Source of the DNA: a virus | Lineage: Duplodnaviria; Caudoviricetes | IMG/VR virus record: IMGVR_UViG_3300013121_000024 | Location: 86,380-150,379 of that record | Reading direction: 5' to 3' (one strand) | DNA: 64,000 nucleotides | Shown: positions 1-64,000 of the stretch, one piece after another | Position numbering within the stretch: position 1 is the first letter of the stretch | How the letters are laid out: every line of letters starts with the position of its first letter | The notes under the pieces: generated by a model | Seen by the model: the letters and a program-made list of their open reading frames with translations, nothing else | Databases searched by the model: none | What the model was told of the DNA's origin: nothing | Made by a program: the position numbers and the translations under genes

Positions 1-294
1 ATCCACCACGGTGAAAGTGCAGTTGTACAAGGCGCTATTGTCTCGGACGGCAGCTTTACCGGAGACCATCATAGCACGCATGGAAGGCATTATCTCTAAG
101 TTTAAAATTGCATCCTGCAATTCACTCATTAGTGAGTCGGGTATTGTATACCCATGTTTTTCTTTTACGGATTCAGATACAAAATTCAAGTATCTATTAA
201 CTGTTTCTGGCCAGTGTTCACGCCGTTTCTTATCCGGAAGAAATCTTGCATATTTGGATTTATGTATATACTGTTGATAGGAATCCATTGTCAT
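1..294 (-). CDS. nrdJ: Class II (adenosylcobalamin-dependent) ribonucleotide reductase, N-terminal part (runs off the window)
   Basis: Hand translation: MTMDSYQQYIHKSKYARFLPDKKRREHWPETVNRY...EIMPSMRAMMVSG...DNSALYNCTF, typical of the phage monomeric NrdJ N-terminus; not in the ORF track because it is truncated. Confidence 0.85.
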   Translation of the reverse strand, partial: MTMDSYQQYIHKSKYARFLPDKKRREHWPETVNRYLNFVSESVKEKHGYTIPDSLMSELQDAILNLEIMPSMRAMMVSGKAAVRDNSALYNCTFTVVD

Positions 295-303
295 CCGTGT
301 CGT

Positions 304-885
304 TTACTCCAATTCATCTTTACTATTCCAAAATTCTCGGTTTTTGAGGTGGTCGAGTATGGTGGTCAACCCTGTGAACGGCCCTATTTCATTATAATGT
401 ATATAATGTTGATTAAGCATATCACGGATCTTATTATCAATCTCTTTAGCTTCACCCTCCGACTCATTCCTGCCTAATTTATCGTATTGTACATTCCTTG
501 TCAATAGGTAAGATAGGTTCTCAAATTGACACCATGTGGCAAAGAAAAAGTCTTTCATTTTCTCCAGATAATCGGTATTGTGTTTTATTTTTACACCAGG
601 CCTCGATTGGTGCCAGTCAACATAAACCGTAGACAACATCAAAGGAGAGTCGGTTATTATATAGTCAACCTGTCCTAGTAATCGGTGTTGTCTACGGCAT
701 TGTTCCGCAAAAATGTGTAATTGATTTTCCAGTAATACGTGACTGCCCTCATAGGTAACATCCTTTGCATATTCTGTAACTAATTCCACGGACTTTCCCC
801 AGAGCTTAAGGTTATATAGTAATCCTGAAGCAATGGTACTTTTGCCTATTCCAGGCCCTCCAAATAAATTAATCACTGTAGTCAT
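304..885 (-). CDS. P-loop ATPase/kinase (NadR-like AAA family)
   Basis: INLFGGPGIGKST Walker A; ITDSPL motif; start moved to the ATG of MTTV. Confidence 0.75.
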   Translation of the reverse strand: MTTVINLFGGPGIGKSTIASGLLYNLKLWGKSVELVTEYAKDVTYEGSHVLLENQLHIFAEQCRRQHRLLGQVDYIITDSPLMLSTVYVDWHQSRPGVKIKHNTDYLEKMKDFFFATWCQFENLSYLLTRNVQYDKLGRNESEGEAKEIDNKIRDMLNQHYIHYNEIGPFTGLTTILDHLKNREFWNSKDELE

Positions 886-936
886 ATTACACATCCTTTA
901 TTATTATGGTATATCAGGTATATCAGTGGTCTATTA

Positions 937-1503
937 TTATCTCATCCTAACTCTTATGGGAATTTTACGTTTGTACGAATCCTCGAACTCCTTTTCACTG
1001 GAAATTCTGACAGGAGGTGATTCATCGGAGTGTGTCTCAATAACCAGTTCCGGATCAGCCAGCATTTTCTTCCATACTTTCTTCATTCCAGGTGAATGAT
1101 TATGTCCAACAATATTGAGGCCAGGAATACTTTTGATAATATGTTTATATGCAACGTGAGCGTGCAATCGATCCGGATTTTTCACATCAGTGGCAGTTTG
1201 TCTTTCATGGAATACATTACCTTCCCTTTCTCCATAAACGATAAAGCTCCTTTTTCCCTTCTTCTCACCCGAAAAGTACGATTGATTGAGTCGAATATTT
1301 TTGCCGGTCTTCAGATCTATAGTATGGTGAAAAATAGAATGTCCGTCCACGGTTCCGAGTGGATTTTTCTTGTACTTCCAGTATTTTTTGTTGGAAGTTT
1401 CGTCATTCTTTAGTAACTCTCCGATATCATGAAACGCTTCATCCGATGGCGGTATATCATTGGTACCGGGCGATTCCTTAAGAAATTGCTTGAATGTCTT
1501 CAT
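937..1503 (-). CDS. Putative internal head protein with capsid-targeting N-terminus
   Basis: N-terminus MKTFKQFLKE resembles the T4 internal-protein targeting sequence; downstream of a late-promoter motif at 2882. Confidence 0.55.
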   Translation of the reverse strand: MKTFKQFLKESPGTNDIPPSDEAFHDIGELLKNDETSNKKYWKYKKNPLGTVDGHSIFHHTIDLKTGKNIRLNQSYFSGEKKGKRSFIVYGEREGNVFHERQTATDVKNPDRLHAHVAYKHIIKSIPGLNIVGHNHSPGMKKVWKKMLADPELVIETHSDESPPVRISSEKEFEDSYKRKIPIRVRMR

Positions 1504-2552
1504 GTGGACGGTCTCCTTCGTGTATGTGAACTCACCAGCTTTCCATCCCTGATATACTTTCTCACCTTCACCGGTTTCGTTATAGCTGGTACCGCATTTC
1601 CCAATTTGAATTGTCTCAACCTACGCAAGAACTTTTTTTGATTCTTGTGTGTAAGGTACTTACCAAACTGATTTACCTGCATCCAACGGTTTCTATTCGA
1701 AGAGGAATCATTGTGAAACATATGAATGGACAACTTGCGTAAGTCTGAGATGGATTTGATTTGTCCTAACATACCAATACTGTCAACCATCCGAAGTATC
1801 TCATTCGAGTGTGAATTGACCTCGGTCGGTAAGTTAAAATAATTCTTGCTTTTATTCTTGTTTAATTCATCTGATTTAAGAATAGCCTGTCGTTCCTTAT
1901 CATACTGTTTGATAAGTGCTTTTTTACCGGCTTTTTCCAAGAATTTCTTTTTGTCCATAAAGTGGTTGAACTCATGTATAAAAGCCTGCTTTATTGTTGA
2001 CGTCTTAAGGTTTCCGATGTCAAGTTCACTGAACATTACATCACGGATATCAATATTTACAGGATAATCTTTGCCAATCATGGCCAGTATTTTCGATGCT
2101 CTGACTTGCGCGCCATATTTTTTGTCAATGAACCGTCGTCTCTCATCGGCATCTTTATCATTTGTGGATAATCCAAGTATGATATAGTGCCTGGATTCTA
2201 ATTTATTTTCTGGATTATAATATGAATTATAACTGCTTATCCATATTGGACCAAAGGAAATGAACAATTTTAAACTGTCTTTATACCCTGTTATATTGAG
2301 TAGGTTTTTATACTTGGTACCGGCCAGTATTTTATCCAGGGGAACCATATAACCATATGGAACCCTATAAGAGTCGTCTCCTATTATATTCCACTCGGGT
2401 GCATCATCAGGAACTTTCCCCAATTTCCCCGATTCAATGTCTTTTATAGCCTTTATGGACTGTTTATATTTCATCTCCAACCAATCAACGACCATATCCC
2501 AAATAATGCCTGATTCCTCGTGTGATTGCCATTTTTCTGTTAGGTAATTCAT
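1500..2552 (-). CDS. Putative zinc metallopeptidase (HExxH), likely virion-associated
   Basis: AFIHEFNHF plus downstream YFNLPTEVNSH; basic tail VKVRKYIRDGKLVSSHTRR. Confidence 0.55.
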   Translation of the reverse strand: MNYLTEKWQSHEESGIIWDMVVDWLEMKYKQSIKAIKDIESGKLGKVPDDAPEWNIIGDDSYRVPYGYMVPLDKILAGTKYKNLLNITGYKDSLKLFISFGPIWISSYNSYYNPENKLESRHYIILGLSTNDKDADERRRFIDKKYGAQVRASKILAMIGKDYPVNIDIRDVMFSELDIGNLKTSTIKQAFIHEFNHFMDKKKFLEKAGKKALIKQYDKERQAILKSDELNKNKSKNYFNLPTEVNSHSNEILRMVDSIGMLGQIKSISDLRKLSIHMFHNDSSSNRNRWMQVNQFGKYLTHKNQKKFLRRLRQFKLGNAVPAITKPVKVRKYIRDGKLVSSHTRRRPST

Positions 2553-2843
2553 TTATTTTTTAATATCATCTTTTTCTTTCTGTGCCAGTGTGTCTGGTGA
2601 AACAGATGGCTTTTCCTTGGGTTTTGTCTTGCTGATAGGATCCAATTCGGCTCTTACTTGAACACACATTTCCTCCAAGTCTATACCGTCTTCAAAGGTG
2701 ATATAGGCACGCAATTGATTGGCCGGTTTATCGATAAGTATTTTTACTCTTGGTTTGTGTGGCTCATACTTTGGACTGTGTTTTATCACGTCGTTGAATA
2801 TTTTTCCAAATACGTCGGGGAAATTCAATACTACTCTAGTCAT
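2553..2843 (-). CDS. Hypothetical protein
   Basis: 96 aa ORF with AGGAG RBS, first gene after a late-promoter motif. Confidence 0.6.
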   Translation of the reverse strand: MTRVVLNFPDVFGKIFNDVIKHSPKYEPHKPRVKILIDKPANQLRAYITFEDGIDLEEMCVQVRAELDPISKTKPKEKPSVSPDTLAQKEKDDIKK

Positions 2844-2881
2844 ATCTAGTTTTTCTCCTTTTCTGTGTAATCGTGTCCTAC

Positions 2882-2888
2882 TATTTAG
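2882..2888 (-). promoter_or_regulatory. T4-type late promoter (CTAAATA)
   Basis: Overlaps the primase stop codon, upstream of the 937-2843 cassette. Confidence 0.5.
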
Positions 2889-3958
2889 ACCTTAGACCAA
2901 CTTGACAGTCTCAACTCACCGGATAATCCAGAATATGTATTTTCAACCAATATATTTTGTAACATAGGCACCAATCTGTCAAGTGGAATGTCCTTGTTTC
3001 GCATAACAAAAGCGTTTACATCCTTCTCGGTAATATCATCCGGCCATATGGAAACCTTAAATCCTTGTCTCAGTGCCTTTTGTATTTTCTGCACTGTCTC
3101 TTTTTTTCTTGGTTCATTATCCATGAAAATAACCGTATTTTCTTTTTTACCCCCAAGCCGATGTAATTCTGATACTATATCACCACCGGCCGAGGCCATA
3201 CTGTTTGGAATAAACATGCTATCTATAGGACCTTCCAGTACATAATGTATACGATTTAAATCAACAGAATCCATTCCAAAAAGTCTCGGAACACTAGTAT
3301 CCAATAGTATTGTTATATACCTTATATTTGAATTGGAGATATTTCCTGTAGTATCTATTATTCTACCTTGATAACCGAATACCTCACCACTTTTCGTAAA
3401 GAATGGTATCACCAAACGAGACTCGTCCACACCACATGTATTGAATTTTCCAGGTATTATAGAATTGGTCCATTCCATGAAATTAGGAACAAAATATAGT
3501 TTATGATGATATGTGGTAGGTATCCTCCTGTAATCCACATATTTCTTTGCTGGATGCATATGTTGTAGTTGTGATACTTTTTTTAATCCAGAAAAAATCT
3601 TGTTGACTGGATATATTTGTTTGGATATAGGTGCTGACTCTTCCAATTCCTTTCGTTCTTCACGTGTACATGTTTCTACATATTTTTCTTTAAGGAACTC
3701 AGAATAAAGATTGGGATCTTGTTCTTTGAGAAATTTAAGGAAAGGAGGAGTTATTCCACAATTATGACAATGGTAGATAAATTTACCACCTTTCTCATAT
3801 ACATATCCCCTTGCCTTTCGTGGATTTTTTTCGGAGTCTCCACAAACAGGACAGGAAAAATTGTATAGTTTGTATGATTTTTTTCGGTAATTCTTATATT
3901 TGCTACAAAGGAGTGGAATGTATTTTTTTTCTAACCATGCTGTATCATTGAATGTCAC
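2885..3958 (-). CDS. gp61: DNA primase (T4 gp61)
   Basis: Zn finger CPVCGDS...CHNC, GYQGR, TOPRIM EGPIDSMF and DNEPR; GTG start at 3958 after GGAGGA. Confidence 0.95.
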   Translation of the reverse strand: MTFNDTAWLEKKYIPLLCSKYKNYRKKSYKLYNFSCPVCGDSEKNPRKARGYVYEKGGKFIYHCHNCGITPPFLKFLKEQDPNLYSEFLKEKYVETCTREERKELEESAPISKQIYPVNKIFSGLKKVSQLQHMHPAKKYVDYRRIPTTYHHKLYFVPNFMEWTNSIIPGKFNTCGVDESRLVIPFFTKSGEVFGYQGRIIDTTGNISNSNIRYITILLDTSVPRLFGMDSVDLNRIHYVLEGPIDSMFIPNSMASAGGDIVSELHRLGGKKENTVIFMDNEPRKKETVQKIQKALRQGFKVSIWPDDITEKDVNAFVMRNKDIPLDRLVPMLQNILVENTYSGLSGELRLSSWSKV

Positions 3959-3980
3959 AATATATCCTCCAATATCCTCC

Positions 3981-4045
3981 ACCAATTACTCTAAAACGAC
4001 ACCGTTATTATACAGCTTTCCAAAATGTTGGCAAGGGGTAAAATT
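3981..4045 (-). repeat. 65-bp element, copy 1 (perfect inverted repeat of 39805-39869); contains TTGCCA-16-TATAAT pointing at primase
   Basis: Base-by-base reverse-complement identity with 39805-39869. Confidence 0.9.
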
Positions 4046-4047
4046 GT

Positions 4048-4566
4048 TCAATTAACGCAAAAATTGATGACAGGAAACTTATAGTTTATCCTGTTGAAAT
4101 ATGTCAGTGTATTGGATATAATGTTTATTGACGCTACTGTTATTATTTTGTAACCACACCCCTTGGAAATAAAGGATGGTATATCATGAAAATGTGCATT
4201 CTTTTCTGGAAATTTGGTTTTTATGGTATCTAATTTATAACTTGACAACCTATATGATGTGCCTAGATTATCCACTATTTTGGAAGAGATTTCTGAGGAG
4301 ATTTTGGCTAGGCTGGTAAGACAAAAATGTACCACTATGTTTTCATCTGTGCCAAAGTTATATACCATACTTTCATCAAATGGAATTTTTTTTGTGGTTT
4401 TTCCATTTTTATCTGTAATTATGATATGGTCTATCCTAACAATTAGTGGTGTGGATGTATAGGGTACCAGACAATACAACAGGTACATGCTTGACAACAG
4501 AACTATAAATGCATTTAAATAGATGAAATATCCAAACTTTTTTGAAGGTTTTCTAATTATTTCCAT
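4048..4566 (-). CDS. Hypothetical membrane-anchored protein
   Basis: N-terminal hydrophobic helix FGYFIYLNAFIVLLSSMYLLYCLV. Confidence 0.55.
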   Translation of the reverse strand: MEIIRKPSKKFGYFIYLNAFIVLLSSMYLLYCLVPYTSTPLIVRIDHIIITDKNGKTTKKIPFDESMVYNFGTDENIVVHFCLTSLAKISSEISSKIVDNLGTSYRLSSYKLDTIKTKFPEKNAHFHDIPSFISKGCGYKIITVASINIISNTLTYFNRINYKFPVINFCVN

Positions 4567-4570
4567 ACTA

Positions 4571-4960
4571 TTAATGTCCTTTTGTCACCCAAGACAAAAT
4601 AAATGTTCCAAATACGGTAAGCATAAAAGTGAATACTGCATAAATGAACTTTTTGATTGGTTCAAATTCTTCTTTGGAAACTAATTTTCCTTCTCTCTCC
4701 AGTATTTCATCTCTTATCTCTCGCAATTGGACTTTTCTATCTGCGGATTCTTCTCTAACGGTTGTTTCAAGCTTATTCAATTCCACCTCAACAAATTTTG
4801 CAAGATTCACCATTCTTTCATCTAAACGGACAAGCAATGTACAATCGTTGGCCAATTTTAGTTGAGGTTTATGTTGTTGATCGTCGTTTTCGAAAGATGT
4901 TGTTTTGTGTTCTGTAACACTATTTATCAACATTGTCATTTTATCTGTGGTTTTTTCCAC
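4571..4960 (-). CDS. Coiled-coil protein with C-terminal TM helix (holin/XhlA-like architecture)
   Basis: LLVRLDERM coiled coil, C-terminal FIYAVFTFMLTVFGTFIL. Confidence 0.5.
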   Translation of the reverse strand: MEKTTDKMTMLINSVTEHKTTSFENDDQQHKPQLKLANDCTLLVRLDERMVNLAKFVEVELNKLETTVREESADRKVQLREIRDEILEREGKLVSKEEFEPIKKFIYAVFTFMLTVFGTFILSWVTKGH

Positions 4961-5121
4961 CGGTTTGCAAAATCCAATAATTTTCTACGAAACGTTTTAT
5001 GTGTTAATAGTGGTGAAAATCCAGAAAGATGTGCACCAATATCTCCAGATGAAGTCGGTGTTCCCAGTGAATTTACGGCACCAACACTAACGGTTTCTTT
5101 GATCGTAGATTTTGTTTTCAT
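4936..5121 (-). CDS. Small hypothetical protein
   Basis: 61 aa, ATGA-coupled to the upstream gene. Confidence 0.5.
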   Translation of the reverse strand: MKTKSTIKETVSVGAVNSLGTPTSSGDIGAHLSGFSPLLTHKTFRRKLLDFANRWKKPQIK

Positions 5122-5522
5122 ATTTTTCGGAGCGCCTCGGTTATTTTACTATCTGAAATGATATCATCTGTATCCAATTTATATTTACCAAAATATACCA
5201 CTTTAGGAAGAACACTCAGTAACACCAAAAATGGTTTTAACTGTTCTTTGTATATGTTCAATTTTAAGAATAACATACGTCCGGCCGAATTGACACCAAA
5301 AACATTGTAGAGTATGATTATATGATTGAGTATTAATCGTTCCTTTAATTCACCTGTTGTCTTATATCTGGTAAATAGTTTCTTCAAGTACTTGAATCTT
5401 TTCACATCACTAAGGAATTCTTTCGTGTCACCGTGCACATTGTTGTAGGCCTTGGCCGCGAAAAAAAGGAAGTTATTATCATTCAGTGTCTCAATCTCGA
5501 CTCCATTATCCAGATTTTTCAT
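5118..5522 (-). CDS. Conserved T4-like phage hypothetical protein
   Basis: LNDNNFLFFAAKAYNN...KRFKYLKKLF...ERLILNHIIILYNVFG, a motif commonly found near primase in T4-like phages. Confidence 0.7.
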   Translation of the reverse strand: MKNLDNGVEIETLNDNNFLFFAAKAYNNVHGDTKEFLSDVKRFKYLKKLFTRYKTTGELKERLILNHIIILYNVFGVNSAGRMLFLKLNIYKEQLKPFLVLLSVLPKVVYFGKYKLDTDDIISDSKITEALRKI

Positions 5523-5526
5523 TATA

Positions 5527-5829
5527 TTAGAAACTCTCCAGTGCAACCCTTTTTAACAAATTTGTGTCCACTGCGATGTATAGGTAATTTCCATCGGAAA
5601 ACATTTTTCCCTTAATCACGGTAGGGGTATTATTAGCCGGCTCATTTTGTATTGTTGTGGACAGTGTATTTATCACCAAATCTAGACTTGAATTGGAGAA
5701 TAAATTCTCCACCGATATCTGTTGTGTGATTGAATTGCCAGAAGTATTGGTTTCCACAATAAAAACAGAATCCAGAGGCAATGAATTTGCCTCTGGAAGC
5801 TCTGTTATGTGTTTGGCTTCATTTGCCAT
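5527..5829 (-). CDS. Putative virion protein
   Basis: KHITELP N-terminus and DGNYLYIAVDTN..KRVAL C-terminal motif typical of fibre/structural proteins. Confidence 0.55.
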   Translation of the reverse strand: MANEAKHITELPEANSLPLDSVFIVETNTSGNSITQQISVENLFSNSSLDLVINTLSTTIQNEPANNTPTVIKGKMFSDGNYLYIAVDTNLLKRVALESF

Positions 5830-5873
5830 ATGTCAGGTCTCCAGTATTTTTTTCATATACAAAAAAGATTATT

Positions 5874-6935
5874 TTAAAGTGAGCTTTGCGGCAACTTGGT
5901 GTCATCTGTAACAGATGCATCCCCTGAAATGGAACCCATGGCTACCAATGTTTCATAGGTTACTCGTCCAGCTCGTCCACCTGTTCCCTCACGTCTTAAA
6001 ACCCATCCAGCATGTGTGACCTTGGAGGCTTCATTTAACCGTGGACCTCGTGTAATAGTAGCAGTTGCTCCACTTCCACTAGCACCAAATGTGGCTGTTG
6101 GTGTGGATGTGAATCCATAACCACTAGCTGTTACGTTGGCTGCTCCTGTTGTATATCCAAATGCGAAGTTTGCTGTTGCGCCTGTTCCAGATCCACCTGT
6201 AAGTGCAACGTTGGCTAGTGTTGGTAGTGTGGAAAATACACCACCTGAATCAACGGCTAAGGTTTTAATACCAGTTGTAACGTCTACGGTAAGTCCTGCT
6301 CCTGAACCTGTGTTATTGACTGTTGCAACATTCGCCAGGTCAGGATCCGCGGTATAATCACCACCTGTCGTAAGAGCTAGGCTGGCCACGTTATCATCGG
6401 ATGCTCCAGTGGTAACAGTGAATGTTGCTTGTGTTCCTGTTCCGGTTGTCATTCCAACAACATCACCATTGGCATATCCACCACCAGCTTCGTTGACCGC
6501 AACGGTAACAATTTGTGTATGTGTCACCGATAAACTAGCAGCATTTACAGCCACACCATTAGAAAATGACAGTACATCGTCAATTAGGTAACCATCTCCC
6601 TTGAGGTCGATGGTCGCTGTTATTAGTTTTCCTGTTGCCGTTCCGGTGAATCCTGTACCACTGCCACCTGAAACACCTATGGCAAGGGTTGTATAGCCTA
6701 TGCCGGCGTTAGTGATGTTGAAACTTGTAACACCTTCAGTTGATCCTGTGTAAGGATACTTAACTTCATCTGCACTAGCTCCAAACATTCCTGTTTTTTG
6801 TCCGGTTACAAAAGAATTAGATGTTACGTTGTTGAATAGATTATCACGGTTTGCGGTGTTTGCTGTTTTGTTGACCAACGATCCGCCCCAAATAGGTGAA
6901 TTATTGGCCTGATCTGCTGATCCCCATTGTGCCAT
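5874..6935 (-). CDS. Virion structural protein (Gly/Thr-rich fibre or decoration protein)
   Basis: MAQWG N-terminus, Gly/Thr-rich beta repeats, C-terminal HAGWV...GRAGRVTYETLVAM. Confidence 0.7.
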   Translation of the reverse strand: MAQWGSADQANNSPIWGGSLVNKTANTANRDNLFNNVTSNSFVTGQKTGMFGASADEVKYPYTGSTEGVTSFNITNAGIGYTTLAIGVSGGSGTGFTGTATGKLITATIDLKGDGYLIDDVLSFSNGVAVNAASLSVTHTQIVTVAVNEAGGGYANGDVVGMTTGTGTQATFTVTTGASDDNVASLALTTGGDYTADPDLANVATVNNTGSGAGLTVDVTTGIKTLAVDSGGVFSTLPTLANVALTGGSGTGATANFAFGYTTGAANVTASGYGFTSTPTATFGASGSGATATITRGPRLNEASKVTHAGWVLRREGTGGRAGRVTYETLVAMGSISGDASVTDDTKLPQSSL

Positions 6936-6949
6936 ATTTTTTACTCTCC

Positions 6950-8923
6950 TTATTTCTTATTTTTAGATGGTATATAGCCCAAAATTCCATACAACTTACT
7001 TTCAGTCATGGACACCTTTGGTAGAGTTATACCTCTTTTTGGTTTTCCTTCTGGAATTTTCTTGCCGGACTCTACATGATCTAAAGACTTTTGACTGAAT
7101 TTTTGATTCCTCAAGAATTCTTGTGCCTTTTGTCTATCAGATGGATTATATTTTGTTCTCAGGGCGGATATAACTGGCTTGGGCAACCTTAATAGATCAT
7201 CCAACGGTGTCCTCTCGGAATCACCGGAAGTGACCTTTTTAGGAACTTCCTTCTCTTTCGGAGGATTCTTCTTTTCTGCCTTTTTAGCATTCGAAGCGGC
7301 CGCAATGGCCTTAATCAGCTCGGCGCGTTCTTTCTTGTTCTTGGTGCCGGCCAATTTTTTCTTAAGGCCTGATAAACTGGCCTCGTTCAATTCACTAGAA
7401 ATTCTGTCGGCCGCCGTATTTTCCATTAATACACCAGCACTCTTTTTTACTCCATCGGCCCATGGGTCTTTAATGGCCGGTTTATTTTCCGATACCACTT
7501 TCCTCACGGCGGCCAATAGACTCTCAGAAAACTGACCTTTAAGTCTGTGGTCTATCATTTTAGGCAATTCTCCTTTTCCTCTATTTAGTGTTCTGATCAA
7601 TCCTTCTGTTAATTCACTAGAATTCAGTGATTCTTTTATCCTTCTTTTATGATAAGGAGCTGGAGAAGTATCACGGGCCCGCCTGTTTTTATTTGCTTCT
7701 CCTTGAATTAATGTTTTGATTTTTTCCATAGTACCAATAGCATCTCTTTTTAGTCCTGTTCGGATATCATCAAATGCTGGACCTGCCCATGGTCCTTCAC
7801 GTCGTTTAATGGCATCCACAATTGGTGTTAGTATTGCATCACGGTCGCCTTTCAAGCCAGTACCAACATCGTCAGCGGCTTTGGATAACCATGTACGACT
7901 TCTCCTCTTAATGGAGTCCTTTACGGGATTAACCACGTTCTTCAAGTCTTTCTTGAGACCATAGGATATATCATCGACTACTGAATTTTCGGTCAATCCA
8001 CCCAAGCCCTTTTTCTCAAGATAAGCGGCGAATTTCGGATCCTTTTTCCTTATATTAAGGTAACGCTTATTACTCCAGTCCGTATTATCTATGGCAGCGA
8101 AAGCGGCTGCCATGGCCGGGCTAGGGGGCCTGAGTTTTGGGTGCTTAGGTTCAGGACCTCTCTTTTTGAGGGCGTCTAATTGGGCTTTCTTTTTTGAATC
8201 ATCCGGGTCTAATTCTAAATCACCAATCTTGTTTTCGGTTACGTGTGATTCGCCTAATGTGTACCAAGATTTCGAGTCTATTTCTTTATTGCCCAAATAG
8301 TGTTTTCCGCCTTTGGTACGTACATTGACACCTAGTGAATTCAATCGGGATTTAGTGGTAGTAGTTGGCCAACCGGCCATGGAAATAGACACTTTACCTT
8401 TAACATTCTTTGCAATAAGGTTTCCATGAAGTCTCATTTCTGTTCCGTGTGGAGTAACCACAACATGTGTATTCTTGTTTTTGTATGGCCGGTGGTTCAT
8501 AAAACTATGAGCGGCCGCAGAGGAGATTTTTCTCTCCTCATTAAGATCGATTACTTCTTCCGAGAGAGATTCTTGTACGGCCCCGAATGCTTTGCCATTA
8601 GCTTCTTCCTCGGCCTTTTTGGCCGCGGCCTTCTCGATCCTTTTTTTGTTGGCGGCAAGTCTGGCTGGTGTTTGAAACTGTATCCTATTTGTCACCTTAA
8701 TTTCTTCTTTTCTACGGTCTGGATCATTAGGATCAAATACAATTTTTTTACTTTTGCCTGTAACCTTATCCTCTTGTAATGAGGATTCATTGATTTCCTG
8801 TACTAATAAAGTTTCCGGAGTTTCCAAAATCGTTGGAATTTTCCGTTTACTAGGCATCCGCAGTTCTTTACCTGAAAGGACTTCCAGTGCAGTATGTTCT
8901 AATGATCGGTACTTCTTTGTCAT
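6950..8923 (-). CDS. Large basic protein, putative internal head (poly)protein
   Basis: 657 aa, Lys-rich, many hydrophobic-x-E motifs, three internal DD(I/V)xxGLK repeats. Confidence 0.55.
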   Translation of the reverse strand: MTKKYRSLEHTALEVLSGKELRMPSKRKIPTILETPETLLVQEINESSLQEDKVTGKSKKIVFDPNDPDRRKEEIKVTNRIQFQTPARLAANKKRIEKAAAKKAEEEANGKAFGAVQESLSEEVIDLNEERKISSAAAHSFMNHRPYKNKNTHVVVTPHGTEMRLHGNLIAKNVKGKVSISMAGWPTTTTKSRLNSLGVNVRTKGGKHYLGNKEIDSKSWYTLGESHVTENKIGDLELDPDDSKKKAQLDALKKRGPEPKHPKLRPPSPAMAAAFAAIDNTDWSNKRYLNIRKKDPKFAAYLEKKGLGGLTENSVVDDISYGLKKDLKNVVNPVKDSIKRRSRTWLSKAADDVGTGLKGDRDAILTPIVDAIKRREGPWAGPAFDDIRTGLKRDAIGTMEKIKTLIQGEANKNRRARDTSPAPYHKRRIKESLNSSELTEGLIRTLNRGKGELPKMIDHRLKGQFSESLLAAVRKVVSENKPAIKDPWADGVKKSAGVLMENTAADRISSELNEASLSGLKKKLAGTKNKKERAELIKAIAAASNAKKAEKKNPPKEKEVPKKVTSGDSERTPLDDLLRLPKPVISALRTKYNPSDRQKAQEFLRNQKFSQKSLDHVESGKKIPEGKPKRGITLPKVSMTESKLYGILGYIPSKNKK

Positions 8924-8940
8924 TTTTGTTCCAGTCGTTA

Positions 8941-10518
8941 TTATACAGTTGTGGTCGATGATCGTGTTACTATACCAGAGACAGTGGGTTTAGTATTAGC
9001 CGATGGAAGTGGAGGAATTTTGGCATCTTTAGCCTTTAAGGTAGTAGTGCCGACAGGTTTTTGTCGGCTTTTACTTATCTTAGAGGTTTTACTGACCACC
9101 CCACCATCTTTTTCTCCACCAGTTTTTCCGGCCGCCTTATCTACAAATGTGGCCGATTCCTTAAAAAATCTACCTTTCAATATTCCTTTCAATCTATTTA
9201 GTATTCCAGTTTTTTCTGTTGCTACTTTTGCAACATATTTAGAAGCCGGAGGTTCAGTTTGTACTTTGGGCAATTCTACATTTGCGATATTTATGGTTTT
9301 CAACGGCCTGAGTGGATATGACTTGATTTCAGCCTCATTTCTTACCACCGGCTCTATCACTCCAGCATCCAATTGTGTACGAACGTCATCTAATTGCATT
9401 TTAGAAATCATTTCTAGGTCGTACAGATTGTTGTATTGTTTCATCTGTTTGGCAATCTGGACCTTACGTATAATCTCTTTGAATTCTTTCTCCTTAGCAG
9501 CTTCTCCGGATGCTTCGCGGCGAGCTTCCGCCCTCTGTTGGGCCTTCAATTTTGACAGTTCCTTTAACTTTGGACTTACCTCAGCTTGTACCTCGGCCGT
9601 GGCAACCTCTGCGGCCTTCTGTTCCAGTCTTTTTGCTAATCTGTCAAATTTATCTCTAGTTCTTTTTTCGGACTTTTCCCTGGCGGCCGATTTAATAGTA
9701 GAGGCCAGCTTTTTAGGATCCGTACCTCCTACTATTCCGGCAATTGTTTCTAGATTGTCCGGGTGGATAGTACCAGATCCGGATAATATACTTTGTAATT
9801 GGCCAAGAGCTTCGCTTCCTCCCCTTTGAATAGGAACAATGGCTACCGGGGTTCCCATTTTCTTGGATACTTTGGTAATTTTCTTTTTTTGTTTTTCTAG
9901 TTTGTTCTTAGCTCTTAATTTTTCTTGGTCTGATTTTAATTTCAAACGTCTTTTAAGTTCAGCTCTCGCCCTTCGGCCCAAATCATCCTTTCGAACAGCT
10001 AACTTTCCTAGACTTTTGTTACTAGTTTTACTGGTAATCTTGTAATCAGAAGGAAAAGCCATTTCATTTAAGATGCCGGTTGCTGATAAGACTTTGCTTG
10101 GTGTATTTTCTAATTTCATGGTATTCATTATACTCCTGATTGTCCTTCTCCCACCTGGAATTTCACCATACCTCTTGCCTTCTATTTCTTGCGATACTGC
10201 CGAAATAGTAGCATTCTTTTTCCACCATTTTGGAAGTATTTTTTTATACACCAGGCCCTTCAACCCCCGGCTTCTCTTAGTCCATTGTCTACGAATTTCA
10301 CTCTCGATATCACTAGGGTTGGCATCTTCGCCATCTTGCATGATACCGCTATTGAAAGCCCAGAAAGCATCTTCTCCACCTTTAGACTCCGTTTTAACTT
10401 TTGATGGTGTACCATCTTTAAGTGTTGGATTTAAGTCTACCAAAGGATTTTTTGATTTATTGGTGGCTTGAATTTTCTTGTTTTTATTATTGCGCATTTT
10501 TCTTTCCATATGAAACAA
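8941..10518 (-). CDS. Large basic coiled-coil protein, putative internal head protein
   Basis: 525 aa Lys/Ala-rich ORF in the late block. Confidence 0.55.
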   Translation of the reverse strand: MFHMERKMRNNKNKKIQATNKSKNPLVDLNPTLKDGTPSKVKTESKGGEDAFWAFNSGIMQDGEDANPSDIESEIRRQWTKRSRGLKGLVYKKILPKWWKKNATISAVSQEIEGKRYGEIPGGRRTIRSIMNTMKLENTPSKVLSATGILNEMAFPSDYKITSKTSNKSLGKLAVRKDDLGRRARAELKRRLKLKSDQEKLRAKNKLEKQKKKITKVSKKMGTPVAIVPIQRGGSEALGQLQSILSGSGTIHPDNLETIAGIVGGTDPKKLASTIKSAAREKSEKRTRDKFDRLAKRLEQKAAEVATAEVQAEVSPKLKELSKLKAQQRAEARREASGEAAKEKEFKEIIRKVQIAKQMKQYNNLYDLEMISKMQLDDVRTQLDAGVIEPVVRNEAEIKSYPLRPLKTINIANVELPKVQTEPPASKYVAKVATEKTGILNRLKGILKGRFFKESATFVDKAAGKTGGEKDGGVVSKTSKISKSRQKPVGTTTLKAKDAKIPPLPSANTKPTVSGIVTRSSTTTV

Positions 10519-10531
10519 CCCGTTGGATTAT

Positions 10532-11191
10532 TTATGTTTTCTTGACTTTTTTCAAGTGTTTAAGTCCACTCCTAACATCAACGAACAGTTCCCGTGCATG
10601 TTCTACATTACCGGATATGTTTTTGGATATACCTTTCATGAATCCTAGAAAATCGCCTTTTTTTGCCATTTCTCTCATTGACGATGCCGAAACAGCACCT
10701 TTACCACGAGGAACCTCATGACCGGTTATACTTTTGAAATTGTAGCTTCCCCTTTTTCCATTGTACTTCTTAAGAATACCAATGATAGAATTTTCTCCTG
10801 TCATTCTGTCGGTTCCGCCCACAAAATGTAAGTGTTTGTATCCTTCTTTGTTTAATCCTTTGGCTATCTCAATAATATTTGGTTCTTTAGAATTTACTCC
10901 AACTACACTTATATTGGTTTTTGGAAAAGCTCTTTGTAAGTGTTTCAATTTTTGTGCAGGTAATAGGGGATTTCTTTCATCTCCCGTTGACCCAGAGGCA
11001 ATTAACCTGTGGTCAGCGTTGTGTAATGCAGCTTGTGTATGCATCTCTTTTACTACAGCACCATGACCATCCTCTGTGGGGACGCCGAATCTACCAAAGG
11101 CAATAACCACATGTTCCTTTTGGTTGGGTTTCCGTGGTTTAAACTTGCCTTCTAATAGTAATTCGCCGTAAAACTCACGAAAACCTATCAT
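10532..11191 (-). CDS. Cytidylyltransferase-like (HIGH superfamily) nucleotidyltransferase
   Basis: VVIAFGRFGVPTEDGH, HFVGGTDR, VSASSMR; start reassigned to MIGFREF (11191). Confidence 0.75.
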   Translation of the reverse strand: MIGFREFYGELLLEGKFKPRKPNQKEHVVIAFGRFGVPTEDGHGAVVKEMHTQAALHNADHRLIASGSTGDERNPLLPAQKLKHLQRAFPKTNISVVGVNSKEPNIIEIAKGLNKEGYKHLHFVGGTDRMTGENSIIGILKKYNGKRGSYNFKSITGHEVPRGKGAVSASSMREMAKKGDFLGFMKGISKNISGNVEHARELFVDVRSGLKHLKKVKKT

Positions 11192-12365
11192 TTTTGGTAC
11201 CTCTTGAGAAATTCTCTCTATTGAACATATGTCGCAGATTAGCCTTAAATTGGGAGTTTCCCCGGACATGTCGGATAACATATCCTTCTGGGCCCGTTTG
11301 TTTATTCCCGATGTGATGTGTATATTCGGAGTGAGTGTCCATTGCATGTACTAATATATTTTTTGCATCCTGTATTGTTTTGTGGTGCATGAATAGTTTG
11401 TCCAGGTGTGTTCCTATAGTGCCTGCATGTGAAATAAGAGAATTCCAAGAAGCCTCTTTTTTATTTCGTGTTAGTGGATTCTTGATTGCTGCAAGTTCTT
11501 TCTGTTTCCTGGACTCCAAGTGTTCAATATATCCTTTGGCCGTATTTGGCGTTCCCAGTCGCACATTTGTATTGATATAAGTGGATAAGTGTGCTTGGTG
11601 TTGGTTGAAATTACCATGGAATGGTTCCAGTTCACGGGCTTGATTCTCGGCCAACTTCATATGTTCTGTGAATTTTTTCCTATCGGAATCGGGAAAACTG
11701 GCTTTGGTTGTACGGTGTGTTGTGCTGACAAAGTGTACATCCGGGTGGTATTGTATGCCCTTAAAGGAGGGCACTGAATCCATACTGAGTGCACTTCCGG
11801 TTTTCCCGGAATAGGAGGTGTGTAATGCAATTCCAAGTTGTGCTTTTGATATTTTCTTACCGGAGGTACTGTTTTTGTCTATGCTGTACTTAATGGTATT
11901 TGGTTGGAAAGACCATGTATTGCCTTCATCCCGCACCGACTTTTTGTCCCACATTAGGTCACCTTGATAGACACCAGTTTTTACTACCTTGGATAAATGT
12001 GTCAACGCGGTGTTCAATTTTTCGGCTAAGCCTGGTGAATGTCCGTGGTTTCTCATAATGTCAGCGGGAGTATAGTTTATTTTAGGGGTAACATTAAATG
12101 CACTTTTGGTAGCCACAAAGAATTTTTTTGTGTCTGGGTGTATTCCGAACAGCACACTAGGTGCACCATCTTTTTTAATCTTGATTTGTGACCTTACGGA
12201 CCGTTTCTTTTTAGTTAGTCTGTCATAGGTGCTCCAAAGTGCCGTGCTCGCATCCTTATGTCCCTGCGAACCTCTAAGGACAGCATCCTCTAGGTGTTCC
12301 AGATGTTTTAGTACTTTTGGTTGTTCACCAACCTGTTCCAACAGGAAGGTCTTGAATCCTATCAC
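11175..12365 (-). CDS. Conserved T4-like protein with ligase-type KxDG and EGxV motifs (usual partner of the cytidylyltransferase)
   Basis: KHLEHLED, KKDGAPSVLFG, QGDL, FQPNTIKY, PEGYVI. Confidence 0.65.
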   Translation of the reverse strand: MIGFKTFLLEQVGEQPKVLKHLEHLEDAVLRGSQGHKDASTALWSTYDRLTKKKRSVRSQIKIKKDGAPSVLFGIHPDTKKFFVATKSAFNVTPKINYTPADIMRNHGHSPGLAEKLNTALTHLSKVVKTGVYQGDLMWDKKSVRDEGNTWSFQPNTIKYSIDKNSTSGKKISKAQLGIALHTSYSGKTGSALSMDSVPSFKGIQYHPDVHFVSTTHRTTKASFPDSDRKKFTEHMKLAENQARELEPFHGNFNQHQAHLSTYINTNVRLGTPNTAKGYIEHLESRKQKELAAIKNPLTRNKKEASWNSLISHAGTIGTHLDKLFMHHKTIQDAKNILVHAMDTHSEYTHHIGNKQTGPEGYVIRHVRGNSQFKANLRHMFNRENFSRGTKNDRFS

Positions 12366-12571
12366 TGAATTTGTCTCCTAGTAGGTTTCAACTTTCCTTT
12401 GTTTTTGCCCCTGAGTTTTTTATTACTTTTATATTTTGACCAAGCGGTAGCGTATAATCGTTCTTGCCACTTGGATCCATATCTGTACTTGAATCTTTCT
12501 TTATTCGATTGTACCCAGTCTTCCATACCAGGAGGGGTGGATTCAGAAAGAAATTCTTTGAAGGTTTTCAT
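12362..12571 (-). CDS. Small putative internal head protein
   Basis: MKTFKEFLSE targeting-like N-terminus; PPGMEDWV...LYATAW. Confidence 0.6.
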   Translation of the reverse strand: MKTFKEFLSESTPPGMEDWVQSNKERFKYRYGSKWQERLYATAWSKYKSNKKLRGKNKGKLKPTRRQIQ

Positions 12572-12574
12572 CTA

Positions 12575-13660
12575 TTATTTTTCCTTCCTAGAAGACGCAT
12601 GAAATCCAACAATAACAGGTCCAAAACTGGTAAATCCACCAGAACCTTTACCTTTATTATTTATTGTAATAACTGGAACACCATTTTTTCCACGTACATG
12701 TATTGCTACTTTACCAGAATTTTCATTATTTACAGGAGCAACAGAAAAATGATTTCCATGTGTTGTAATAATTTTTTGCATTTCTTTATATGGATCGTCT
12801 ATCTCATGTGTGTATGCACCACTTTTAGTTGGCCCATATGAAGATAATTTTAATACCGGTGTTTTTGTTTTTTCTACACGAACTAAATTGCCCAGAACCT
12901 CTGATATCTGTTCCGGTTTCATTTTTGACAGACTTGACCTATATATATTACTTATTTTTCCTATAGCGTCTCGAATAAAGGTCTTATTTTTTTCTTTGTG
13001 TTTAGGATATTTATTTTCTACCTGATGAGCATCCGCCATCGATAGATGGCTTGTTGGTATACCCATGGAACCCATGTAATTATGTGATTGTGAAAGTGCA
13101 TTTTTCCATATTTCTTGTGTATTAACATTCAACAAAGAATCCAAAACATTGTGTCCAGGATTGGCTAAAGTTGGTGCTTTCTTTTTGTTATAATTTTTAA
13201 TGGAAATTGCCCACATTTTGGATTTGCCGAGTTTATCCATAGTTTTTACATGTAAATCTCCAGGATTCCGCTCTTTGACCAAATGTATACTATCCTTAGG
13301 CTGAGATGTCCACCATACTCCTGTTATTTTATGTCCCATCTTATTAAAATGTGACGCCAATTGTTTAGCAGCTCCTTTGGACTTTTCAGTATGGATTTTT
13401 TTATTGTCAGAACTTAATCCAGACATTATGGAATCATAAACTTCTTTTGGGTGTGTTGTTCCTAATTTTGATTTTGATTTAGGCAAGGCTTTTATTTTAC
13501 CAGTTTTGGTGAGTATAGGGTTAAAGGCCGGCCTTTTTGGAAATGATTTATTCGGAGTCAATTCTTTTCCTATTCCAAGTTCATGCTGTACTCCATAAGC
13601 ATTGTTATCTAACCCAAATGGAGTTTCCAATAAAAATTTCCGGAAAGACGGTAAAGACAT
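12575..13660 (-). CDS. Basic protein with possible PD-(D/E)xK nuclease-like motif and capsid-targeting-like N-terminus
   Basis: MSLPSFRKFLLE; NPGDLHV...WAISIK. Confidence 0.45.
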   Translation of the reverse strand: MSLPSFRKFLLETPFGLDNNAYGVQHELGIGKELTPNKSFPKRPAFNPILTKTGKIKALPKSKSKLGTTHPKEVYDSIMSGLSSDNKKIHTEKSKGAAKQLASHFNKMGHKITGVWWTSQPKDSIHLVKERNPGDLHVKTMDKLGKSKMWAISIKNYNKKKAPTLANPGHNVLDSLLNVNTQEIWKNALSQSHNYMGSMGIPTSHLSMADAHQVENKYPKHKEKNKTFIRDAIGKISNIYRSSLSKMKPEQISEVLGNLVRVEKTKTPVLKLSSYGPTKSGAYTHEIDDPYKEMQKIITTHGNHFSVAPVNNENSGKVAIHVRGKNGVPVITINNKGKGSGGFTSFGPVIVGFHASSRKEK

Positions 13661-13703
13661 GTTAATAGATGCTCCTTAATATGTTAGAATATGTACAATC
13701 CAC

Positions 13704-13710
13704 TATTTAG
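13704..13710 (-). promoter_or_regulatory. Late promoter (CTAAATA)
   Basis: Intergenic, heads the 4048-13660 block. Confidence 0.55.
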
Positions 13711-13729
13711 ACAAAAGAAAACCGGAACA

Positions 13730-14392
13730 TTAATGTTCCGGTTTAATGTATCCAAAAATGAAATCGGCATGCCCCGTGCGATCCAGAAAGTAGTATCCCA
13801 TACTGTCTAGTAATTTTTTCATGGGCTCGGTTACCACTTCCACAACAATGAGTGGTTTGTGTTCCTCGATGGTTTTTTGGGCACCGAGCATTACCTCATA
13901 TTCCATTCTTTCTACATCTAGTTGTAAAAGACTTAGATTATTGAACTTAAAATTGTCCAGTTTCAATATGGGTACCATTCCTGACCCAGGAACAATTGAG
14001 TGTGTTCCTGTGTTGAGCATATTCTTTATGTCCACCTTTCCAACACTGGTCTCCTTCCCTAAACCGGCCTGAATCTTTATTATGTTCGGTCTCTGACAAT
14101 TTAGGCAAAGGGTGTGGTAATTAAGAGGATCTGGCTCAAATGTGTATACAGAATTGAACATTCTCGAATATAACCTGGGATACATACCTTGGTTTCCACC
14201 AGCACAAACCACGGAATCAAAAGACTTGCAGTATAATTTTAGTTTTGGTTTGAGGTCTTGCCAGTCTTTCTGGGGGCCTGTCCAAGCACCTTGGTCCTGT
14301 TTGATCCAAAACCAAGGACCTTCTCCGTCAATGATTTCATTTCGTATTTCTAGGTGTTCAGCAAATTCATTGAATGTTGAAGTGTTTTCCAT
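13730..14392 (-). CDS. FkbM-family SAM-dependent methyltransferase
   Basis: VVCAGGNQG, YTFEPDP, LQLDVERMEYEVMLGA, KPLIVVE. Confidence 0.85.
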   Translation of the reverse strand: MENTSTFNEFAEHLEIRNEIIDGEGPWFWIKQDQGAWTGPQKDWQDLKPKLKLYCKSFDSVVCAGGNQGMYPRLYSRMFNSVYTFEPDPLNYHTLCLNCQRPNIIKIQAGLGKETSVGKVDIKNMLNTGTHSIVPGSGMVPILKLDNFKFNNLSLLQLDVERMEYEVMLGAQKTIEEHKPLIVVEVVTEPMKKLLDSMGYYFLDRTGHADFIFGYIKPEH

Positions 14393-14447
14393 TAGTTTAG
14401 ATGCACCTTTGCTGCCGGATACTTTTTGTTAAACGGTGTATTAGACA

Positions 14448-15875
14448 TTATTTGAATTCCGAGAATATTGATTTATTGGATTGTATGGATTGTGTAAATT
14501 TTGGCTTTATGGGTATGGCTTGGGTTTCCTGGTGTGTTGTTAATTCTGTTTGGATGGTGTTTTTCTGTGCTGATATTTCTGGACTGTATAACCTCATGTG
14601 TGGACGATCAAACCCTATTATGAACTTTTTCTTTTTCTCTTTGTCATCATATCGATTTTTCATTTGTTTAAAGAGTATTTGACCAAGGGAATCCAACTCC
14701 TCGGTTCTAATTACTGCTAAGAACAGATCAAAAACGGCCGGAGCTCCCCAGGAATCTGAAGTTTTATCCATATCAAAATCGGTATCAGCAAATCCAGACC
14801 TGTTTACCTGTGTGCTGGTAACAATAGCTGTATTACTTTCAATGGCCAATCCTCTCAATTCTTCGGCCATGGTCTTGACATATATATAAGTATTTATTCC
14901 ACCGCCCATTTTAATCCTACTTGAGGCGCAAATATTCAGGTAATCCACATATATTACATCAGGAATAAAGTTTTTTTTATGTTTCAACTCACCCAGGAGG
15001 TATCTGAAATTAGCAGTCGAGGCGCCGCCGGTAGGATATTCCTTAATTATTAATCGTCCGGTAATCTTTTTCTGTAAAGCCTGCATTTTTCGTTCATAGG
15101 TTTCTTTGGGTAGTTTGGTCAAGTCGTCCAAAGAAACTCCAAGTAAGTTAGCATCTATACGCTCCGCGATTTTCTCCTCGGACATTTCCATGGTAATATA
15201 AAGCACATTATAACCTAAGGAAACATGGGATGCCGCAAGGTGACACTTAACCGCGGTTTTTCCTACTCCCACCGGCGCCATGAAACAGTTAAGAGTTTTC
15301 CGTAGGAGACCTCCCTTGGTAATCTGGTTAAGCTCCTCAATATCAAAAGGTATGTGAATATCGGTACTATTATAAAAATTAAACCGTTCGGTATAATCGG
15401 ACATGTAGTCATGTCCGATTTTAGAGTCAAAGGACACACTAAGAGCATCAGAAAACAATTGTGGCAAACTACCAGCCAAATGGGTTTTATCTTTGCCTTC
15501 TAAAATTGTTATTCCTGATCTAATAGCATTGTGCAGCGCATTTTCTTGACAAAAAGACTCCGTAGTGGAATATAACCAATCCTTATCTGTCTCCAAGTCT
15601 GGAGCAAGAGTCCCAATAAGTTCCTGTGCCTTTAGGAATGTATCTTCAGATAAACCACTGGTATTGCCCAGATCAATATACAATGCTTCTCTGGTAGGCC
15701 TTGTATTATACCTAGACACAAAATCATGTATTAGTTTATATACAATCTTATGTGTCTTACTTTGGAAATACTCCTCCTTGAGAAAAGGAAATACTTTCCT
15801 CATGTAGTCTTCGTTATAAAGGTAGTGAGAAAGTATTACATTATCAAAATTCAAAATGGTAAACTCCGTTTTCAA
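14448..15875 (-). CDS. gp41: Replicative DNA helicase (T4 gp41)
   Basis: APVGVGKT, YITMEMSEEKIAERIDAN, IKEYPT, VDYLNIC, QMKNRY. Confidence 0.95.
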   Translation of the reverse strand: MKTEFTILNFDNVILSHYLYNEDYMRKVFPFLKEEYFQSKTHKIVYKLIHDFVSRYNTRPTREALYIDLGNTSGLSEDTFLKAQELIGTLAPDLETDKDWLYSTTESFCQENALHNAIRSGITILEGKDKTHLAGSLPQLFSDALSVSFDSKIGHDYMSDYTERFNFYNSTDIHIPFDIEELNQITKGGLLRKTLNCFMAPVGVGKTAVKCHLAASHVSLGYNVLYITMEMSEEKIAERIDANLLGVSLDDLTKLPKETYERKMQALQKKITGRLIIKEYPTGGASTANFRYLLGELKHKKNFIPDVIYVDYLNICASSRIKMGGGINTYIYVKTMAEELRGLAIESNTAIVTSTQVNRSGFADTDFDMDKTSDSWGAPAVFDLFLAVIRTEELDSLGQILFKQMKNRYDDKEKKKKFIIGFDRPHMRLYSPEISAQKNTIQTELTTHQETQAIPIKPKFTQSIQSNKSIFSEFK

Positions 15876-16396
15876 TCGTTGGTTTCTGTGTCATCCCCGT
15901 CTAGACTTTTTTCTCTTTGGTCACCATAAGAATATTCAATATGGACTGCATTATTGATAGTCTCCAGAATTTCTGGAGTATAGTACTTCTCCGGATTCCT
16001 GTCAATGTCTTTAGCAAAGGCCTTGGTACCATCTGGAAATTCATACCGGTTACCTACCTTTTTCACAATTCCGTGTCTTTCTGCAATTTCCAATAGACCC
16101 CAGAATTTATCAATACCTGTATCATATGACAGTCGTAGCTCAACTTCTTTATTCTCACGTGACAATCTCGACTTTATCAACCGCACTTTTAGTATATTGC
16201 CGATTACTTCCTTTCCGTCACCCTTATCCTTTTTCTTGGAAAGGAATAGAATGTAATCGGCCGAGTAGCGGAGCCCGCCGCCACCTGAATTATGTGAAAT
16301 CACTCCATTCGAAAGGATGTAATGCTCGGCAAATCCCACCGATATATCAAACACTTCTGTTGGTTCATTTATCTTCTTTATAGATACAATTCTCAT
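15872..16396 (-). CDS. uvsX: UvsX C-terminal fragment fused behind a split intein C-half
   Basis: 36 aa IntC (MRIVSIKK...VFDISV...NGVISHN) then SGGGGLRYSA, the RecA/UvsX GGxxLxYxA motif. Confidence 0.9.
   Translation of the reverse strand: MRIVSIKKINEPTEVFDISVGFAEHYILSNGVISHNSGGGGLRYSADYILFLSKKKDKGDGKEVIGNILKVRLIKSRLSRENKEVELRLSYDTGIDKFWGLLEIAERHGIVKKVGNRYEFPDGTKAFAKDIDRNPEKYYTPEILETINNAVHIEYSYGDQREKSLDGDDTETND
16289..16396 (-). mobile_element. Split intein C-half (UvsX)
   Basis: Blocks F/G, ends HN followed by Ser. Confidence 0.9.
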
Positions 16397-17093
16397 TTTC
16401 CGTTTTCTCCACTATGGTGATTTTTTGTATACCATATTTGTCCCAAAGGTGCCATTTATCTTTTCGAATTAATGAAGCACCTAATGATTTGCTCTTGCCT
16501 AAATGAGTACCCAATTCCAATCTATTTAAGAAATTTATGCTTTGGCCATCCATAAACTCTACGAATATTGGTATACTCCGTTTGTTTCTTAACATCTTAC
16601 GTGTTTTCTCGGAATGTGTTTTTCCGAAAAATGGATTAGATGTACCAGGCTGGCCGCATTTTTTTCTCAGAACTTCTATTGTTTCAGGTGTATGTTTTCT
16701 TCCGAAAAAGGGGTTCTTTTCACCCTTTAGACCTTTCCCAAAAGCCGGATTATTTTGGCCTGATATGTCTCTTGAAAAGGCCTTCTTGAATAATTCATAG
16801 CTCCTGGAAAAATATCTTGAACGGTGACTTGAATTGGATACCCGCATTTTATGAAAGGCAAAAATCATTTTCCTCTTGTTTAATGGAGTGGTTACCATCT
16901 TCACTAGACATAAATGCAAAATATAATGTTCGCGTGCGGTTAACTGTACCAAATTATGCATCGAGTTTGTTCCACCCAAGCTTTTTGGTATAATGTGGTG
17001 TGTTTCAGAATAATCTTCTTTAGGTAGTATCCTACATTTACCACGCTCAACAAGTCGCCAATAGATTCGTGAATATTTGTTCTCTAAAAACAT
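16365..17093 (-). CDS. Free-standing HNH homing endonuclease with NUMOD3-type repeats, between the uvsX halves
   Basis: ETHHIIPKSLGGTN...NLVQLTAREHYILH; NPFFGRKHTPET and NPFFGKTHSEKT; AAGGA RBS before ATG 17093. Confidence 0.88.
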   Translation of the reverse strand: MFLENKYSRIYWRLVERGKCRILPKEDYSETHHIIPKSLGGTNSMHNLVQLTAREHYILHLCLVKMVTTPLNKRKMIFAFHKMRVSNSSHRSRYFSRSYELFKKAFSRDISGQNNPAFGKGLKGEKNPFFGRKHTPETIEVLRKKCGQPGTSNPFFGKTHSEKTRKMLRNKRSIPIFVEFMDGQSINFLNRLELGTHLGKSKSLGASLIRKDKWHLWDKYGIQKITIVEKTENENCIYKEDK

Positions 17094-17382
17094 CAGTTTT
17101 TCCTTGTATATCACACACACTGATGTTATTTATATTTTGAATCTCCTCCATCAGGTCGAACACCGTCCTCCACTTACCGTCTACCAAAAATTTATGTTCT
17201 CCTGTCGCCTTAATTTTTGTTCCATCTTCAAATTCAATTTCAAAAACCTCGGTTGACGTAAAAGAATGCACATTTGTTATTTTACTGTCTCCGAAAAGCG
17301 TTTTTACCATATCACCGACATCTAGGTCTTGTATATTTCTATGTCCTTCTGGTGTAGATACCTTTGTGTCGGCTGCCAGACA
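17047..17382 (-). mobile_element. Split intein N-half (UvsX)
   Basis: Block A CLAADT, block B TxxH (TGEH), stop codon with no HN. Confidence 0.9.
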
Positions 17383-18051
17383 CATCTCTTTAGTGGGAAC
17401 ATACGAACCCGTAACATCGTATGTATGGTTGGTCACGATCATAGGGATCCGAGCCTTAGCCAGCTTCAGCCTGAGAACACGGAACGCTCCTCTGAGTAAC
17501 TGAGGCTTGGTCATATCCCTCTTTTCGGTACCTTCGGTAATATCACCAAGTTCCTTTGAGGAAGAAAGCATTCCAAGTGAGTCCAGAACAAACAGGAATT
17601 CTGGCCGGTCCTTTTTTTCCATCAAGGAATCAATATATTTTACCGCCTTGTGTCTGAATTCTTCAATGGTGGACGGCTCAGAAACGATTACCCTGGAGAC
17701 ATCAATACCTCTGGAAGCCATCATTTCTTTGGTAACGGCCGCCTCTGTGTCAAAATAAATCACACCTGCACTAGTATTCTTTTCCAGAAATGTTTTCACA
17801 ATACTCAGTGCTAGGTAAGTCTTGCCGGTACTTGTTTCGCCGGCCATGGCGATGATTTTGTTGTTTGGAAATCCATTGTAAATGTCGGCTGAAATTAAAG
17901 CGTTCAATGCATAACACCCTGTATCCGTATATCCATCAAACTCGGCCGCGCTGATTCCATCAGCGGCCAGTGTTAAAAACTCATCTTCCTGTTCTTTCAC
18001 AAATTCATTGAAAAAATTATTCGATTTTATAACCGTACTTGATTTTGCCAT
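17047..18051 (-). CDS. uvsX: UvsX (RecA-like) N-terminal fragment fused to a split intein N-half
   Basis: GETSTGKT, YFDTEAA, LDSLGML, VTNHTY then KEM|CLAADTKV...IKATGEHKF. Confidence 0.92.
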   Translation of the reverse strand: MAKSSTVIKSNNFFNEFVKEQEDEFLTLAADGISAAEFDGYTDTGCYALNALISADIYNGFPNNKIIAMAGETSTGKTYLALSIVKTFLEKNTSAGVIYFDTEAAVTKEMMASRGIDVSRVIVSEPSTIEEFRHKAVKYIDSLMEKKDRPEFLFVLDSLGMLSSSKELGDITEGTEKRDMTKPQLLRGAFRVLRLKLAKARIPMIVTNHTYDVTGSYVPTKEMCLAADTKVSTPEGHRNIQDLDVGDMVKTLFGDSKITNVHSFTSTEVFEIEFEDGTKIKATGEHKFLVDGKWRTVFDLMEEIQNINNISVCDIQGKTDVFREQIFTNLLATC

Positions 18052-18089
18052 ATATTCTTTCTCCAAATAGCACACTGTTAACAGTTAGT

Positions 18090-18118
18090 ACTGTACAATA
18101 TTGTCTCGCAGGTGTCAA
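18090..18118 (-). promoter_or_regulatory. Sigma70-like promoter for uvsX (TTGACA-17-TACAGT)
   Basis: Consensus match just upstream of uvsX. Confidence 0.7.
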
Positions 18119-18119
18119 T

Positions 18120-18149
18120 AAAAAAGGCGGACCCGTTTCCAGGTCCGCC
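18120..18149 (-). terminator. Rho-independent terminator
   Basis: GGCGGACC/GGTCCGCC stem plus T run on the minus strand. Confidence 0.8.
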
Positions 18150-18154
18150 AATTT

Positions 18155-19204
18155 TCATTTCTTCTTTCGTCTCTTCTTTTTTGTTGCCGGTGGAATCATT
18201 GTGAAAACTTGTCCTCCGGCCCTCTTGGCCGCTTTGATCTTTCTAAGGTCTAACAGGTCTTTTTTCGAGATTCTTACGGAATTACCCGATTTTACCGGAT
18301 ATACCGTTTTTTGTTTCCTAGGCGGAAACTTATCTCTCGATCCAAGAGGTCGACCTACACCACGCTTTGCCATTTTTTGTGGCATGTCGGACAGTGGTAT
18401 AGGAGGTATAGGTGTTGTTTCCACTGGTGGATTCACAACACTGACCTTTTCTGGTTCTTTATTGTTTGGCACAATTGCACCCGACCTGGAGATCACATTG
18501 TTGTATGCAATAAGCATCAACACTGCGAACGGATCGAAAACAAGCACCAATACAACAATAAGGATTCGGACCGATTTTTCCAGTGTATCCTCCGAAGGAT
18601 TATCCTGGAAAAGTTGTGTTATGTATTTGAGTGGTCCTACTTCCGCTTCCAGTTTGCGCTGCATTGTTTTGGCGCGTATTAGACTTTCCTGGAGCGGTTC
18701 CAGTTCCTTTTCAAGAGTCCTCTTTCGCGATTCTAAATCCTTTCTATCGGACTTAGTAACACTAAGGGCCTCTTTTTCTCTTCCCTTCTTTAAGAGTCCG
18801 GTTACCACACTGGATTTTTCATCCAATTGGTTATTGATGCGGATCAATTCCTCTTTCTTTGGGTTGATTTTTGCTTTTAACAGCTCTACGGTTTCTGTGC
18901 CTTCTGACCCAATTTTGACCTGTTGGTCAATATGTGCCTTAGACAAATATCCGAACACACCCAAAGAGGTTATTCCCATAAGGAAAATAACCATGGCTAC
19001 GATGGGCATTTTAAGATGCCACCGAAGCACCGGCCAACGACGATTCAACCATGATACGGCTACAACCTTAGCTGTTTCCAGCAAGGTGCCCATGATAACC
19101 ACTGGCCAGTAAGAGGCGGGGAAGATGGTGGTTAGTCCTATTATGGAAAATAGGCCTGATACCACCGACAATGATAATGCTACCACGAGTAGCAGATTAT
19201 CCAT
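18155..19204 (-). CDS. Conserved phage membrane protein with coiled coil
   Basis: Three N-terminal TM helices, FGYLSKAH, EVGPLKYI, VFDPFAVLM. Confidence 0.7.
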   Translation of the reverse strand: MDNLLLVVALSLSVVSGLFSIIGLTTIFPASYWPVVIMGTLLETAKVVAVSWLNRRWPVLRWHLKMPIVAMVIFLMGITSLGVFGYLSKAHIDQQVKIGSEGTETVELLKAKINPKKEELIRINNQLDEKSSVVTGLLKKGREKEALSVTKSDRKDLESRKRTLEKELEPLQESLIRAKTMQRKLEAEVGPLKYITQLFQDNPSEDTLEKSVRILIVVLVLVFDPFAVLMLIAYNNVISRSGAIVPNNKEPEKVSVVNPPVETTPIPPIPLSDMPQKMAKRGVGRPLGSRDKFPPRKQKTVYPVKSGNSVRISKKDLLDLRKIKAAKRAGGQVFTMIPPATKKKRRKKK

Positions 19205-19310
19205 TGGTTCTCCTTCTTATGTTGTCAAAGAGAATGGGCCCACCTGGAGCCCATTTTTTAAAGATATCATATTTAGAAGGCTTTGGCAACCACCAAAAAA
19301 TAAAGCAAAA

Positions 19311-19628
19311 TCAAGAGGTTACGTTCACGGACATGTCAAATAATTTGTCAAACCGCTTAAGGACATCTCCAACAATTTTTGACCTTTGTGGCCAGTATAT
19401 ATGTGTTTTCTCAGGATTTTTCGACAGATTAACCAAAAGAGGCCTAATCATGTTTCTTATTTCGGTCATCCTTTTTCTATAAGCCGATTCCAAATCATTT
19501 TTTTCTGTTTCCTTAGACTTTACTTCTGTCCTTAACTGTAGTTCTACCTCTTTTAATTCATCCTCAGAGAGTAAACTGAATCCAAAATCATAATCAGAAG
19601 AACTTAATTCTAAGTTTCGGTCGGTCAT
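19311..19628 (-). CDS. Conserved T4-like hypothetical protein
   Basis: DFGFS...IRPLLVNLSKNPEKTHIYWPQR. Confidence 0.65.
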   Translation of the reverse strand: MTDRNLELSSSDYDFGFSLLSEDELKEVELQLRTEVKSKETEKNDLESAYRKRMTEIRNMIRPLLVNLSKNPEKTHIYWPQRSKIVGDVLKRFDKLFDMSVNVTS

Positions 19629-20656
19629 ATATTATTCCTCGGTGCCATCCAATCATCGTCCTGTGGCATATCAGTTCCATCCTCGTTCCTGTCTCTGAAA
19701 TACCTTCGAATATCATCTCTAAGCCTGATATAATTAGGTCTGTGTCTATTCAAAACATACATACCTTGAGCATCTTTGACAATATCCTTAAGTGGATCAT
19801 AATTATTCTTAGTTATAATACCCCAACGCTCAATATATTTTCTATTCTTTTTGGAACCGTGCCAATAATGAGTTATGATACCAGGAACATAACCTACGTT
19901 TCTTTGCAGCACATAATCCGCGGCTTCTTGCCAATTCATCACGGAATCTCGATAAGCCGGTGAAATTTGGCCAGGCAAACTTTTCTTTGCTTGTCCTATT
20001 AATGATAAGGCCATATGGTGATCTCCCGCACCTAGAATGGCCTTATCAAATAATGGAAGCTTATCTATTACTTCCCTTCTAGCCGCCCAAGCAAATCCTG
20101 GATGCCAGAAAGCGCCTTTGGAAGCTCCATAATATCCACCATGTCCGGAATTCTGGGGTGGATAATTTTGATTCTGGAAATAACTCCACATAAATCCATT
20201 GTGTTTTTGTATCGGTTCCATGTTTGGTCCCAAGTCCAGGGCATGTGAGAACATTTGAACAATTCCATAGTGTTGCAATTGTTGTGCAGTCTCCAATAAA
20301 ATATCGCGTCTCTGAAAATGTATATCACCATCAATCCAAGCCACATATTGCCAGTCTGGATCATACTGACATAGTTGTTGTATTCCTATATTGATCATGT
20401 TTTCTTTATGCCACAGTTCTTCATTAGTCCTTAACTGTATATGTAAAGGATTATCTCTTTCCGTGACAACAAATGGCCTTCTTCCAAAAGCCTGTTCGAC
20501 CGGCATAAATTTGGCGCCTAAATCTGTTATATGACGCTCAAATTCTTTATATAGGTTGTATCTGGTTCGATATCGGATAGGATTAGATATAACGGAAATT
20601 ACGTAAAACCTTGATATATCCAACTTATTTACGGGGTGATCAAATTCTCTTTGCAT
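19625..20656 (-). CDS. Glycosyltransferase-like protein (GT-A fold)
   Basis: WHKENMIN, YVAWIDGDIHF (DxD), GFAWA, HYWHG; TAATG coupling to the gp43 stop. Confidence 0.65.
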   Translation of the reverse strand: MQREFDHPVNKLDISRFYVISVISNPIRYRTRYNLYKEFERHITDLGAKFMPVEQAFGRRPFVVTERDNPLHIQLRTNEELWHKENMINIGIQQLCQYDPDWQYVAWIDGDIHFQRRDILLETAQQLQHYGIVQMFSHALDLGPNMEPIQKHNGFMWSYFQNQNYPPQNSGHGGYYGASKGAFWHPGFAWAARREVIDKLPLFDKAILGAGDHHMALSLIGQAKKSLPGQISPAYRDSVMNWQEAADYVLQRNVGYVPGIITHYWHGSKKNRKYIERWGIITKNNYDPLKDIVKDAQGMYVLNRHRPNYIRLRDDIRRYFRDRNEDGTDMPQDDDWMAPRNNI

Positions 20657-23142
20657 TAAAAAAAGCTCTCCAATGAAGATGTGTACTCGGTCTTCCATTT
20701 AATTATATCTAGAAACGATTTAATGGGGTTGAGAAATGTTTTCTCAAATTGTATGTCTCTATCAATATATTTATCCAAACCAAATTCTTTCGGTAGAGTG
20801 CCCGGAAAAGATATGGCGTGCTTCTGTGTTGGATTTTGCTTTTTAAGGTATACCCATTTAATTTTGTCCGTGTCATAAATTGGTGAATAAACCTTTTCAA
20901 CCCCGTATTGTACCAGCATATCATTGTACACTTTAGCACCTGCAACATGAATAGGAACACTATCTTCTTTGTATAAGTACTTGTTTAATCCATTGATGCC
21001 GCGGGGAAATGAAATTTTCTCCACAGGCAACGAATCAAACTCTTTTCGGAAATCCTCAATATAAGCCAACATAGTTTCCTCATCACGTGTCATAATTATA
21101 TTCAATGCTTCTTTGAGTTTTGATCTGCAAGCCTCAGGAGTTGAACTTCGTACCGTTTCGATGCCCATCATTTTCAACTTAGGCTTCTGATATCTCTCTC
21201 CTTCCTCATCCCAGACATTGAACACATAGTTTTTCTTAGCTCTCCAAAGTGCACGATCACCAATGTTTTCACGTTTCATGTGAAGCACATCTTTGTAAGC
21301 ATTTGTATTTTGCATCAGTTTGGATGTAAGGGATTTAATTTCAGGCGCCAGAAACTCTTCCGAAAACTGGTCCAATTGAGTTATACGGTCGATACCATCA
21401 CATTTAGGTAGTGTATGGAGTGTAATATACAAGCTATCGGTGTCGGATGCAATAACATAGTCCACATTAGAAGTACTAAAATGTTTGTTCAAGAAGGCAT
21501 TTATACCCTTTTCCACCCACATAATAGCCATCTGGCCTGACATTGTGATAGCAGAGGAGTCATCTGTTGAAAAATATCTGAATCCAGGATTTGCCATAGC
21601 GCCATATGCACTATTCAGCTTAATTTTCTGCGCCAATTGCCAATTGTTAAATTTTACTATATTGTTTTTATTTTCTTGACTAGGGGATATTTTGTCCAAA
21701 TTTTTATACTTGTTCAGTTCTTTTCTGTACTGTTTTCTGTTCTCGAATTGCATTTCCATAAGACGTGGAAAAATACCATGAATATCCTTTCGATAAAAAG
21801 CTCCATTACCACACACAGCAACATTAGTAAATACATTACCACTTAGGTCTACAATATCTTTTACCTTTCTGCCGGCCAGTGCTTGTTCCACTGTGAAATC
21901 GGACTTGCCCAGGAATGTTTCAGGACTAATATTGTAAGCCATGATCAAATGTGGATAAAGGCTTGTAAAATCAAAAGAGACCACATCCGTGTACATTGCT
22001 GGTATAATGTCTTTCACGTGGGCTCCAGGAATACTCACGTTATACTGGTGTGGTTTATTTTGAGGCACCACAATATTCTCGGACATCAATTGGTTGTGTG
22101 TTATCACGTCCCACAAGTGCACACTTGTCATACCATCATTCAAGTTAACCTTTCCATCATACGCAATGGTGAACACCAATTCCAGGAACTTATTCTTCAC
22201 CTCTATTTCGTATACGCTATCCACGTCAACAATGTTATATTCTATGAACCCCTGAGGATCCTTTTCGTAAAATTCCATTAATGTTTTGAATCGGTGTTTC
22301 CATTCAATCTTGGGTGTTGGAACTTTCTCATGTCTAGAAACAAATCCCAAATTATATTCCTCTAATTGGTTTTTGTTGAATTTTTTGTACACATCTATGT
22401 AATCAAGTACCGAAACTCCAAGAGGTGTATAAATGGTGTGTTCTTTGTTCCTTATGTTTACTTTGCGTTCTGAAAGTATGCCCCAAGGTGACATTTTCTT
22501 AACTTCATCTGGTCCCAATATATTGGTGATACGGTTAACAAGGTAAGGCATATCGAACAGGTCAATGTACCATCCTGTAATTACGTCTGGTCTATATTTT
22601 TCTGATGTAAAAAGAGCTATTAATCCCTGTAAAAGTTTAGTTTCTGTATCAAATTTTATGTAGGTGATGTTTTCATCATTTGGTGTATAATCAACCAATC
22701 CCAGAACAATCCGTCTATTTTTGATCCTAATGGTTATAGAAATGATAGTCTGGTCTGCCTTTTCAATGTCCGGAAATGATCCATCGTTGGTTGTCTCGAT
22801 ATCGATATACCAGACCACCATCTGGTCAGGATCAAACTCTATGACTTTTGGCCAGTTGTCATTGATGAATGGATACACATATCTGTTGAATCCGTATATG
22901 GGAAATCCATGTACACCTTCATATTTCTTCTGGAAATTACGGGCTTCAGAGATACTGTTGAAGACTTTCTTTTGCACAGACTTACCGTCCAGTGTGCGAT
23001 ACTTCGTGTCGTTTTGACCTGATGTTGTGGTAATGAATAGGTAGGGTTTATAACGGACCGTTTGTTTATACCTCTTACCATCTCGATATCCACAGACGAG
23101 AATGTTATTTTTTATTTGTTGTACGTTGGTGTAAAAATCCAT
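20656..23142 (-). CDS. gp43: DNA polymerase, family B (T4 gp43)
   Basis: DIET exonuclease motif, SFDFTSLYP, KIKLNSAYG, DTDS, KKNY. Confidence 0.97.
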   Translation of the reverse strand: MDFYTNVQQIKNNILVCGYRDGKRYKQTVRYKPYLFITTTSGQNDTKYRTLDGKSVQKKVFNSISEARNFQKKYEGVHGFPIYGFNRYVYPFINDNWPKVIEFDPDQMVVWYIDIETTNDGSFPDIEKADQTIISITIRIKNRRIVLGLVDYTPNDENITYIKFDTETKLLQGLIALFTSEKYRPDVITGWYIDLFDMPYLVNRITNILGPDEVKKMSPWGILSERKVNIRNKEHTIYTPLGVSVLDYIDVYKKFNKNQLEEYNLGFVSRHEKVPTPKIEWKHRFKTLMEFYEKDPQGFIEYNIVDVDSVYEIEVKNKFLELVFTIAYDGKVNLNDGMTSVHLWDVITHNQLMSENIVVPQNKPHQYNVSIPGAHVKDIIPAMYTDVVSFDFTSLYPHLIMAYNISPETFLGKSDFTVEQALAGRKVKDIVDLSGNVFTNVAVCGNGAFYRKDIHGIFPRLMEMQFENRKQYRKELNKYKNLDKISPSQENKNNIVKFNNWQLAQKIKLNSAYGAMANPGFRYFSTDDSSAITMSGQMAIMWVEKGINAFLNKHFSTSNVDYVIASDTDSLYITLHTLPKCDGIDRITQLDQFSEEFLAPEIKSLTSKLMQNTNAYKDVLHMKRENIGDRALWRAKKNYVFNVWDEEGERYQKPKLKMMGIETVRSSTPEACRSKLKEALNIIMTRDEETMLAYIEDFRKEFDSLPVEKISFPRGINGLNKYLYKEDSVPIHVAGAKVYNDMLVQYGVEKVYSPIYDTDKIKWVYLKKQNPTQKHAISFPGTLPKEFGLDKYIDRDIQFEKTFLNPIKSFLDIIKWKTEYTSSLESFF

Positions 23143-23159
23143 TAAAACAGTAACTCCAA

Positions 23160-23187
23160 TAAAAAAGCCGGACCTCTCGGTCCGGCT
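23160..23187 (-). terminator. Hairpin (GAGA loop) plus T run directly before the gp43 RBS; terminator or translational operator
   Basis: AGCCGGACC-GAGA-GGTCCGGCT-TTTTT then GGAG. Confidence 0.65.
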
Positions 23188-23188
23188 C

Positions 23189-23217
23189 AATATAGGCTAA
23201 ACACACAGACTTGGCAA
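23189..23217 (-). promoter_or_regulatory. Sigma70-like promoter for gp43 (TTGCCA-17-TATATT)
   Basis: Consensus match. Confidence 0.65.
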
Positions 23218-23226
23218 CAGCTTTCG

Positions 23227-23460
23227 TTAGTTTAATCCAATAGTGTCCAAAAATTTCCTAGCATCTTCCCTTGTTTCAAATACATCAAACTTAGACTTAC
23301 CTTCCTCATCTGGAATTGAGATGGCACAATGCCATCCTTCAATCTCAGCTATGGCCCCCAAACAGCCGCGGGCCTTTGAATTGTGCATCCTGGACTTTTT
23401 AAGGAAAGTATTTTTGAACACGTCATCTTGTATTGTTGTTTTGGTTGTATTTTCATCCAT
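23227..23460 (-). CDS. Hypothetical protein
   Basis: 77 aa ORF in operon orientation. Confidence 0.55.
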   Translation of the reverse strand: MDENTTKTTIQDDVFKNTFLKKSRMHNSKARGCLGAIAEIEGWHCAISIPDEEGKSKFDVFETREDARKFLDTIGLN

Positions 23461-23467
23461 TTTTTAG

Positions 23468-23677
23468 TTATCCTTCTTCATCATTTAATAAAAGTTCTAC
23501 CAATTCTTTTCCTTTACTAGTTAAACGCCAGTAGAACTCTCCACTTTCACCTCTCCAACAAAAAAGTAGTCCCTTTTTATATAGGGACTTCAAATCTTCT
23601 TTCAGGAGAAGTGCATCAATAGGTATTTCCGATAAAGCCTGTTCGACCAGGGCATCTTGCTTTTCAATTTCATTCAT
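23468..23677 (-). CDS. Hypothetical protein (winged-helix-like C-terminus)
   Basis: LYKKGLL...YWRLTSKGKEL. Confidence 0.5.
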   Translation of the reverse strand: MNEIEKQDALVEQALSEIPIDALLLKEDLKSLYKKGLLFCWRGESGEFYWRLTSKGKELVELLLNDEEG

Positions 23678-23694
23678 GCAAATCACCAGTTTTT

Positions 23695-23770
23695 TGGAGC
23701 GGATGGCCCGTAACGCTCGGGTCCTCTTTAGCTTGGAAGGCTAAGGCACATCTATCTATACCACATCCGC
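23695..23770 (-). tRNA. tRNA-Gly (TCC), atypical T loop
   Basis: Acceptor GCGGATG/CATCCGC, U73, CCA; anticodon arm TTAGC-CTTCCAA-GCTAA; T loop AGCGTTA. Confidence 0.8.
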
Positions 23771-23812
23771 ATTAAACTTTATATAACGTTTACATCTATC
23801 CATTTTAAAAAA

Positions 23813-23890
23813 TGGCGAGGGTGGTAGGATTCGAACCCACGATCATGGTTTTGGAGACCATTGCTTTAGGCCAGGCTAAGCTACACCGAC
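23813..23890 (-). tRNA. tRNA-Trp (CCA)
   Basis: ATGGT-CTCCAAA-ACCAT, GGTTCGAATCC T arm, CCA end; two acceptor-stem mismatches. Confidence 0.85.
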
Positions 23891-23909
23891 ATAACTCTAT
23901 TATAGAGAA

Positions 23910-24098
23910 CTATATATCCTCTCTATTAGATAAGATCGTACATGGACCAAATCCAGTCCAAACAATTGACAACACTGTGACAAATGCTCCTGCCAGAAAT
24001 GACAGGATAGTTATAGTACCTGTCAAGTCATAGGCCTTGTATAACCAGTTATAGGCCTTATATCGCCAGTTTGGAATTGTATTCTTAGTCTCGGTCAT
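23910..24098 (-). CDS. Small membrane protein within the tRNA cluster
   Basis: MTETKN...ITILSFLAGAFVTVLSIVW; the longer ORF start lies inside a tRNA. Confidence 0.5.
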   Translation of the reverse strand: MTETKNTIPNWRYKAYNWLYKAYDLTGTITILSFLAGAFVTVLSIVWTGFGPCTILSNREDI

Positions 24099-24127
24099 AT
24101 GTTCACGCCTATTAATTCTAAATGAAA

Positions 24128-24201
24128 TGGCACCAGATGAAGGTATCGATCCCTCGTCTTCGGGTTTGGAATCCGACATTCTACCATTGAACTAACCTGG
24201 T
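24128..24201 (-). tRNA. tRNA-Trp (CCA), second copy
   Basis: ACCAGGT/ATCTGGT, G73, CCA; anticodon loop TTCCAAA; T loop ATCGATA. Confidence 0.8.
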
Positions 24202-24207
24202 ATAGCT

Positions 24208-24283
24208 TGGTCCCTATCGCTGGTGCTGACCCAGCATTAAGAGCCTTATGAGGACTCCGCGGTCACCGTCCCGCCCGATAGGG
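24208..24283 (-). tRNA. tRNA with CAT anticodon (Met or Ile2), atypical
   Basis: CCCTATC/GATAGGG acceptor, GAGTC-CTCATAA-GGCTC, T arm GCTGG-GTCAGCA-CCAGC, CCA. Confidence 0.75.
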
Positions 24284-24288
24284 TTAAT

Positions 24289-24360
24289 TGGTAGCAGAGC
24301 CACGAGTCGAACGTGGAGAGTCCGATTTATGAGACCGGATGGAGGCCCCCTCTCCCTGCT
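24289..24360 (-). tRNA. tRNA with CAT anticodon (Met or Ile2), shortened D arm
   Basis: AGCAGGG/CTCTGCT, CCGGT-CTCATAA-ATCGG, CCACG-TTCGACT-CGTGG, CCA. Confidence 0.75.
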
Positions 24361-24374
24361 ATAAAACTTAGAAT

Positions 24375-24492
24375 TAGCGCCGGTTTTTTTCAAGGAAGTG
24401 GTTAAGAGACACAATCTCTTCCGGCAACTTCCTGCCTGATGCCAGAACGCTATAAACTGTATCTGGCTCCCGCCTATTACATAGGTGGGTAA
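24375..24492 (-). ncRNA. Candidate structured RNA (pseudoknotted) at the head of the tRNA operon
   Basis: Four nested stems plus loop-to-tail pairing between the promoter and the first tRNA. Confidence 0.4.
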
Positions 24493-24508
24493 TCATTTAA
24501 CTATGATC

Positions 24509-24537
24509 ATAGTAGACCATGTTGTTACGTTTGGCAA
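24509..24537 (-). promoter_or_regulatory. Sigma70-like promoter of the tRNA cluster (TTGCCA-17-TACTAT)
   Basis: Consensus match. Confidence 0.65.
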
Positions 24538-24544
24538 CTGGTAT

Positions 24545-24925
24545 TTAGCCAATGTTTCCAGGTACTTCTACGACCTCGCCCACCTTGGCGCCGAGTATCT
24601 TCTGGACGGCTTTCTTGGTGGCGTCGGACACTTCATGTTCCAAAGCGAGCTTCTTTGGAGCCTTTGGAATCATATTCTGTAAAGCGCCGTTGACCATTTG
24701 TGCGATGACATTAAATGGAAATACAGAATCTTTACCGATAACATCAAGATTTCCAGTAATATCAAACACATTACCCTTTATTGTTAGAGTAATGACATTT
24801 GTTCCGGTCAAATTTGATCCCCATTCGATTTTGTATACTCCAGGTGCAGTTTTGGTCATTTTATAAGTAGGATGAAATGCACCAATAGAAGTAAAAATCG
24901 AAGTTAGTGACGAAAGAAAAGACAT
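24545..24925 (-). CDS. Hypothetical protein (late promoter upstream)
   Basis: 126 aa; TATAAATA at 24974-24981. Confidence 0.6.
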   Translation of the reverse strand: MSFLSSLTSIFTSIGAFHPTYKMTKTAPGVYKIEWGSNLTGTNVITLTIKGNVFDITGNLDVIGKDSVFPFNVIAQMVNGALQNMIPKAPKKLALEHEVSDATKKAVQKILGAKVGEVVEVPGNIG

Positions 24926-25011
24926 TGCTATTTACCTTTCAAATTGTTTGTTGTTGTGATCTACTTGTACTGGTATTTATACCAGGAGGATCCTGAATCC
25001 GACTGGTTCCA

Positions 25012-25422
25012 TTACAAAATTCCATAACCAGAACCATCAAGGGTGTAGACGACCCTTTTGATTCCGAATTCAGCAATGGCCCTCTCGCAGCCTTCACAAG
25101 GCTTAGCCAAACCAAAAATAAGGGTTTTGTCAGTGGGAGAAGGATATTTCACCCGGACCACGTAAAGTGTAGACTTGGCAATTTCTTCCAAGGAATGGAG
25201 GTACAACGCATTCTTGATTGCACTTGTTTCCGCGTGCAAAAAAATACTCTCAGCATTCCTTTGAAATTTTACCTGGAAAGGATGTGTTTTCCTGGAGTTT
25301 ACTCCAAAGGAAATCATATCACCTTTGTATACCAGGCCGGCCGCAATACGGGCACCGGCCACCGGTTCTGCACCGGCGGCTAAGTTGACCAGTAAATTAA
25401 TGTATTTTTCGTCTTTTGTCAT
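25012..25422 (-). CDS. Cytidine/dCMP deaminase-family protein
   Basis: LHAE and KPCEGC zinc motifs; start at MTKD. Confidence 0.85.
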   Translation of the reverse strand: MTKDEKYINLLVNLAAGAEPVAGARIAAGLVYKGDMISFGVNSRKTHPFQVKFQRNAESIFLHAETSAIKNALYLHSLEEIAKSTLYVVRVKYPSPTDKTLIFGLAKPCEGCERAIAEFGIKRVVYTLDGSGYGIL

Positions 25423-25424
25423 CG

Positions 25425-25556
25425 CTAGTCTGGGTACCGATGTACTATCACTGCCACAAACAATAACAAACCCCAACCATCATGACCACTGACCGCCACG
25501 ATAATAGCGCCAACAACACATAGGGCCGAAAGATAATCTGATAAATTTGGTACCAT
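25425..25556 (-). CDS. 43-aa membrane microprotein (not in the ORF track)
   Basis: MVPNLSDYLSALCVVGAIIVAVSGHDGWGLLLFVAVIVHRYPD; stop 2 nt before the deaminase ATG. Confidence 0.55.
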   Translation of the reverse strand: MVPNLSDYLSALCVVGAIIVAVSGHDGWGLLLFVAVIVHRYPD

Positions 25557-25667
25557 GATTTTCACTTCCAAATCCGTTTTTGACTAGTTGCTCACGTAAC
25601 TCTTGTTACGTGACCGCATGCCATGGCATGGCACCGAACTATACCATATCTCGGTTAATTTTTATTC

Positions 25668-25695
25668 ATAATACAACCCTGGTTGGCCATGTCAA
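25668..25695 (-). promoter_or_regulatory. Sigma70-like promoter (TTGACA-16-TATTAT)
   Basis: Consensus match downstream of regA. Confidence 0.6.
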
Positions 25696-25725
25696 CCAGT
25701 AAAATTTCCTTATAAATTCAATAGG

Positions 25726-26163
25726 TTAAATCTTCCGTCCTACCTGGTACTTACAAATTAGCTTCCAATCATCCTTTTCATCATAGTGTAATATTTTAAT
25801 CTGAGACATTGGCGCCCGGGGTGATACAATAGAGTTTGGATTTTCTAAAGTAGCCAAGCCCCAGTCCACAAGTAATGAGGCAATAGTATTACGTCGGCCG
25901 AGATCATCTTGTGTTATATCTGTTGGTTTTCCGTCAAGTGCGAAAAGCTCTTTGAAGTGTACAATAGCATATTTACCTTGTTTATGGAGGATATGACAAC
26001 TCTGGTACAGTGTATTGTCTTTCTTGGATGCAATACCTATCCTAGATAGAGTCTCTTTAATCTTAAGAAAATCTTCCGGTGTCTTCAACTTGACCCATAC
26101 AAAACTATTCAGTAGCTTATTTTGTGTGTTATCACTTTTATTTTTATCGTTACCAACTACCAT
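25726..26163 (-). CDS. regA: Translational repressor RegA
   Basis: DFLKIKETLSRIGIAS, LYQSCHILHKQGKYAIVHFKELF. Confidence 0.97.
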   Translation of the reverse strand: MVVGNDKNKSDNTQNKLLNSFVWVKLKTPEDFLKIKETLSRIGIASKKDNTLYQSCHILHKQGKYAIVHFKELFALDGKPTDITQDDLGRRNTIASLLVDWGLATLENPNSIVSPRAPMSQIKILHYDEKDDWKLICKYQVGRKI

Positions 26164-26188
26164 TTCTATTACCTTTTCATTCGGAAGA

Positions 26189-26575
26189 CTATGTGTTCTG
26201 TCCTCCTTCGCCTAATCTAGTTTTCAATTCGGCAATCTGATCTTTAGTCAAAGCTTTCACCGCAGATTTTGCCTTACTTCTATTTAGCTGGTAATATTTC
26301 ATAACAATATCAATGTTAGAATCTGGCATTTTTTTGGCCCACTTTGAAAATCTTTTTCTAGGACGCAAAGCATAATAATAATAGTCAAATTGCAATTTTT
26401 TATCGAGTATAGGTGAAAGATTCATCTCTTCGGAAAACAATATTGTATCAGCAAAATAAGAGAAAAAACGGTTTATTAGAAACGGAGAATAATTCTTTTC
26501 GTCCTCGTCCGTTTCCATTATATATTTCTTATTATGTCCGGCCGCATGGGCATAATCAAAAGGATTACTTACCAT
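26189..26575 (-). CDS. gp62: Clamp loader small subunit (gp62)
   Basis: YSPFLINRFFSYFADT...RPRKRFSKW; position between gp44 and regA. Confidence 0.9.
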   Translation of the reverse strand: MVSNPFDYAHAAGHNKKYIMETDEDEKNYSPFLINRFFSYFADTILFSEEMNLSPILDKKLQFDYYYYALRPRKRFSKWAKKMPDSNIDIVMKYYQLNRSKAKSAVKALTKDQIAELKTRLGEGGQNT

Positions 26576-26798
26576 GCTCTAAATCCTTTTTATAGATTTT
26601 CTTATAATCATCCAGTAAGATGGAACAATTTTCACATATATGCAATTTGAGTATACCATCCGAACACTTCAAATTTATATAATTTGACTTGGGGTCATAA
26701 ACATCAAATATTTCACCACACATGTGACATCGAGTTTTTTTACCAGAAAACAACTTCCATATATTTTGTAACATTTGTTGTAGGCGTTCCATCATCAC
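26565..26798 (-). CDS. Small zinc-ribbon protein
   Basis: CHMC...ICENC. Confidence 0.55.
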   Translation of the reverse strand: MMMERLQQMLQNIWKLFSGKKTRCHMCGEIFDVYDPKSNYINLKCSDGILKLHICENCSILLDDYKKIYKKDLEHGK

Positions 26799-27745
26799 AC
26801 GAACTCCAATTCGACCATTACACGGATAAGAAACGACGTGAGGTTAATTTCCTGATCGATGACAAATGATGATTTGTAATCATACTCATTTATCAATAAA
26901 ATTAACTGTGGAATAGATTCCTTAGTAAAATATGAATTGGCCACATCGTAAAACTTGCGTAGTATTACATGGGTATCAATATCGCTATTTTCGGCTGTCC
27001 ATTTCCTAATCTCCGTAAAATTTTTGTTTTTAAGAAAATCAATGAGTTTTTTGAGCGAAATCTCATCAAAATTTACTAAAATGCCACTATCAATTTTACC
27101 GTTTACAGAATAAGCCTGTATTTCATTCAGTATATGTCTCCAATCTGGAAAATACTTGGAAATAACCTGTGCAAGTACCTTTTCATCATACTTCACCCCC
27201 TCGGTATCCAGAATAACAACCAGTCTTTTGAAAAATTCCATAGCCAATGTCGCTTTCGCGTCGTTTTTAATGCGAAAGTCCACTATTGAACATCGGGATT
27301 GTAAGGCATCAATTATTTTATTCTTGTAATTTGCGGTAAAGATAAACCCCGCATTTCCTGTGAAAGAATCCATGAAATTCCGCAAAGACTGTTGTACAGT
27401 CTGTGTTAATCCGTCCGCCTCATCGAAAATAACATATTTTCGACCTCCAGTGAAGGAAATCGTGCTTACGAAATTGGTTACTTTTGTTCTGATTACATCA
27501 ATACCAGCATCCAAGGATCCTTTGATTATAATGTAATCTGCGCCTATTTCTTCCAGCATAGCTCTGGCCGAGGTTGTCTTACCTGAACCAGGACCTCCTA
27601 CTAACAGCAGGTTAGGTATATTCTGTGTATCAACATATCCTTGGAAAGTATCTTTTACTTTCTTAGGCAAAATAATATCGGCCACTTTATGAGGCCGATA
27701 TTTTTCAGAAAAAAGGAATTCAGTTCGAGTACTTTCTATCATCAT
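26795..27745 (-). CDS. gp44: Clamp loader large subunit (gp44)
   Basis: EKYRP, GGPGSGKT, DEAD, LQSRC. Confidence 0.95.
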   Translation of the reverse strand: MMIESTRTEFLFSEKYRPHKVADIILPKKVKDTFQGYVDTQNIPNLLLVGGPGSGKTTSARAMLEEIGADYIIIKGSLDAGIDVIRTKVTNFVSTISFTGGRKYVIFDEADGLTQTVQQSLRNFMDSFTGNAGFIFTANYKNKIIDALQSRCSIVDFRIKNDAKATLAMEFFKRLVVILDTEGVKYDEKVLAQVISKYFPDWRHILNEIQAYSVNGKIDSGILVNFDEISLKKLIDFLKNKNFTEIRKWTAENSDIDTHVILRKFYDVANSYFTKESIPQLILLINEYDYKSSFVIDQEINLTSFLIRVMVELEFV

Positions 27746-27756
27746 ATATCATTCCT

Positions 27757-27788
27757 GTATTTCAGTATTTCAGTATTTCAGTATTTTC
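27757..27788. repeat. Short tandem repeat (GTATTTCA) x3 plus a partial copy
   Basis: Seen directly upstream of the gp44 RBS. Confidence 0.6.
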
Positions 27789-27793
27789 ATACT

Positions 27794-28198
27794 TCAAGAC
27801 AAACGGTGTACATCATCCACCAAAGTTCTATTTTTCAGTTTTAGTTTTGACTTTTCATTTGTTATATAGGTCTTGACCATATCAACTACGAATTTTACGA
27901 CCTGTGGATTATTGATTACCCATTTGAATGCCATATAACCAACCTCAACAACCACCGGGGCGGCACCTCCAATAAATCCATATTTCATGGTAAGTCCTGG
28001 AGTGTCTCTACTTTCAAATTCAAATTCCTCGGTCTTGAACTCCTTGGAAAACCCATATTTTCCTAATTCGGAATCTGTTGGTCTGTGATCATTCCTAGCC
28101 AAGGTTGGGTTCCACAAATGTGGATTCAAATTTTCCAACAGGTATTTCTCTATGTGTTCTTTTAATTCTGCACTAACCTCTATCTTTGGTGTTTCCAT
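27794..28198 (-). CDS. Hypothetical protein
   Basis: 134 aa ORF with GAGGA RBS. Confidence 0.6.
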   Translation of the reverse strand: METPKIEVSAELKEHIEKYLLENLNPHLWNPTLARNDHRPTDSELGKYGFSKEFKTEEFEFESRDTPGLTMKYGFIGGAAPVVVEVGYMAFKWVINNPQVVKFVVDMVKTYITNEKSKLKLKNRTLVDDVHRLS

Positions 28199-28218
28199 GG
28201 ATACTATCCTCTTTTTTT

Positions 28219-28899
28219 TTAGTCTACACTAGATTCTTGTTCAAGAGCCACATAATATGTAATATACTTGCCTATTAATCTGGCCAACAGTGCCACTTTA
28301 TTACCAGCCTTGTTCCTAAAAATGGTAACATCATAATCATCCGGCCTCAACTTTGCAATATTATCCATCTTAAACACATAATTAAAAGTCTTCTCTGTGT
28401 CTCCTAATTCGACACTATATGTATCGCCTGTCGGATTTTTGATATCCAATACAGAAAGGTCCAACTTCCCATCATTTCCAGAAATATTGAGATGTGTCGC
28501 ATCTATTACACTAGCTGCTCTCATTGCTCCTGTATATTCAGATTCAGAAAGTGTGAATGAAATTACCTCTTCCTGTAAAGTAAGTTCTTTCTCCGGAGGC
28601 TTATTGATGACCGCCGGATCAGCATAAACATATTTTGTACTTTTATTACCAGATTTAATCAAAAGATATTTATTCGTAAACTCAAGTTCAAAATCTGGAA
28701 ACAAAGATAATGCCGAAAGAAATCTTGATAAATCGTGTATAGCAAAATCGATTGGTATATCTTCTTCTATCCTGGCAATTGCCAACACCGACTTGGAATC
28801 AGAGAGTGTTGACAGTTTTGATCCTTTGCGAAAATACAATCCAGGATAAATCTGACCAAGGTTCTTTATCACAGATAATGTTTGGGTAGAAAACTTCAT
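28219..28899 (-). CDS. gp45: Sliding clamp (gp45)
   Basis: MKFSTQTLSVIKN, FAIHDLSRFL, DYDVTI, YYVALE. Confidence 0.93.
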   Translation of the reverse strand: MKFSTQTLSVIKNLGQIYPGLYFRKGSKLSTLSDSKSVLAIARIEEDIPIDFAIHDLSRFLSALSLFPDFELEFTNKYLLIKSGNKSTKYVYADPAVINKPPEKELTLQEEVISFTLSESEYTGAMRAASVIDATHLNISGNDGKLDLSVLDIKNPTGDTYSVELGDTEKTFNYVFKMDNIAKLRPDDYDVTIFRNKAGNKVALLARLIGKYITYYVALEQESSVD

Positions 28900-28948
28900 A
28901 CTATATATCGCTCCTTATGTTGACCGATGGTGCCAATTACAAGTGCTA

Positions 28949-28977
28949 TTTGTACACTGGATTGTGTCAACTGGCAA
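28949..28977 (-). promoter_or_regulatory. Sigma70-like promoter for gp45 (TTGCCA-17-TACAAA)
   Basis: Intergenic match; an alternative TTGACA lies inside it. Confidence 0.45.
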
Positions 28978-29014
28978 CACAATTTTTGCACCAATCATAT
29001 TTTTTCATAATACA

Positions 29015-31204
29015 TCAACCTGGCTCCGCTCCCGGTAATCCCGGCAAAATGTTTGGTTTGTTTGGTTTCTTCGGAATTTTAACAGGTTTGGAAGGTTGTC
29101 TATTTTTGGGTTGTTTATTTTGGTTATTATTCATAAACTCTCCAAGTGTTGGAGTTTTAACAGGTTCTTCTCTTACATGTTTAAGTTGGTTAGGATCAGC
29201 CGTGGCCGATGCTCCAATATGAGCCAGATCGCCAAGACTTCCTCCAAAGACATAAGTTCCGGTATGACTTAGCTTAATCCAGGGTAGCAACCAGATTTTC
29301 ATATTAGCTTTTTGTACATTTCTAGAGAAAAAATAATCCTCAGAAAGGTATCTCAGGCTGGCGGTCTTTTCTCCCTCTAACATGGACTTAGTTTTTTCGA
29401 TCAACTCGGGTGTAACACCATCATTGGCCACCGCTTCCATAACTCTCTTGGCGTCACCGAAGTCATATCCTCTGTCAATTGCACAGTCGAAATACATCAT
29501 AACAGGTCGACTACCATCAAACTCCTTGGTACGTACATGGTCTGGTTTGTACCACAACTCGGGAAATCTCTCTTGGTACTTCAGGAAGGTGTTTCTACGA
29601 ATCATCATAAATCCAGTTCCACCTTCAAGTATTTCCACTGGCTGGTTTAACATAATCCGGCCACCATTTCCTGTGTCTTTTGGATTGAACACGTAGTCTC
29701 CAACATACCTTTCCAATTCGTTGGGATTTTTATCCGCAAAGCCTTTAACCACCGCCGTCTTGATCTTTTCCCATGAAATACAATTAGATACCACATAATA
29801 ATTAGAAACAAAATTTGCGTTATCCTGTACTGTGATATCATATTGATCGCTTTTTGTTTTACAAAGAACAACCTTTACGGGTTTGGCGCCAATTTCTAAC
29901 TTAGGAACGTTAGACCAATCAAACTTTTCTGTACTCTGGTATTGTTCTGGAATCTTGTACAACAAATCTGTGGTTACGTATTTTCCAATAATCGAAAAAA
30001 ACTTTTCTATGGAAGATTGTCGAATCCTAATTCTTTGTCTTTTGCCGCTAATCGCTATGGTGGATTCTATTCCAAATCTTTCCAATAAGAATTTCTGAAT
30101 TTCCGGATTCTCTTCCCCAAATCCATCGGTACACATGATTACATTCCATCCATTACCATTGGATGATAATGTTCCATCATCCATGTACCACATGGCCAAA
30201 GCTTTATCGTCAATAAGATGTTTTACAGGTCCAAATTCCTTTTTTCCATTTGGATACATGAGGCCGCGCAAATATGATATTTGTGAATTTCGAGGAGAGG
30301 TAAGAAACCTGGCAAAATACTCTTTTCCTTTGTAGGATCCTACCTTTTTCTTTGGTCCTAATGAACCTCCAAACAATTGGGCCTTTAACTCTAAATAGGA
30401 TAATTGATCTTCAGAATGACCAAATACCAAATATCCCCTTTTCTTTATAGAACCATCACCCAAAAGTGTTCCGATCAGAAAGGACAATTGTTCTTTCGAG
30501 TACAGAACATTTTCGCTATTAGTAACACCTTCCACATGTCTAGGATATCTCACCACATGATCCGTGTCTAAGATATCTCCGGCGGCTTTCCAGGTAATAT
30601 TCGAAGGATCCAACACATTTTCCAGCACAGCTATATGATGATCCGCCGTTACAATATCATGCGGTTGATTTGGTGTACTTATTTTTACCCAAGGCATGCC
30701 CATGTGTCGGTGTCTTGAATGTCCTATAACCGGTTTCCATTCGAACTTTCCTTCCGGATTCATACTCAATACTTTTTTAGAATATTTGGACTCCACCAAA
30801 TCGTGTATTGTCTGCCAACCATCTTCGGTCAAAACACGATTTTTCTTATGGTGTGATTTTTTGGGATACGGAGCACAAAGAACATCATAAGGAGAATCAT
30901 CAGTTTGCAAGGCCAGCATTGCAATAACGTCCTTCGCATCGAATCCAATATCCGAGTCAATGAAAATCATATGTGTAGAATCCGACCGCATAAATTCGTC
31001 ACAAACGTATGCCCGGGCCCGGGTAATCAAGCTTTCATTAAATAGATAATATATCTGAATGGGTATCTTATGTTTTGTGGTAAGAGCTACCAGGTCGGTC
31101 ATCGACCTGGCAAACATTCCTGTGCACATTCCTCCATACATTGGTACTCCAATGAATAGTTTTTTTCTCTGTAGTTCATGCAGTGGAACTTTAATTTTGA
31201 ACAT
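29015..31204 (-). CDS. Glycosyltransferase-like (GT-A) conserved phage protein containing an intein
   Basis: PMYGG, ESLITRAR, FIDSDI (DxD), GTGFMMI, YLSEDY; interrupted after YPKK. Confidence 0.75.
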   Translation of the reverse strand: MFKIKVPLHELQRKKLFIGVPMYGGMCTGMFARSMTDLVALTTKHKIPIQIYYLFNESLITRARAYVCDEFMRSDSTHMIFIDSDIGFDAKDVIAMLALQTDDSPYDVLCAPYPKKSHHKKNRVLTEDGWQTIHDLVESKYSKKVLSMNPEGKFEWKPVIGHSRHRHMGMPWVKISTPNQPHDIVTADHHIAVLENVLDPSNITWKAAGDILDTDHVVRYPRHVEGVTNSENVLYSKEQLSFLIGTLLGDGSIKKRGYLVFGHSEDQLSYLELKAQLFGGSLGPKKKVGSYKGKEYFARFLTSPRNSQISYLRGLMYPNGKKEFGPVKHLIDDKALAMWYMDDGTLSSNGNGWNVIMCTDGFGEENPEIQKFLLERFGIESTIAISGKRQRIRIRQSSIEKFFSIIGKYVTTDLLYKIPEQYQSTEKFDWSNVPKLEIGAKPVKVVLCKTKSDQYDITVQDNANFVSNYYVVSNCISWEKIKTAVVKGFADKNPNELERYVGDYVFNPKDTGNGGRIMLNQPVEILEGGTGFMMIRRNTFLKYQERFPELWYKPDHVRTKEFDGSRPVMMYFDCAIDRGYDFGDAKRVMEAVANDGVTPELIEKTKSMLEGEKTASLRYLSEDYFFSRNVQKANMKIWLLPWIKLSHTGTYVFGGSLGDLAHIGASATADPNQLKHVREEPVKTPTLGEFMNNNQNKQPKNRQPSKPVKIPKKPNKPNILPGLPGAEPG
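29783..30856 (-). mobile_element. Intein with LAGLIDADG endonuclease (358 aa) in the GT-like gene
   Basis: Starts SHHKKNRVLTEDG, block B TADH, GTLLGDG and WYMDDG, YDITV...VVSN|C. Confidence 0.85.
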
Positions 31205-31207
31205 TAA

Positions 31208-31852
31208 TTACTCTCCACCAGACGCCTTGGCTCGTGTGACGTCAGAAAAACTATAAGAAGATAGTGCACTTTTACCAGCACTATATGAACGTGTCGATTC
31301 GGCCAAATTATTAGAAAGGATCCAATCGATTTTAGTCGGTGCAACATAGATTGTAGTATGACTAGAAACACCAATTTTATTGCTTTCTTCCATAATATTT
31401 TCAAAGTTGGCACCAAGGAATACCACACCCCAGTCTTTATTTTGTAGCTTTTTAACGAGTTTCATGGTCGACTGGCTTGTATACCTGTGGTTGGATGAAT
31501 TCTCCTCACCATCGGTCATAACCACCAGTGTAGCTCTATTAGGATTGTCTTCCAACATACGTTCCATCAATCTGGTACCACATTCATACAATGGTGTACC
31601 GCCCGAGGGTGTTATCTCTCTTGAAGTGATTGGTTCCCACTCATCAATGGAACAATTACGAACAACATTATACTCCACTCCATTAGTATGGTTGGTGCAA
31701 AATGTGGCCAAGAAAATATTACATTTCAGGTCCTTAAGTTCCTCAATGTACCCGTTTATTCCTTTGAGTGATTTATCCCAAATCGATGACATGGACCCAG
31801 ACTTGTCCAATAAGATATAGATATTCAATGCATTTTTACTTTTCATACTCAT
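31208..31852 (-). CDS. von Willebrand factor A domain protein
   Basis: LLDKSGSM MIDAS, GGTPLY, MTDGEEN, FLGAN. Confidence 0.88.
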   Translation of the reverse strand: MSMKSKNALNIYILLDKSGSMSSIWDKSLKGINGYIEELKDLKCNIFLATFCTNHTNGVEYNVVRNCSIDEWEPITSREITPSGGTPLYECGTRLMERMLEDNPNRATLVVMTDGEENSSNHRYTSQSTMKLVKKLQNKDWGVVFLGANFENIMEESNKIGVSSHTTIYVAPTKIDWILSNNLAESTRSYSAGKSALSSYSFSDVTRAKASGGE

Positions 31853-31874
31853 AATCGCCTTTCTTTCTGTTGTT

Positions 31875-32264
31875 TTATTTCAATTTACCTTCATTTCTGA
31901 GATCATTATAGTACATTAACATAAGAACGTAATGAAAAGCCTTCAATAGGTCATTCCTATTATAACCACCTTTTTTACCATAACGCATCAAATATTTTAT
32001 AGCGGTATTAGCGTGTGTGGCCTCTGCGCCGAGTGGATCTCTGGCATGCCACACATCAAAACTTTGGATATTTGGAAAATCTAAGTCTTCATTTTTTCCA
32101 ATATAATGATAGTCTTTGGAATAAGTATGGTCAATGTAGTTTCTTAGTTCGTTTATACTCTCAACCTCCCGGTATTTATACCGCAAAACAGGGGGTTGTT
32201 TTGAAGCAAGATAAGTCTGTGTTAATGTTGGAATTCCTACCAAATCCTTGTGATCTTCTTTCAT
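31875..32264 (-). CDS. DUF3310-like conserved phage protein
   Basis: AIKYLMRYGKKGG...DLLKAFHY. Confidence 0.65.
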   Translation of the reverse strand: MKEDHKDLVGIPTLTQTYLASKQPPVLRYKYREVESINELRNYIDHTYSKDYHYIGKNEDLDFPNIQSFDVWHARDPLGAEATHANTAIKYLMRYGKKGGYNRNDLLKAFHYVLMLMYYNDLRNEGKLK

Positions 32265-33562
32265 CGTCCAACCTGTGTCAAATATTTCAACTTAGTTTCC
32301 TCCCATGTTAAATAAATCAAATCATCATAAAATAGTGTGCCTTCCATTAACTGGTTTCTCTTTTTCAATTGTGACATTCTTCCTTTAGCATACTTGTTCT
32401 TCCAAATATTGGCAAGAGTTTTCTCACTGGTATCAAAGCTTTTTACCAATTCTTTTTCACGAATCTCTTTTCGAAGAAACTCATTGGTGTTATTGTACAA
32501 AGGAGACCAATATATTCCCCTTTGGTGTTCAGATCGAACCATGCTTTTAGGAATGCCTAACTTTCTATAAATAAAATGTAATGATCTGTTTTTGTGATCT
32601 CTAAGATAAGGAAGACCATTTGGCTTGGTGGCCGCCCACCACTCAAAAAACTCTCTTGTGTGGTTCTCCTTGAGCCAATCCCATGCTAGTTTTTTGGTTT
32701 CTCTACTTGGTTCATAAGCTACCGAACCGGATGAAAATCCCATCTTGTTCCAGTGTTCAAGTCCATCATACTGGGACATTCCACCAACCTTAGTCTTACC
32801 ATATAAACTGGTTGTTGTAACACCAACCAATACTTCACCGTACCTGTTTCTCCAATCTTTCTGTACAACATCCGATAAACACAATAGTGCCAATAACTTA
32901 CCTCCGGCATAGTTAAATCCGAGAGGTTGCAAAGGAACAATTGTGGATCCAATGGCCGTATGGTTAATCATATTCTGTTTAGTCTTGATATCTCTAGACC
33001 AACCTATAAACTGATCTCTTGGAGTTAAATCCAAAAAATCACTAGAAATACAAATCACACCGAGGTATTTACCGCTAACTTTGTCTATTATTGTGTAAAA
33101 TAAATTCCTGCCTATATTGGAATTATTTTTCATTGTACTGGAAAATGTTCGAATAACATTCCAAACTTCCACATCATCCTTATCAGAAAGTACCATTATT
33201 GGTTGTAATTGTTCATAGGATTCTGGAGTTTCAGGATACCAAAAATTTCTTTTTACAGCATCTATAAGATGTCCCCTTTCCGGTATTATGAGAGTAGGTT
33301 CTGTAGCACTATCTCCCCCAAAAAACATAGACAAAGTTGAGGTTTCTTCTGTCTCATATTTCTCGTGTATTTCACACCATTTTTGGTAAAGTGTATACTC
33401 CTTTACATCCATCGCGGAAACAAATTGTAAATCTTTGAGTAAAGAAGATTTTAACTGCTCAGTAGTAACATGTTTCCATGCCTTCTTAGGATTGGATTCT
33501 TGCCATTGTTTCCATTGTATTTCCAGAAATTCGGGGGACTTTTTCTTCTCTTTTACCGGCAT
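32261..33562 (-). CDS. DUF4338-like (DruA-related) protein
   Basis: GKYLGVICISSD...RDQFIGW, GGKLLALL, VTTTSLYG. Confidence 0.65.
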   Translation of the reverse strand: MPVKEKKKSPEFLEIQWKQWQESNPKKAWKHVTTEQLKSSLLKDLQFVSAMDVKEYTLYQKWCEIHEKYETEETSTLSMFFGGDSATEPTLIIPERGHLIDAVKRNFWYPETPESYEQLQPIMVLSDKDDVEVWNVIRTFSSTMKNNSNIGRNLFYTIIDKVSGKYLGVICISSDFLDLTPRDQFIGWSRDIKTKQNMINHTAIGSTIVPLQPLGFNYAGGKLLALLCLSDVVQKDWRNRYGEVLVGVTTTSLYGKTKVGGMSQYDGLEHWNKMGFSSGSVAYEPSRETKKLAWDWLKENHTREFFEWWAATKPNGLPYLRDHKNRSLHFIYRKLGIPKSMVRSEHQRGIYWSPLYNNTNEFLRKEIREKELVKSFDTSEKTLANIWKNKYAKGRMSQLKKRNQLMEGTLFYDDLIYLTWEETKLKYLTQVGR

Positions 33563-34073
33563 TCAATAAATCTCCAATAGTATAGTTGTGTCCTTTTTTA
33601 TTGGCTTTATTTTTTGCAAACTCCAGTGTAATTCTGGATGCATCTGAAAAAAATACTCCTCCGGATAAATGTTCATACTCATGTTGCACAACGCGGGAAG
33701 TCAATCCGAAAAAGGTTTTTAATACAACATTTCCATTGGGTTCTGTATATCTTATACTTATATCTTCTGGCCTGTTTACTTTTACAAACACACCAGGCCA
33801 AGATAAACAACCCTCCAATAAACTACCAGACTCTTCGGAAAAGTCAAGTATCTCTGGATTAAAAAATGCCAACACAGGATTGGCTTTTACAACGAAAACT
33901 TGGTATGGAAGTCCAACTTGATTTGCTGATAACCCCATTCCATTATTGGCTAGCATGGTTTCCGTAAGATTCTTAGCCAATTGAATAGGATCCTCAGGTG
34001 GATTAGAAAAATCAAATGGAATTGTAGTATTGAACAATACGGGGTCTGTGTGTTTAACTAGTTTTAGTATCAT
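33486..34073 (-). CDS. def: Peptide deformylase
   Basis: GMGLSANQVG, EGCLS, QHEYEHLSG. Confidence 0.92.
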   Translation of the reverse strand: MILKLVKHTDPVLFNTTIPFDFSNPPEDPIQLAKNLTETMLANNGMGLSANQVGLPYQVFVVKANPVLAFFNPEILDFSEESGSLLEGCLSWPGVFVKVNRPEDISIRYTEPNGNVVLKTFFGLTSRVVQHEYEHLSGGVFFSDASRITLEFAKNKANKKGHNYTIGDLLNAGKREEKVPRISGNTMETMARIQS

Positions 34074-34359
34074 CTTGCACATCATCAAATTGTTCTGTAA
34101 TTAAGTGTTTCATTTCAGCAATCCAATAATCGTCCATACGTACCATTTTGAATTCCATATCGCCTATTCCGAATTCCATGTCCTCCCTAATTTCTTTTTC
34201 TATTTCCTTAATTAGATCATCTGGAGGATCTTCCGGAAAAAGAACGCAATGTAAAACGGTACCCTCGTGATCCACCGCCATCACACCATATTCCCATGTA
34301 AGAATTTCTTTCAGTTCTTCTGTTTCCATATCATTTTCCTGTTTCATATAAGTCTCCAT
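34054..34359 (-). CDS. Acidic hypothetical protein
   Basis: 101 aa ORF in the operon. Confidence 0.55.
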   Translation of the reverse strand: METYMKQENDMETEELKEILTWEYGVMAVDHEGTVLHCVLFPEDPPDDLIKEIEKEIREDMEFGIGDMEFKMVRMDDYWIAEMKHLITEQFDDVQDDTKTS

Positions 34360-34705
34360 AAACTATCACCTCAATTGGTTTACGACATTTTCTCATTTCT
34401 TCTATTGTATTTCTGGTTCCGTTGGATTTTCCATCCCAAAAACAAATAGCAACATCGGCGTATTCGGCCATTTCTTTATTTCTTACCATTCCGGCACATT
34501 TACCTAATAGATTCCAATTGGGGTAAAACACAGTAACCGGAATATTTTTGGAGTGTCCCCAAGAGGCAGCTATGCGGTCAGGACCGCGAGCTCCTCCGGA
34601 AACAATCTCTGTTATTGGTCCATTTGACTTGTTATAATCTTCTAATTTTTCATTGATTGATGTTGAATCAACTATGGATCTGGACCCGGCCACCAACAAT
34701 TTCAT
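34331..34705 (-). CDS. SLOG-family (DUF2493/YspA-like) protein
   Basis: LLVAGSR, VSGGARGPD, AGMVRNKEMA, FWDGKSNGT. Confidence 0.85.
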   Translation of the reverse strand: MKLLVAGSRSIVDSTSINEKLEDYNKSNGPITEIVSGGARGPDRIAASWGHSKNIPVTVFYPNWNLLGKCAGMVRNKEMAEYADVAICFWDGKSNGTRNTIEEMRKCRKPIEVIVYGDLYETGK

Positions 34706-34710
34706 TTTTT

Positions 34711-34971
34711 TTATTCCTTTACATCCAAAGAAATTTTGTCGCGGACCAAAATACCTAATTTTGCCAATACTACAGCAATCGGTTCTGCCACTCCGTAAGA
34801 ATTTTTCTTGGTACGAATAAGTACAATATCCTTATTTTCATGTGGTAGATGAACATTTGTTTGAATTGCGTCTATTGTTATAATACCTTCTACCTCATCC
34901 GGATCAATATAGATCGTCTGACGTTCTTCTACTCCTTTGAATTTCACCAAAACCTTTTCTGTAGTATCCAT
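34711..34971 (-). CDS. Hypothetical protein
   Basis: 86 aa ORF. Confidence 0.55.
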   Translation of the reverse strand: MDTTEKVLVKFKGVEERQTIYIDPDEVEGIITIDAIQTNVHLPHENKDIVLIRTKKNSYGVAEPIAVVLAKLGILVRDKISLDVKE

Positions 34972-34977
34972 TATAAA

Positions 34978-35424
34978 TTATCCTCTCTTATTCTTTTTGT
35001 GCTTTTTGTGCTTTTTTGTCGATGTGTATTTCTTGGACGGACGCGCTGGACGATCCAACTCATCTATAATTCTAACAGGTGATCCTATAATGTCAACCGA
35101 AACATCAACAACTCCCGCTGCTATCATACCGATTTCTTGTGCAGCAGCCCTGGAAAGATCAATAACACGGCCTGCTACATAAGGACCTCGATCATTGATG
35201 GTAACAACCGCACTACGGCCATTTCTTTTATTTGTCACCCTAACCTTAGTACCAAACGGCAATGTCTTATGCGCGGCCGTCATCGCATTGGGGTTGAACC
35301 ATCCACCAGAGGCTACCCTTTGCGGCTGCCAATAATATGATGCCTTACCACTAGAAGCTTCAGCAGAGCCGGATAAAAATCCGATAGTGATAATGACTAA
35401 TAGTGTTGAGATATATTTGAACAA
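34978..35424 (-). CDS. rlpA: RlpA-family lytic transglycosylase-like (DPBB) exported protein
   Basis: Signal peptide, GKASYY, MTAAHKTLPFGTKVRV, INDRGPY, IDLSRAAA. Confidence 0.9.
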   Translation of the reverse strand: MFKYISTLLVIITIGFLSGSAEASSGKASYYWQPQRVASGGWFNPNAMTAAHKTLPFGTKVRVTNKRNGRSAVVTINDRGPYVAGRVIDLSRAAAQEIGMIAAGVVDVSVDIIGSPVRIIDELDRPARPSKKYTSTKKHKKHKKNKRG

Positions 35425-35453
35425 TGTTTTTCTCCTCTGTTTTATTTACAATA

Positions 35454-35855
35454 TTACATGCATATATCAGAAAACGCATGTACATTTTCTGGTAGTTTAG
35501 TTCCACTTCTATTGAATATTACAAATCCTATCCAGTTATCGAAATGTTTAGCATATTTTTGCATTGAACCACCAGTAGTCCAAACGTCGTCTACAATGAG
35601 AACCGGATCATCAACTCCTAGTTCATAATAAATCCGTTTTGTTTGTACATAACGACGGAAAACGTTGGCCACTCTTATGCCTCCTCTAGGTACGCCTATA
35701 ACTGCCGAAAAAGAAGGCAAACGTTTAACGGCAAGACTAACGATGCATTCAAGGTCGTTAATGTCTAGTGCATCGCATTCTATTTTATAGGGCAATAATA
35801 TACCGGATGCCCCTCTAAATTCACCTAATTGAAATAATGACATTTTTTTCCTCAT
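35454..35855 (-). CDS. Type I phosphoribosyltransferase (orotate PRTase-like)
   Basis: GVPRGG, VLIVDDVWTTGGSM. Confidence 0.8.
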   Translation of the reverse strand: MRKKMSLFQLGEFRGASGILLPYKIECDALDINDLECIVSLAVKRLPSFSAVIGVPRGGIRVANVFRRYVQTKRIYYELGVDDPVLIVDDVWTTGGSMQKYAKHFDNWIGFVIFNRSGTKLPENVHAFSDICM

Positions 35856-37567
35856 TCTACCATTTTTGAAAAATTTTTCACCTTGTCAAACTGAATTACA
35901 CAATCAAACTTATCTATCATTTGGTCGGATCGGTGCGACACAATGAAAACATTATTATCCAGAGTTAATGAGTCAATAATTCTCAAAAATTCCTCTGTGC
36001 CGTTAGAATCAAGACTGGAATCTAATATTTCATCAAAAATGATTAAGTTACAAGAAGCCGAATTTCTTAACTTTGATACAGCTCTCCATGTAAAAAGTAA
36101 TGACAAATCTATTCTGGTTTTTTCTCCCTCCGAGAAATTATCATAACTGAATTCGTCTCTGTGTCTAGACTTTATAACTTCAGAGAAGTTTTCATCGATC
36201 TCAAAGTTGACGAAAAAGTCCATGATGCTTAAGTATTTATTTACCATCTGGTTGATGATAGGCATATACTGCTTAATAATGGCCGTCTTAATACCTCCAT
36301 CTTTTAGTAAAACAGTTGCTAAACTGAGGATTTCTCTTTCATTTACTAGTCGTTCTTTTTTTCTAGTAAATTCTTCCAACTGTTTTTTAAAAGATTCGGA
36401 GTCTACATTTTCCTTCTCGATTGAACGGGTGGTCTTTTCCAGCTCCTTTATATCCTTTCGGTATTGTGTTATATTCAACTCGTTCAACTGTATTTCTTGG
36501 TTGTTTAGTGTAATCTTCGAATTCAATTCTGATATACGTGCCATAATCTTGGTAGCTTCTTCAATTTCACCATAAAGTACGTTATAGTGCTCATTAAGTT
36601 CGTTAATGTGCGCTCCAAGACTCATCCTCTGTAATTTCTTCTTTTCTATCACAGAGTTTTTAAATAAGTTATCTATACTCTGTTTACATGTAGGACAATT
36701 ACTATTGGTAGAATAGAAATCAATGATCAAGTCATATTTCTTGTGTTTGGCCTCCATTTGTAATCTCAACTGGTCCAGTTTTTTCAACTTACTCTCAAGT
36801 TTGTCTTTTTTACTAATGGAAGCTTGAAGGGGAGAAATTTCTTCTAACAATGATTTATTTTTGTCAATAATTTTATCAATTAGACTTAGACATTGGTTTA
36901 TTTTTTCACCACGGTCAGAGATAAGCTTATGGTTGTTCTTTTTCAGGTCATTTATGTGTTTTTTGTTCAGCTCAATTTTGCTTCTTACGATGTCTAATTG
37001 GTGTTCGACTTCCATAAGACTATCACGATTTGAGTTTATGTTATCCTTTAATAAGGAGTTCATCAAGGAGAAAACTTGAATATCCAACAAGTCTTCTATC
37101 AATTCTCTACGTTGTGCAGCGGCTAACTGCATAAATGGTGTAAAATTAGCGGAACCAAGAATAACTATTTGTACGAATGTTCTATAATTCATTTTTAAAA
37201 TGTTTTTTTCGAGAGACTGTTGGTAATCCCTGTTATCAGCGGCTTGGTTCAATAACTTACCATCACACAGTATTTCAAAAAGATTAGGTTTCATACCCCT
37301 TCGTACTGTGTATTCTTTTTTTCCAATGGAAAAATCCACTTCCACAAGGAGTCCTTTGGTGGTAATAGAATTGATTAGCTGGGGCTTATTGATATTACGG
37401 AAGGCTTTGTTGAATAGACAAAAAGTCAAAGCGTCCAGAAAGGTGGACTTTCCAGAGCCATTTTTGCCTATAATAAGTGTTTTCTTGTTTTTGTTAAGTT
37501 CTATCTCGGTAAATATATTTCCGGAAGAAAGGAAATTCTTATATCTTATTTTTTTGAAAACTACCAC
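35852..37567 (-). CDS. gp46: Recombination endonuclease ATPase subunit (gp46, Rad50/SbcC-like)
   Basis: GKNGSGKS, CPTC hook, FSEGE, IFDE. Confidence 0.96.
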   Translation of the reverse strand: MVVFKKIRYKNFLSSGNIFTEIELNKNKKTLIIGKNGSGKSTFLDALTFCLFNKAFRNINKPQLINSITTKGLLVEVDFSIGKKEYTVRRGMKPNLFEILCDGKLLNQAADNRDYQQSLEKNILKMNYRTFVQIVILGSANFTPFMQLAAAQRRELIEDLLDIQVFSLMNSLLKDNINSNRDSLMEVEHQLDIVRSKIELNKKHINDLKKNNHKLISDRGEKINQCLSLIDKIIDKNKSLLEEISPLQASISKKDKLESKLKKLDQLRLQMEAKHKKYDLIIDFYSTNSNCPTCKQSIDNLFKNSVIEKKKLQRMSLGAHINELNEHYNVLYGEIEEATKIMARISELNSKITLNNQEIQLNELNITQYRKDIKELEKTTRSIEKENVDSESFKKQLEEFTRKKERLVNEREILSLATVLLKDGGIKTAIIKQYMPIINQMVNKYLSIMDFFVNFEIDENFSEVIKSRHRDEFSYDNFSEGEKTRIDLSLLFTWRAVSKLRNSASCNLIIFDEILDSSLDSNGTEEFLRIIDSLTLDNNVFIVSHRSDQMIDKFDCVIQFDKVKNFSKMVE

Positions 37568-38619
37568 TAAATGTTGTCCCTCAATGTTAAAGCTTGATCA
37601 TATATCTTTTTCAAGAGTTTATCAAGATCATTATGTTGTTTTTTGTCCAACCCTAACATCTTTGTATAATCTGTCAGTATGGTTAAAGTATCCGAAACTT
37701 TAGGATCAAAATTAAGAATTTGTGTGTTATCCAAAAACTGATCTCCTTCAATGATACGGATATCGGCCGGATTAACTGCCTCTAATGCATCAAAAAACAA
37801 ATCAAACCAATAAGGATTATTTTTTTTACGTACAATAATTTTTACGTAAGTTCCTGAATACACAGAAAAATCTCTTTCTGTCAAATCCTCCATAGAACAG
37901 GAAGAATCGTCATATTCTATCTTATGAAATATCCTATTCGGATTTTTGATGTATGTTAATTTGCTTGTATTTGTGTCATAGATGTGAAACCCCCTGGTTT
38001 CTGCATAATCAGACCACATCATCTCATAAGGAGCACCGAGATAATGTATATTACCCTTGGAAGATTTTTGGTGAAAGTGTCCACTAGCAACCAAATCAAA
38101 CTTAGAGAACAAGTTTTTGTCAAGGCCTCGTTCTGACACATTACCACGCATCATTTCAAACCCTTTTATTTCAAGGTGTCCAAATGCTACATGACATCTA
38201 GTATTCTGTATAGCATTTATTGACTCCTGCATGTTCTCCTGATTGATCCAAGGTAGAAACAGATGATTGTTTACCTCTGTTGGACGTGTATATATGTGGA
38301 ATCCATACGGAGCTACCAATTCAGACAACGAATTTATGTAATTCGTATTTTTGTGGAATAAATCATGATTTCCCGTGAGTATATGTACTTCTTTACCAAC
38401 CAATCTATCCAGGAATCCAGATTTCATATTATTCAGTGTTTGATAATTAATGTACTTCCTTCTATCTACCAAATCACCCAAGTGGTACACAGTTTTAATT
38501 CCATGTTTTTCTATGTATGGAAAAAACACCTTGTCATAGAATTTATTGAAATATTGGAAAAATGTGTTACTATCTCCACGGACACCATAGTGTGTATCAG
38601 TTATAACACAGATTTTCAT
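37567..38619 (-). CDS. gp47: Recombination endonuclease nuclease subunit (gp47, Mre11/SbcD-like)
   Basis: DTHYG, LGDLVD, GNHD, SGHFH. Confidence 0.96.
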   Translation of the reverse strand: MKICVITDTHYGVRGDSNTFFQYFNKFYDKVFFPYIEKHGIKTVYHLGDLVDRRKYINYQTLNNMKSGFLDRLVGKEVHILTGNHDLFHKNTNYINSLSELVAPYGFHIYTRPTEVNNHLFLPWINQENMQESINAIQNTRCHVAFGHLEIKGFEMMRGNVSERGLDKNLFSKFDLVASGHFHQKSSKGNIHYLGAPYEMMWSDYAETRGFHIYDTNTSKLTYIKNPNRIFHKIEYDDSSCSMEDLTERDFSVYSGTYVKIIVRKKNNPYWFDLFFDALEAVNPADIRIIEGDQFLDNTQILNFDPKVSDTLTILTDYTKMLGLDKKQHNDLDKLLKKIYDQALTLRDNI

Positions 38620-38810
38620 CTTTTCTTTTCTATCCTATTTTTTACCAAACGATATTCTTCAAGTTCTCTGTTAATAGTTCTTGATACGAAATCCAAGTTC
38701 ATAGAATAAGTTTCTTTGGTTTGGAAATCCACACTTGGATCCTTTAATTTTCCTAACCAATCTTTGATGATGGCAGGTAGAATAACATTTTTTTCACTCA
38801 AACTCATTAC
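38616..38810 (-). CDS. Small hypothetical protein
   Basis: MSLSEKNV start after GGAG; ATGA-coupled to gp47. Confidence 0.55.
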   Translation of the reverse strand, partial: VMSLSEKNVILPAIIKDWLGKLKDPSVDFQTKETYSMNLDFVSRTINRELEEYRLVKNRIEKKR

Positions 38811-39237
38811 ACACTCCAAATTGAATATCAAATAACCTGTTGCTTGGTGTTCTCGTTTCCTGTACATAAATTTGTGATTTCAATATACACTGATCGATCA
38901 TTTGTGGTGTGTTGTTAAAACGATCACACACAATACTGTACTGGTATATTTTTCCATTATAAAAGAATTCTCTCAATAGATTATCAAACTCATATCTCAC
39001 TTTGGCGTATGTGATATCATTTATAGGTTCTAACAATATTTCTTGATTTATTTTTAGACTTCTATCTTCAATGATCTTGCTAAGCCAGTCCTCGGCTTCT
39101 ACAACCGGTAACATAGGAGGTGGCACAGGAATAACACTAGCAGCCTTTGCTGGAGTAGGAACTATTGAAGGCAATACTATGGCGGCACCAGCACCTATTA
39201 ATATTTTAAAAAAATCACGCTTGGTGACAATAAACAT
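38794..39237 (-). CDS. Tat-like signal peptide fused to a tail-sheath C-terminal-like domain
   Basis: TKRDFFK, hydrophobic core, AKA; C-half aligns by eye to the gp18 C-terminus (IVCDRFNNT vs VVCDKTNNP). Confidence 0.65.
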   Translation of the reverse strand: MFIVTKRDFFKILIGAGAAIVLPSIVPTPAKAASVIPVPPPMLPVVEAEDWLSKIIEDRSLKINQEILLEPINDITYAKVRYEFDNLLREFFYNGKIYQYSIVCDRFNNTPQMIDQCILKSQIYVQETRTPSNRLFDIQFGVCNEFE

Positions 39238-39244
39238 AACAAAA

Positions 39245-39781
39245 TTACTCCTTGTCGTCTATGAATATTTCCAGTGAAACTTTAGTATTTTTCTTATGCC
39301 TTGTCAAGTCCTTTTTGTTTTGATTGGGAATTTTATCATTGTAAATTTCCATTTTATTCGGAGTAATTGATGTTCCAGAATTGGTCAAATTCTCCAACAT
39401 ACCATATCTAACACCATTGGCCACCTTTATGTCTTGTTGTTCCTTTTCCAGTGAAATTCTTCTGAAAAATGAATTTTTGGCATATTGTGTGAAATAAGCG
39501 AATGGATTATTGGTTTTACTTCCGTCAAAATTATCGATATATTTAACCATATTTAACACGGCATCCGAAATCATTTCCTCTTTCCAACTATATGCCGAAA
39601 AATTAGGTTTATTGGAAAATCCTGTTGCTATTTTGAGAAAACATTCTCCAATATATCGGGGAATTACAGGTTTCGGAAGTCCTAATTTTTCAGCATTTCG
39701 CAATTGTGATTTGTACTCCATCAATACCTCATACATATGTTTATTGTTAAGGTAATTTCTGGTATTTTTTTTAGTTATCAA
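39245..39781 (-). CDS. gp55: Late-transcription sigma factor (gp55)
   Basis: YLNNK, YIGECFLKIA, PNFSAYSWKEEMISD, NPFAYFTQ. Confidence 0.95.
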   Translation of the reverse strand: MITKKNTRNYLNNKHMYEVLMEYKSQLRNAEKLGLPKPVIPRYIGECFLKIATGFSNKPNFSAYSWKEEMISDAVLNMVKYIDNFDGSKTNNPFAYFTQYAKNSFFRRISLEKEQQDIKVANGVRYGMLENLTNSGTSITPNKMEIYNDKIPNQNKKDLTRHKKNTKVSLEIFIDDKE

Positions 39782-39804
39782 GTCACTTATCCTCTCATTT
39801 GTGT

Positions 39805-39869
39805 AATTTTACCCCTTGCCAACATTTTGGAAAGCTGTATAATAACGGTGTCGTTTTAGAGTAATTGGT
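39805..39869 (+). repeat. 65-bp element, copy 2 (inverted relative to 3981-4045), upstream of gp55
   Basis: Exact reverse complement of 3981-4045. Confidence 0.9.
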
Positions 39870-39877
39870 TATTATAG

Positions 39878-40351
39878 TTAGTTTGGACGATTTTTGACGA
39901 ACCTACCTGGAACCATGAAAGAACCTTCCGATGGTCCTCTTAGTACAATAGGTTTTAGTTCCGATATCAAATCCTGTTTTTCTTTCTCTTCCTTAATCTT
40001 CTTTGCTATTAACTGCCTTTCCTCAAAGGTATCATTAGTAGCTTTAAGCCCATCCAAAATATTCTTATCCACCAAATTCAATGATATAGTAGAATTATTA
40101 TAAAACCTTTCCACCTCCATGTGTACCTTATTATGTGTAAGCACATGGTTTTTTTGTATGGTGATTTCAGAATTTTCCATAAATGGTGTATATTTTTGTA
40201 GAGTCATCATTCCGTCGTGCATTACTATGGCTCGTGGATCCGAAAATGTAAACCCGTTTTTGGTTTCATTAGAAAGTTTGGCCAACAGTTCATCACCATT
40301 AATTAACCTGATGTGGTATACATTCTCTTTAACGGTATTATTTGCTTCCAT
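39878..40351 (-). CDS. Conserved hypothetical protein downstream of uvsW (possible Sm-like fold)
   Basis: IRLINGDELLAK...P..I pattern. Confidence 0.6.
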   Translation of the reverse strand: MEANNTVKENVYHIRLINGDELLAKLSNETKNGFTFSDPRAIVMHDGMMTLQKYTPFMENSEITIQKNHVLTHNKVHMEVERFYNNSTISLNLVDKNILDGLKATNDTFEERQLIAKKIKEEKEKQDLISELKPIVLRGPSEGSFMVPGRFVKNRPN

Positions 40352-42875
40352 CTTTTGGTTTTTCTCCTAACTTTACATTGTATATCTTATAAGGAAACTT
40401 CTCAGAATCATAAATTCTAATTCTCTCAAGGAAGTGTGTTAGTGTGTAATTTCTTCTGTTTTTCCAAGATATATCATCGGCAACGTCAAACAGAGTCAAT
40501 TTTGTTTTCCACGGGGTTCTACGGAATCCTCTTCCTATTGATTGCAATATTTTGATTCTGGCTTTGGTGGGTGTTGCAAAAATAATGTAATTTATGTTCT
40601 TTATATTTATACCAGTCGTAAACACATCGCTGGCTAATAGGATAGCATTCTTTTCCTTATCAAAATCAATACGTGTTTTATTTTTCTCTTTTCCGGTGTT
40701 TTCTCCAGTAACAAAGTAAAGATTTCTATCAGATGCTTTAAGACTAAGTATATCATGTATTGATTCACCTTGATCAATATACCGAAAAAGTATTAATACA
40801 TTTCCTTCCAATGAAAGTGCTAGATTTGCTAAGAAATTATTTCTTTTATTGTGTTGTCGGATAAAATCTATTTCCTGATCATAAGTAGCCCTTTTCATCA
40901 GCCTTTTTATTTCATCCGGATACTTTAATAGTATGGTTTTTATACTTATATCTGCACTGTGACCCTTATCAATCAACTCTCTATTAGTGGTTACGGTTAC
41001 AATTGGGCCGAATAATCCTTCAATTACTAGTTTATCCGTTTTGGTGTCTTGTATTGTGCCTGTAAGACCTATTCTGAATTTTATTCTAGTACTTTTTTCC
41101 ATGATTCCTCGTAAACACTCCGCTTTTGCGGTGTGCACTTCATCCACCGTTATCATATTAAATTGATTCAACCAGTCTTCTGGCATTTTGTAAATGGATT
41201 GCCATGTACTAATTGTTACTTGTTTGTCTATTTCTTTGGACTGGCCTTCATAGATAAGTTGTATGTTGTTTTTTTGAAATCCATATGTTTCTTCAAATTC
41301 TGCCTGTAATTGTAAACACAACGCGGTTGATGGTACCACTATAAGTGTTTTTGTATCATAATACCTTAAAAGCAGGTACATAATGAGTGATTTGCCGGAG
41401 TTGTGGGTTATCATACCATCATTTGTGATATAGAGATTATCCTCTACCTCAAACCCGAAAAATTCTTGTTCATCTAATGGTTTCACTATGAATTTGGAAA
41501 TATACCTACGTCTCTTTAAATCTTCCGATTCAAGTACGGTATTTTGTTTTCTTTTCACCCTTGTTGGTATGATGTGTGTATTTCCATTGATAATAACATT
41601 GTAATAGGTTTTATTGTATCGCTTATTGTATTTTTCTTTAATATATGCTATTAGGCCTAGTGAAATGGCTAATTGGTGTACTCCTTGTGCTAAATATTTT
41701 GATTTTGAACTAAATGAAAATATGGTTTTTGATTTGGAGTCTTTATGTCCATCAGAATCAATAAGTCCAGCCAAAAGTTCTTTTCTTGTTTCCAGGTTAG
41801 ATTCCAATAAGGTCTTAGGAATGAATTTGTCTTCACATTTGGTCCTTATACCATTGTTAATGAAGTGTAATCCTAATTTATCAAATTCGGATAATATTAT
41901 ATTTCGCTTATTTTTAGCGCCTTTTATGAAATAGCTTATTCCACTTTTCCGAATTGTACAACCAAATTTCTGTGATTCATTTTCGATACATTGTATTATC
42001 TCTTCATCTTTGGTTGTAACAGCACATGTATGTGTGTGTCCATCACCTAAATAAAGTCCAATAAAATATGGAGAAAGTAAAGTTTTCGGGGGGTTTCCAT
42101 ATTCTAAAGGAATATCATTATAGAATAACACAGAACAGTGTTTGAATGTATTGGATTTTTTTAGATAATCCTCTACTGTAATTTTTGTTATTCTGTCTTT
42201 GTCTCTTTTTGAATACCCATAACGAGAATTGATATCAGTATGTTTCAGTGTTAGTATGTGGTTTCCTGTAACGGTTATTTTGGATAAACCCTTTTTTGGA
42301 ATTATTTCGTAAAGATTATCTTTTCCTTTGAATACTTTAAGTACCTCTTTTTCTTTTCCATCGGCACCAAAGATTTTATTTGATACCTTTATAGATTCAA
42401 TTGGTTTCCAACCTTCTTTAGTGAAAACTTTATCACCTCTTTTATGACAGTTGGTAGGAGAAAGTAGTACCAATCTACCTTTGCGAACCGCATGTGTAAA
42501 TGCCTCTAATTGATAATCGCGAACTTTTATGTCATCTGGTAGGTCTAGAGATTTGATAAATTCCTCCGCTTCAATAACAGAGAATTCTGCATCCGAATTA
42601 TCATCCAAAAATTCAATATTATATTGACGATGTTTGCCATATTCTTTGAGTTTATCAGATAATCCCGCATACATTGTATTGTTACGCAAATTTATCATTC
42701 GTATTTTACCGTCCCACATTCCTCTACGGAAAGCAGGAGAAAATCTGGCACCTGGCACATTGAACGTAAAGGAATCAGATAACTCCTGTAACATACCCTG
42801 TGTGGCGTGTACCTTGAAGTAAGATTCGTTTAACTTTTTAAATTGCAATGTTGTACTTGTTCTGTTATGTTCCAT
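40338..42875 (-). CDS. uvsW: UvsW SF2 helicase containing an intein
   Basis: WDGKI, RDYQ, SPTN|SGKS, DEVH, GLTGT, QSIGRGFR. Confidence 0.95.
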   Translation of the reverse strand: MEHNRTSTTLQFKKLNESYFKVHATQGMLQELSDSFTFNVPGARFSPAFRRGMWDGKIRMINLRNNTMYAGLSDKLKEYGKHRQYNIEFLDDNSDAEFSVIEAEEFIKSLDLPDDIKVRDYQLEAFTHAVRKGRLVLLSPTNCHKRGDKVFTKEGWKPIESIKVSNKIFGADGKEKEVLKVFKGKDNLYEIIPKKGLSKITVTGNHILTLKHTDINSRYGYSKRDKDRITKITVEDYLKKSNTFKHCSVLFYNDIPLEYGNPPKTLLSPYFIGLYLGDGHTHTCAVTTKDEEIIQCIENESQKFGCTIRKSGISYFIKGAKNKRNIILSEFDKLGLHFINNGIRTKCEDKFIPKTLLESNLETRKELLAGLIDSDGHKDSKSKTIFSFSSKSKYLAQGVHQLAISLGLIAYIKEKYNKRYNKTYYNVIINGNTHIIPTRVKRKQNTVLESEDLKRRRYISKFIVKPLDEQEFFGFEVEDNLYITNDGMITHNSGKSLIMYLLLRYYDTKTLIVVPSTALCLQLQAEFEETYGFQKNNIQLIYEGQSKEIDKQVTISTWQSIYKMPEDWLNQFNMITVDEVHTAKAECLRGIMEKSTRIKFRIGLTGTIQDTKTDKLVIEGLFGPIVTVTTNRELIDKGHSADISIKTILLKYPDEIKRLMKRATYDQEIDFIRQHNKRNNFLANLALSLEGNVLILFRYIDQGESIHDILSLKASDRNLYFVTGENTGKEKNKTRIDFDKEKNAILLASDVFTTGINIKNINYIIFATPTKARIKILQSIGRGFRRTPWKTKLTLFDVADDISWKNRRNYTLTHFLERIRIYDSEKFPYKIYNVKLGEKPKDGSK
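41400..42449 (-). mobile_element. Intein with LAGLIDADG endonuclease (350 aa) in the UvsW Walker A motif
   Basis: CHKRGD, TGNH, IGLYLGDG, LAGLIDSDG, ITHN|S. Confidence 0.93.
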
Positions 42876-43311
42876 TTGTGAATTTCATAAACTCTATAGC
42901 ATTTTTAATCTGAAAGGTTCGGTTGCTTATGGTTCGGATAATACTTTCAAGTGCATTGATTTTTTCCATCTGGTAAGATATTCTTAGGCTCGATTGTATG
43001 AGTTCCTGGTCAGCTTCCATATACATATCCGCCTCACTTTTCAATATCTTTCCTACAGCAGGAAATTTCCAACCAAGAGCAACCGTTTCTTTTGTAGGAC
43101 CTTGTGTGTAAAATTCCCATTTTTCAAATTTCAATTTTTCATGTTCAGATTTCATTTTTTTGAGTAACAGTGCTTCATTTGAAAATATTTTATAGTATTT
43201 GTGGTGTAATTCCGGTATTCGAAGTGATTCCAATGCTAATTCCGACTTATCAATCTTGGAATCTTCCTTCCAGTTATCTAATATTTCTTCTAATTTCATC
43301 TGGACATCCAT
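42865..43311 (-). CDS. uvsY: Recombination mediator UvsY
   Basis: WKEDSKID, IPELHHKY, RTFQIKNAIEFMKF. Confidence 0.92.
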   Translation of the reverse strand: MDVQMKLEEILDNWKEDSKIDKSELALESLRIPELHHKYYKIFSNEALLLKKMKSEHEKLKFEKWEFYTQGPTKETVALGWKFPAVGKILKSEADMYMEADQELIQSSLRISYQMEKINALESIIRTISNRTFQIKNAIEFMKFTNGT

Positions 43312-43340
43312 TATCAGCATTTGTTGAAATTGTTAGAGTT

Positions 43341-43368
43341 AGTATAACAGGTTCCTATGTTATGTCAA
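43341..43368 (-). promoter_or_regulatory. Sigma70-like promoter for uvsY-uvsW (TTGACA-16-TATACT, extended TG)
   Basis: Consensus match. Confidence 0.7.
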
Positions 43369-43377
43369 GATTTATTT

Positions 43378-43908
43378 TTATACATTGTAATCTATATCGT
43401 ACAGCGTGTAAACAAATGTTGCTGTGGATTTGATATTTGTAACATCTGTAAGATTTGAATCAAAATCCAATGGTCCCAGTTTAATGGGGAATGCATCCGA
43501 GAAAGTGACCGTGGCTAGTGGATTCTTTGCAGAATTGAGTATGACACAAGATATATCAGACTTTACTCCATAACCACTAAGGTTGGTCTGAGATGCTAGG
43601 GTATTGTATTGTTCTGTATTTTCGGGGAACGCAAGTTGTCTCATCCATGTCTGTATTTCATACCAATTTCTTAGTTCTTCATCGACCATGAACGTGATAT
43701 TGAGAGGTTCAAAATTGAGTTCGTCTCCTGGAATTGGTATCTTATTCAGTGGTGTTGTTCGGACAGTAGGTGTGGTACTTATGCTTGGTATGTTGATTTT
43801 CTGCACAAAAAAGTCTACACCAGGACATCGTTTTATTGCTACCTTATAATTGAGTGGAGAAAGGAAGTTCCTATTGCTTGGATAGTTAGTTAAAGCTGAT
43901 GTTGTCAT
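43378..43908 (-). CDS. gp3: Tail completion/sheath stabiliser (gp3)
   Basis: NFLSP, ITFMVDEELRNWYEIQTWM, FSDAFP; start at MTTS. Confidence 0.88.
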   Translation of the reverse strand: MTTSALTNYPSNRNFLSPLNYKVAIKRCPGVDFFVQKINIPSISTTPTVRTTPLNKIPIPGDELNFEPLNITFMVDEELRNWYEIQTWMRQLAFPENTEQYNTLASQTNLSGYGVKSDISCVILNSAKNPLATVTFSDAFPIKLGPLDFDSNLTDVTNIKSTATFVYTLYDIDYNV

Positions 43909-43931
43909 ATTTGGTCCTTGGTGCTTTAATG

Positions 43932-43962
43932 TTGACTTTTGTATATTGGTGTGGTATTTATA
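43932..43962. promoter_or_regulatory. Overlapping divergent promoters: TTGACT-17-TATTTA (+) and late TATAAATA (-)
   Basis: The same bases 43955-43960 serve as the -10 on + and the late box on -. Confidence 0.5.
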
Positions 43963-43987
43963 TAGATTAGAGGTTAGAGGTGGAAAG

Positions 43988-45385
43988 ATGTCACTTACAC
44001 GCACAGAATTGGAGGAATTATTTCCGGCACACAAGGTGTTTCCGGCATTGGTAGAGTATTGTAGACTACAGAAATTGACAGACAAGGAAAAACTTCCAAA
44101 GTGTAAATGTGGAAAACTATGCACTCCAAATACCGAAAATCAGGCCAAAGGTTTTACACAGTATTGCTCTGTTCCATGTAGACTAAAATATGGTAAACGG
44201 ACTACTGCACATGATAAACTGGAAAACAGGGAATGGTTATATGAACAAAGGGTTACACTCAGGAAGTCAAAAGACCTCATTGCATCGGAGTTAGGGTGTT
44301 CACACATTCTTGTGAATAAGTGGATCAAGAAACATGGAATACCGAGCTTTAGATTACAAGAATCACCAACGACCATAAGGAACAAATTAACGGATAAAGT
44401 TGGTTTAGAGGAGATGTATACTGATAAAACCATGGAACAAATAGCTGGAGAACTTGGGACCACCAAATCCACGGTGTCTATATGGTTCCAAAAGCATGGT
44501 ATTACACCCAAGGCCGACAATTCTTGGCCACGTCAATTCACTAAGACTTCTGTGATACACCAGGAGATACTCGATTACTTAGGTACAATATATGGTGGAA
44601 CTATTCTGAGTAATGATAGGTCGACTCTTGGAACTGAATTGGATATTCTAATTCTAGACAAAAAATTAGCAATAGAAGTCGATGGACTATACTACCACAC
44701 AGACAAATTCAAACCACGGGGTTTGCATTTAGAAAAAACGAACAGGTGCACTGATGGTGGACTGCGTTTGTTCCATATTTTTGAAGACCAGTGGATTTAC
44801 CACCGACCAATCGTGGAAAGCATGATATCATATGCTCTAGGTGTTGTAACGATTCGTATACCAGCGAGAAAATGTGTGATATCAATGGTTTCTCCGGCCG
44901 TCCGCAGGAAATTTTTCGAAGACAATCACTTACAAGGTGATGTTGGAGCTAAAATTGCTTATGGATTGTATCAGGATGGAGAACTCGTGGCCTGTATGAG
45001 TTTCCGAAAGCCCCGATTCAACCAGAAATATGATTTGGAATTGATACGTTTCGCAAATAAAATAGGAACCACGGTTAGTGGTGGGTTTTCCAGATTGGTA
45101 TCAAAGGTATCAGGAAAATCAATCATCACATATGCTGATCGCACATATTCGGATGCCGGTGTGTATTTGAAATGTGGATTTGAACAGTTGGTCGTAAATC
45201 CTCCATCTTATTGGTACACAGATAATAAACACAGGTATCCAAGAACTATGTTCTCTAAAAAGCAATTATCGAATAAACTAGGGAATTGGAATTTGGAGGG
45301 ATTATCCGAACGCGAGATAACAGAGAAACTTGGTCTCAGGCGAATATGGAATTGTGGCACAGTCACGTTGGTAAAACAGACATAA
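43988..45385 (+). CDS. Hef-like (Vsr/EDxHD-type) homing endonuclease with N-terminal Zn and HTH modules
   Basis: CKCG...YCSVPC, two HTHs, ELDI...AIEVDGLYYH, HIFEDQW, ELIRFA, TYADR; the only convincing + strand gene. Confidence 0.8.
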   Translation: MSLTRTELEELFPAHKVFPALVEYCRLQKLTDKEKLPKCKCGKLCTPNTENQAKGFTQYCSVPCRLKYGKRTTAHDKLENREWLYEQRVTLRKSKDLIASELGCSHILVNKWIKKHGIPSFRLQESPTTIRNKLTDKVGLEEMYTDKTMEQIAGELGTTKSTVSIWFQKHGITPKADNSWPRQFTKTSVIHQEILDYLGTIYGGTILSNDRSTLGTELDILILDKKLAIEVDGLYYHTDKFKPRGLHLEKTNRCTDGGLRLFHIFEDQWIYHRPIVESMISYALGVVTIRIPARKCVISMVSPAVRRKFFEDNHLQGDVGAKIAYGLYQDGELVACMSFRKPRFNQKYDLELIRFANKIGTTVSGGFSRLVSKVSGKSIITYADRTYSDAGVYLKCGFEQLVVNPPSYWYTDNKHRYPRTMFSKKQLSNKLGNWNLEGLSEREITEKLGLRRIWNCGTVTLVKQT

Positions 45386-45412
45386 AGAAAGGGGCCGATT
45401 TCTCGGCCCCTT
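45384..45412. terminator. Terminator hairpin between convergent endonuclease genes
   Basis: AAGGGGCCGA/TCGGCCCCTT stem; GAAA loop and T-rich tail on the minus strand. Confidence 0.75.
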
Positions 45413-45424
45413 AGTTGTTATTAG

Positions 45425-46159
45425 CTAGATTCGCAATCTAGCTTCCCATCTTAGTCGGTTGGATTCTCCGATCTTTCTTTTATGTTCTTCCGTCATGGTT
45501 CTTCGTGGTTTTCGACGGTTTGCTTCGCCTATATTCTTGCGATGCTCTTCGGTGAATGGCTTTTTAGGTTTACCTTTTAGCGCAACACTTACTTTGTATT
45601 TATGTTTTTCTGAAAGTTGACGGCCTTTTGTGTGACCTATTCTGCCGACCAAAGCTTGTCCTATTTTTTCTCGGTGTTCTTTGGTAAGGGCTTTACCCGC
45701 TTTAGCTTGTCCCAACCTTCTTCGGTGTTCTTCGGTAAATATACGACCTTTATTTTTCTCACTTATTTTTCGTTTTGCTTCTTCTGTTTTAGGTCCATGT
45801 TTTTTTCCCGTATTGGCCTTGGAAATTTTTTGGCCTATAGTAAGCAATTTATCTGGATCGGAAGTCCAGTGAGAAAAGTGGTGGTTTCGTAGGTTATAGT
45901 ATCGAACACGCAATTCTTCCTGTTTTATCATTGAAAGCCATTTGTGTTCGGCGTCATGAAGTTCCAGTTTGTTAGAATATACCTTTTGAATTGTACGTCT
46001 CTTGAAATCTTGGGGACGGTGTTTATATCCTTGTTTCATCCATCTGGAACTACAAATATATCCGTCACACTCGTTACCCCAGTGGCATCCCACATAATAC
46101 CTTTTGTGTTTCCGGTCATACCATAAGTAAACGAATCCATAATTTATTGTATTTTCCAT
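45425..46159 (-). CDS. GIY-YIG (Seg-like) homing endonuclease with NUMOD3-type repeats
   Basis: YGFVY...YYVGCH, YYNL, repeated TEEHRKxIG. Confidence 0.88.
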   Translation of the reverse strand: MENTINYGFVYLWYDRKHKRYYVGCHWGNECDGYICSSRWMKQGYKHRPQDFKRRTIQKVYSNKLELHDAEHKWLSMIKQEELRVRYYNLRNHHFSHWTSDPDKLLTIGQKISKANTGKKHGPKTEEAKRKISEKNKGRIFTEEHRRRLGQAKAGKALTKEHREKIGQALVGRIGHTKGRQLSEKHKYKVSVALKGKPKKPFTEEHRKNIGEANRRKPRRTMTEEHKRKIGESNRLRWEARLRI

Positions 46160-46163
46160 AAAA

Positions 46164-46202
46164 AAATACCTCCATAGGTGTTAAGTCTATGGAGGTATTT
46201 AG
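46164..46202 (-). promoter_or_regulatory. RBS-sequestering hairpin overlapped by late promoter CTAAATA
   Basis: 14-bp stem AAATACCTCCATAG/CTATGGAGGTATTT. Confidence 0.8.
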
Positions 46203-46250
46203 TGTGGTTCTAGATAGATTTCAAGTGTTTTGCATAAAAAAGTATCTCAA

Positions 46251-47597
46251 TCACAGTATGTTGTTGACCAATGCTTTTCGATAATACACATTGGAATCCT
46301 TTGTCAGCGCGCCGGCACCAGCGGTCAAACCTTCGGCGAATGGATTTGCTACAACTCCATAACGTGTCTTGAATCCAATCTTCGGCTGGAAGGTGGCCTG
46401 GTCAACGGCTCGTACCATCTGTAGTGGAACATATGGACAGTAGAACAATCCTGCGTCAAAAGGATTAGCTCCCTTATAACCTACTGTCATATAGTTACCA
46501 GAAGTTGCATAAGGGTCGATATACACTCTAATTCGTCCGTTAAGCACTCCGGCGAATGTATTGCCTGTATCATCAACATTCATCTGGTTGATGTTCAAGG
46601 CTGGTGTATAATCTAGTACTCCTGCCATCTGTAGAGCGGACGCGACGTCCGATGAACAAATAAGCATGTTGCCCTTACCTCTACGGGTCTCTTTTGCAAT
46701 CTTGTTAGATTCGCGTTCGATCTGGAACATAAGACCCTTGAACTTTTCAACCATCCAACGACCGTTGGAATCAGTATCGAGGTCGAAGATACCAGTTGTG
46801 GTTGTTCCTTCAGTACATCCAATCTTGCCCGTTACGTTAATTGTACGCACGATTTCACGATTGATTTCGGCTAAGATTTCGGTAGAAAGAATGTTGGATA
46901 ATTCTGTTTCAGCATCCAATCCGTGAATTGCTTTCAAATCCTGTGCAAGTTCCATTGTGTACTCTGCCTTGAGTGCTCGGCCACCTGCGGTAACCGTAAC
47001 CTTCTCAATGCTGAATGACATTTCTGGGAAAGCAACACCGGAATCAACACCAAGCTTTTCTAAATTAGCAGTACCCATGGCCTTACCGTAGTTATACACT
47101 CCGTTGGCGGCTGTGTTACCGATAGATGTGTTTGTTCCAGGGATTACACCTACGTGTTTTTGTCCAAGTGTGTTAGCACCAGAAACAATGGTGGAGAACG
47201 CGGTGTCCACTTCATTGTAGAATGTTTCATCACCTTCCTGATTCGAATAACGCGAACGCATAGCAAAGATAAGTCCTGTAGGACCCGTCATAGGCTGTAC
47301 ACCGCAGATATCATATGCAATCAAGTTAGGCATTGCACGTCTGACAAGTGAAATTAACACCGGATCGAAGGTGTCAATAGCACCAGTTGATGCGTCGGAA
47401 GAAGATGCACCCATGGCGTTAACCGGTAATGTTGAAGCTGTTTCGAACAAGTGCTGGGAAGCATCCGATCTTAAGGCTCTTTCCATATTCTCCAGGATAA
47501 CAGCCGTTGTGGCCCTTCTGTGATAATCTTTAATGGGAGCTAGATCCTCATGGTCAAGGACTGGTTCCCACTTTAATTGTAGTTCTTCTGATAACAT
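46251..47597 (-). CDS. gp23: Major capsid protein (gp23)
   Basis: DPVLISLVRRAMPNLIAYDICGVQPM, ELAQDLKAIHGLDAE, GFKTRYG. Confidence 0.98.
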   Translation of the reverse strand: MLSEELQLKWEPVLDHEDLAPIKDYHRRATTAVILENMERALRSDASQHLFETASTLPVNAMGASSSDASTGAIDTFDPVLISLVRRAMPNLIAYDICGVQPMTGPTGLIFAMRSRYSNQEGDETFYNEVDTAFSTIVSGANTLGQKHVGVIPGTNTSIGNTAANGVYNYGKAMGTANLEKLGVDSGVAFPEMSFSIEKVTVTAGGRALKAEYTMELAQDLKAIHGLDAETELSNILSTEILAEINREIVRTINVTGKIGCTEGTTTTGIFDLDTDSNGRWMVEKFKGLMFQIERESNKIAKETRRGKGNMLICSSDVASALQMAGVLDYTPALNINQMNVDDTGNTFAGVLNGRIRVYIDPYATSGNYMTVGYKGANPFDAGLFYCPYVPLQMVRAVDQATFQPKIGFKTRYGVVANPFAEGLTAGAGALTKDSNVYYRKALVNNIL

Positions 47598-47638
47598 TGA
47601 GTTTTACTCCTTGTTTTTTATTTGGTATATATACCGGG

Positions 47639-48622
47639 TTATCGCTTGACCACTGTTCGTGAAATAGCGTTGTGATATCTAGCCATTTCTGGAGTTAGTG
47701 TCTTTGTCTGGGTCTCATCTTCTCCTTCATAGGATTCGTTGAGAATATTAGTTGTCTGTGGAGGTAATGTTTTGCCCAAGAAATGATGTTCTTTGATTGT
47801 GTTTACTTTACTAACATATGTCTCAGGATCAACAAATTCCAAATCTTCTGACAACAGTGCCAATTTTTCAGACTGGGCTAGTGTAAGTCCTTCTGAAGCC
47901 TCGGAAATAATATCTTTCTTAATGAATTCGACAAGGGCTTCTTCCATGGCAAGATTGTCTCTTTCTTTTTCATTTAGAGCCGCTTCTAGTTCAGACACTC
48001 TGGATTCCATTAGTTCTAGAGCATCTTCTGACCCCTCTGGTACGTCCATATTATGCTCTATTAGTAAGTTGCGTAATCCCTCAAGTAAGCTTTCGGAAAG
48101 CTCAGATTTAAGACCACTCTCGATGGCAACTTCGTTTTCGGCTAGCCATTCATTAACAGCGCGAGTTAAGTAAGAATCTACCGAATTTATCATCTCCTCG
48201 GTCAACTGATCTGTTACAGATTCTATGGCAGAATCAAATTCTTCCTCTAACTCCAGAACTTTTTCGTTGACTTTAGCATTTACTGCTGCCTCAAAAAGGG
48301 TTGTTGCCTTTTCTTTGAATTCTTCGGTCAATTCTGTTCCATTAAACATTGCTTCGACCTCTTCCTTAGCCACGGTTTTTGCGGCAATGGAGGCCTGATT
48401 TTTTTCAGCCGTTCCGTCTGGGATTGCATCGGCTTCATGTCCTATCTGTGCTACAGAATTCCAGTACCAATGTGTGAGGTCTTCCGGATTCATTCCAGAA
48501 ATTAGTTTGGCCACATCGGCAAGAACACCTGTCTTTGTGACAATGGTTTGTCCGGCCGCTGTTGGGATTGCGTCTTCTAGAAGTTCGCTTTCCTTCACCT
48601 TTGTTTTACTCTTAGTTGCCAT
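47639..48622 (-). CDS. gp22: Prohead core scaffold (gp22)
   Basis: Acidic, LTEEFKEKATTLFEAAV, ENEVAIESGLKSE; position. Confidence 0.92.
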   Translation of the reverse strand: MATKSKTKVKESELLEDAIPTAAGQTIVTKTGVLADVAKLISGMNPEDLTHWYWNSVAQIGHEADAIPDGTAEKNQASIAAKTVAKEEVEAMFNGTELTEEFKEKATTLFEAAVNAKVNEKVLELEEEFDSAIESVTDQLTEEMINSVDSYLTRAVNEWLAENEVAIESGLKSELSESLLEGLRNLLIEHNMDVPEGSEDALELMESRVSELEAALNEKERDNLAMEEALVEFIKKDIISEASEGLTLAQSEKLALLSEDLEFVDPETYVSKVNTIKEHHFLGKTLPPQTTNILNESYEGEDETQTKTLTPEMARYHNAISRTVVKR

Positions 48623-48654
48623 TTGTATTCTCTCCTTGTGGAAACTCTAGTCCC

Positions 48655-48662
48655 TATTTATA
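48655..48662 (-). promoter_or_regulatory. Late promoter TATAAATA
   Basis: Perfect T4 consensus upstream of gp22. Confidence 0.7.
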
Positions 48663-48664
48663 AT

Positions 48665-49336
48665 TTATTGTTGTTTATCAAGTAGTTTACGAATGAAATT
48701 GTGATAAACAACATATGCTTCTTCTGCTATTTGTTTAGAAGATTTTGTTTTGAGTGTTTTTACGGTGTTTTCAATAATTCTCTGTTGCCACTCTCCAGTA
48801 AAAGTATCATAGTAATATTCTGTATTTTCCATAATACTTTTTACCCATGCATTGTGGGCACTAGGATCTGTCACAACATCTGCTACTGTAGAATATCGGA
48901 GTCCTTCTTGAACTTCCATAATACCTTTTGAATTTTGTTTAACATCACCCATGCCTCGGGTTGACACACCTAAAGAACCTCCACCTTCCATGATTCCGCG
49001 AACAATATTTCCCATTGGTGTGTCTAAAATTTTGGCTTTTCCGTAAACCTGGTTGCCATTCCATTCAAGGCTCTCGATAAGGTGACAAATACGGTCAGGA
49101 TTTATTTTAGGCCCACTTGGGTGGTCTAGTTCCCCATAAGCACGGTGTGTTTCCACCTTCTCTTTGATATAGTTATCCATGGCTTTTCTCATAATGTGCT
49201 GTGGATAAATTCTATTGTTTCGGTTGAGACTTTCTGCCTCTGCGAAAACACCGGTGATGTAGAAATTCTTTTTTCCACCTTCGGATTCTGTTATTTGATA
49301 CTTTACGTCTTCCGCAGACTCGCAAATAAGTTTCAT
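48665..49336 (-). CDS. gp21: Prohead protease (gp21)
   Basis: NRNNRIYP, GELDHP, TPMG, LGVSTRGMG, DVVTDPSA. Confidence 0.95.
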   Translation of the reverse strand: MKLICESAEDVKYQITESEGGKKNFYITGVFAEAESLNRNNRIYPQHIMRKAMDNYIKEKVETHRAYGELDHPSGPKINPDRICHLIESLEWNGNQVYGKAKILDTPMGNIVRGIMEGGGSLGVSTRGMGDVKQNSKGIMEVQEGLRYSTVADVVTDPSAHNAWVKSIMENTEYYYDTFTGEWQQRIIENTVKTLKTKSSKQIAEEAYVVYHNFIRKLLDKQQ

Positions 49337-49347
49337 TTATGCACTCC

Positions 49348-49698
49348 TTAGTTATTGGCCGTGGTTTGTTTACCTAGCTCGATGGTGCAAGCGGCTGTAC
49401 CAGATATAGTTATAACTACGTTTGCTGTGGGGTCCGACGTTATGGCCGCACCATGACCAGCATAGTCATGGAAACATGACACTGTGGAGGAGAAAATCGT
49501 ATTTGATCCTCTTGCAACAGTTACAACACCTGAGCTTCCACATGCAGCCCAAATTTTTCTTACAGTAGCACCGGCTACAACTTCATTACCAGCCGCTAAA
49601 GGCGAGGCCGAAGAATTTCCAACCACCACTACAGTATTTGTTGAGGCAGTATGAAAGACGAACGATTGTCCTCGATATTTATTGGAGAGTACTGTCAT
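49348..49698 (-). CDS. Putative virion protein
   Basis: Small beta-rich ORF in the head module. Confidence 0.55.
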   Translation of the reverse strand: MTVLSNKYRGQSFVFHTASTNTVVVVGNSSASPLAAGNEVVAGATVRKIWAACGSSGVVTVARGSNTIFSSTVSCFHDYAGHGAAITSDPTANVVITISGTAACTIELGKQTTANN

Positions 49699-50276
49699 CC
49701 TCTATCCTTATCCTTGTTTTTCTTGATGGATTGAACACTTCTGGCCAATCCATCCATAATTGATTCTAATTGTCCTGCGTAGTCTTTTATTTGCCAAGAA
49801 TCAACATAAGTCCCACCTATTATAAAAGAATTCTTAACTCCAGATTCTTCTGCGTCTTCTTTTCGTTCACAATCGGCTTTGAGCAGCTTAAGGTGAGATT
49901 GAATTACCTTGGTGGCTTCTATTGCTCTCTCTACATATCTTTCGTAAATGTCATGATCCACACCTTCCGAAAGTGTGTGATTAAAATATCCTTTTTTATC
50001 TAGTGTGATTATGGATTTCTCCAGTATGAATTTGCCTTTTTCTTTACCATACTTATTTATTAGCCTGTCATAGTTAGTTTCAATATAGGATTCATACGCC
50101 GTGTCTGGTGTATTCTTGTGTTCTACCTTTTTAGTGGTCTCTGTGTTCTCCTTATTAGGAGTAGCAAGGCCCGAAGGATCTGACACCTTCATCAGGTGTT
50201 TTCGTATGAATTTGTCTTCCGGCCCTTTACGTGAGGAACCTGTCTCGTATACTTCTCTAATGGAGTTGATTGTCAT
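49695..50276 (-). CDS. Hypothetical head-module protein
   Basis: 193 aa between gp67 and gp21. Confidence 0.55.
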   Translation of the reverse strand: MTINSIREVYETGSSRKGPEDKFIRKHLMKVSDPSGLATPNKENTETTKKVEHKNTPDTAYESYIETNYDRLINKYGKEKGKFILEKSIITLDKKGYFNHTLSEGVDHDIYERYVERAIEATKVIQSHLKLLKADCERKEDAEESGVKNSFIIGGTYVDSWQIKDYAGQLESIMDGLARSVQSIKKNKDKDRG

Positions 50277-50291
50277 TACTTGTGTTCCTTT

Positions 50292-50549
50292 TTAGAATTC
50301 TTTTTCCGGAAAAAGTTTGTAAGGATTCAATAATCTGTCTTCAAATCTTTTTCGTTTAATAGTATTGATTTCCCATTGTCTTGGACAAAGTGCCTGATAT
50401 TTGTATCTGTCGTTGGGTATTCTCCAACAAACAGGACCCTTTATTAGATATCCACTAGGTATAAAAATTTCTCTACCTAATAGATCGGCGGCCACAGGCC
50501 TGATATTAATAATGCACATTAAAACCAAAACTGTTAAACACAACCTCAT
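50292..50549 (-). CDS. Small exported hypothetical protein
   Basis: Signal-peptide-like N-terminus ending VAA. Confidence 0.45.
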   Translation of the reverse strand: MRLCLTVLVLMCIINIRPVAADLLGREIFIPSGYLIKGPVCWRIPNDRYKYQALCPRQWEINTIKRKRFEDRLLNPYKLFPEKEF

Positions 50550-51046
50550 TTGTTGTACTTATATCCTTCCGGCTTACCATCAGCGGTAACTCTTTTGCCA
50601 TCAACAGATCGTCTTATTGCCTTGAATTTAGCAGAAGGACTAGCATCGGGATAACCTTCTTCCTTGGCGGCCTTAACAGTCTTTGATAAAGCTCTTGCGG
50701 CTTTCAATCTGGCCAAAATACCTTCATTCACAGTTTCTTCTTCTTCTCCATCGGTCATATCAGTTTCGTCGGCGTACTCACCATCTACTTCTTCGTTATC
50801 CTCTGAAGTTTCTTCTTCCTCAGCGTCCTCTTCTTCTGGATCCTCGGTTTCCTCACCTTCTTCATTCTCTGGAGTTTCTTCTTCCTCATCGTCTCCTCCC
50901 GGAATCATAACAGCAGCCGATATTTCCGCCCGGCGGGCTTCCAGGGCACTTGTTACTCTTTCACGCATTAGTTCATTTAATATATTCTTGAAGGTTGCAG
51001 GATTTTCATCGATCGCTTGTTGTATAAGGTCTAGGGTGTCCGACAT
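50546..51046 (-). CDS. gp67: Prohead core protein (gp67-like) with acidic tract
   Basis: MSDTLDLIQQAID...ERVTSALEARRAEISA plus E/D-rich region. Confidence 0.7.
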   Translation of the reverse strand: MSDTLDLIQQAIDENPATFKNILNELMRERVTSALEARRAEISAAVMIPGGDDEEEETPENEEGEETEDPEEEDAEEEETSEDNEEVDGEYADETDMTDGEEEETVNEGILARLKAARALSKTVKAAKEEGYPDASPSAKFKAIRRSVDGKRVTADGKPEGYKYNK

Positions 51047-51059
51047 ATTATTTCCTCTC

Positions 51060-51689
51060 TTAATTTTTAATCTTGCTGGCCAAATAGGTACCAATTATAC
51101 CAAGGTATTCATTTTTGTTGGCTCCGGTGGATTCTCCAATAGCGGCCATAGCCAATTGATTTCTCCTCTTATTTATTTTACGGAGTTTTTTACTACGGTC
51201 TTTGATGGAAGAATCGTTTTCTAAATCTTCTTTGGCATCCATGGCCAGGTATCCCAGACCAGCAATAACGGCTCCCGGTGCTGGCCCTAGGCCCGAAAGA
51301 GCTCCAGTGACAGCCCCTGCCGCGGTCGCCGCAGCTCCCATACCAAGGGCCCGAAGAACACCTTCTTCAAGAAATTCACGAAAAGTCATTTTTCCACCAG
51401 TAAGATATTGATTTTTGGGGTATCTGCCTATTTTTAAAGGCAAGTTTTTACCACCCCATTTGAGTCCATTTTCCCGTCTTACAAGGCTATTGTACCGTTT
51501 GTCATCCATTAGTTTAGGACCGTCGGTTTTCCAATTTTTAATGCTATATTTTCGTCCTAGTATCTGTTTTTGTCTATCATCTATAGATCCAGAAGTCTTT
51601 TTTATCAAACGATCTTTTTGGTTACCACTGGCTTTATCGTAAATCCTTTTTAATTTTCCGAGTAGGCCTTCGTTAATTTGTTTCTCCAT
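51060..51689 (-). CDS. Putative internal head protein; possible internal start at 51389
   Basis: Internal MTFREFLEE and glycine zipper. Confidence 0.55.
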   Translation of the reverse strand: MEKQINEGLLGKLKRIYDKASGNQKDRLIKKTSGSIDDRQKQILGRKYSIKNWKTDGPKLMDDKRYNSLVRRENGLKWGGKNLPLKIGRYPKNQYLTGGKMTFREFLEEGVLRALGMGAAATAAGAVTGALSGLGPAPGAVIAGLGYLAMDAKEDLENDSSIKDRSKKLRKINKRRNQLAMAAIGESTGANKNEYLGIIGTYLASKIKN

Positions 51690-51704
51690 TTCGTGGTTCT
51701 CCTG

Positions 51705-53966
51705 TTAACCGTTTTGTCCATTATTCATTCCACCAGTCTCATCAACGGGTTGTGGTGGATATAATATTGGATTTTGCATCTCTTGTATTATTAGTACATC
51801 ATTTTTCTGGATTTCTTCTTCCGACTGTCTAAAGATATCTTTTCTGACAGTAGTATGAGCAAAATACTTACCTATAAATGGAGCTAATCCATTGGCGGCT
51901 TCAATTCTGGACGTCAGTATTTCAATATCCTTGAGGTCAGACCATACATTATCTTTGGCAAATCTATATCGAATATATTGTGCTATTTGTTTCCACTCGT
52001 CTACGGTGAAATATCCTTTTAACACTAACTGTTTTTCCAGAGCATCGGTGAATAAAGTGGAGAATTTTGTCCTTAATCGATCGATAAATTTGGAAAATTT
52101 TACCTCATCTCGTGATATTTGTGTCGATCGTCCTATAGTAAAAGCTTGTTCCGGATCAAGTCTGCCAATTGGAACTTGTAATGCCTTGTATAATCTTTTT
52201 TGGAAATATAGAACATCTTGCAATTCTCCAAGGTTTTGTCCGGATGGTAATGTGGATATTTCTGTACCACGACCACCTTCTCGTCTTGGCAACCAAAAGT
52301 CCTCAAGCATGGTGTTTTTTGTGAACACCCCAACATCAAGTAAATAGGTGTGGTGGCTGTGGTAGGTTTCCTCTAGGTCAACCGTCAAACATCCAACGTC
52401 CATTGTCTCAGGCAGCCATTCCACTGAAATGGCCTTATGGTTATGAAGACCTTCGGCGGTGTATCCTTTTGATGACTTAAAACTGTCATGGTTCCGATGG
52501 TGGATGGTGTTCTTTTCTTCTTCCAAGTATTGTGGTTGATGTGCTATTTCTTCACGAATGCCCATTTTGTCTTTCCAGCGAGCAACTTCGAGATGTGTAA
52601 AGGCCCAGTCTTTGGTATCATTTCTATAAATTTGTTCATACTCGGATGTTGATTTATTAATTTTTGCCTTACGTCTATAGCCAGGAATAACCGATTCTCC
52701 GACCAAATGTTGAGCCTCAATAAATCCCTTTCCCCAAACCGGAAACTTATGGTCAGGGGTGCAAATAACACTCTCTCCATTGTCAAAAGTAACTTTGACA
52801 ACCTGAGAGTCCTTTATGGTAACTCCTGCCCAAGACACAGGCCCAGGGGCAAACTTGCCCGTAACCGGATCACACGAATAGACCCAATTCTTTTTACCGG
52901 CCTGATGTTCGGTTGTTATTTCTTCAAGAGTTAAAGTTCGACCATCCAAAAGTGGAACTTTTGTTTTCATATCCAAACACATAAACTTCCTTGAATCTCT
53001 GACCTCACCAGAAGATGCATCATAAACCAATTTGTTACGGTGTTTGGCCATCATGTCGGCCAAGTGTTGTTCGGCTTTGATTTTAGGTAAGTTACCAACG
53101 TCAATGTAGAAAATACGACGTTCTGGTGCACGTGATATTCTGTAAATTAGGGTTGCATCTTCCAATATTCTTAGCTGATTAAGTGGTTTGATAGCTTGGT
53201 GTAAATATCCAAGAGTCATTATTCCTTTGGAATCTGTTATTCCAGAAGTCACATGTAATATTGAATCCTTGGCAATCTTAAGTCCTGTTGCTGTTGTTCC
53301 ATATCCACCTGCCGCTCCGACATAAGATTGTCCTACGGAACCACTTTCTTTCTTTCCGGCAAATCCCTTTTCGTTGTATAAGTAATATTCTGATACGGTT
53401 TGTGTTATATCAACGGACTGTCCATTTTTATTAACTGGCATGCGTTGTTTTTTTACTTCGCGTATTTTTTTGATTTTTCGAGGATCGATATACCTGAATT
53501 CTTTGACACCATCTAGAGGATTATTTTCGTCTATGATGGCATGATATATTAGACGACCATCAACATACCATCTTCGGAAAATATTATAACAGTGTCTATC
53601 ATAATCCAGAAGACGGAGTATGTTTCTGAATTCGGCAAGAATTATTTCTTTTGTTTTTGGTTGTAGAGAGAGGTCGTCCAGCAATATATCCACAGATTGT
53701 TGAGTCTCATCTATGGTTATAGCTTCATCCATAATGTTGGTAATGGCCTCATCCACTTCAGATTGTAAGGCCATTTCCCTATACTTTGTAACCAGTTCGG
53801 CTTCTGTTTTTACCGAACCTTCAAGATCGACATAGGTTCCATATGAACCTCCGGTAGCCATAATTACGGTAGCGCCGTCGTCTTTTACTTCCGGTGCAAA
53901 AGATTGTTGTGTTTTGGGGTTTTCCTCATTTTTTCGAAAGGAATAACCGAAAAGTTCAAATGCCAT
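51705..53966 (-). CDS. gp20: Portal protein (gp20) containing an intein
   Basis: RRWYVDGR, RAPERRIFYIDVGNLPK, MLEDFWLPRREGGRGTEI. Confidence 0.97.
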   Translation of the reverse strand: MAFELFGYSFRKNEENPKTQQSFAPEVKDDGATVIMATGGSYGTYVDLEGSVKTEAELVTKYREMALQSEVDEAITNIMDEAITIDETQQSVDILLDDLSLQPKTKEIILAEFRNILRLLDYDRHCYNIFRRWYVDGRLIYHAIIDENNPLDGVKEFRYIDPRKIKKIREVKKQRMPVNKNGQSVDITQTVSEYYLYNEKGFAGKKESGSVGQSYVGAAGGYGTTATGLKIAKDSILHVTSGITDSKGIMTLGYLHQAIKPLNQLRILEDATLIYRISRAPERRIFYIDVGNLPKIKAEQHLADMMAKHRNKLVYDASSGEVRDSRKFMCLDMKTKVPLLDGRTLTLEEITTEHQAGKKNWVYSCDPVTGKFAPGPVSWAGVTIKDSQVVKVTFDNGESVICTPDHKFPVWGKGFIEAQHLVGESVIPGYRRKAKINKSTSEYEQIYRNDTKDWAFTHLEVARWKDKMGIREEIAHQPQYLEEEKNTIHHRNHDSFKSSKGYTAEGLHNHKAISVEWLPETMDVGCLTVDLEETYHSHHTYLLDVGVFTKNTMLEDFWLPRREGGRGTEISTLPSGQNLGELQDVLYFQKRLYKALQVPIGRLDPEQAFTIGRSTQISRDEVKFSKFIDRLRTKFSTLFTDALEKQLVLKGYFTVDEWKQIAQYIRYRFAKDNVWSDLKDIEILTSRIEAANGLAPFIGKYFAHTTVRKDIFRQSEEEIQKNDVLIIQEMQNPILYPPQPVDETGGMNNGQNG
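52314..52979 (-). mobile_element. Intein (222 aa) in the portal gene, with degenerate HNH remnant
   Basis: KFM|CLDMKT, CTPDHKF, TIHHRNHD, GVFTKN|TMLEDFW. Confidence 0.9.
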
Positions 53967-53989
53967 ACTATATTAATCCTTTCTGGATT

Positions 53990-54574
53990 TTACTGGAAGT
54001 CAGCAGGAACACCAGAGGTGTTACCATCTGTTGGTAACCAGTAATCATAAGAGAATTTCACGTTGTATTCTTCAATCCTATCATTTTGTCCCCAGTCTAC
54101 ACCGATTGCATCGACGTCCATTGGCCATAGTCCGGAGAAAAAGTACGATCTAATTATTTTTCCTTCAACGGGTCCGGCCTTTGAATATTGATTTACAATG
54201 GCAGAACCTTTGATATTAATGGCTTCCGAATTTGTTCCTTCTTCCATCACGTTTGGAATTACACTATTTACTGTGGCGTGCCAACGTTCAAAGAATTTTC
54301 TTAATGTAAAGTCCTCATCATTAAGAATGCTTACGGCCCAAGCTCCATATGTTCTATCGCCTGGATACCGTATTTTACGACCAAAGTATGGTACTTCTAC
54401 CACTCCTATGGATGATTCTGGTAATGAAGCAGCTTTAATAAGGAATGAATGCTTGTCATTGAAATTAGAATCAGCCAATCCAGCAGGAGGGCTAAGAATA
54501 ACCTCAAATAGTGTAGGCCTTGCACCCATGAAATTCAAGCCTTTGGCTGCAAAAGTATTAAGGTCAAGTGGCAT
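53990..54574 (-). CDS. gp19: Tail tube protein (gp19)
   Basis: GARPTLFEV, PYFGRKI..GDRT, NDEDF, FSYDYW. Confidence 0.95.
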   Translation of the reverse strand: MPLDLNTFAAKGLNFMGARPTLFEVILSPPAGLADSNFNDKHSFLIKAASLPESSIGVVEVPYFGRKIRYPGDRTYGAWAVSILNDEDFTLRKFFERWHATVNSVIPNVMEEGTNSEAINIKGSAIVNQYSKAGPVEGKIIRSYFFSGLWPMDVDAIGVDWGQNDRIEEYNVKFSYDYWLPTDGNTSGVPADFQ

Positions 54575-54612
54575 TTTTTGTTTTCTCCTTTAGGATTATT
54601 AATTGGTGGAGC

Positions 54613-54620
54613 TATTTATA
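54613..54620 (-). promoter_or_regulatory. Late promoter TATAAATA
   Basis: Upstream of gp19, overlapping the endonuclease stop. Confidence 0.65.
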
Positions 54621-55332
54621 TCGCTGATATTTCTACCGTGTATTTAGTTTTACGTGTACCAAGTTTGGCTTGCCTCATTTTCTCTTTTGATTCTTCCGAG
54701 TGCTTCCGACCGGTCATTCCTGCACCAATTCTCAAACCTTCCTTGTGTTGACGTTTCATATTTTCAGATAACTTTCTTCTGTGTTCCTGGCTTCTATTTT
54801 TTGCGGCACTGGACATCCTGGCCAAAAAGATTGGATCTGAATAGTCTCGGTGTGTGTTAGCGATCCTTTTTTGTATTTGTTCCGGTGACTGTTTATGTCC
54901 TAATTTTGCATGTCTCATTTTCTCTTTTGATTCTTCCGAGTGTGTTTTACCTTGCCAGTAAGCTTCATTTTCCTCATAGTATGTTTTTAGTTTGGTACGA
55001 ATTTTTTCTCCAATAGTACCGGATTTAGATTTATCGGCCGTCCAGTGGCCGAAATGGTGGTTATGTAGGTTATAATATCGTGTTCTGAGTTCTTCCGGTT
55101 TTATCATTGAAAGCCAACGATATTCGGCTTCTAATAAATCAGTTTTAGAGGTATATATTTTCTCGACAATTCTCCTTTTGAAATCTACCGGTCGTCGTTT
55201 AAATGCATGTTTCATGTTGGTAGAAGAACACACATAACCGTCATCCTCTCGTCCCCAGTGGCATCCTACATAATACCTTTTGTGTTTACGGTCATACCAC
55301 AAGTAAACGAATCCATATTCCTCTGTTATCAT
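54616..55332 (-). CDS. GIY-YIG (Seg-like) homing endonuclease, paralog of 45425-46159
   Basis: Identical YGFVYLWYDRKHKRYYVGCHWG; HSEESKEKMR repeats. Confidence 0.88.
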   Translation of the reverse strand: MITEEYGFVYLWYDRKHKRYYVGCHWGREDDGYVCSSTNMKHAFKRRPVDFKRRIVEKIYTSKTDLLEAEYRWLSMIKPEELRTRYYNLHNHHFGHWTADKSKSGTIGEKIRTKLKTYYEENEAYWQGKTHSEESKEKMRHAKLGHKQSPEQIQKRIANTHRDYSDPIFLARMSSAAKNRSQEHRRKLSENMKRQHKEGLRIGAGMTGRKHSEESKEKMRQAKLGTRKTKYTVEISAI

Positions 55333-55335
55333 CTA

Positions 55336-55374
55336 AAATACCTCCATAGTTGGTTAGTCTATGGAGGTATTTAG
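55336..55374 (-). promoter_or_regulatory. RBS-sequestering hairpin overlapped by late promoter CTAAATA
   Basis: Same 14-bp stem as 46164-46200, different loop. Confidence 0.8.
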
Positions 55375-55422
55375 CGTTATTCTAGTTCACTTCCAAGAGT
55401 TTTACATAAAAAAGTGACCAAA

Positions 55423-57705
55423 TCATACCTGGTTCAAAACCTCAGAGAAGTTTACATCGGTACCAGTTGCAACGAAATTCAATGTGATAAAGTTGATTGA
55501 TCTTGCAGGTTTAATGAAGATAGATCCAACAAACTGATTGGAATCAACAATATATCCAGGATTATTTGTTTTGTCACAAACAACCAAGAATTCCGTAATG
55601 CCACGTCTTCCCTTAATATTCCTCAGGTAAGGAATAATCTGGTTCTTGAAGTTAGTTCTTGTGATTTCATCATTGAATTCAAATAGGTAGTATTTGGCCG
55701 CTGTAGAAATGGCCTTTTCAAGAACAATGAACAATCTCCTTACATTAATCCTGTCGAAAGCACTTGCCTTTGTCTGTAATGTCTTGTCTCCGTAAAGGAC
55801 AGTTCCCTCTTGTGGGAATGTGACCACCGGATTTATGTTATTCTTATACAAAGTATCTCTGTCAGTCTTTCGAGGATTCCATGCCAGTTTAACAACATTC
55901 TTAAGTTGTCCTCTATTAAATCCAGCAAAAGACCACCATGGATCGTTAGTTCTGTCTGTTCTGACAGCTAATCCTGCACAATCTCCGTTAAGTGGAACCC
56001 ACCTGTAAACGTTGTTGTATCTATCATACATATACTTATAGCCGGAATCCATAAATCCATAACTTGTAACTCTTGCGGAGTTTCTGAAATTGACACAAGC
56101 TTGTGCTTCATTTCCAGTGTTATTTACGACCAATTCCTTTGCTGGCGACAAGAATACAACACAATCTTTACGTACCGTAGCAATATTATCCATAAGATAA
56201 TTGGCCAATTGTGCTCCTTGTGTGCCGCCTCTTGCCTTACCCTGCATAATGAGTGAGATATCGACGTTTTCTGGATCAGCAAACATATCATATGCATTGG
56301 CGAGTACGCCTAGTGATACAGTATTTTCATCAGATCCGTTTTGTCCACAAGCAAAACTGTATACAGCAGGTGCATCACTTGTTGCGGATGTTAAGTTTAC
56401 AGCAGTGTTTGACAATGCTGTGGATCTGTCTACTCCGAACCATACATACTTGGAACTCTGGTTGATAACCTCAGCAAAATAATTGCTCATACCATTATCT
56501 AATTTTGCATCTGAGGCTCTTGATACATTTTTGTAGACCTCAAGTACTGTTCCTGGAACACCACTGAATAATCCATCTTCGTCTGTGACAACAATGTGTG
56601 TTTCATCCTGGGCTGATGTATTTCCAAAATTTAAAACATAGTCAGATTGGCCAGGAGCCTGGTCGATTAGATCATAATATTCCCAAAACCTTGTGAGTGT
56701 GGTTGAAACAGATTGATTAGAAGACAGTGAAAGTCCATCTTCAAAACTTATTGTGAAGAATGCTGCACCATACGTTGCGTTCAGTGTGCTTGTGATACTT
56801 CCAATATTAGTTACTTTCAATGATTGGTAACCATGTGTAGCATTACCAAATTGTAATAAATCTGTGATATTTATTTCAGCGGCCAGTGATGTTGCATTCG
56901 TAATAGCACCAGTTTGCGCTGAACCTCCTGATCCAGCAACCAAACATGTCACGGCCGCAGTATTTCCGTCTACATTGATAGTAACGGTTGCCTCATAATC
57001 TGTAAGATCGATTGTTGAGGTGAAACAATTTGCGGTGTCACACCTGGAAAGCTTTAATGAATCGCCTTTCTTTCCAGGATATCTTGCAATCCATTTTACA
57101 TCCGAGTCGAATGTTCCACTTTTGGCTGTGTAATCATCTTCATTCTTAATGATGCACAATTCGAGATTTGCGACTTGTCCCGTGTTTGCAATTGATGAAA
57201 ATGCCACAGTATTCGGTACTAGCTGGATTGACTCTGTTCCAGTTCCAATAACAGCAGAAGCTGGTGTTATTGTGAATTTTGTTCCATCAACTACCGAGGC
57301 CACAGTACCATGTTGTGAAATATTAGCAGCAGACACTATTAACATTCCTGGAAGAATTCCAGTTGTATCGGCCACAAGTACAGTAGCATTAGCCGCTTCT
57401 GTTGTTACTGAATATATTGGAGATGTACCGGTTGTATTGGCGGCCCTAGAAACCAATAACTGATTACTATCGGCCAAAAATGAAGATCCTACAAACCAAG
57501 TTTCTCCGTTAAAATTGGATGGTTTTCCATACGTATCAACGTAATCGGTCTCTGATGCCATATTGGATAGGACCCCTATTGGACCCCATTCATATACTCC
57601 GGCTAGGCCGCCTTCGGTGGTGGCCACCGCTCCTACAATGGCACTAATGTCATGTTCTTTAACATTTACGCCAGGTGATACTTGGAACGAATTGGTAATT
57701 GCCAT
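55423..57705 (-). CDS. gp18: Tail sheath protein (gp18)
   Basis: VSPGVNVKE, YMYDRYNNVYRWVPLNGD, FDRINVRRLF, IKPARSINFI. Confidence 0.97.
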   Translation of the reverse strand: MAITNSFQVSPGVNVKEHDISAIVGAVATTEGGLAGVYEWGPIGVLSNMASETDYVDTYGKPSNFNGETWFVGSSFLADSNQLLVSRAANTTGTSPIYSVTTEAANATVLVADTTGILPGMLIVSAANISQHGTVASVVDGTKFTITPASAVIGTGTESIQLVPNTVAFSSIANTGQVANLELCIIKNEDDYTAKSGTFDSDVKWIARYPGKKGDSLKLSRCDTANCFTSTIDLTDYEATVTINVDGNTAAVTCLVAGSGGSAQTGAITNATSLAAEINITDLLQFGNATHGYQSLKVTNIGSITSTLNATYGAAFFTISFEDGLSLSSNQSVSTTLTRFWEYYDLIDQAPGQSDYVLNFGNTSAQDETHIVVTDEDGLFSGVPGTVLEVYKNVSRASDAKLDNGMSNYFAEVINQSSKYVWFGVDRSTALSNTAVNLTSATSDAPAVYSFACGQNGSDENTVSLGVLANAYDMFADPENVDISLIMQGKARGGTQGAQLANYLMDNIATVRKDCVVFLSPAKELVVNNTGNEAQACVNFRNSARVTSYGFMDSGYKYMYDRYNNVYRWVPLNGDCAGLAVRTDRTNDPWWSFAGFNRGQLKNVVKLAWNPRKTDRDTLYKNNINPVVTFPQEGTVLYGDKTLQTKASAFDRINVRRLFIVLEKAISTAAKYYLFEFNDEITRTNFKNQIIPYLRNIKGRRGITEFLVVCDKTNNPGYIVDSNQFVGSIFIKPARSINFITLNFVATGTDVNFSEVLNQV

Positions 57706-57747
57706 GTTGATTATTCTCCTTTTACAGGCCTTCTTTGAATTTCTTTC

Positions 57748-57754
57748 TATTTAT
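57748..57754 (-). promoter_or_regulatory. Late promoter ATAAATA
   Basis: Intergenic upstream of gp18. Confidence 0.6.
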
Positions 57755-57767
57755 CGTTTATTCAATC

Positions 57768-59531
57768 TTAAGGCCAATCATTAATGGGCTCGATGTTCCA
57801 GTCTAACCATGTTTTTTGAACAGGAGGTTTATCATCATCGTCTTTATCTTCGTTTGGTCCTGTATCTATGATTCCGAATGGCACTAGATCGTTCATTAAT
57901 TCTTCGTCCGACCGATCTCTCAATCTGTCCAAGGTATTTATTTCCGTATATTCCTTAAAAAAGGACTGGTTTGTCAACCAACCAAACAATACCAATCCCA
58001 TAACTATATCATCATTATTTCCAGGTTCTGCCTCATAAGATTGTTTATTTTTGGAAAATACAGAAAATTCATGAATGGTGTCAAAATCGTTAACAATAAA
58101 TTGGTTCTGTTCGATCAATAGTTTGATCATGGAACAGCCTACATTTTTCACACCCTTTGTTGTTCTTATTCCTAAATCACTAGTTCTTCCAGAAAACCCG
58201 GATGAAATCTGTTTTCCTATGCGACCATGGTTCTCAGTAAATAACATATCAGTATACTCATAATCATAGTATACAACAGAAGCTACTTGTTCTCCAATGT
58301 CATTCGATTCTATCAAAAGTAGTGCATTATTATACAGCTTACAGAAACGGTGTATTATTTCAGCATATTCGATAGGTGTGATTAAATTGCTTTTATATAC
58401 CATTACCTGGTCATATGGCATTTTTGTCACATCAATTATTGAAAATGCAGAATAATCAAGGCCTTTTCCGCGAGATACGTCAGCCACACAAGCGTATTTG
58501 TGTCCACTAACAGGAAGCTTGTACTGTTTAATTCCTTCTTTTTGGAGTATAGGTATCTGGTCTACCAGTTCTTTGAGTTTCCAACCTGCAATAAGTGTTC
58601 CTGAAGAACCTAGGTATTGATTTTCAAACTCAGCCGCAAATTTATCATTATCAAAGTTCATGGCTGCCAGTGTTTCTTGTTTCCAGGCCTCATCTCTGCC
58701 TGGAACCTCCCACCATGGAACTGAAATCAGGTGATATCCATTTTTGTGATTTCTTGCATTGGTAGTTATTTTATAAAAGTGATTCAGTCCATTTACCGTG
58801 GATACAAGTATGACTTTGGTGGACTGTCCAGATGAAATGGTAGGAAAGACTCCGGCAAAGAAGTCGTCGAAGTTTTCAACGAATGCGGCCTCATCTACCA
58901 GTAGTAGGTTTACAGAAAATCCACGAATTGTACTACTACCTGTCGCAGCCGCCATGACTTTAGAACCATTTTCAAGCTCAAACGAGCCTTTGTTCCATTC
59001 TACCACACCCTGTTGTAACCATTTTGGTAGATGCTCATACGCCAACTGGATTCTACTGAGAATTTCCCTCGCTGTTTCACCTTTGTTGGCCAGAATAGCC
59101 ACGTGTTTGTGCTCGTGAAATATGATATACCATAGTACAAGAACGGTTATGGCCGTGGTATTGTGTGATAGTATATCATTGGTATACAATCGGTGTGTTG
59201 GAGAATCCACCGAGACATCAAACATGTTAGAATATCGTTTTGTTGAATAAACCGAAATTACCCGTTCGGGTCCTGACTTGGTAATAATACTGGTTTCACC
59301 AGGAATACAATCCTTGACGAATATTTGGTCCATAGATTCGGTGAATATAATGTGTGTGTCCGCACAAATCAGTGATTTTCCTGTTTCTGTTACTATCACC
59401 CATTCTTGGTATTCCACGGTTTTGTGTATGGCTGAAATGTCATGCCAACCGGTATCTGTTTCTATTTCCCAATCAGAAATATCAATGGAATCAACAAATT
59501 TTCTGGTTATGCTGTCAGAAAGTTCAGGCAT
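57768..59531 (-). CDS. gp17: Terminase large subunit C-terminal fragment behind a split intein C-half
   Basis: 124 aa IntC ending ILSHN|TT, then LANK, DEAAF, DVSRGKGLDYS, NDDIVM. Confidence 0.93.
   Translation of the reverse strand: MPELSDSITRKFVDSIDISDWEIETDTGWHDISAIHKTVEYQEWVIVTETGKSLICADTHIIFTESMDQIFVKDCIPGETSIITKSGPERVISVYSTKRYSNMFDVSVDSPTHRLYTNDILSHNTTAITVLVLWYIIFHEHKHVAILANKGETAREILSRIQLAYEHLPKWLQQGVVEWNKGSFELENGSKVMAAATGSSTIRGFSVNLLLVDEAAFVENFDDFFAGVFPTISSGQSTKVILVSTVNGLNHFYKITTNARNHKNGYHLISVPWWEVPGRDEAWKQETLAAMNFDNDKFAAEFENQYLGSSGTLIAGWKLKELVDQIPILQKEGIKQYKLPVSGHKYACVADVSRGKGLDYSAFSIIDVTKMPYDQVMVYKSNLITPIEYAEIIHRFCKLYNNALLLIESNDIGEQVASVVYYDYEYTDMLFTENHGRIGKQISSGFSGRTSDLGIRTTKGVKNVGCSMIKLLIEQNQFIVNDFDTIHEFSVFSKNKQSYEAEPGNNDDIVMGLVLFGWLTNQSFFKEYTEINTLDRLRDRSDEELMNDLVPFGIIDTGPNEDKDDDDKPPVQKTWLDWNIEPINDWP
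59160..59531 (-). mobile_element. Atypically split intein, long C-half (TerL)
   Basis: Contains block B (ICADTH) and blocks F/G. Confidence 0.88.
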
Positions 59532-59771
59532 TCTTGTATAACTCTTATAACTCTTTCTTTGTCGGATCGGTAATCACGTTCCCATATGACCAAGACTTTA
59601 AATCCCTTTCGTTCAGCAATGAGTTTCTTTTTTCTATCTTGTATCCATATATTTCTTGCTAATGTAATCGTAACCTTCTATTCCTGAATCATATTTGGAA
59701 AGCCTTTTTTGTTTTTGTTTTTCAAGTATCTTGGCTCTGTTTTCCAGATAACGATCGTTTTTGTAGGTCAT
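59507..59771 (-). pseudogene. Internally deleted Vsr/EDxHD-type homing endonuclease relic between the terL halves
   Basis: N-piece MTYKNDRYLENRAK...GIEGYDYI and, in another frame, C-piece NIWIQDRKKKLIAERKGFKVLVIWERDY...IQECLNFL. Confidence 0.7.
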
Positions 59772-60138
59772 AAAATTCTCCAATGGTTGTCTTGTGTATT
59801 TCACCCGTGGTTTTGTTCCGTATATTTATACGAGTATGATATTCAAGGCACTTTCCTGCTTGTCTGGAACATTCCGCGACCGTAAACCTGTGTTCCTTCG
59901 CAGTGTTAACTATTTCCTTTTGGTATGGGTAAAGGTTAATGGTAATCAGTCCCTTATCCACATTCACAATTTTCATATGTTTTTCGGCAAAATAAATGGG
60001 GTCTTGTGAACACTTGATGTATTCCTCGACCATCTCCGGAGTCCAATCTATTTGTACTCCACACTTTTTAAGCTGAGAGTTACCCAGGTAGCCTTTGAAG
60101 TTTTTGTAATTTATGTTGTGTTGATTATGGTTGGACAT
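59722..60138 (-). CDS. gp17: Terminase large subunit N-terminal fragment plus 42-aa split intein N-half
   Basis: YLGN..LK, KCSQDPIYF, LYPYQ, SRQAGK|CLEYHT. Confidence 0.92.
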   Translation of the reverse strand: MSNHNQHNINYKNFKGYLGNSQLKKCGVQIDWTPEMVEEYIKCSQDPIYFAEKHMKIVNVDKGLITINLYPYQKEIVNTAKEHRFTVAECSRQAGKCLEYHTRINIRNKTTGEIHKTTIGEFYDLQKRSLSGKQSQDT

Positions 60139-60616
60139 TTGTCGCCGTTGTATTAGATGTTAGAGATTTCACCATATTTGCCAGGTCGTTGGTTGTCATG
60201 GTTACGATTAAATTTTGATTTATTGTCTTTGATCCTGACTCTCCATTTTCATCCAGTCGTTTTAATGTAAGTTCGTTATCTATTTTCTTAACTTCCATTA
60301 GTTCACGGTTTGCCTGAGAAGTAGCTTTGATCATCTCCGTTAATGCTGTAAAAACTTTTGCACTCTGGGATGAAATGGCCAGATTATATAATTCACCACT
60401 TGATTTTACTCCAATACCAACCAGTTCTCTTAAACTTTCTCTAGAAAATTCCGCATCTTCAATGGCCGTTGACACTTTTACTTGTATGGCCTCTGGTAGA
60501 ATTCTTTCTGCGGCCTCTTCTGGAGTCAATCCTAAATCATTAACAAGAGATTTGGAAGCTTCGAAGTTGGGTATTTCTGTTGTACTAACTACTATTGCGT
60601 TTTTCCCAGTTATCAT
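60125..60616 (-). CDS. gp16: Terminase small subunit (gp16)
   Basis: DAEFSRESL, TTNDL; position between gp15 and gp17. Confidence 0.8.
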   Translation of the reverse strand: MITGKNAIVVSTTEIPNFEASKSLVNDLGLTPEEAAERILPEAIQVKVSTAIEDAEFSRESLRELVGIGVKSSGELYNLAISSQSAKVFTALTEMIKATSQANRELMEVKKIDNELTLKRLDENGESGSKTINQNLIVTMTTNDLANMVKSLTSNTTATNVQP

Positions 60617-60618
60617 TA

Positions 60619-61425
60619 TTACATTCCTTCTTCAATATCCGTTATATATCCAAAATCATCTGTGGCATATATTTCTGAAGCGGCGATTGATTGACTAGAA
60701 TTGGAGGTTGGTGAACCGTTTGCCAATAGACCGGGTTTTATAGAAATTGTCGTTATAGCATCATTTCCTGTGTTTGATTCATAAGCAGAAACATTAATAA
60801 ATTTGATGATAGGTTTATCCTTGATCCTTCCATAAAGGAATCCTTTGACGGTAAATGTCAGTGTCCAAATTATTGCCCTTCGATTTTTCATCTCTGAGTC
60901 ATAAGTGTCTTGTTGCTCTATGTTACTATGTAGTACTACCGGCACGTCTCTAATTTCATCCATGTCTGGAATAAGTTCGGCCGTGACTGTCCAATCTGGT
61001 GTGAAATAAGGGCAGATTTGTTCTACGATTTTAGTACCGTCCTCTGCATTTTTCACATATATGTATAATTTGAATTCAAAATTGTACGGTACAGGAGCGT
61101 ATTGTACTTTAAGTTTATTGGCATTTGTTGACAATTTGGATATTCTACTAAGAGTGTTAGGTTTCCTGTAACTGTCATAGTACATATTTGTCATTTCGAA
61201 TGACATTCTTGGTAGTATATTGACGGCCGTAGGTCTATCGATGTTCGGATCCTGCAATACCCTGGCCAACATTTTGTCTTTGGGCGCATAAGTCAATGGC
61301 ACGCGCAAGGCCGCCAAAGTATTACCATTAGCATCTTCTCTAGTGATATTTATTTCCGCAAATAATGATCCAAACAAAATAACCATTTTTCTGATGGATC
61401 CATGATAAAAATCACTGTCAAACAT
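60619..61425 (-). CDS. gp15: Tail sheath stabiliser/completion protein (gp15)
   Basis: FYHGSIRK..ILFGSLF, VPLTYAPK, LPRMSFE, EQICPYFTP. Confidence 0.93.
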   Translation of the reverse strand: MFDSDFYHGSIRKMVILFGSLFAEINITREDANGNTLAALRVPLTYAPKDKMLARVLQDPNIDRPTAVNILPRMSFEMTNMYYDSYRKPNTLSRISKLSTNANKLKVQYAPVPYNFEFKLYIYVKNAEDGTKIVEQICPYFTPDWTVTAELIPDMDEIRDVPVVLHSNIEQQDTYDSEMKNRRAIIWTLTFTVKGFLYGRIKDKPIIKFINVSAYESNTGNDAITTISIKPGLLANGSPTSNSSQSIAASEIYATDDFGYITDIEEGM

Positions 61426-62324
61426 TAATGTGTGGCCTTATATCTTGATAAAACGTCTTTTGCTTGTTTTACCGTCAACTTTCCTTTACCACCCGATTCC
61501 TTATTTAATATGGTGTTGAATTCTTTGTTTGCTTTTCCTATACTCTGTTCAACATCTTTTAATTTTTCAGGTGAAACATTCCTTCTTCCTACATTTTTCC
61601 AAGGATTGTCAGCAGTTATTGCCGGTAAAGGAGGATAAACAGATTTGAGAGTATTTGTTAGTCCAGATGTCTCTTGTGCTTTCCTATGCAACGCTGATAT
61701 GGCCAGTGTTTTCAGCTCACCCCTCTTTTTAGCATTGGCCAACGTAGTCGGGGTTGAAGGTGCATATTCCAATCCATGGGACTGCAAAATCTTATTGACA
61801 ATTGCTTTGGATGGAATATCATTTCCTGTGGCCCGCGCCGAGGCCTCCACATCACTGTAATAAGAGCCAGCGCTCCTTTTTGGTAACAATTCTTTCATTT
61901 TATTCTGTTTTTCCACTTGTGTAACACCACTAGACCAAACTTCTTTTTTAGCTTTGGTGACCAGTTGATTAACATATTCTGATCCGCTCAATTTTTTGGC
62001 CTTTTGGATTATAGTATTGCTTAATTGTTGTCTATTTACACTTGGATCATTGGGATTAATTCCGTAAGAGGCATATAGTTTTTTAAGATCGGCGCCTGTT
62101 GGAATTGGAGGAGGAATATTATTCGACGTTACAGTATCTCCAACAAACCGATCAAATTCTGGATTTTTTCCAGGAGAAGATACTCCAGATTTTGCGGCCT
62201 TTCGTCTCTCTATAGCCCCACGAATTGCATTATATCCCTTTTTTACTAACCAACCAGCGGCCATGGCCAGTAATGGATCGAATCCACGACCAGACCTAAT
62301 TACGTTTTTTACTTGTCTTTTCAT
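61425..62324 (-). CDS. Basic hypothetical protein inserted between gp14 and gp15
   Basis: 299 aa Lys-rich ORF, TAATG-coupled to gp15. Confidence 0.6.
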   Translation of the reverse strand: MKRQVKNVIRSGRGFDPLLAMAAGWLVKKGYNAIRGAIERRKAAKSGVSSPGKNPEFDRFVGDTVTSNNIPPPIPTGADLKKLYASYGINPNDPSVNRQQLSNTIIQKAKKLSGSEYVNQLVTKAKKEVWSSGVTQVEKQNKMKELLPKRSAGSYYSDVEASARATGNDIPSKAIVNKILQSHGLEYAPSTPTTLANAKKRGELKTLAISALHRKAQETSGLTNTLKSVYPPLPAITADNPWKNVGRRNVSPEKLKDVEQSIGKANKEFNTILNKESGGKGKLTVKQAKDVLSRYKATH

Positions 62325-62331
62325 GTTTTTC

Positions 62332-63051
62332 CTATTCTACATCAGGTTCGCTAAAGGGATTAATTTCACTCCAGTCAATAAATGTGAATCCTTCTTCTTC
62401 AATCATTTCGTTTTCAGAATCAACAGGTTCCACATATTCCGAATTCACCAAATAGTGGTCTGTACTTGTTAACAGTCTATCTCCTTGTGAGGTGAGTATT
62501 CCAAAGTTGAATATATTGTTATCGAGTCCAGTATATTTAGAATCTATTTCTTCTATTCCAGTATTTATTACTTCTCCGGAGTATTCGAATAGTTCACAGT
62601 GAAGGTCATAAGTAACTAATGTGCCCAAAGGATAGAAAAATGGCTTATCGTCTACGAATTTTATTTGAAAACACTTCTGGTTAAGTGGAAACCAAATAAG
62701 ATCACCTTCATTTGGTCTTAATATTTCTGCCCTTTTACTCACATCTTGTTCAAAGGTGCGTCTTGATACTGTGAATACTATTCTATCTCGTATTTCTAGT
62801 CCAAATTTGGATAGAAATGTTCCGTCACCCTGAAACCCATCAATCGATTTAACATACATTTCTATTTGATAAGCAGAATCATACCGTACCGTATCCGAAG
62901 AACCGTAAATAGGATCATATTTCACCAGTGTCTTCGGCAGATAAAACATATCCTGTCCATAAACTTTCAAACTCTCGGACACCAGGCTGTGTATTACGTC
63001 CTGTTCTAAACTGTTTTGAAAATTGTTAAAAAATGTTGAAGTTGGACACAT
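62332..63051 (-). CDS. gp14: Neck protein (gp14)
   Basis: SKFGLEIRD, RPNEGDLIWFP, CELFEYSGE, NPFSE. Confidence 0.93.
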   Translation of the reverse strand: MCPTSTFFNNFQNSLEQDVIHSLVSESLKVYGQDMFYLPKTLVKYDPIYGSSDTVRYDSAYQIEMYVKSIDGFQGDGTFLSKFGLEIRDRIVFTVSRRTFEQDVSKRAEILRPNEGDLIWFPLNQKCFQIKFVDDKPFFYPLGTLVTYDLHCELFEYSGEVINTGIEEIDSKYTGLDNNIFNFGILTSQGDRLLTSTDHYLVNSEYVEPVDSENEMIEEEGFTFIDWSEINPFSEPDVE

Positions 63052-63083
63052 GTTTTATGTACTCCATTTTATGTGTTATTGAG

Positions 63084-63090
63084 TATTTAG
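63084..63090 (-). promoter_or_regulatory. Late promoter CTAAATA
   Basis: Intergenic upstream of gp14. Confidence 0.55.
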
Positions 63091-63104
63091 TAAATGTGTG
63101 TATT

Positions 63105-63842
63105 TCAACCCATAAGATCAGTTACCGGCAAAGAATATGACCGTATTGTATCTTTTTCTATCTGCTCTATTTCTGTTACCGCTTCATTGTATATTTGTTG
63201 TCCATTAAATGTTAGTCCTCCAGGCAGTGGTATACCACTGAATTTTTTAATTCCTTCTCCAAATTGTCTTTTAACCAGGGCGGTACCATATTTTAATAGC
63301 CAACGATCTGTCCATACATGAGGAAAGTCATCCGGATCGATTACAGAGTAACATTCCACGATTAGAAAGTCACCGGCGGCCATTCTGTCCCAATCCATAT
63401 CCAAATAAAGACGTCCTTCATGCCTGTTAAATCTAATTAATTGTTTTCCAACAAGTAATTGTTGAATTAATTCCAGGTGTTGGAAAGTCATGTAAAACGG
63501 AACCAAAGAGAAATTAAGTAGTGAATACATATCATTGAGTGCTATTTGGTATCGTATATCAAACATATTTCTAGATCCAAGTACTGTACTAAGATCAAAT
63601 ATTCGTACAACACCGATAATATTCTCTGGTAACTCAATGTACTTATTTTCTATGATGTCTTCTGTTAGTTCAACTTTGTAATACTGTGGTTTGGAACCAT
63701 CATAATGATAGTCGTTCCACCATGAGAGTGCATCATCTATTCTATCTTCTATTTGTTCATCGGTTACATTTATTTCAGCGATAGGATATCCTAGGCGCCG
63801 AAGTATATATTCTTTGAATTCTTTTCTGTTACTTGGAAGCAT
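63105..63842 (-). CDS. gp13: Neck protein (gp13)
   Basis: YILRRLG.P..EINV, YHYDG, LPGGLTFNGQQIY. Confidence 0.94.
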   Translation of the reverse strand: MLPSNRKEFKEYILRRLGYPIAEINVTDEQIEDRIDDALSWWNDYHYDGSKPQYYKVELTEDIIENKYIELPENIIGVVRIFDLSTVLGSRNMFDIRYQIALNDMYSLLNFSLVPFYMTFQHLELIQQLLVGKQLIRFNRHEGRLYLDMDWDRMAAGDFLIVECYSVIDPDDFPHVWTDRWLLKYGTALVKRQFGEGIKKFSGIPLPGGLTFNGQQIYNEAVTEIEQIEKDTIRSYSLPVTDLMG

Positions 63843-63854
63843 ATTTTTATCCTT

Positions 63855-64000
63855 TTAACTGCGAGAAATTACAACACAAATTCCATTTGCGCCATTTCCG
63901 CCAGCACCTGAATTGCCAATATTATCGAAGCCGGCTCCACCTCCTCCTCCGCCTCCACCATAAAGGCCTCCGTTACCTCCTGCTCCAGCATTTGTGGTAT
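63855..64000 (-). CDS. C-terminal end of a glycine-rich virion/fibre protein (partial)
   Basis: Hand translation NAGAGGNGGLYGGGGGGGGAG...GGNGANGICVVISRS-stop. Confidence 0.65.
   Translation of the reverse strand, partial: TTNAGAGGNGGLYGGGGGGGGAGFDNIGNSGAGGNGANGICVVISRS

Follow-up and report, generated by a model that had tools for sequence, protein, structure and literature searches.

A split-intein cassette with an intervening HNH endonuclease gene in uvsX of an uncultured T4-like phage

The recombinase gene uvsX of an uncultured T4-like phage from activated sludge, carried on the 64,000-nucleotide stretch of DNA analyzed here (the window), is cut into two genes, and the enzyme is therefore probably joined after translation. 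The explanation that we consider highly probable is a split-intein cassette in the phage's sole uvsX, with UvsX produced by protein trans-splicing and the nuclease made separately and late. The mobile cassette comprises an N-terminal intein half (IntN), a MobE-like HNH gene and a C-terminal intein half (IntC). Two polypeptides, UvsX-N-IntN and IntC-UvsX-C, would be translated, probably from a single polycistronic transcript of the early or middle class, after which the intein halves would associate, rebuild a class-1 HINT domain and ligate the exteins into a UvsX of 361 aa with the junction ...PTKEM-SGGGGLRY. The endonuclease would be a separate protein that presumably nicks or cuts intein-less uvsX in co-infecting phages, repair then copying the whole cassette into the cut gene.

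Anatomy of the fractured uvsX locus

A sequence-only reading of the window had proposed the order UvsX-N plus IntN, HNH gene, IntC plus UvsX-C, and every element was recovered at the coordinates it gave, all on the minus strand. ORF1 (17047-18051, 334 aa) encodes UvsX residues 1-223 (...YVPTKEM) followed by the 111-aa IntN; ORF2 (16365-17093, 242 aa) encodes the HNH/NUMOD3 endonuclease; and ORF3 (15872-16396, 174 aa) encodes a 36-aa IntC (...VISHN) and the remainder of UvsX (SGGGGLRY...). The three ORFs occupy three different frames, each with its own start, stop and ribosome-binding site (RBS), and the overlaps between neighbors that had been claimed measure 47 nt (ORF1/ORF2) and 32 nt (ORF2/ORF3). 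The RBS-like sequences proposed for the two downstream genes are likewise present, AAGGA at 17101-17105 for the HNH gene and GGAG at 16407-16410, 10 nt upstream of the IntC ATG. The N-extein (17383-18051, 223 aa) is preceded by GGAG 9 nt upstream of its ATG, contains the Walker A motif GETSTGKT and ends in ...NHTYDVTGSYVPTKEM; IntN follows at 17050-17382, with its stop codon at 17047-17049. IntC lies at 16289-16396, and the C-extein (138 aa plus stop codon, 15872-16288) opens with the Ser+1 residue (SGGGGLRYSAD...). Upstream of uvsX-N are a candidate sigma-70-like promoter, TTGACA-17-TACAGT (18090-18118), a consensus match at 10 of 12 positions, and an intrinsic terminator-like hairpin (18126-18149; 10 pairs, eight of them G-C, with a T run after), with which the preceding transcription unit ends.

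In a BLASTP comparison the two exteins align in order along an uninterrupted UvsX, that of cyanophage S-CAM8, with neither gap nor overlap at ...YVPMKEM|GGGSGLKY. The comparison with intein-free UvsX that had been suggested thus comes out cleanly, the 223 and 138 aa abutting exactly against S-CAM8, the solved UvsX 9GBG (E 3e-35) and RecA. Alignments of solved UvsX and RecA to ORF3 begin at residue 36-37, and in most of the best 80 related uvsX loci the ORF3 match begins at residue 37 or 38, where the extein opens. The junction sequence KEMSGGGGL is present uninterrupted in the protein P0024. Pfam RecA matches cover model positions 35-187 in ORF1 and 202-262 in ORF3, and both ORFs match the UvsX family phrog_97 (E 3e-54 and 2e-16, respectively). 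The insertion point, Met223/Ser, falls at the C-terminal margin of the DNA-binding loop L2, the C-terminal part opening at the GG..L(K/R)(Y/F) motif that follows the loop. In the 150-kb record, which is about 83% complete, uvsX is single-copy. At 17413 and 17485, short contigs of sequencing run X9 share just a 30-73-nt conserved uvsX segment and do not continue UvsX in frame. None of the sequencing runs listed for this stretch is an RNA run.

Contiguous inteins containing HNH domains exist (PMC2677866), and in two related loci (L210 and L169) IntN and the HNH ORF share one frame with a single stop codon between them. The three ORFs could on such grounds be an artefact of frameshifts or of programmed recoding near 17090 and 16390 within what is truly one contiguous HNH-containing intein. 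The assemblies make this exceedingly unlikely: indels at these two positions, for which a check had been recommended, are absent from the Logan contigs of four sequencing runs, each from a different study, a comparison at the level of assembled contigs rather than raw reads. Both ORF junctions lie within one independent contig, which has 23 substitutions, no gaps and all three ORFs open, and in a sister strain diverged by 2% all three frames are open and the changes fall mostly at third positions. The same split recurs in independent assemblies, in which the split C-half proteins begin at the same Met, and frame relations differ among eight cassette loci that always comprise three ORFs. The HNH gene, moreover, begins with the conserved family start MFLENKYS and has an RBS, a promoter box and a hairpin of its own.

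The intein halves and the question of splicing

The first intein residue, Cys224 (CLAADT), stands directly after ...PTKEM, where an uninterrupted UvsX would continue. IntN contains TGEH, matching the block B motif TxxH, of which the His is invariant in 16 aligned N-halves and is preceded at three residues by Thr or Ser in most of them. IntC carries blocks F and G and ends in ...HYILSNGVISHN|S, with H35 and N36 nearly invariant among aligned C-halves. The class-1 intein motif set (Cys1, TGEH, terminal HN, Ser+1) is complete, and the 36-aa length of IntC corresponds to the canonical split site, in agreement with the proposal of a fractured gene built from split intein halves and an intervening free-standing HNH/NUMOD3 gene. 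The Pfam model Intein_splicing (PF14890) is matched in two halves, at model positions 36-86 by IntN (25.1 bits) and 122-155 by IntC (22.6 bits), each alone under the gathering score, for which the whole-domain cutoff is 35.8; a Hint_2 match covers model positions 1-33. Among solved structures IntN is most similar to the trans-splicing intein gp41-1 (PDB 6QAZ, E 1.4e-6). Net charge is -8 for IntN and -1 for IntC, which is thus not net positive, its first strand carrying +3. In the contiguous relative P0018 this intein lies unsplit within UvsX; the AlphaFold2 model of P0018, from a 17-row alignment, is of low confidence (mean pLDDT 53.6).

The C-terminal tail of IntN is unusual because it overlaps the control region of the HNH gene (the TATAAATA late promoter, a hairpin and the RBS) together with the first HNH codons, so that the last ~30 codons of IntN translate this control region and the HNH start in another frame. 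A MAFFT alignment had suggested that the long tail is a duplicated, degenerate IntC. This was rejected, since an HMM of nine IntC sequences scores such tails at 2.3 bits or less, with tail E values of at least 0.13 against 13 sequences.

Removal of the intervening sequence at the RNA level, for instance as a group I intron carrying the HNH gene, has next to no probability here. The recA genes of Bacillus and of phage 0305phi8-36 do contain group I introns with endonuclease genes (PMC2677866), but no Rfam family is matched within 15872-18051 up to E = 1, and the ends of the intervening sequence agree with intein blocks A and G to the exact residue. The sole Rfam match in the part of the DNA that was searched is a sub-threshold L20 leader at 18113-18216, and no group I intron was found.

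Non-covalent assembly of the two UvsX pieces, through the intein halves or the RecA fold, with function retained without ligation, is also unlikely, if less remotely so. The model for it is Aeh1, where the NrdA pieces encoded around mobE contain no intein and assemble non-covalently, whereas in the window the nuclease gene lies between two intein halves. Genes split by MobE-type HNH endonucleases can keep working in the absence of splicing (Friedrich et al., 2007, cited after PMC2677866 and PMC2988022), and the window endonuclease belongs to the same family. Mere association, however, would not require Cys1, TxxH, the terminal HN and Ser+1, all of which are kept here and in diverged relatives at 40-57% identity, and without splicing the edge of the L2 DNA-binding loop would have to carry 147 additional residues. 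Protein trans-splicing of UvsX, which these conserved residues favor, is the reading that we infer.

The endonuclease and its control region

ORF2 matches NUMOD3 (54 bits, E 1.6e-14) through its NUMOD3 repeats and phrog_655, annotated as "homing endonuclease" (E 7e-42). Its motif HHIIPKSLGG...N...EH aligns to the HNH of IscB, and the Pfam HNH score is 20.7 bits against a cutoff of 21.4, so that the enzyme is of the HNH type rather than GIY-YIG or Vsr-like. It is 31% identical to T6 MobE over 88% of the latter. The family start MFLENKYS is conserved and is found also in free-standing copies in unrelated contexts; the nearest whole-protein relatives (L092-L096) are themselves free-standing in unrelated contexts and thus informative on the true start codon.

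The layout matches that of the fractured genes described by Dassa, London, Stoddard, Schueler-Furman and Pietrokovski in 2009 (gp41-1 to -9, NrdJ-1, IMPDH-1 and NrdA-2; PMC2677866): N-extein plus IntN, endonuclease ORF, and IntC plus C-extein, on one strand and at the canonical split site. The host gene here is uvsX, whereas UvsX figures in that set solely as a neighbor of gp41 (PMC2677866). Endonucleases of the 2009 set are GIY-YIG or Vsr-like, and its authors expected HNH cases to exist (PMC2677866). Classified by its motifs, the window gene indicates that fractured genes are built by HNH/Mob-type endonucleases too, in line with the prediction of Dassa et al. (2009).

A T4-type late promoter box, TATAAATA (17127-17134), adjoins the 5′ arm of a predicted RNA hairpin (17085-17132) in which positions 17119-17127 pair with the 3′ arm at 17089-17097. 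The HNH AUG (17091-17093) lies within the 3′ arm, and the RBS AAGGA in the loop region. A hairpin over the translation start with a late promoter inside is the published control scheme of I-TevI and of Aeh1 mobE (PMC2988022), and the family likeness to MobE of Aeh1, T4 and T6 would extend to this scheme. In per-sequence minimum free energy folds anchored on the AUG, the start codon is covered by a hairpin in seven of the eight cassette loci, with compensatory changes. Across the HNH family such a hairpin covers 22 of 45 starts, the figure for starts of control genes being 12 of 99, statistics that rest on related sequences and whose P values are for that reason overstated. For the window alone the hairpin energy is unremarkable (z-score -0.83). 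In 12 of the 45 family members a TATAAATA box is present between -60 and -25, and the 200 nt to either side of the family starts contain no other. On long transcripts the HNH start codon would be hidden in the hairpin; late transcripts initiated at TATAAATA should be without most of the 5′ arm, and on the precedent of I-TevI and Aeh1 mobE the nuclease would consequently be made only late.

Relatives, divergence and mobility of the cassette

The sequence-only reading had raised the possibility that this is a new split-intein pair, knowing of no characterized UvsX example. That remark needs correction. Split-intein fractures of uvsX are widespread among the Straboviridae in GenBank, including Proteus phage vB_PmiM_Pm5461, Salmonella phage SEA1 and Shewanella phage Thanatos-1, and in many metagenomic phages, so that the window has a new allele, with a shifted site and an HNH endonuclease, rather than the first case. 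A literature search found no published description of a split-intein uvsX, and GenBank annotation of the Straboviridae loci gives merely two recombinase fragments and a homing endonuclease. The host gene, loop and intein family are the same in these phages, with IntN ~38% identical, a 35-aa IntC ending in HN, and an endonuclease gene between the halves. They differ from the window in an insertion point three residues downstream (...MTGG|C ... HN|TGVMY), in a short IntN that does not overlap into the endonuclease gene, and, for Thanatos-1, in an endonuclease that by its record is Seg-like GIY-YIG rather than HNH. Some of the Lake Vida split-intein candidates, those of Neugebauer and co-workers in 2017 and Burton and co-workers in 2020, are reportedly named after UvsX. 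The Lake Vida intein VidaL, of which the host protein family is possibly the same, is atypically split with a 16-aa IntN (PMC13014065), in contrast to the canonical split (111 + 36 aa) of the window.

Comparable loci were recovered with a degenerate DNA pattern. Seven further IMG/VR loci (L165, L166, L118, L182, L210, L216 and L169; also proteins P0009-P0013) have an IntN-HNH-IntC cassette of this type, oriented as in the window, with 38-43% identity to the window in HNH, 42-59% in IntC and 30-47% in IntN (38-47% in six of the seven). In three of them (L165, L166, L118) the IntN tail overlaps the HNH start as it does in the window. Homologous split N- and C-halves are found in other metagenomes as well. 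All seven loci are interrupted at ...GGG|C / HN|SG, whereas the window is interrupted three codons upstream, at ...KEM|C / HN|SGGGG, a point shared with P0010, P0013, P0022, P0023, P0025 and P0026. One intein-HNH lineage thus has two insertion points, KEM|S and KEMGGG|S, each directly before the Ser nucleophile. A third point, another eight codons upstream, is occupied in an otherwise identical uvsX by a different intein with an antisense HNH gene.

Host gene and cassette differ in their divergence. Between L165 and L166 the exteins show 63 synonymous and six non-synonymous changes and the cassette (~1085 nt) only four substitutions, so that it is ~17 times less diverged than the exteins; between the window and run X9 the pattern is the opposite, the cassette being more diverged. 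This independent divergence of cassette and host gene points to recent transfer of the cassette. The intein halves and nuclease appear to travel as one unit, its borders being those of the intein to within a few codons.

The exteins are under purifying selection, which bears on whether uvsX is a decaying pseudogene disrupted by the insertion, leaving a phage without a working recombinase. The incompleteness of the record would allow a second recombinase elsewhere, and T4-like Acinetobacter phages have been reported without uvsX (PMC4177764). Nevertheless, decay is very improbable: each extein ORF is intact and has an RBS, ~1180 nt of extein DNA are unchanged in the sister strain, the excess of synonymous changes between L165 and L166 arises under the same architecture, and fractured uvsX persists in many lineages, cultured phages included.

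The split-intein cassette, made and spread as proposed above, leaves the known picture of inteins unchanged. For the intein toolbox it would add a further canonically split Cys1/Ser+1 pair related to the very fast gp41-1. Three split inteins occur in this one phage, in NrdJ, UvsX and TerL, and with two more beside the UvsX pair mutual orthogonality is open to direct test. For annotation, odd C-terminal tails of IntN can be the late promoter, hairpin and start codon of a nuclease read in another frame, and a pair of "recombinase" fragments that flank a homing endonuclease gene represents a single gene. With a little less than even confidence, we suggest that the L2 edge of UvsX is a hot spot at which split-intein/endonuclease cassettes compete and shift, that the window may record a natural move of an intein between adjacent sites, and that the three split inteins of its phage may form a natural orthogonal set.

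Anatomy of the fractured uvsX gene

The uvsX gene, the sole RecA-like gene in a virus record of 150,379 bp (IMG/VR; completeness estimate 83% by CheckV; the window is C1:86380-150379 of the whole record, C1), is divided among three consecutive minus-strand ORFs, each in a different frame. ORF1 (17047-18051, 334 aa) encodes UvsX residues 1-223, ending ...NHTYDVTGSYVPTKEM, followed by a 111-aa intein N-half (IntN) with CLAADT at its start and TGEH as its block-B motif. ORF2 (16365-17093, 242 aa) encodes two NUMOD3 repeats (E 1.6e-14) together with an HNH motif, and its phrog_655 match (E 7e-42) is to 'homing endonuclease'. ORF3 (15872-16396, 174 aa) opens with a 36-aa intein C-half (IntC) ending ...VISHN and continues as SGGGGLRYSAD..., the C-terminal third of UvsX. 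ORF1 and ORF2 overlap by 47 nt and ORF2 and ORF3 by 32 nt, and the three start codons are preceded at the usual spacing by GGAG, AAGGA, and GGAG, respectively. The sequence-only reading had proposed this arrangement, with the nuclease gene and the IntC-bearing ORF in second and third frames and with RBS-like sequences and neighbor overlaps for both; each element lies where it was described, and the fractured-uvsX layout is confirmed.

Assembly frameshifts near 17090 and 16390 had been a concern in that reading, and at contig level they are excluded. Logan contigs (assembled, not raw reads) from four runs, each of a different study, were placed on 15800-18150, and none contains an inserted or deleted letter across this interval. 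A single contig of run X9, from an independent 2025 study, spans 15800-17442 and both ORF junctions with 23 substitutions and 0 gaps, while contigs of runs X11 and X13 bridge the IntN/HNH and HNH/IntC junctions, respectively, without differences. All three ORFs stay open with the X9 substitutions applied; these are mostly synonymous overall (6/9 in ORF1, 4/9 in ORF2, and 5/8 in ORF3), and two within the IntN/HNH overlap are third-position changes silent in the HNH frame. Rfam searches up to E = 1 returned neither an intron nor any other family inside the element. All listed runs that cover half or more of the stretch and have an organism label are activated-sludge metagenomes. The X9 assembly is broken on either side of a 73-nt conserved uvsX segment (17413-17485, encoding ...MIVTNHTYDV), where short contigs run on into unlike sequence, so that several uvsX variants probably coexist in this sludge sample.

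Intein halves and the predicted splice junction

The two halves together hold the complete set of class-1 intein features, namely Cys1, TxxH, blocks F and G with the terminal His-Asn, and Ser at +1, and these are kept in relatives only 40-57% identical. Each half alone scores under the Pfam Intein_splicing threshold, as expected because each sequence is a half-domain; the two matches fall on different, complementary stretches of the model (positions 36-86 and 122-155), and their combined score of 47.7 bits exceeds the cutoff of 35.8. Of the solved structures, the gp41-1 intein (6QAZ, E 1.4e-6), which is counted among the ultra-fast split inteins (PMC13014065), comes nearest to IntN. The 111 + 36 aa split falls at the canonical endonuclease-insertion loop, and the homologous intein lies unsplit within UvsX in the 483-aa metagenomic protein P0018. 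The predicted structure of this contiguous relative is of low confidence (pLDDT only 53.6). IntN is acidic (net charge -8); IntC has a basic first strand (+3) but a net charge of -1 overall.

The exteins join cleanly. With the 336-aa UvsX of cyanophage S-CAM8, which has no interruption, ORF1 aligns through ...YVPMKEM and ORF3 from GGGSGLKY (BLASTP), so that an intein-free UvsX, the comparison proposed in the sequence-only reading, is rebuilt with neither gap nor overlap. Of the 80 best related uvsX loci in IMG/VR, most begin their match to ORF3 at residue 37 or 38. Alignments of ORF3 with solved UvsX (9GBG) and with E. coli RecA begin at residue 35-36, at the GG..L(K/R)(F/Y) motif, which in RecA comes after DNA-binding loop L2. 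KEMSGGGGL, the junction expected after ligation, is present as continuous UvsX sequence in the metagenomic protein P0024, whose intein sits eight residues upstream. A reading of the halves as a split intein that would rebuild UvsX by trans-splicing is thus supported by sequence features, from which we infer splicing of the UvsX halves.

Two further genes of this phage appear in similar form. A second fractured gene occupies window positions 1-303 and the preceding 3.6 kb (G000:C1:82741-86682, minus strand), in the order IntN ORF (35% identity to the uvsX IntN), NUMOD3-bearing ORF, and long ORF opening with an IntC-like segment. The terminase large subunit is also split (57768-60138, minus strand), into a 138-aa ORF whose end consists of Walker A (...SRQAGK) and a short IntN (CLEYHT...), and a 587-aa ORF with an IntC of ~124 aa (...ILSHN|TT) followed by a Terminase_6N domain; the 190-nt gap between them contains no endonuclease gene. 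From its sequence this looks like an atypical split intein of the AceL/GOS-TerL type.

Relatives, insertion sites, and cassette mobility

ORF2 is a Mob-type HNH enzyme with 31% identity to T6 MobE across 88% of its length. A degenerate pattern on the conserved HNH start recovered seven more IMG/VR loci with UvsX-N/IntN, HNH, and IntC/UvsX-C in the same orientation (L165, L166, L118, L182, L210, L216, and L169), and the HNH-type fractured uvsX therefore constitutes a small family. In L210 (614-2275) and L169 (oriented 7820-9565) the IntN and HNH ORFs share a frame with one stop codon between them, unlike the overlapping pair of the window, whose frames differ. Further fractured uvsX genes in IMG/VR include L086-L089, and the metagenomic proteins P0009-P0026 are additional split N- and C-halves. 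In L088 (5217-6542), from an uncultured phage, the adjoining gp41 helicase ORF enters an intein N-half (...NRDGY|CLDLNT...), so that two neighboring replication genes carry inteins.

A tblastn search of GenBank phages with IntN extended the layout to cultured Straboviridae, including, among the regions read, Proteus phage Pm5461, Salmonella phage SEA1 (uvsX pieces annotated uvsX_2 and uvsX_1), and Shewanella phage Thanatos-1; in Proteus PM2, Pseudomonas PspYZU05, and phages of Klebsiella and Enterobacter, IntN likewise matches within genes whose annotation is recombinase or DNA repair protein. Translated ORFs of Pm5461 and Thanatos-1 place the site at ...MTGG|C ... HN|TGVMYSAD, as opposed to KEM|S in the window, and the gene between their halves is annotated as a homing endonuclease, that of Thanatos-1 as Seg-like GIY-YIG, in contrast to the HNH gene here.

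The suggestion that this may be a new split-intein pair needs narrowing: the layout is common in databases (Straboviridae, IMG/VR, and metagenomes), but no description of a split-intein uvsX was found in the literature searched. Some of the Lake Vida 'VidaL' split-intein candidates are reportedly named after UvsX. VidaL has an atypical split with a 16-aa IntN (PMC13014065), unlike the canonical 111 + 36 aa of the window. The locus belongs to the fractured genes of Dassa et al. (2009; PMC2677866), in whose account UvsX appears only as a neighbor of fractured gp41. Only GIY-YIG and Vsr-like endonucleases were seen there, in contrast to the HNH enzyme of the window, with the remark that HNH 'could fracture genes' (PMC2677866).

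Insertion points in uvsX number three within eleven residues, and the intein directly precedes Ser or Thr at each. Site a, DV(I/T)G|S, is occupied in L050 and P0024; site b, KEM|S, in the window, P0010, P0013, P0022, P0023, P0025, and P0026; and site c, KEMGGG|S or, in Straboviridae, MTGG|T, in all others. An IntN tree, built on a short alignment and with unresolved inner branches, places the three site-b rows within a clade (support 90/88) to which site-c rows belong as well. L050 (1131-3265 of IMGVR_UViG_3300023184_002626) carries a different split intein at site a (DVIG|C ... VSHN|SYVPTKKMGGG), with its HNH gene (2029-2682) on the strand opposite to uvsX. The N-exteins of P0011 (site c) and L050 are identical at 206/207 aligned residues while their inteins differ, that of P0011 lying 11 residues downstream, which indicates that one uvsX background was invaded at two points.

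Between L165 and L166 there are 45 substitutions in the N-extein and 22 in the C-extein (63 synonymous, 6 non-synonymous) and 4 in the ~1085-nt cassette between them, the last and first extein differences lying two codons from the intein borders. The window and X9 show the reverse: all 23 differences fall within 16283-17395, an interval bounded by the second codon of the C-extein and the fifth codon ahead of Cys1, with none in ~1180 nt of flanking extein DNA. These opposite patterns indicate that cassette and host gene have separate histories, and the mobile unit closely matches the intein borders. The synonymous excess in the exteins also shows purifying selection on both UvsX halves, which speaks against a dead gene.

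Putative nuclease control signals and proposed mechanism

Compared with relatives such as P0014, the IntN of the window has a tail of ~20 extra residues, which is conserved in P0009-P0013. A relic IntC was rejected as its origin, since the IntC profile fails to match the tails; the tail results from overlap with the nuclease's own signals. Free-standing nuclease relatives in unrelated contexts begin MFLENKYS, and the last 15 IntN codons (DVFREQIF...) correspond to this start in a frame one base earlier. Upstream of these codons, the IntN frame crosses the nuclease RBS, a hairpin's 5' arm, and then TATAAATA (17127-17134), the T4 late-promoter consensus, which occurs only 9 times in the window on both strands. 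The predicted RNA hairpin pairs 17119-17127 with 17089-17097, AUG included. Among cassette loci the AUG pairs with an upstream CAU or UAU in 7/8 (MFE fold), and the variable bases -1, -2, and -4 change on both sides with pairing preserved. An AUG within a helix of at least 9 pairs was found at 22/45 distinct HNH-family starts, versus 12/99 gene starts of the same genome (Fisher P = 4e-6) and 24/135 shuffled upstream regions (P = 1e-4), P values that are overstated because the HNH-family sequences are related. The late-promoter box lies at -60 to -25 in 12/45 of these starts and nowhere else within 200 nt on either side; L165, L166, and L118 carry CTAAAT(A/G) at its position. A hairpin over the start with a late-promoter box is the scheme published for I-TevI, segB, and Aeh1 mobE, in which the hairpin stops translation on long early transcripts and an internal late promoter frees the start (PMC2988022).

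A promoter-like site (18090-18118, minus strand) lies downstream of a strong predicted terminator (18126-18149). No terminator was detected on the minus strand ahead of 14751, and one transcript therefore probably covers the three ORFs together with the gp41-like helicase gene that lies downstream. The best sigma-70-like match in the region (15977-16005, minus strand; TTGACA-17-TATACT, 11/12) lies inside the UvsX C-extein, ~100 nt before the helicase start, and may be an internal helicase promoter. On the long transcript both UvsX halves would be translated from their own RBSs with the nuclease start masked, and the intein halves would come together and join the exteins, giving a UvsX of 361 aa. 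Transcripts derived from TATAAATA would permit nuclease synthesis late in infection, and the nuclease would attack cassette-free uvsX alleles of co-infecting phages, into which repair would copy the cassette.

Follow-up and report, generated by a model that had tools for sequence, protein, structure and literature searches.

A small tail-sheath-core protein with a predicted Tat-type export signal, encoded among the replication genes of a T4-like phage

We report a family of small proteins, previously undescribed and found in uncultured T4-like phages, in which the inner core of the contractile tail sheath is preceded by what appears to be a twin-arginine (Tat) export signal. In P0001, the member from which this work started, a Tat-type signal, a linker and a sheath core follow one another, and the sequence makes it highly probable that the protein has this architecture and is exported. 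P0001 is encoded in the window analysed here, a stretch of 64,000 nt covering positions 86,380 to 150,379 of IMG/VR record IMGVR_UViG_3300013121_000024, a virus contig of 150,379 bp with an estimated completeness of 83%. The source virus is a T4-like myovirus from activated sludge; the capsid proteins of Stenotrophomonas phage DLP_6, Methylophilales phage Melnitz and Pelagibacter phage Mosig share 62-68% identity with its own. Literature searches on tail sheaths in combination with the twin-arginine signal, and on PF17482, returned no description of such a design, in agreement with the original prediction, made from the sequence alone, which knew of no described example.

The mini-sheath gene and its locus

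P0001 is a real gene, as indicated by its ribosome-binding site, its unchanged carriage and the existence of a syntenic relative with 40% identity. Its start lies 7 nt beyond the stop of the late sigma factor gene gp55, and the AAGGAG box, which falls within the final gp55 codons, is 10 nt from the ATG. Downstream, the stop of P0001 overlaps the start of the small orf63 by 14 nt, and gp47 and gp46 follow (Table 1). The same DNA is present in activated-sludge metagenomes from at least eight studies dated 2019-2025, with the P0001 gene unchanged, and the gene is identical in four other metagenome contigs; as these copies from four other runs are 100% identical at the DNA level, they are uninformative on selection. 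The sequencing runs found to contain this DNA include no listed RNA run. The GC content around P0001 (0.32-0.36) is the same as that of the adjoining genes. The 120-130 kb portion of the record (window positions ~33600..43600), which runs from gp46 to UvsW and includes the mini-sheath gene, has the lowest GC content of the genome, 0.344 versus 0.38-0.43. The T4 late-promoter motif TATAAATA is absent upstream of P0001, and a scan for sigma-70 promoters and terminators gave the same counts as shuffled sequence. From the position of the gene we infer early or middle expression.

Table 1 Coordinates of the features discussed, in window numbering unless another record is named
Feature	Coordinates	Strand	Basis
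Mini-sheath gene P0001, 147 aa, stop included	38794..39237	-	ORF list and translation
Predicted Tat-type signal peptide, residues 1-32	39142..39237	-	sequence and family alignment
Twin-arginine motif T5-K6-R7-D8-F9-F10-K11	39205..39225	-	
Pro-rich linker, residues 33-49	39091..39141	-	family alignment; lower pLDDT in model
Sheath inner-domain core, residues 50-147	38797..39090	-	AF2 model, structure and sequence matches
AAGGAG ribosome-binding site	39248..39253	-	sequence reading
gp55 late sigma factor, directly upstream	39245..39781	-	phrog_234, E 4.5e-49
orf63, downstream of P0001	38616..38807	-	no family match
gp47, SbcD-like nuclease subunit, downstream	37567..38619	-	phrog_100, E 1e-92
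Complete tail sheath gp18 of this phage, 760 aa	55423..57705	-	phrog_23, E 4e-107
gp19, true tail tube	53990..54574		
Second tail-tube-fold gene, beside UvsY	43378..44124	-	phrog_45, E 2e-32
gp25 of this phage	14900-15166 of the source record		PF04965
UvsW helicase, 845 aa	40338..42875	-	
Free-standing homing-endonuclease gene	54616..55332	-	phrog_314
Second homing-endonuclease gene	45425..46159	-	phrog_314
ORF of 729 aa, function unknown	29015..31204	-	phrog_1574 in two stretches
ORF of 148 aa	34978..35424	-	DPBB_1 (RlpA-like, 'lipoprotein precursor')
AGS80897.1 of Caulobacter phage Cr30	KF301602.1 6733..7059		

The placing of the gene between gp55 and gp47, far from the tail genes, as given in the original prediction, is correct with respect to gp18, which is 16 kb away (P0001 lies 15-16 kb from gp18 and gp19). 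The remoteness from tail genes is not complete, as a gp3-like paralogue of the tube is found only ~4 kb from P0001; this second tail-tube-fold gene is probably the gp3-like tube terminator. The C-terminal domain of the phage's own gp18 is intact (PF17482, 57.9 bits), and its own gp25 is the sole PF04965 match in the whole record.

Several other genes of the window were noted in passing. UvsW contains an intein-like insert with LAGLIDADG-type motifs, and the syntenic UvsW of a related phage (L086) matches Pfam Hom_end_hint, Hom_end and LAGLIDADG_3. One free-standing homing-endonuclease gene is located between gp18 and gp19 and a second adjoins the major capsid gene, while the 729-aa ORF, which includes a LAGLIDADG homing-endonuclease segment, is probably a further intein-bearing gene. 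At a distance of 3.4 kb from the mini-sheath gene, the product of the DPBB_1 ORF begins with a hydrophobic stretch of Sec type and ends in a Lys-rich tail; the ORF is kept in the related phage L086, and its sequence suggests that the product is likely to be a second exported phage protein.

Export signal, linker and sheath core

The N-terminus of P0001 reads as a Tat-type signal, in which the twin-arginine motif is followed by a hydrophobic core (residues 12-29) with an uncharged run of 19 residues and a mean Kyte-Doolittle hydropathy of 1.79. The residues A30-K31-A32 and A33 come after this run, and the likely signal-peptidase site, judged from the sequence, is A-K-A, with the cut after A32. 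By itself P0001 scores 12.7 bits (E 0.13) against Pfam TAT_signal and so stays below the gathering score of 22.7, and a search of NCBIfam with P0001 gave no match. In the family alignment the twin-arginine column reads RR in 30 of the 32 signal-bearing members and KR in the remaining two (P0001 and P0034); the RR members have the canonical S/T/N-R-R-x-F-[FL]-K motif, and all 32 possess an uncharged hydrophobic run and then AxA-like sites. Pfam TAT_signal matches six of 34 members at E<0.01. The linker is variable in both length and sequence between family members. The reading of a Tat-like signal of the KR variant joined to a Pro-rich linker, as originally made from this one protein, is in keeping with its sequence (T-K-R-D-F-F-K to A-K-A, then A), which alone is a sub-threshold signal, and draws its support at the level of the family from relatives that mostly carry RR. 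Natural KR Tat signals exist, for instance that of Salmonella TtrB. Bacterial Tat substrates (S/T-R-R-x-F-L-K) resemble the family as a whole in the n-region motif, the moderately hydrophobic h-region and the AxA c-region; P0001 differs from them in having K-R for R-R, and no cofactor or partner requiring Tat was identified for it. A lipoprotein reading was considered and rejected, since the LIGC sequence of P0003 is too near the RR motif and is unconserved. P0001 is the sole protein with a Tat-like N-terminus among the ORFs of its genome, and to our knowledge few phage-encoded Tat substrates have been described. In Sinorhizobium phage phiM12 (KF381361.1 192907..193038), an open frame of 238 aa is hit by the family profile over the Tat signal only (E 0.0016) and, going by this match, is possibly another phage-encoded Tat substrate.

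The remainder of P0001 is equivalent to a part of domain IV of T4 gp18 (domain I in pyocin numbering). Its two long helices span residues 51-66 and 74-93, its three-stranded sheet is formed by residues 99-103, 118-126 and 134-141, and the motif IVCDxxNNTPxxID is kept. P0001 matches the tail-sheath family PHROG_23 (E 5.4e-6), PHROG_10581 (E 1.5e-5) and, among PDB sequences, residues 572-634 of T4 gp18 (E 9e-5). Its match to the phage's own gp18 spans residues 674-736 with 24% identity (E 2e-4), the same alignment to the gp18 C-terminus that had been drawn by eye. P0001 is nearer to T4-type sheaths found in other phages than to the gp18 encoded by the same genome, which indicates that it is no recent local duplicate. 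P0001 alone falls short of Pfam Phage_sheath_1C (PF17482) and does not match PF04984, while Phage_sheath_1C matches 24 of 34 relatives with a best E of 1.4e-11. An AF2 model built with the family alignment has a mean pLDDT of 86.5, rising to ~97 over residues 50-145; the alignment was needed, as the model from the single P0001 sequence was unusable (pLDDT 41). With VIA-align the model fits best to the C-terminal domains of sheaths, both from phages and from contractile injection systems (Z 9-10, rmsd 1.5-2.9 A), and the top Foldseek matches are sheaths as well, so that the match to a sheath C-terminal domain foreseen in the original prediction is recovered both in structure and, with PHROG_23, in profile.

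Tail sheaths (T4 gp18; PF04984 and PF17482) are homologous to P0001 over residues ~50-145 and have the same fold, and their motif LFExND..TR ... VVCDxxNNTPxxID is retained in the small proteins. In contrast to sheaths of 600-800 aa that are encoded beside the tube gene, P0001 has 147 aa, lacks the outer domains, bears an export signal and is encoded amid replication genes; its N-terminus consists of signal and linker in place of the N-terminal exchange arm, and it ends six residues past the last strand, without most of the C-terminal arm. Sheath domain I comprises two long helices and a three-stranded sheet and makes the sole contact with the tube, through the attachment helix alpha10, whose basic residues are not conserved even between sheaths (PMC6088184). 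The attachment helix is the second long helix, and the sheet takes the N- and C-terminal arms of neighbouring subunits (PMC6088184, PMC3004832). In T4, domain IV consists of the N-terminal 24 residues and residues 510-659 and lines the sheath interior, and the crystallised gp18 deletion mutants, including gp18M (residues 1-510), had no polymerisation properties (PMC3004832). The gp25/TssE proteins and IraD (PF04965) are likewise stand-alone small proteins with the same handshake-domain fold, to which the P0001 model aligns with Z 8.4 (T4 gp25) and 7.0 (the gp25-like IraD); IraD, an anti-adaptor, is an example of this fold put to use outside tails. Unlike gp25 and IraD, which are cytoplasmic and signal-less, P0001 has a predicted signal, has no GPW_gp25 match and is encoded outside the baseplate cluster, and the family profile matches sheaths at E 1e-26 to 1e-32 and gp25 at 2e-3. 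A gp25 paralogue was considered and rejected; P0001 gives no PF04965 match and is alike in fold only.

Distribution and evolution of the family

All of 1.84 billion cluster representatives were scanned with HMMER, which gave 37 hits. In ~30 of these, proteins 104-190 aa long, the alignment extends over signal, linker and domain (residues ~5 to ~130). The scan contributed 31 of the 32 signal-bearing members, the other being P0039, the only addition from a profile word-index search; a word-index protein search with P0001 and a pattern scan of IMG/VR returned the query itself or nothing. C104 and N109 are invariant in the family alignment, and conservation reaches at least 90% at R7 and N108. Of 36 family members, 32 have a complete Tat signal together with an AxA site. 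The signal-less members are P0019, P0020 and P0022, which are metagenomic and nest inside the family tree, and AGS80897.1 of Caulobacter phage Cr30. The possibility raised beforehand, that P0001 is a lone decaying ORF, did not hold, as ~30 diverged clusters keep the frame, the signal, the linker and the domain. ESM Atlas and BFVD contain further small viral proteins with only the sheath C-terminal part, labelled hypothetical or fragments. P0028, a metagenomic protein of 238 aa, has an unrelated N-terminus of 130 aa and a complete sheath domain-IV C-terminus with the exchange arm, and in the tree it clusters with true sheaths, apart from the mini family.

Searches of cultured phages returned the sheath gene almost exclusively. 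With tblastn, P0001 matched 43 of 50,697 phage records, only in sheath genes and at no more than 38% identity; P0039 and P0009 matched 1,368 and 841 records, again in one place each, the sheath gene, and P0013 gave 42 second matches beyond one place per record. A search with the family profile in ten cultured phages (Melnitz, Mosig, DLP_6, phiM12, DSL-LC03, RHph_N34, Vibrio 2.275.O, Cr30, Paraglaciecola GD1 and Aeh1) found no signal-bearing member. There were two non-sheath exceptions: a weak match to gp25 of DLP_6, and AGS80897.1, a signal-less hypothetical protein of 108 aa in the early region of Cr30, which has the motif VVCDESNNT.

The original prediction proposed a search for the same architecture next to gp55 in other phages, and the nearest homologue (P0003, 40% identity) is indeed found in a related phage at the equivalent position, just after gp55. 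The order there is UvsY, UvsW with an intein, a small ORF, gp55, the mini-sheath, an orf63 homologue (43% identity to orf63), gp47 and gp46. Beyond this one syntenic phage no relatives of orf63 were found elsewhere, and orf63 was rejected as a family-wide partner, being found beside the P0003 homologue only; it is a possible candidate for a lineage-specific partner, and a complex prediction of the mini-sheath with orf63 scored 0.00, which gives no verdict. Other members are found in different surroundings: the gp41 helicase directly precedes P0024; on a 247-kb contig, P0009 is flanked by a UvsW-like helicase and gp41; nrdA is near both P0039 and P0021; P0007 adjoins endonuclease VII and YAcAr genes; and P0004 is inside a sugar-modification gene cluster. 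The examined members are thus in T4-like replication and nucleotide-metabolism settings or other accessory settings, and none is beside tail-sheath or tube genes. Of the 73 IMG/VR relatives in which gp55 and gp47 both occur, 58 have them side by side, 14 have unrelated inserts between them, and none has the mini-sheath; these statistics indicate that the gap is a hot spot for accessory genes and that the mini-sheath is patchily distributed.

In a tree that included the signal columns, which bias it toward one clade, the small proteins formed a single clade (98/98) separate from true sheaths. A quick tree from the domain columns only had the small proteins scattered, with no single clade; when they were forced into one clade, the best tree of these columns exceeded the quick tree by 22.4 in log-likelihood (AU p 0.85). 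A single origin of the small proteins from a sheath gene is compatible with these results, though not proven by them. The terminal branches of the small proteins are about four-fold longer than those of sheaths (median 1.12 versus 0.28). The column comparison shows that F-E-x-N-D-x-x-T-R, L88, I97 and V-x-C-D-x-x-N-N-T-x-x-x-x-D are kept, and that two regions have lost sheath-specific conservation: the first helix (R-I-N-V-R-R-L-F) and the last strand with the arm (I-N-x-I-x-L-x-F-x-A ... F). The lost regions, together with the missing N-terminal arm, are expected to be the parts that knit sheath subunits to one another. The loss of conservation at subunit contacts and the absence of the N-terminal arm argue against a polymerisation cap and for a new function of the core. 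Of the original view, in which a sheath polymerisation domain had been repurposed as an envelope-located protein, the repurposed and exported sheath domain is sustained by an architecture seen family-wide in signal, homology and setting. The candidate roles put forward with it were a decoy or cap acting on contractile machines or an effect on host sensors, of which a polymerisation cap is made less likely by the lost contact residues and by the expectation that a periplasmic protein would not meet the sheath of an incoming phage.

Proposed function and its alternatives

We propose a mechanism in which P0001 would be folded in the cytoplasm, exported by the Tat system of the host, the presence of which is assumed, and released into the periplasm early in infection. 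There, the sheath-derived surface would bind a contractile-tail component arriving in the periplasm of the already infected cell, most likely the tail tube. The tube is favoured as the target because domain I is the part of the sheath that touches the tube, and because only the tube, the spike and the tape-measure protein of an incoming phage, and not its sheath, reach the periplasm; tube binding is thus suggested by analogy with sheaths. Binding would block or sense the secondary infection, and would constitute superinfection exclusion by structural mimicry. Taken as a whole, from export through to exclusion, this is the best explanation that we can offer, and we hold it with somewhat less than even confidence. 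The exclusion step considered separately, that is, periplasmic binding of an incoming contractile-tail part leading to superinfection exclusion, is argued by analogy and is tentative. Equally tentative is the idea that the tube-facing core of the sheath may have become a secreted periplasmic clamp, which would seize the naked tube or another tail part of a phage, tailocin or T6SS and block injection. The four signal-less relatives suggest that the domain can also work in the cytoplasm.

The proposed mechanism has counterparts in T4, where Imm and Sp are small envelope proteins that act on incoming tail components, Sp by inhibiting the gp5 lysozyme. Imm and Sp differ from P0001 in that they have no relation to it in sequence or fold, are membrane-anchored or Sec-type and not Tat-type, and are not derived from the virion. 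Imm was recently reported to bind the tape-measure protein and thereby to exclude superinfection (bioRxiv 10.64898/2026.03.06.709160), which provides a precedent for the logic of exclusion through the binding of a tail part.

The same architecture and periplasmic placing would also suit a guard against other contractile weapons, in which the core would bind Hcp tubes in T6SS attacks or tailocin tubes in R-type bacteriocin attacks, or shield the infected cell in some other way, so that it survives until lysis. Activated sludge is a dense and competitive habitat, and the tube proteins of phages, tailocins and T6SS have one common fold; however, the sequence likeness is specifically to T4-type gp18, and the family is seen in T4-like phages only and has no tie to T6SS or tailocin loci, which leaves such a guard improbable. 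We also give a low probability to a part in sensing or regulating lysis or the envelope programme of the phage itself, in which the protein would detect secondary adsorption from the periplasm and influence lysis timing, as T4 RI does in lysis inhibition, or would bind a host envelope protein. T-even lysis inhibition relies on periplasmic sensing of superinfection, and a gene outside the tail module with a small, fast-evolving and export-like product would be in keeping with such a sensor, but no holin or antiholin neighbour was identified, the neighbourhoods vary between members and homology to RI is absent.

Tat substrates fold in the cytoplasm first, and P0001 may act there, where it would chaperone the assembly of sheath or tube or interfere with it, perhaps as a dominant-negative directed at co-infecting phages, and the Tat signal would only remove or tether it. 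Signal-less members that nest in the family, including that of the cultured phage Cr30, and a fold that is the sheath/gp25 handshake domain speak for this; the Tat signal with AxA kept in 32 of 36 members would be costly if irrelevant, the sheath-specific residues of the polymerisation regions are lost and the gene is outside the late tail module, and for these reasons we regard a cytoplasmic activity as unlikely. Far less likely still is that P0001 is what remains of a duplicated sheath gene now in decay, or a spare part of the virion, for instance a sheath initiator resembling gp25, and has no exported function of its own. Although only the last ~95 sheath residues are matched, the fold is common to gp25 and the profile weakly matches gp25 of DLP_6, the frame, signal, linker and domain are conserved over ~30 diverged clusters and in the syntenic homologue, the gene has its own ribosome-binding site, and a Tat signal is incompatible with virion assembly in the cytoplasm. 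A split or decaying gp18 fragment was rejected on account of the family conservation, and P0001 is not a spare structural part, since the phage's own gp18 and gp25 are intact elsewhere in the genome.

Whatever its function, the family provides a clean case of neofunctionalisation, in which the core of the fold was kept while the polymerisation surfaces were freed from constraint and the branches became about four times as long. We found no description of a virion structural domain that was detached, tagged for export and retained by dozens of lineages as an accessory gene, and AGS80897.1 of Cr30 offers an experimentally tractable relative. Should tube binding by the exported core prove true, it would represent a new mechanism of phage-phage competition, or of protection from tailocins or T6SS, and the core would be a natural compact binder for contractile-tail parts. 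The exclusion proposed here, if true, would be an addition to the very short list of understood superinfection-exclusion mechanisms of T4-like phages. If the core does act as a periplasmic clamp, it would define a new class of exclusion or immunity that mimics a virion component and is spread over uncultured T4-like phages.
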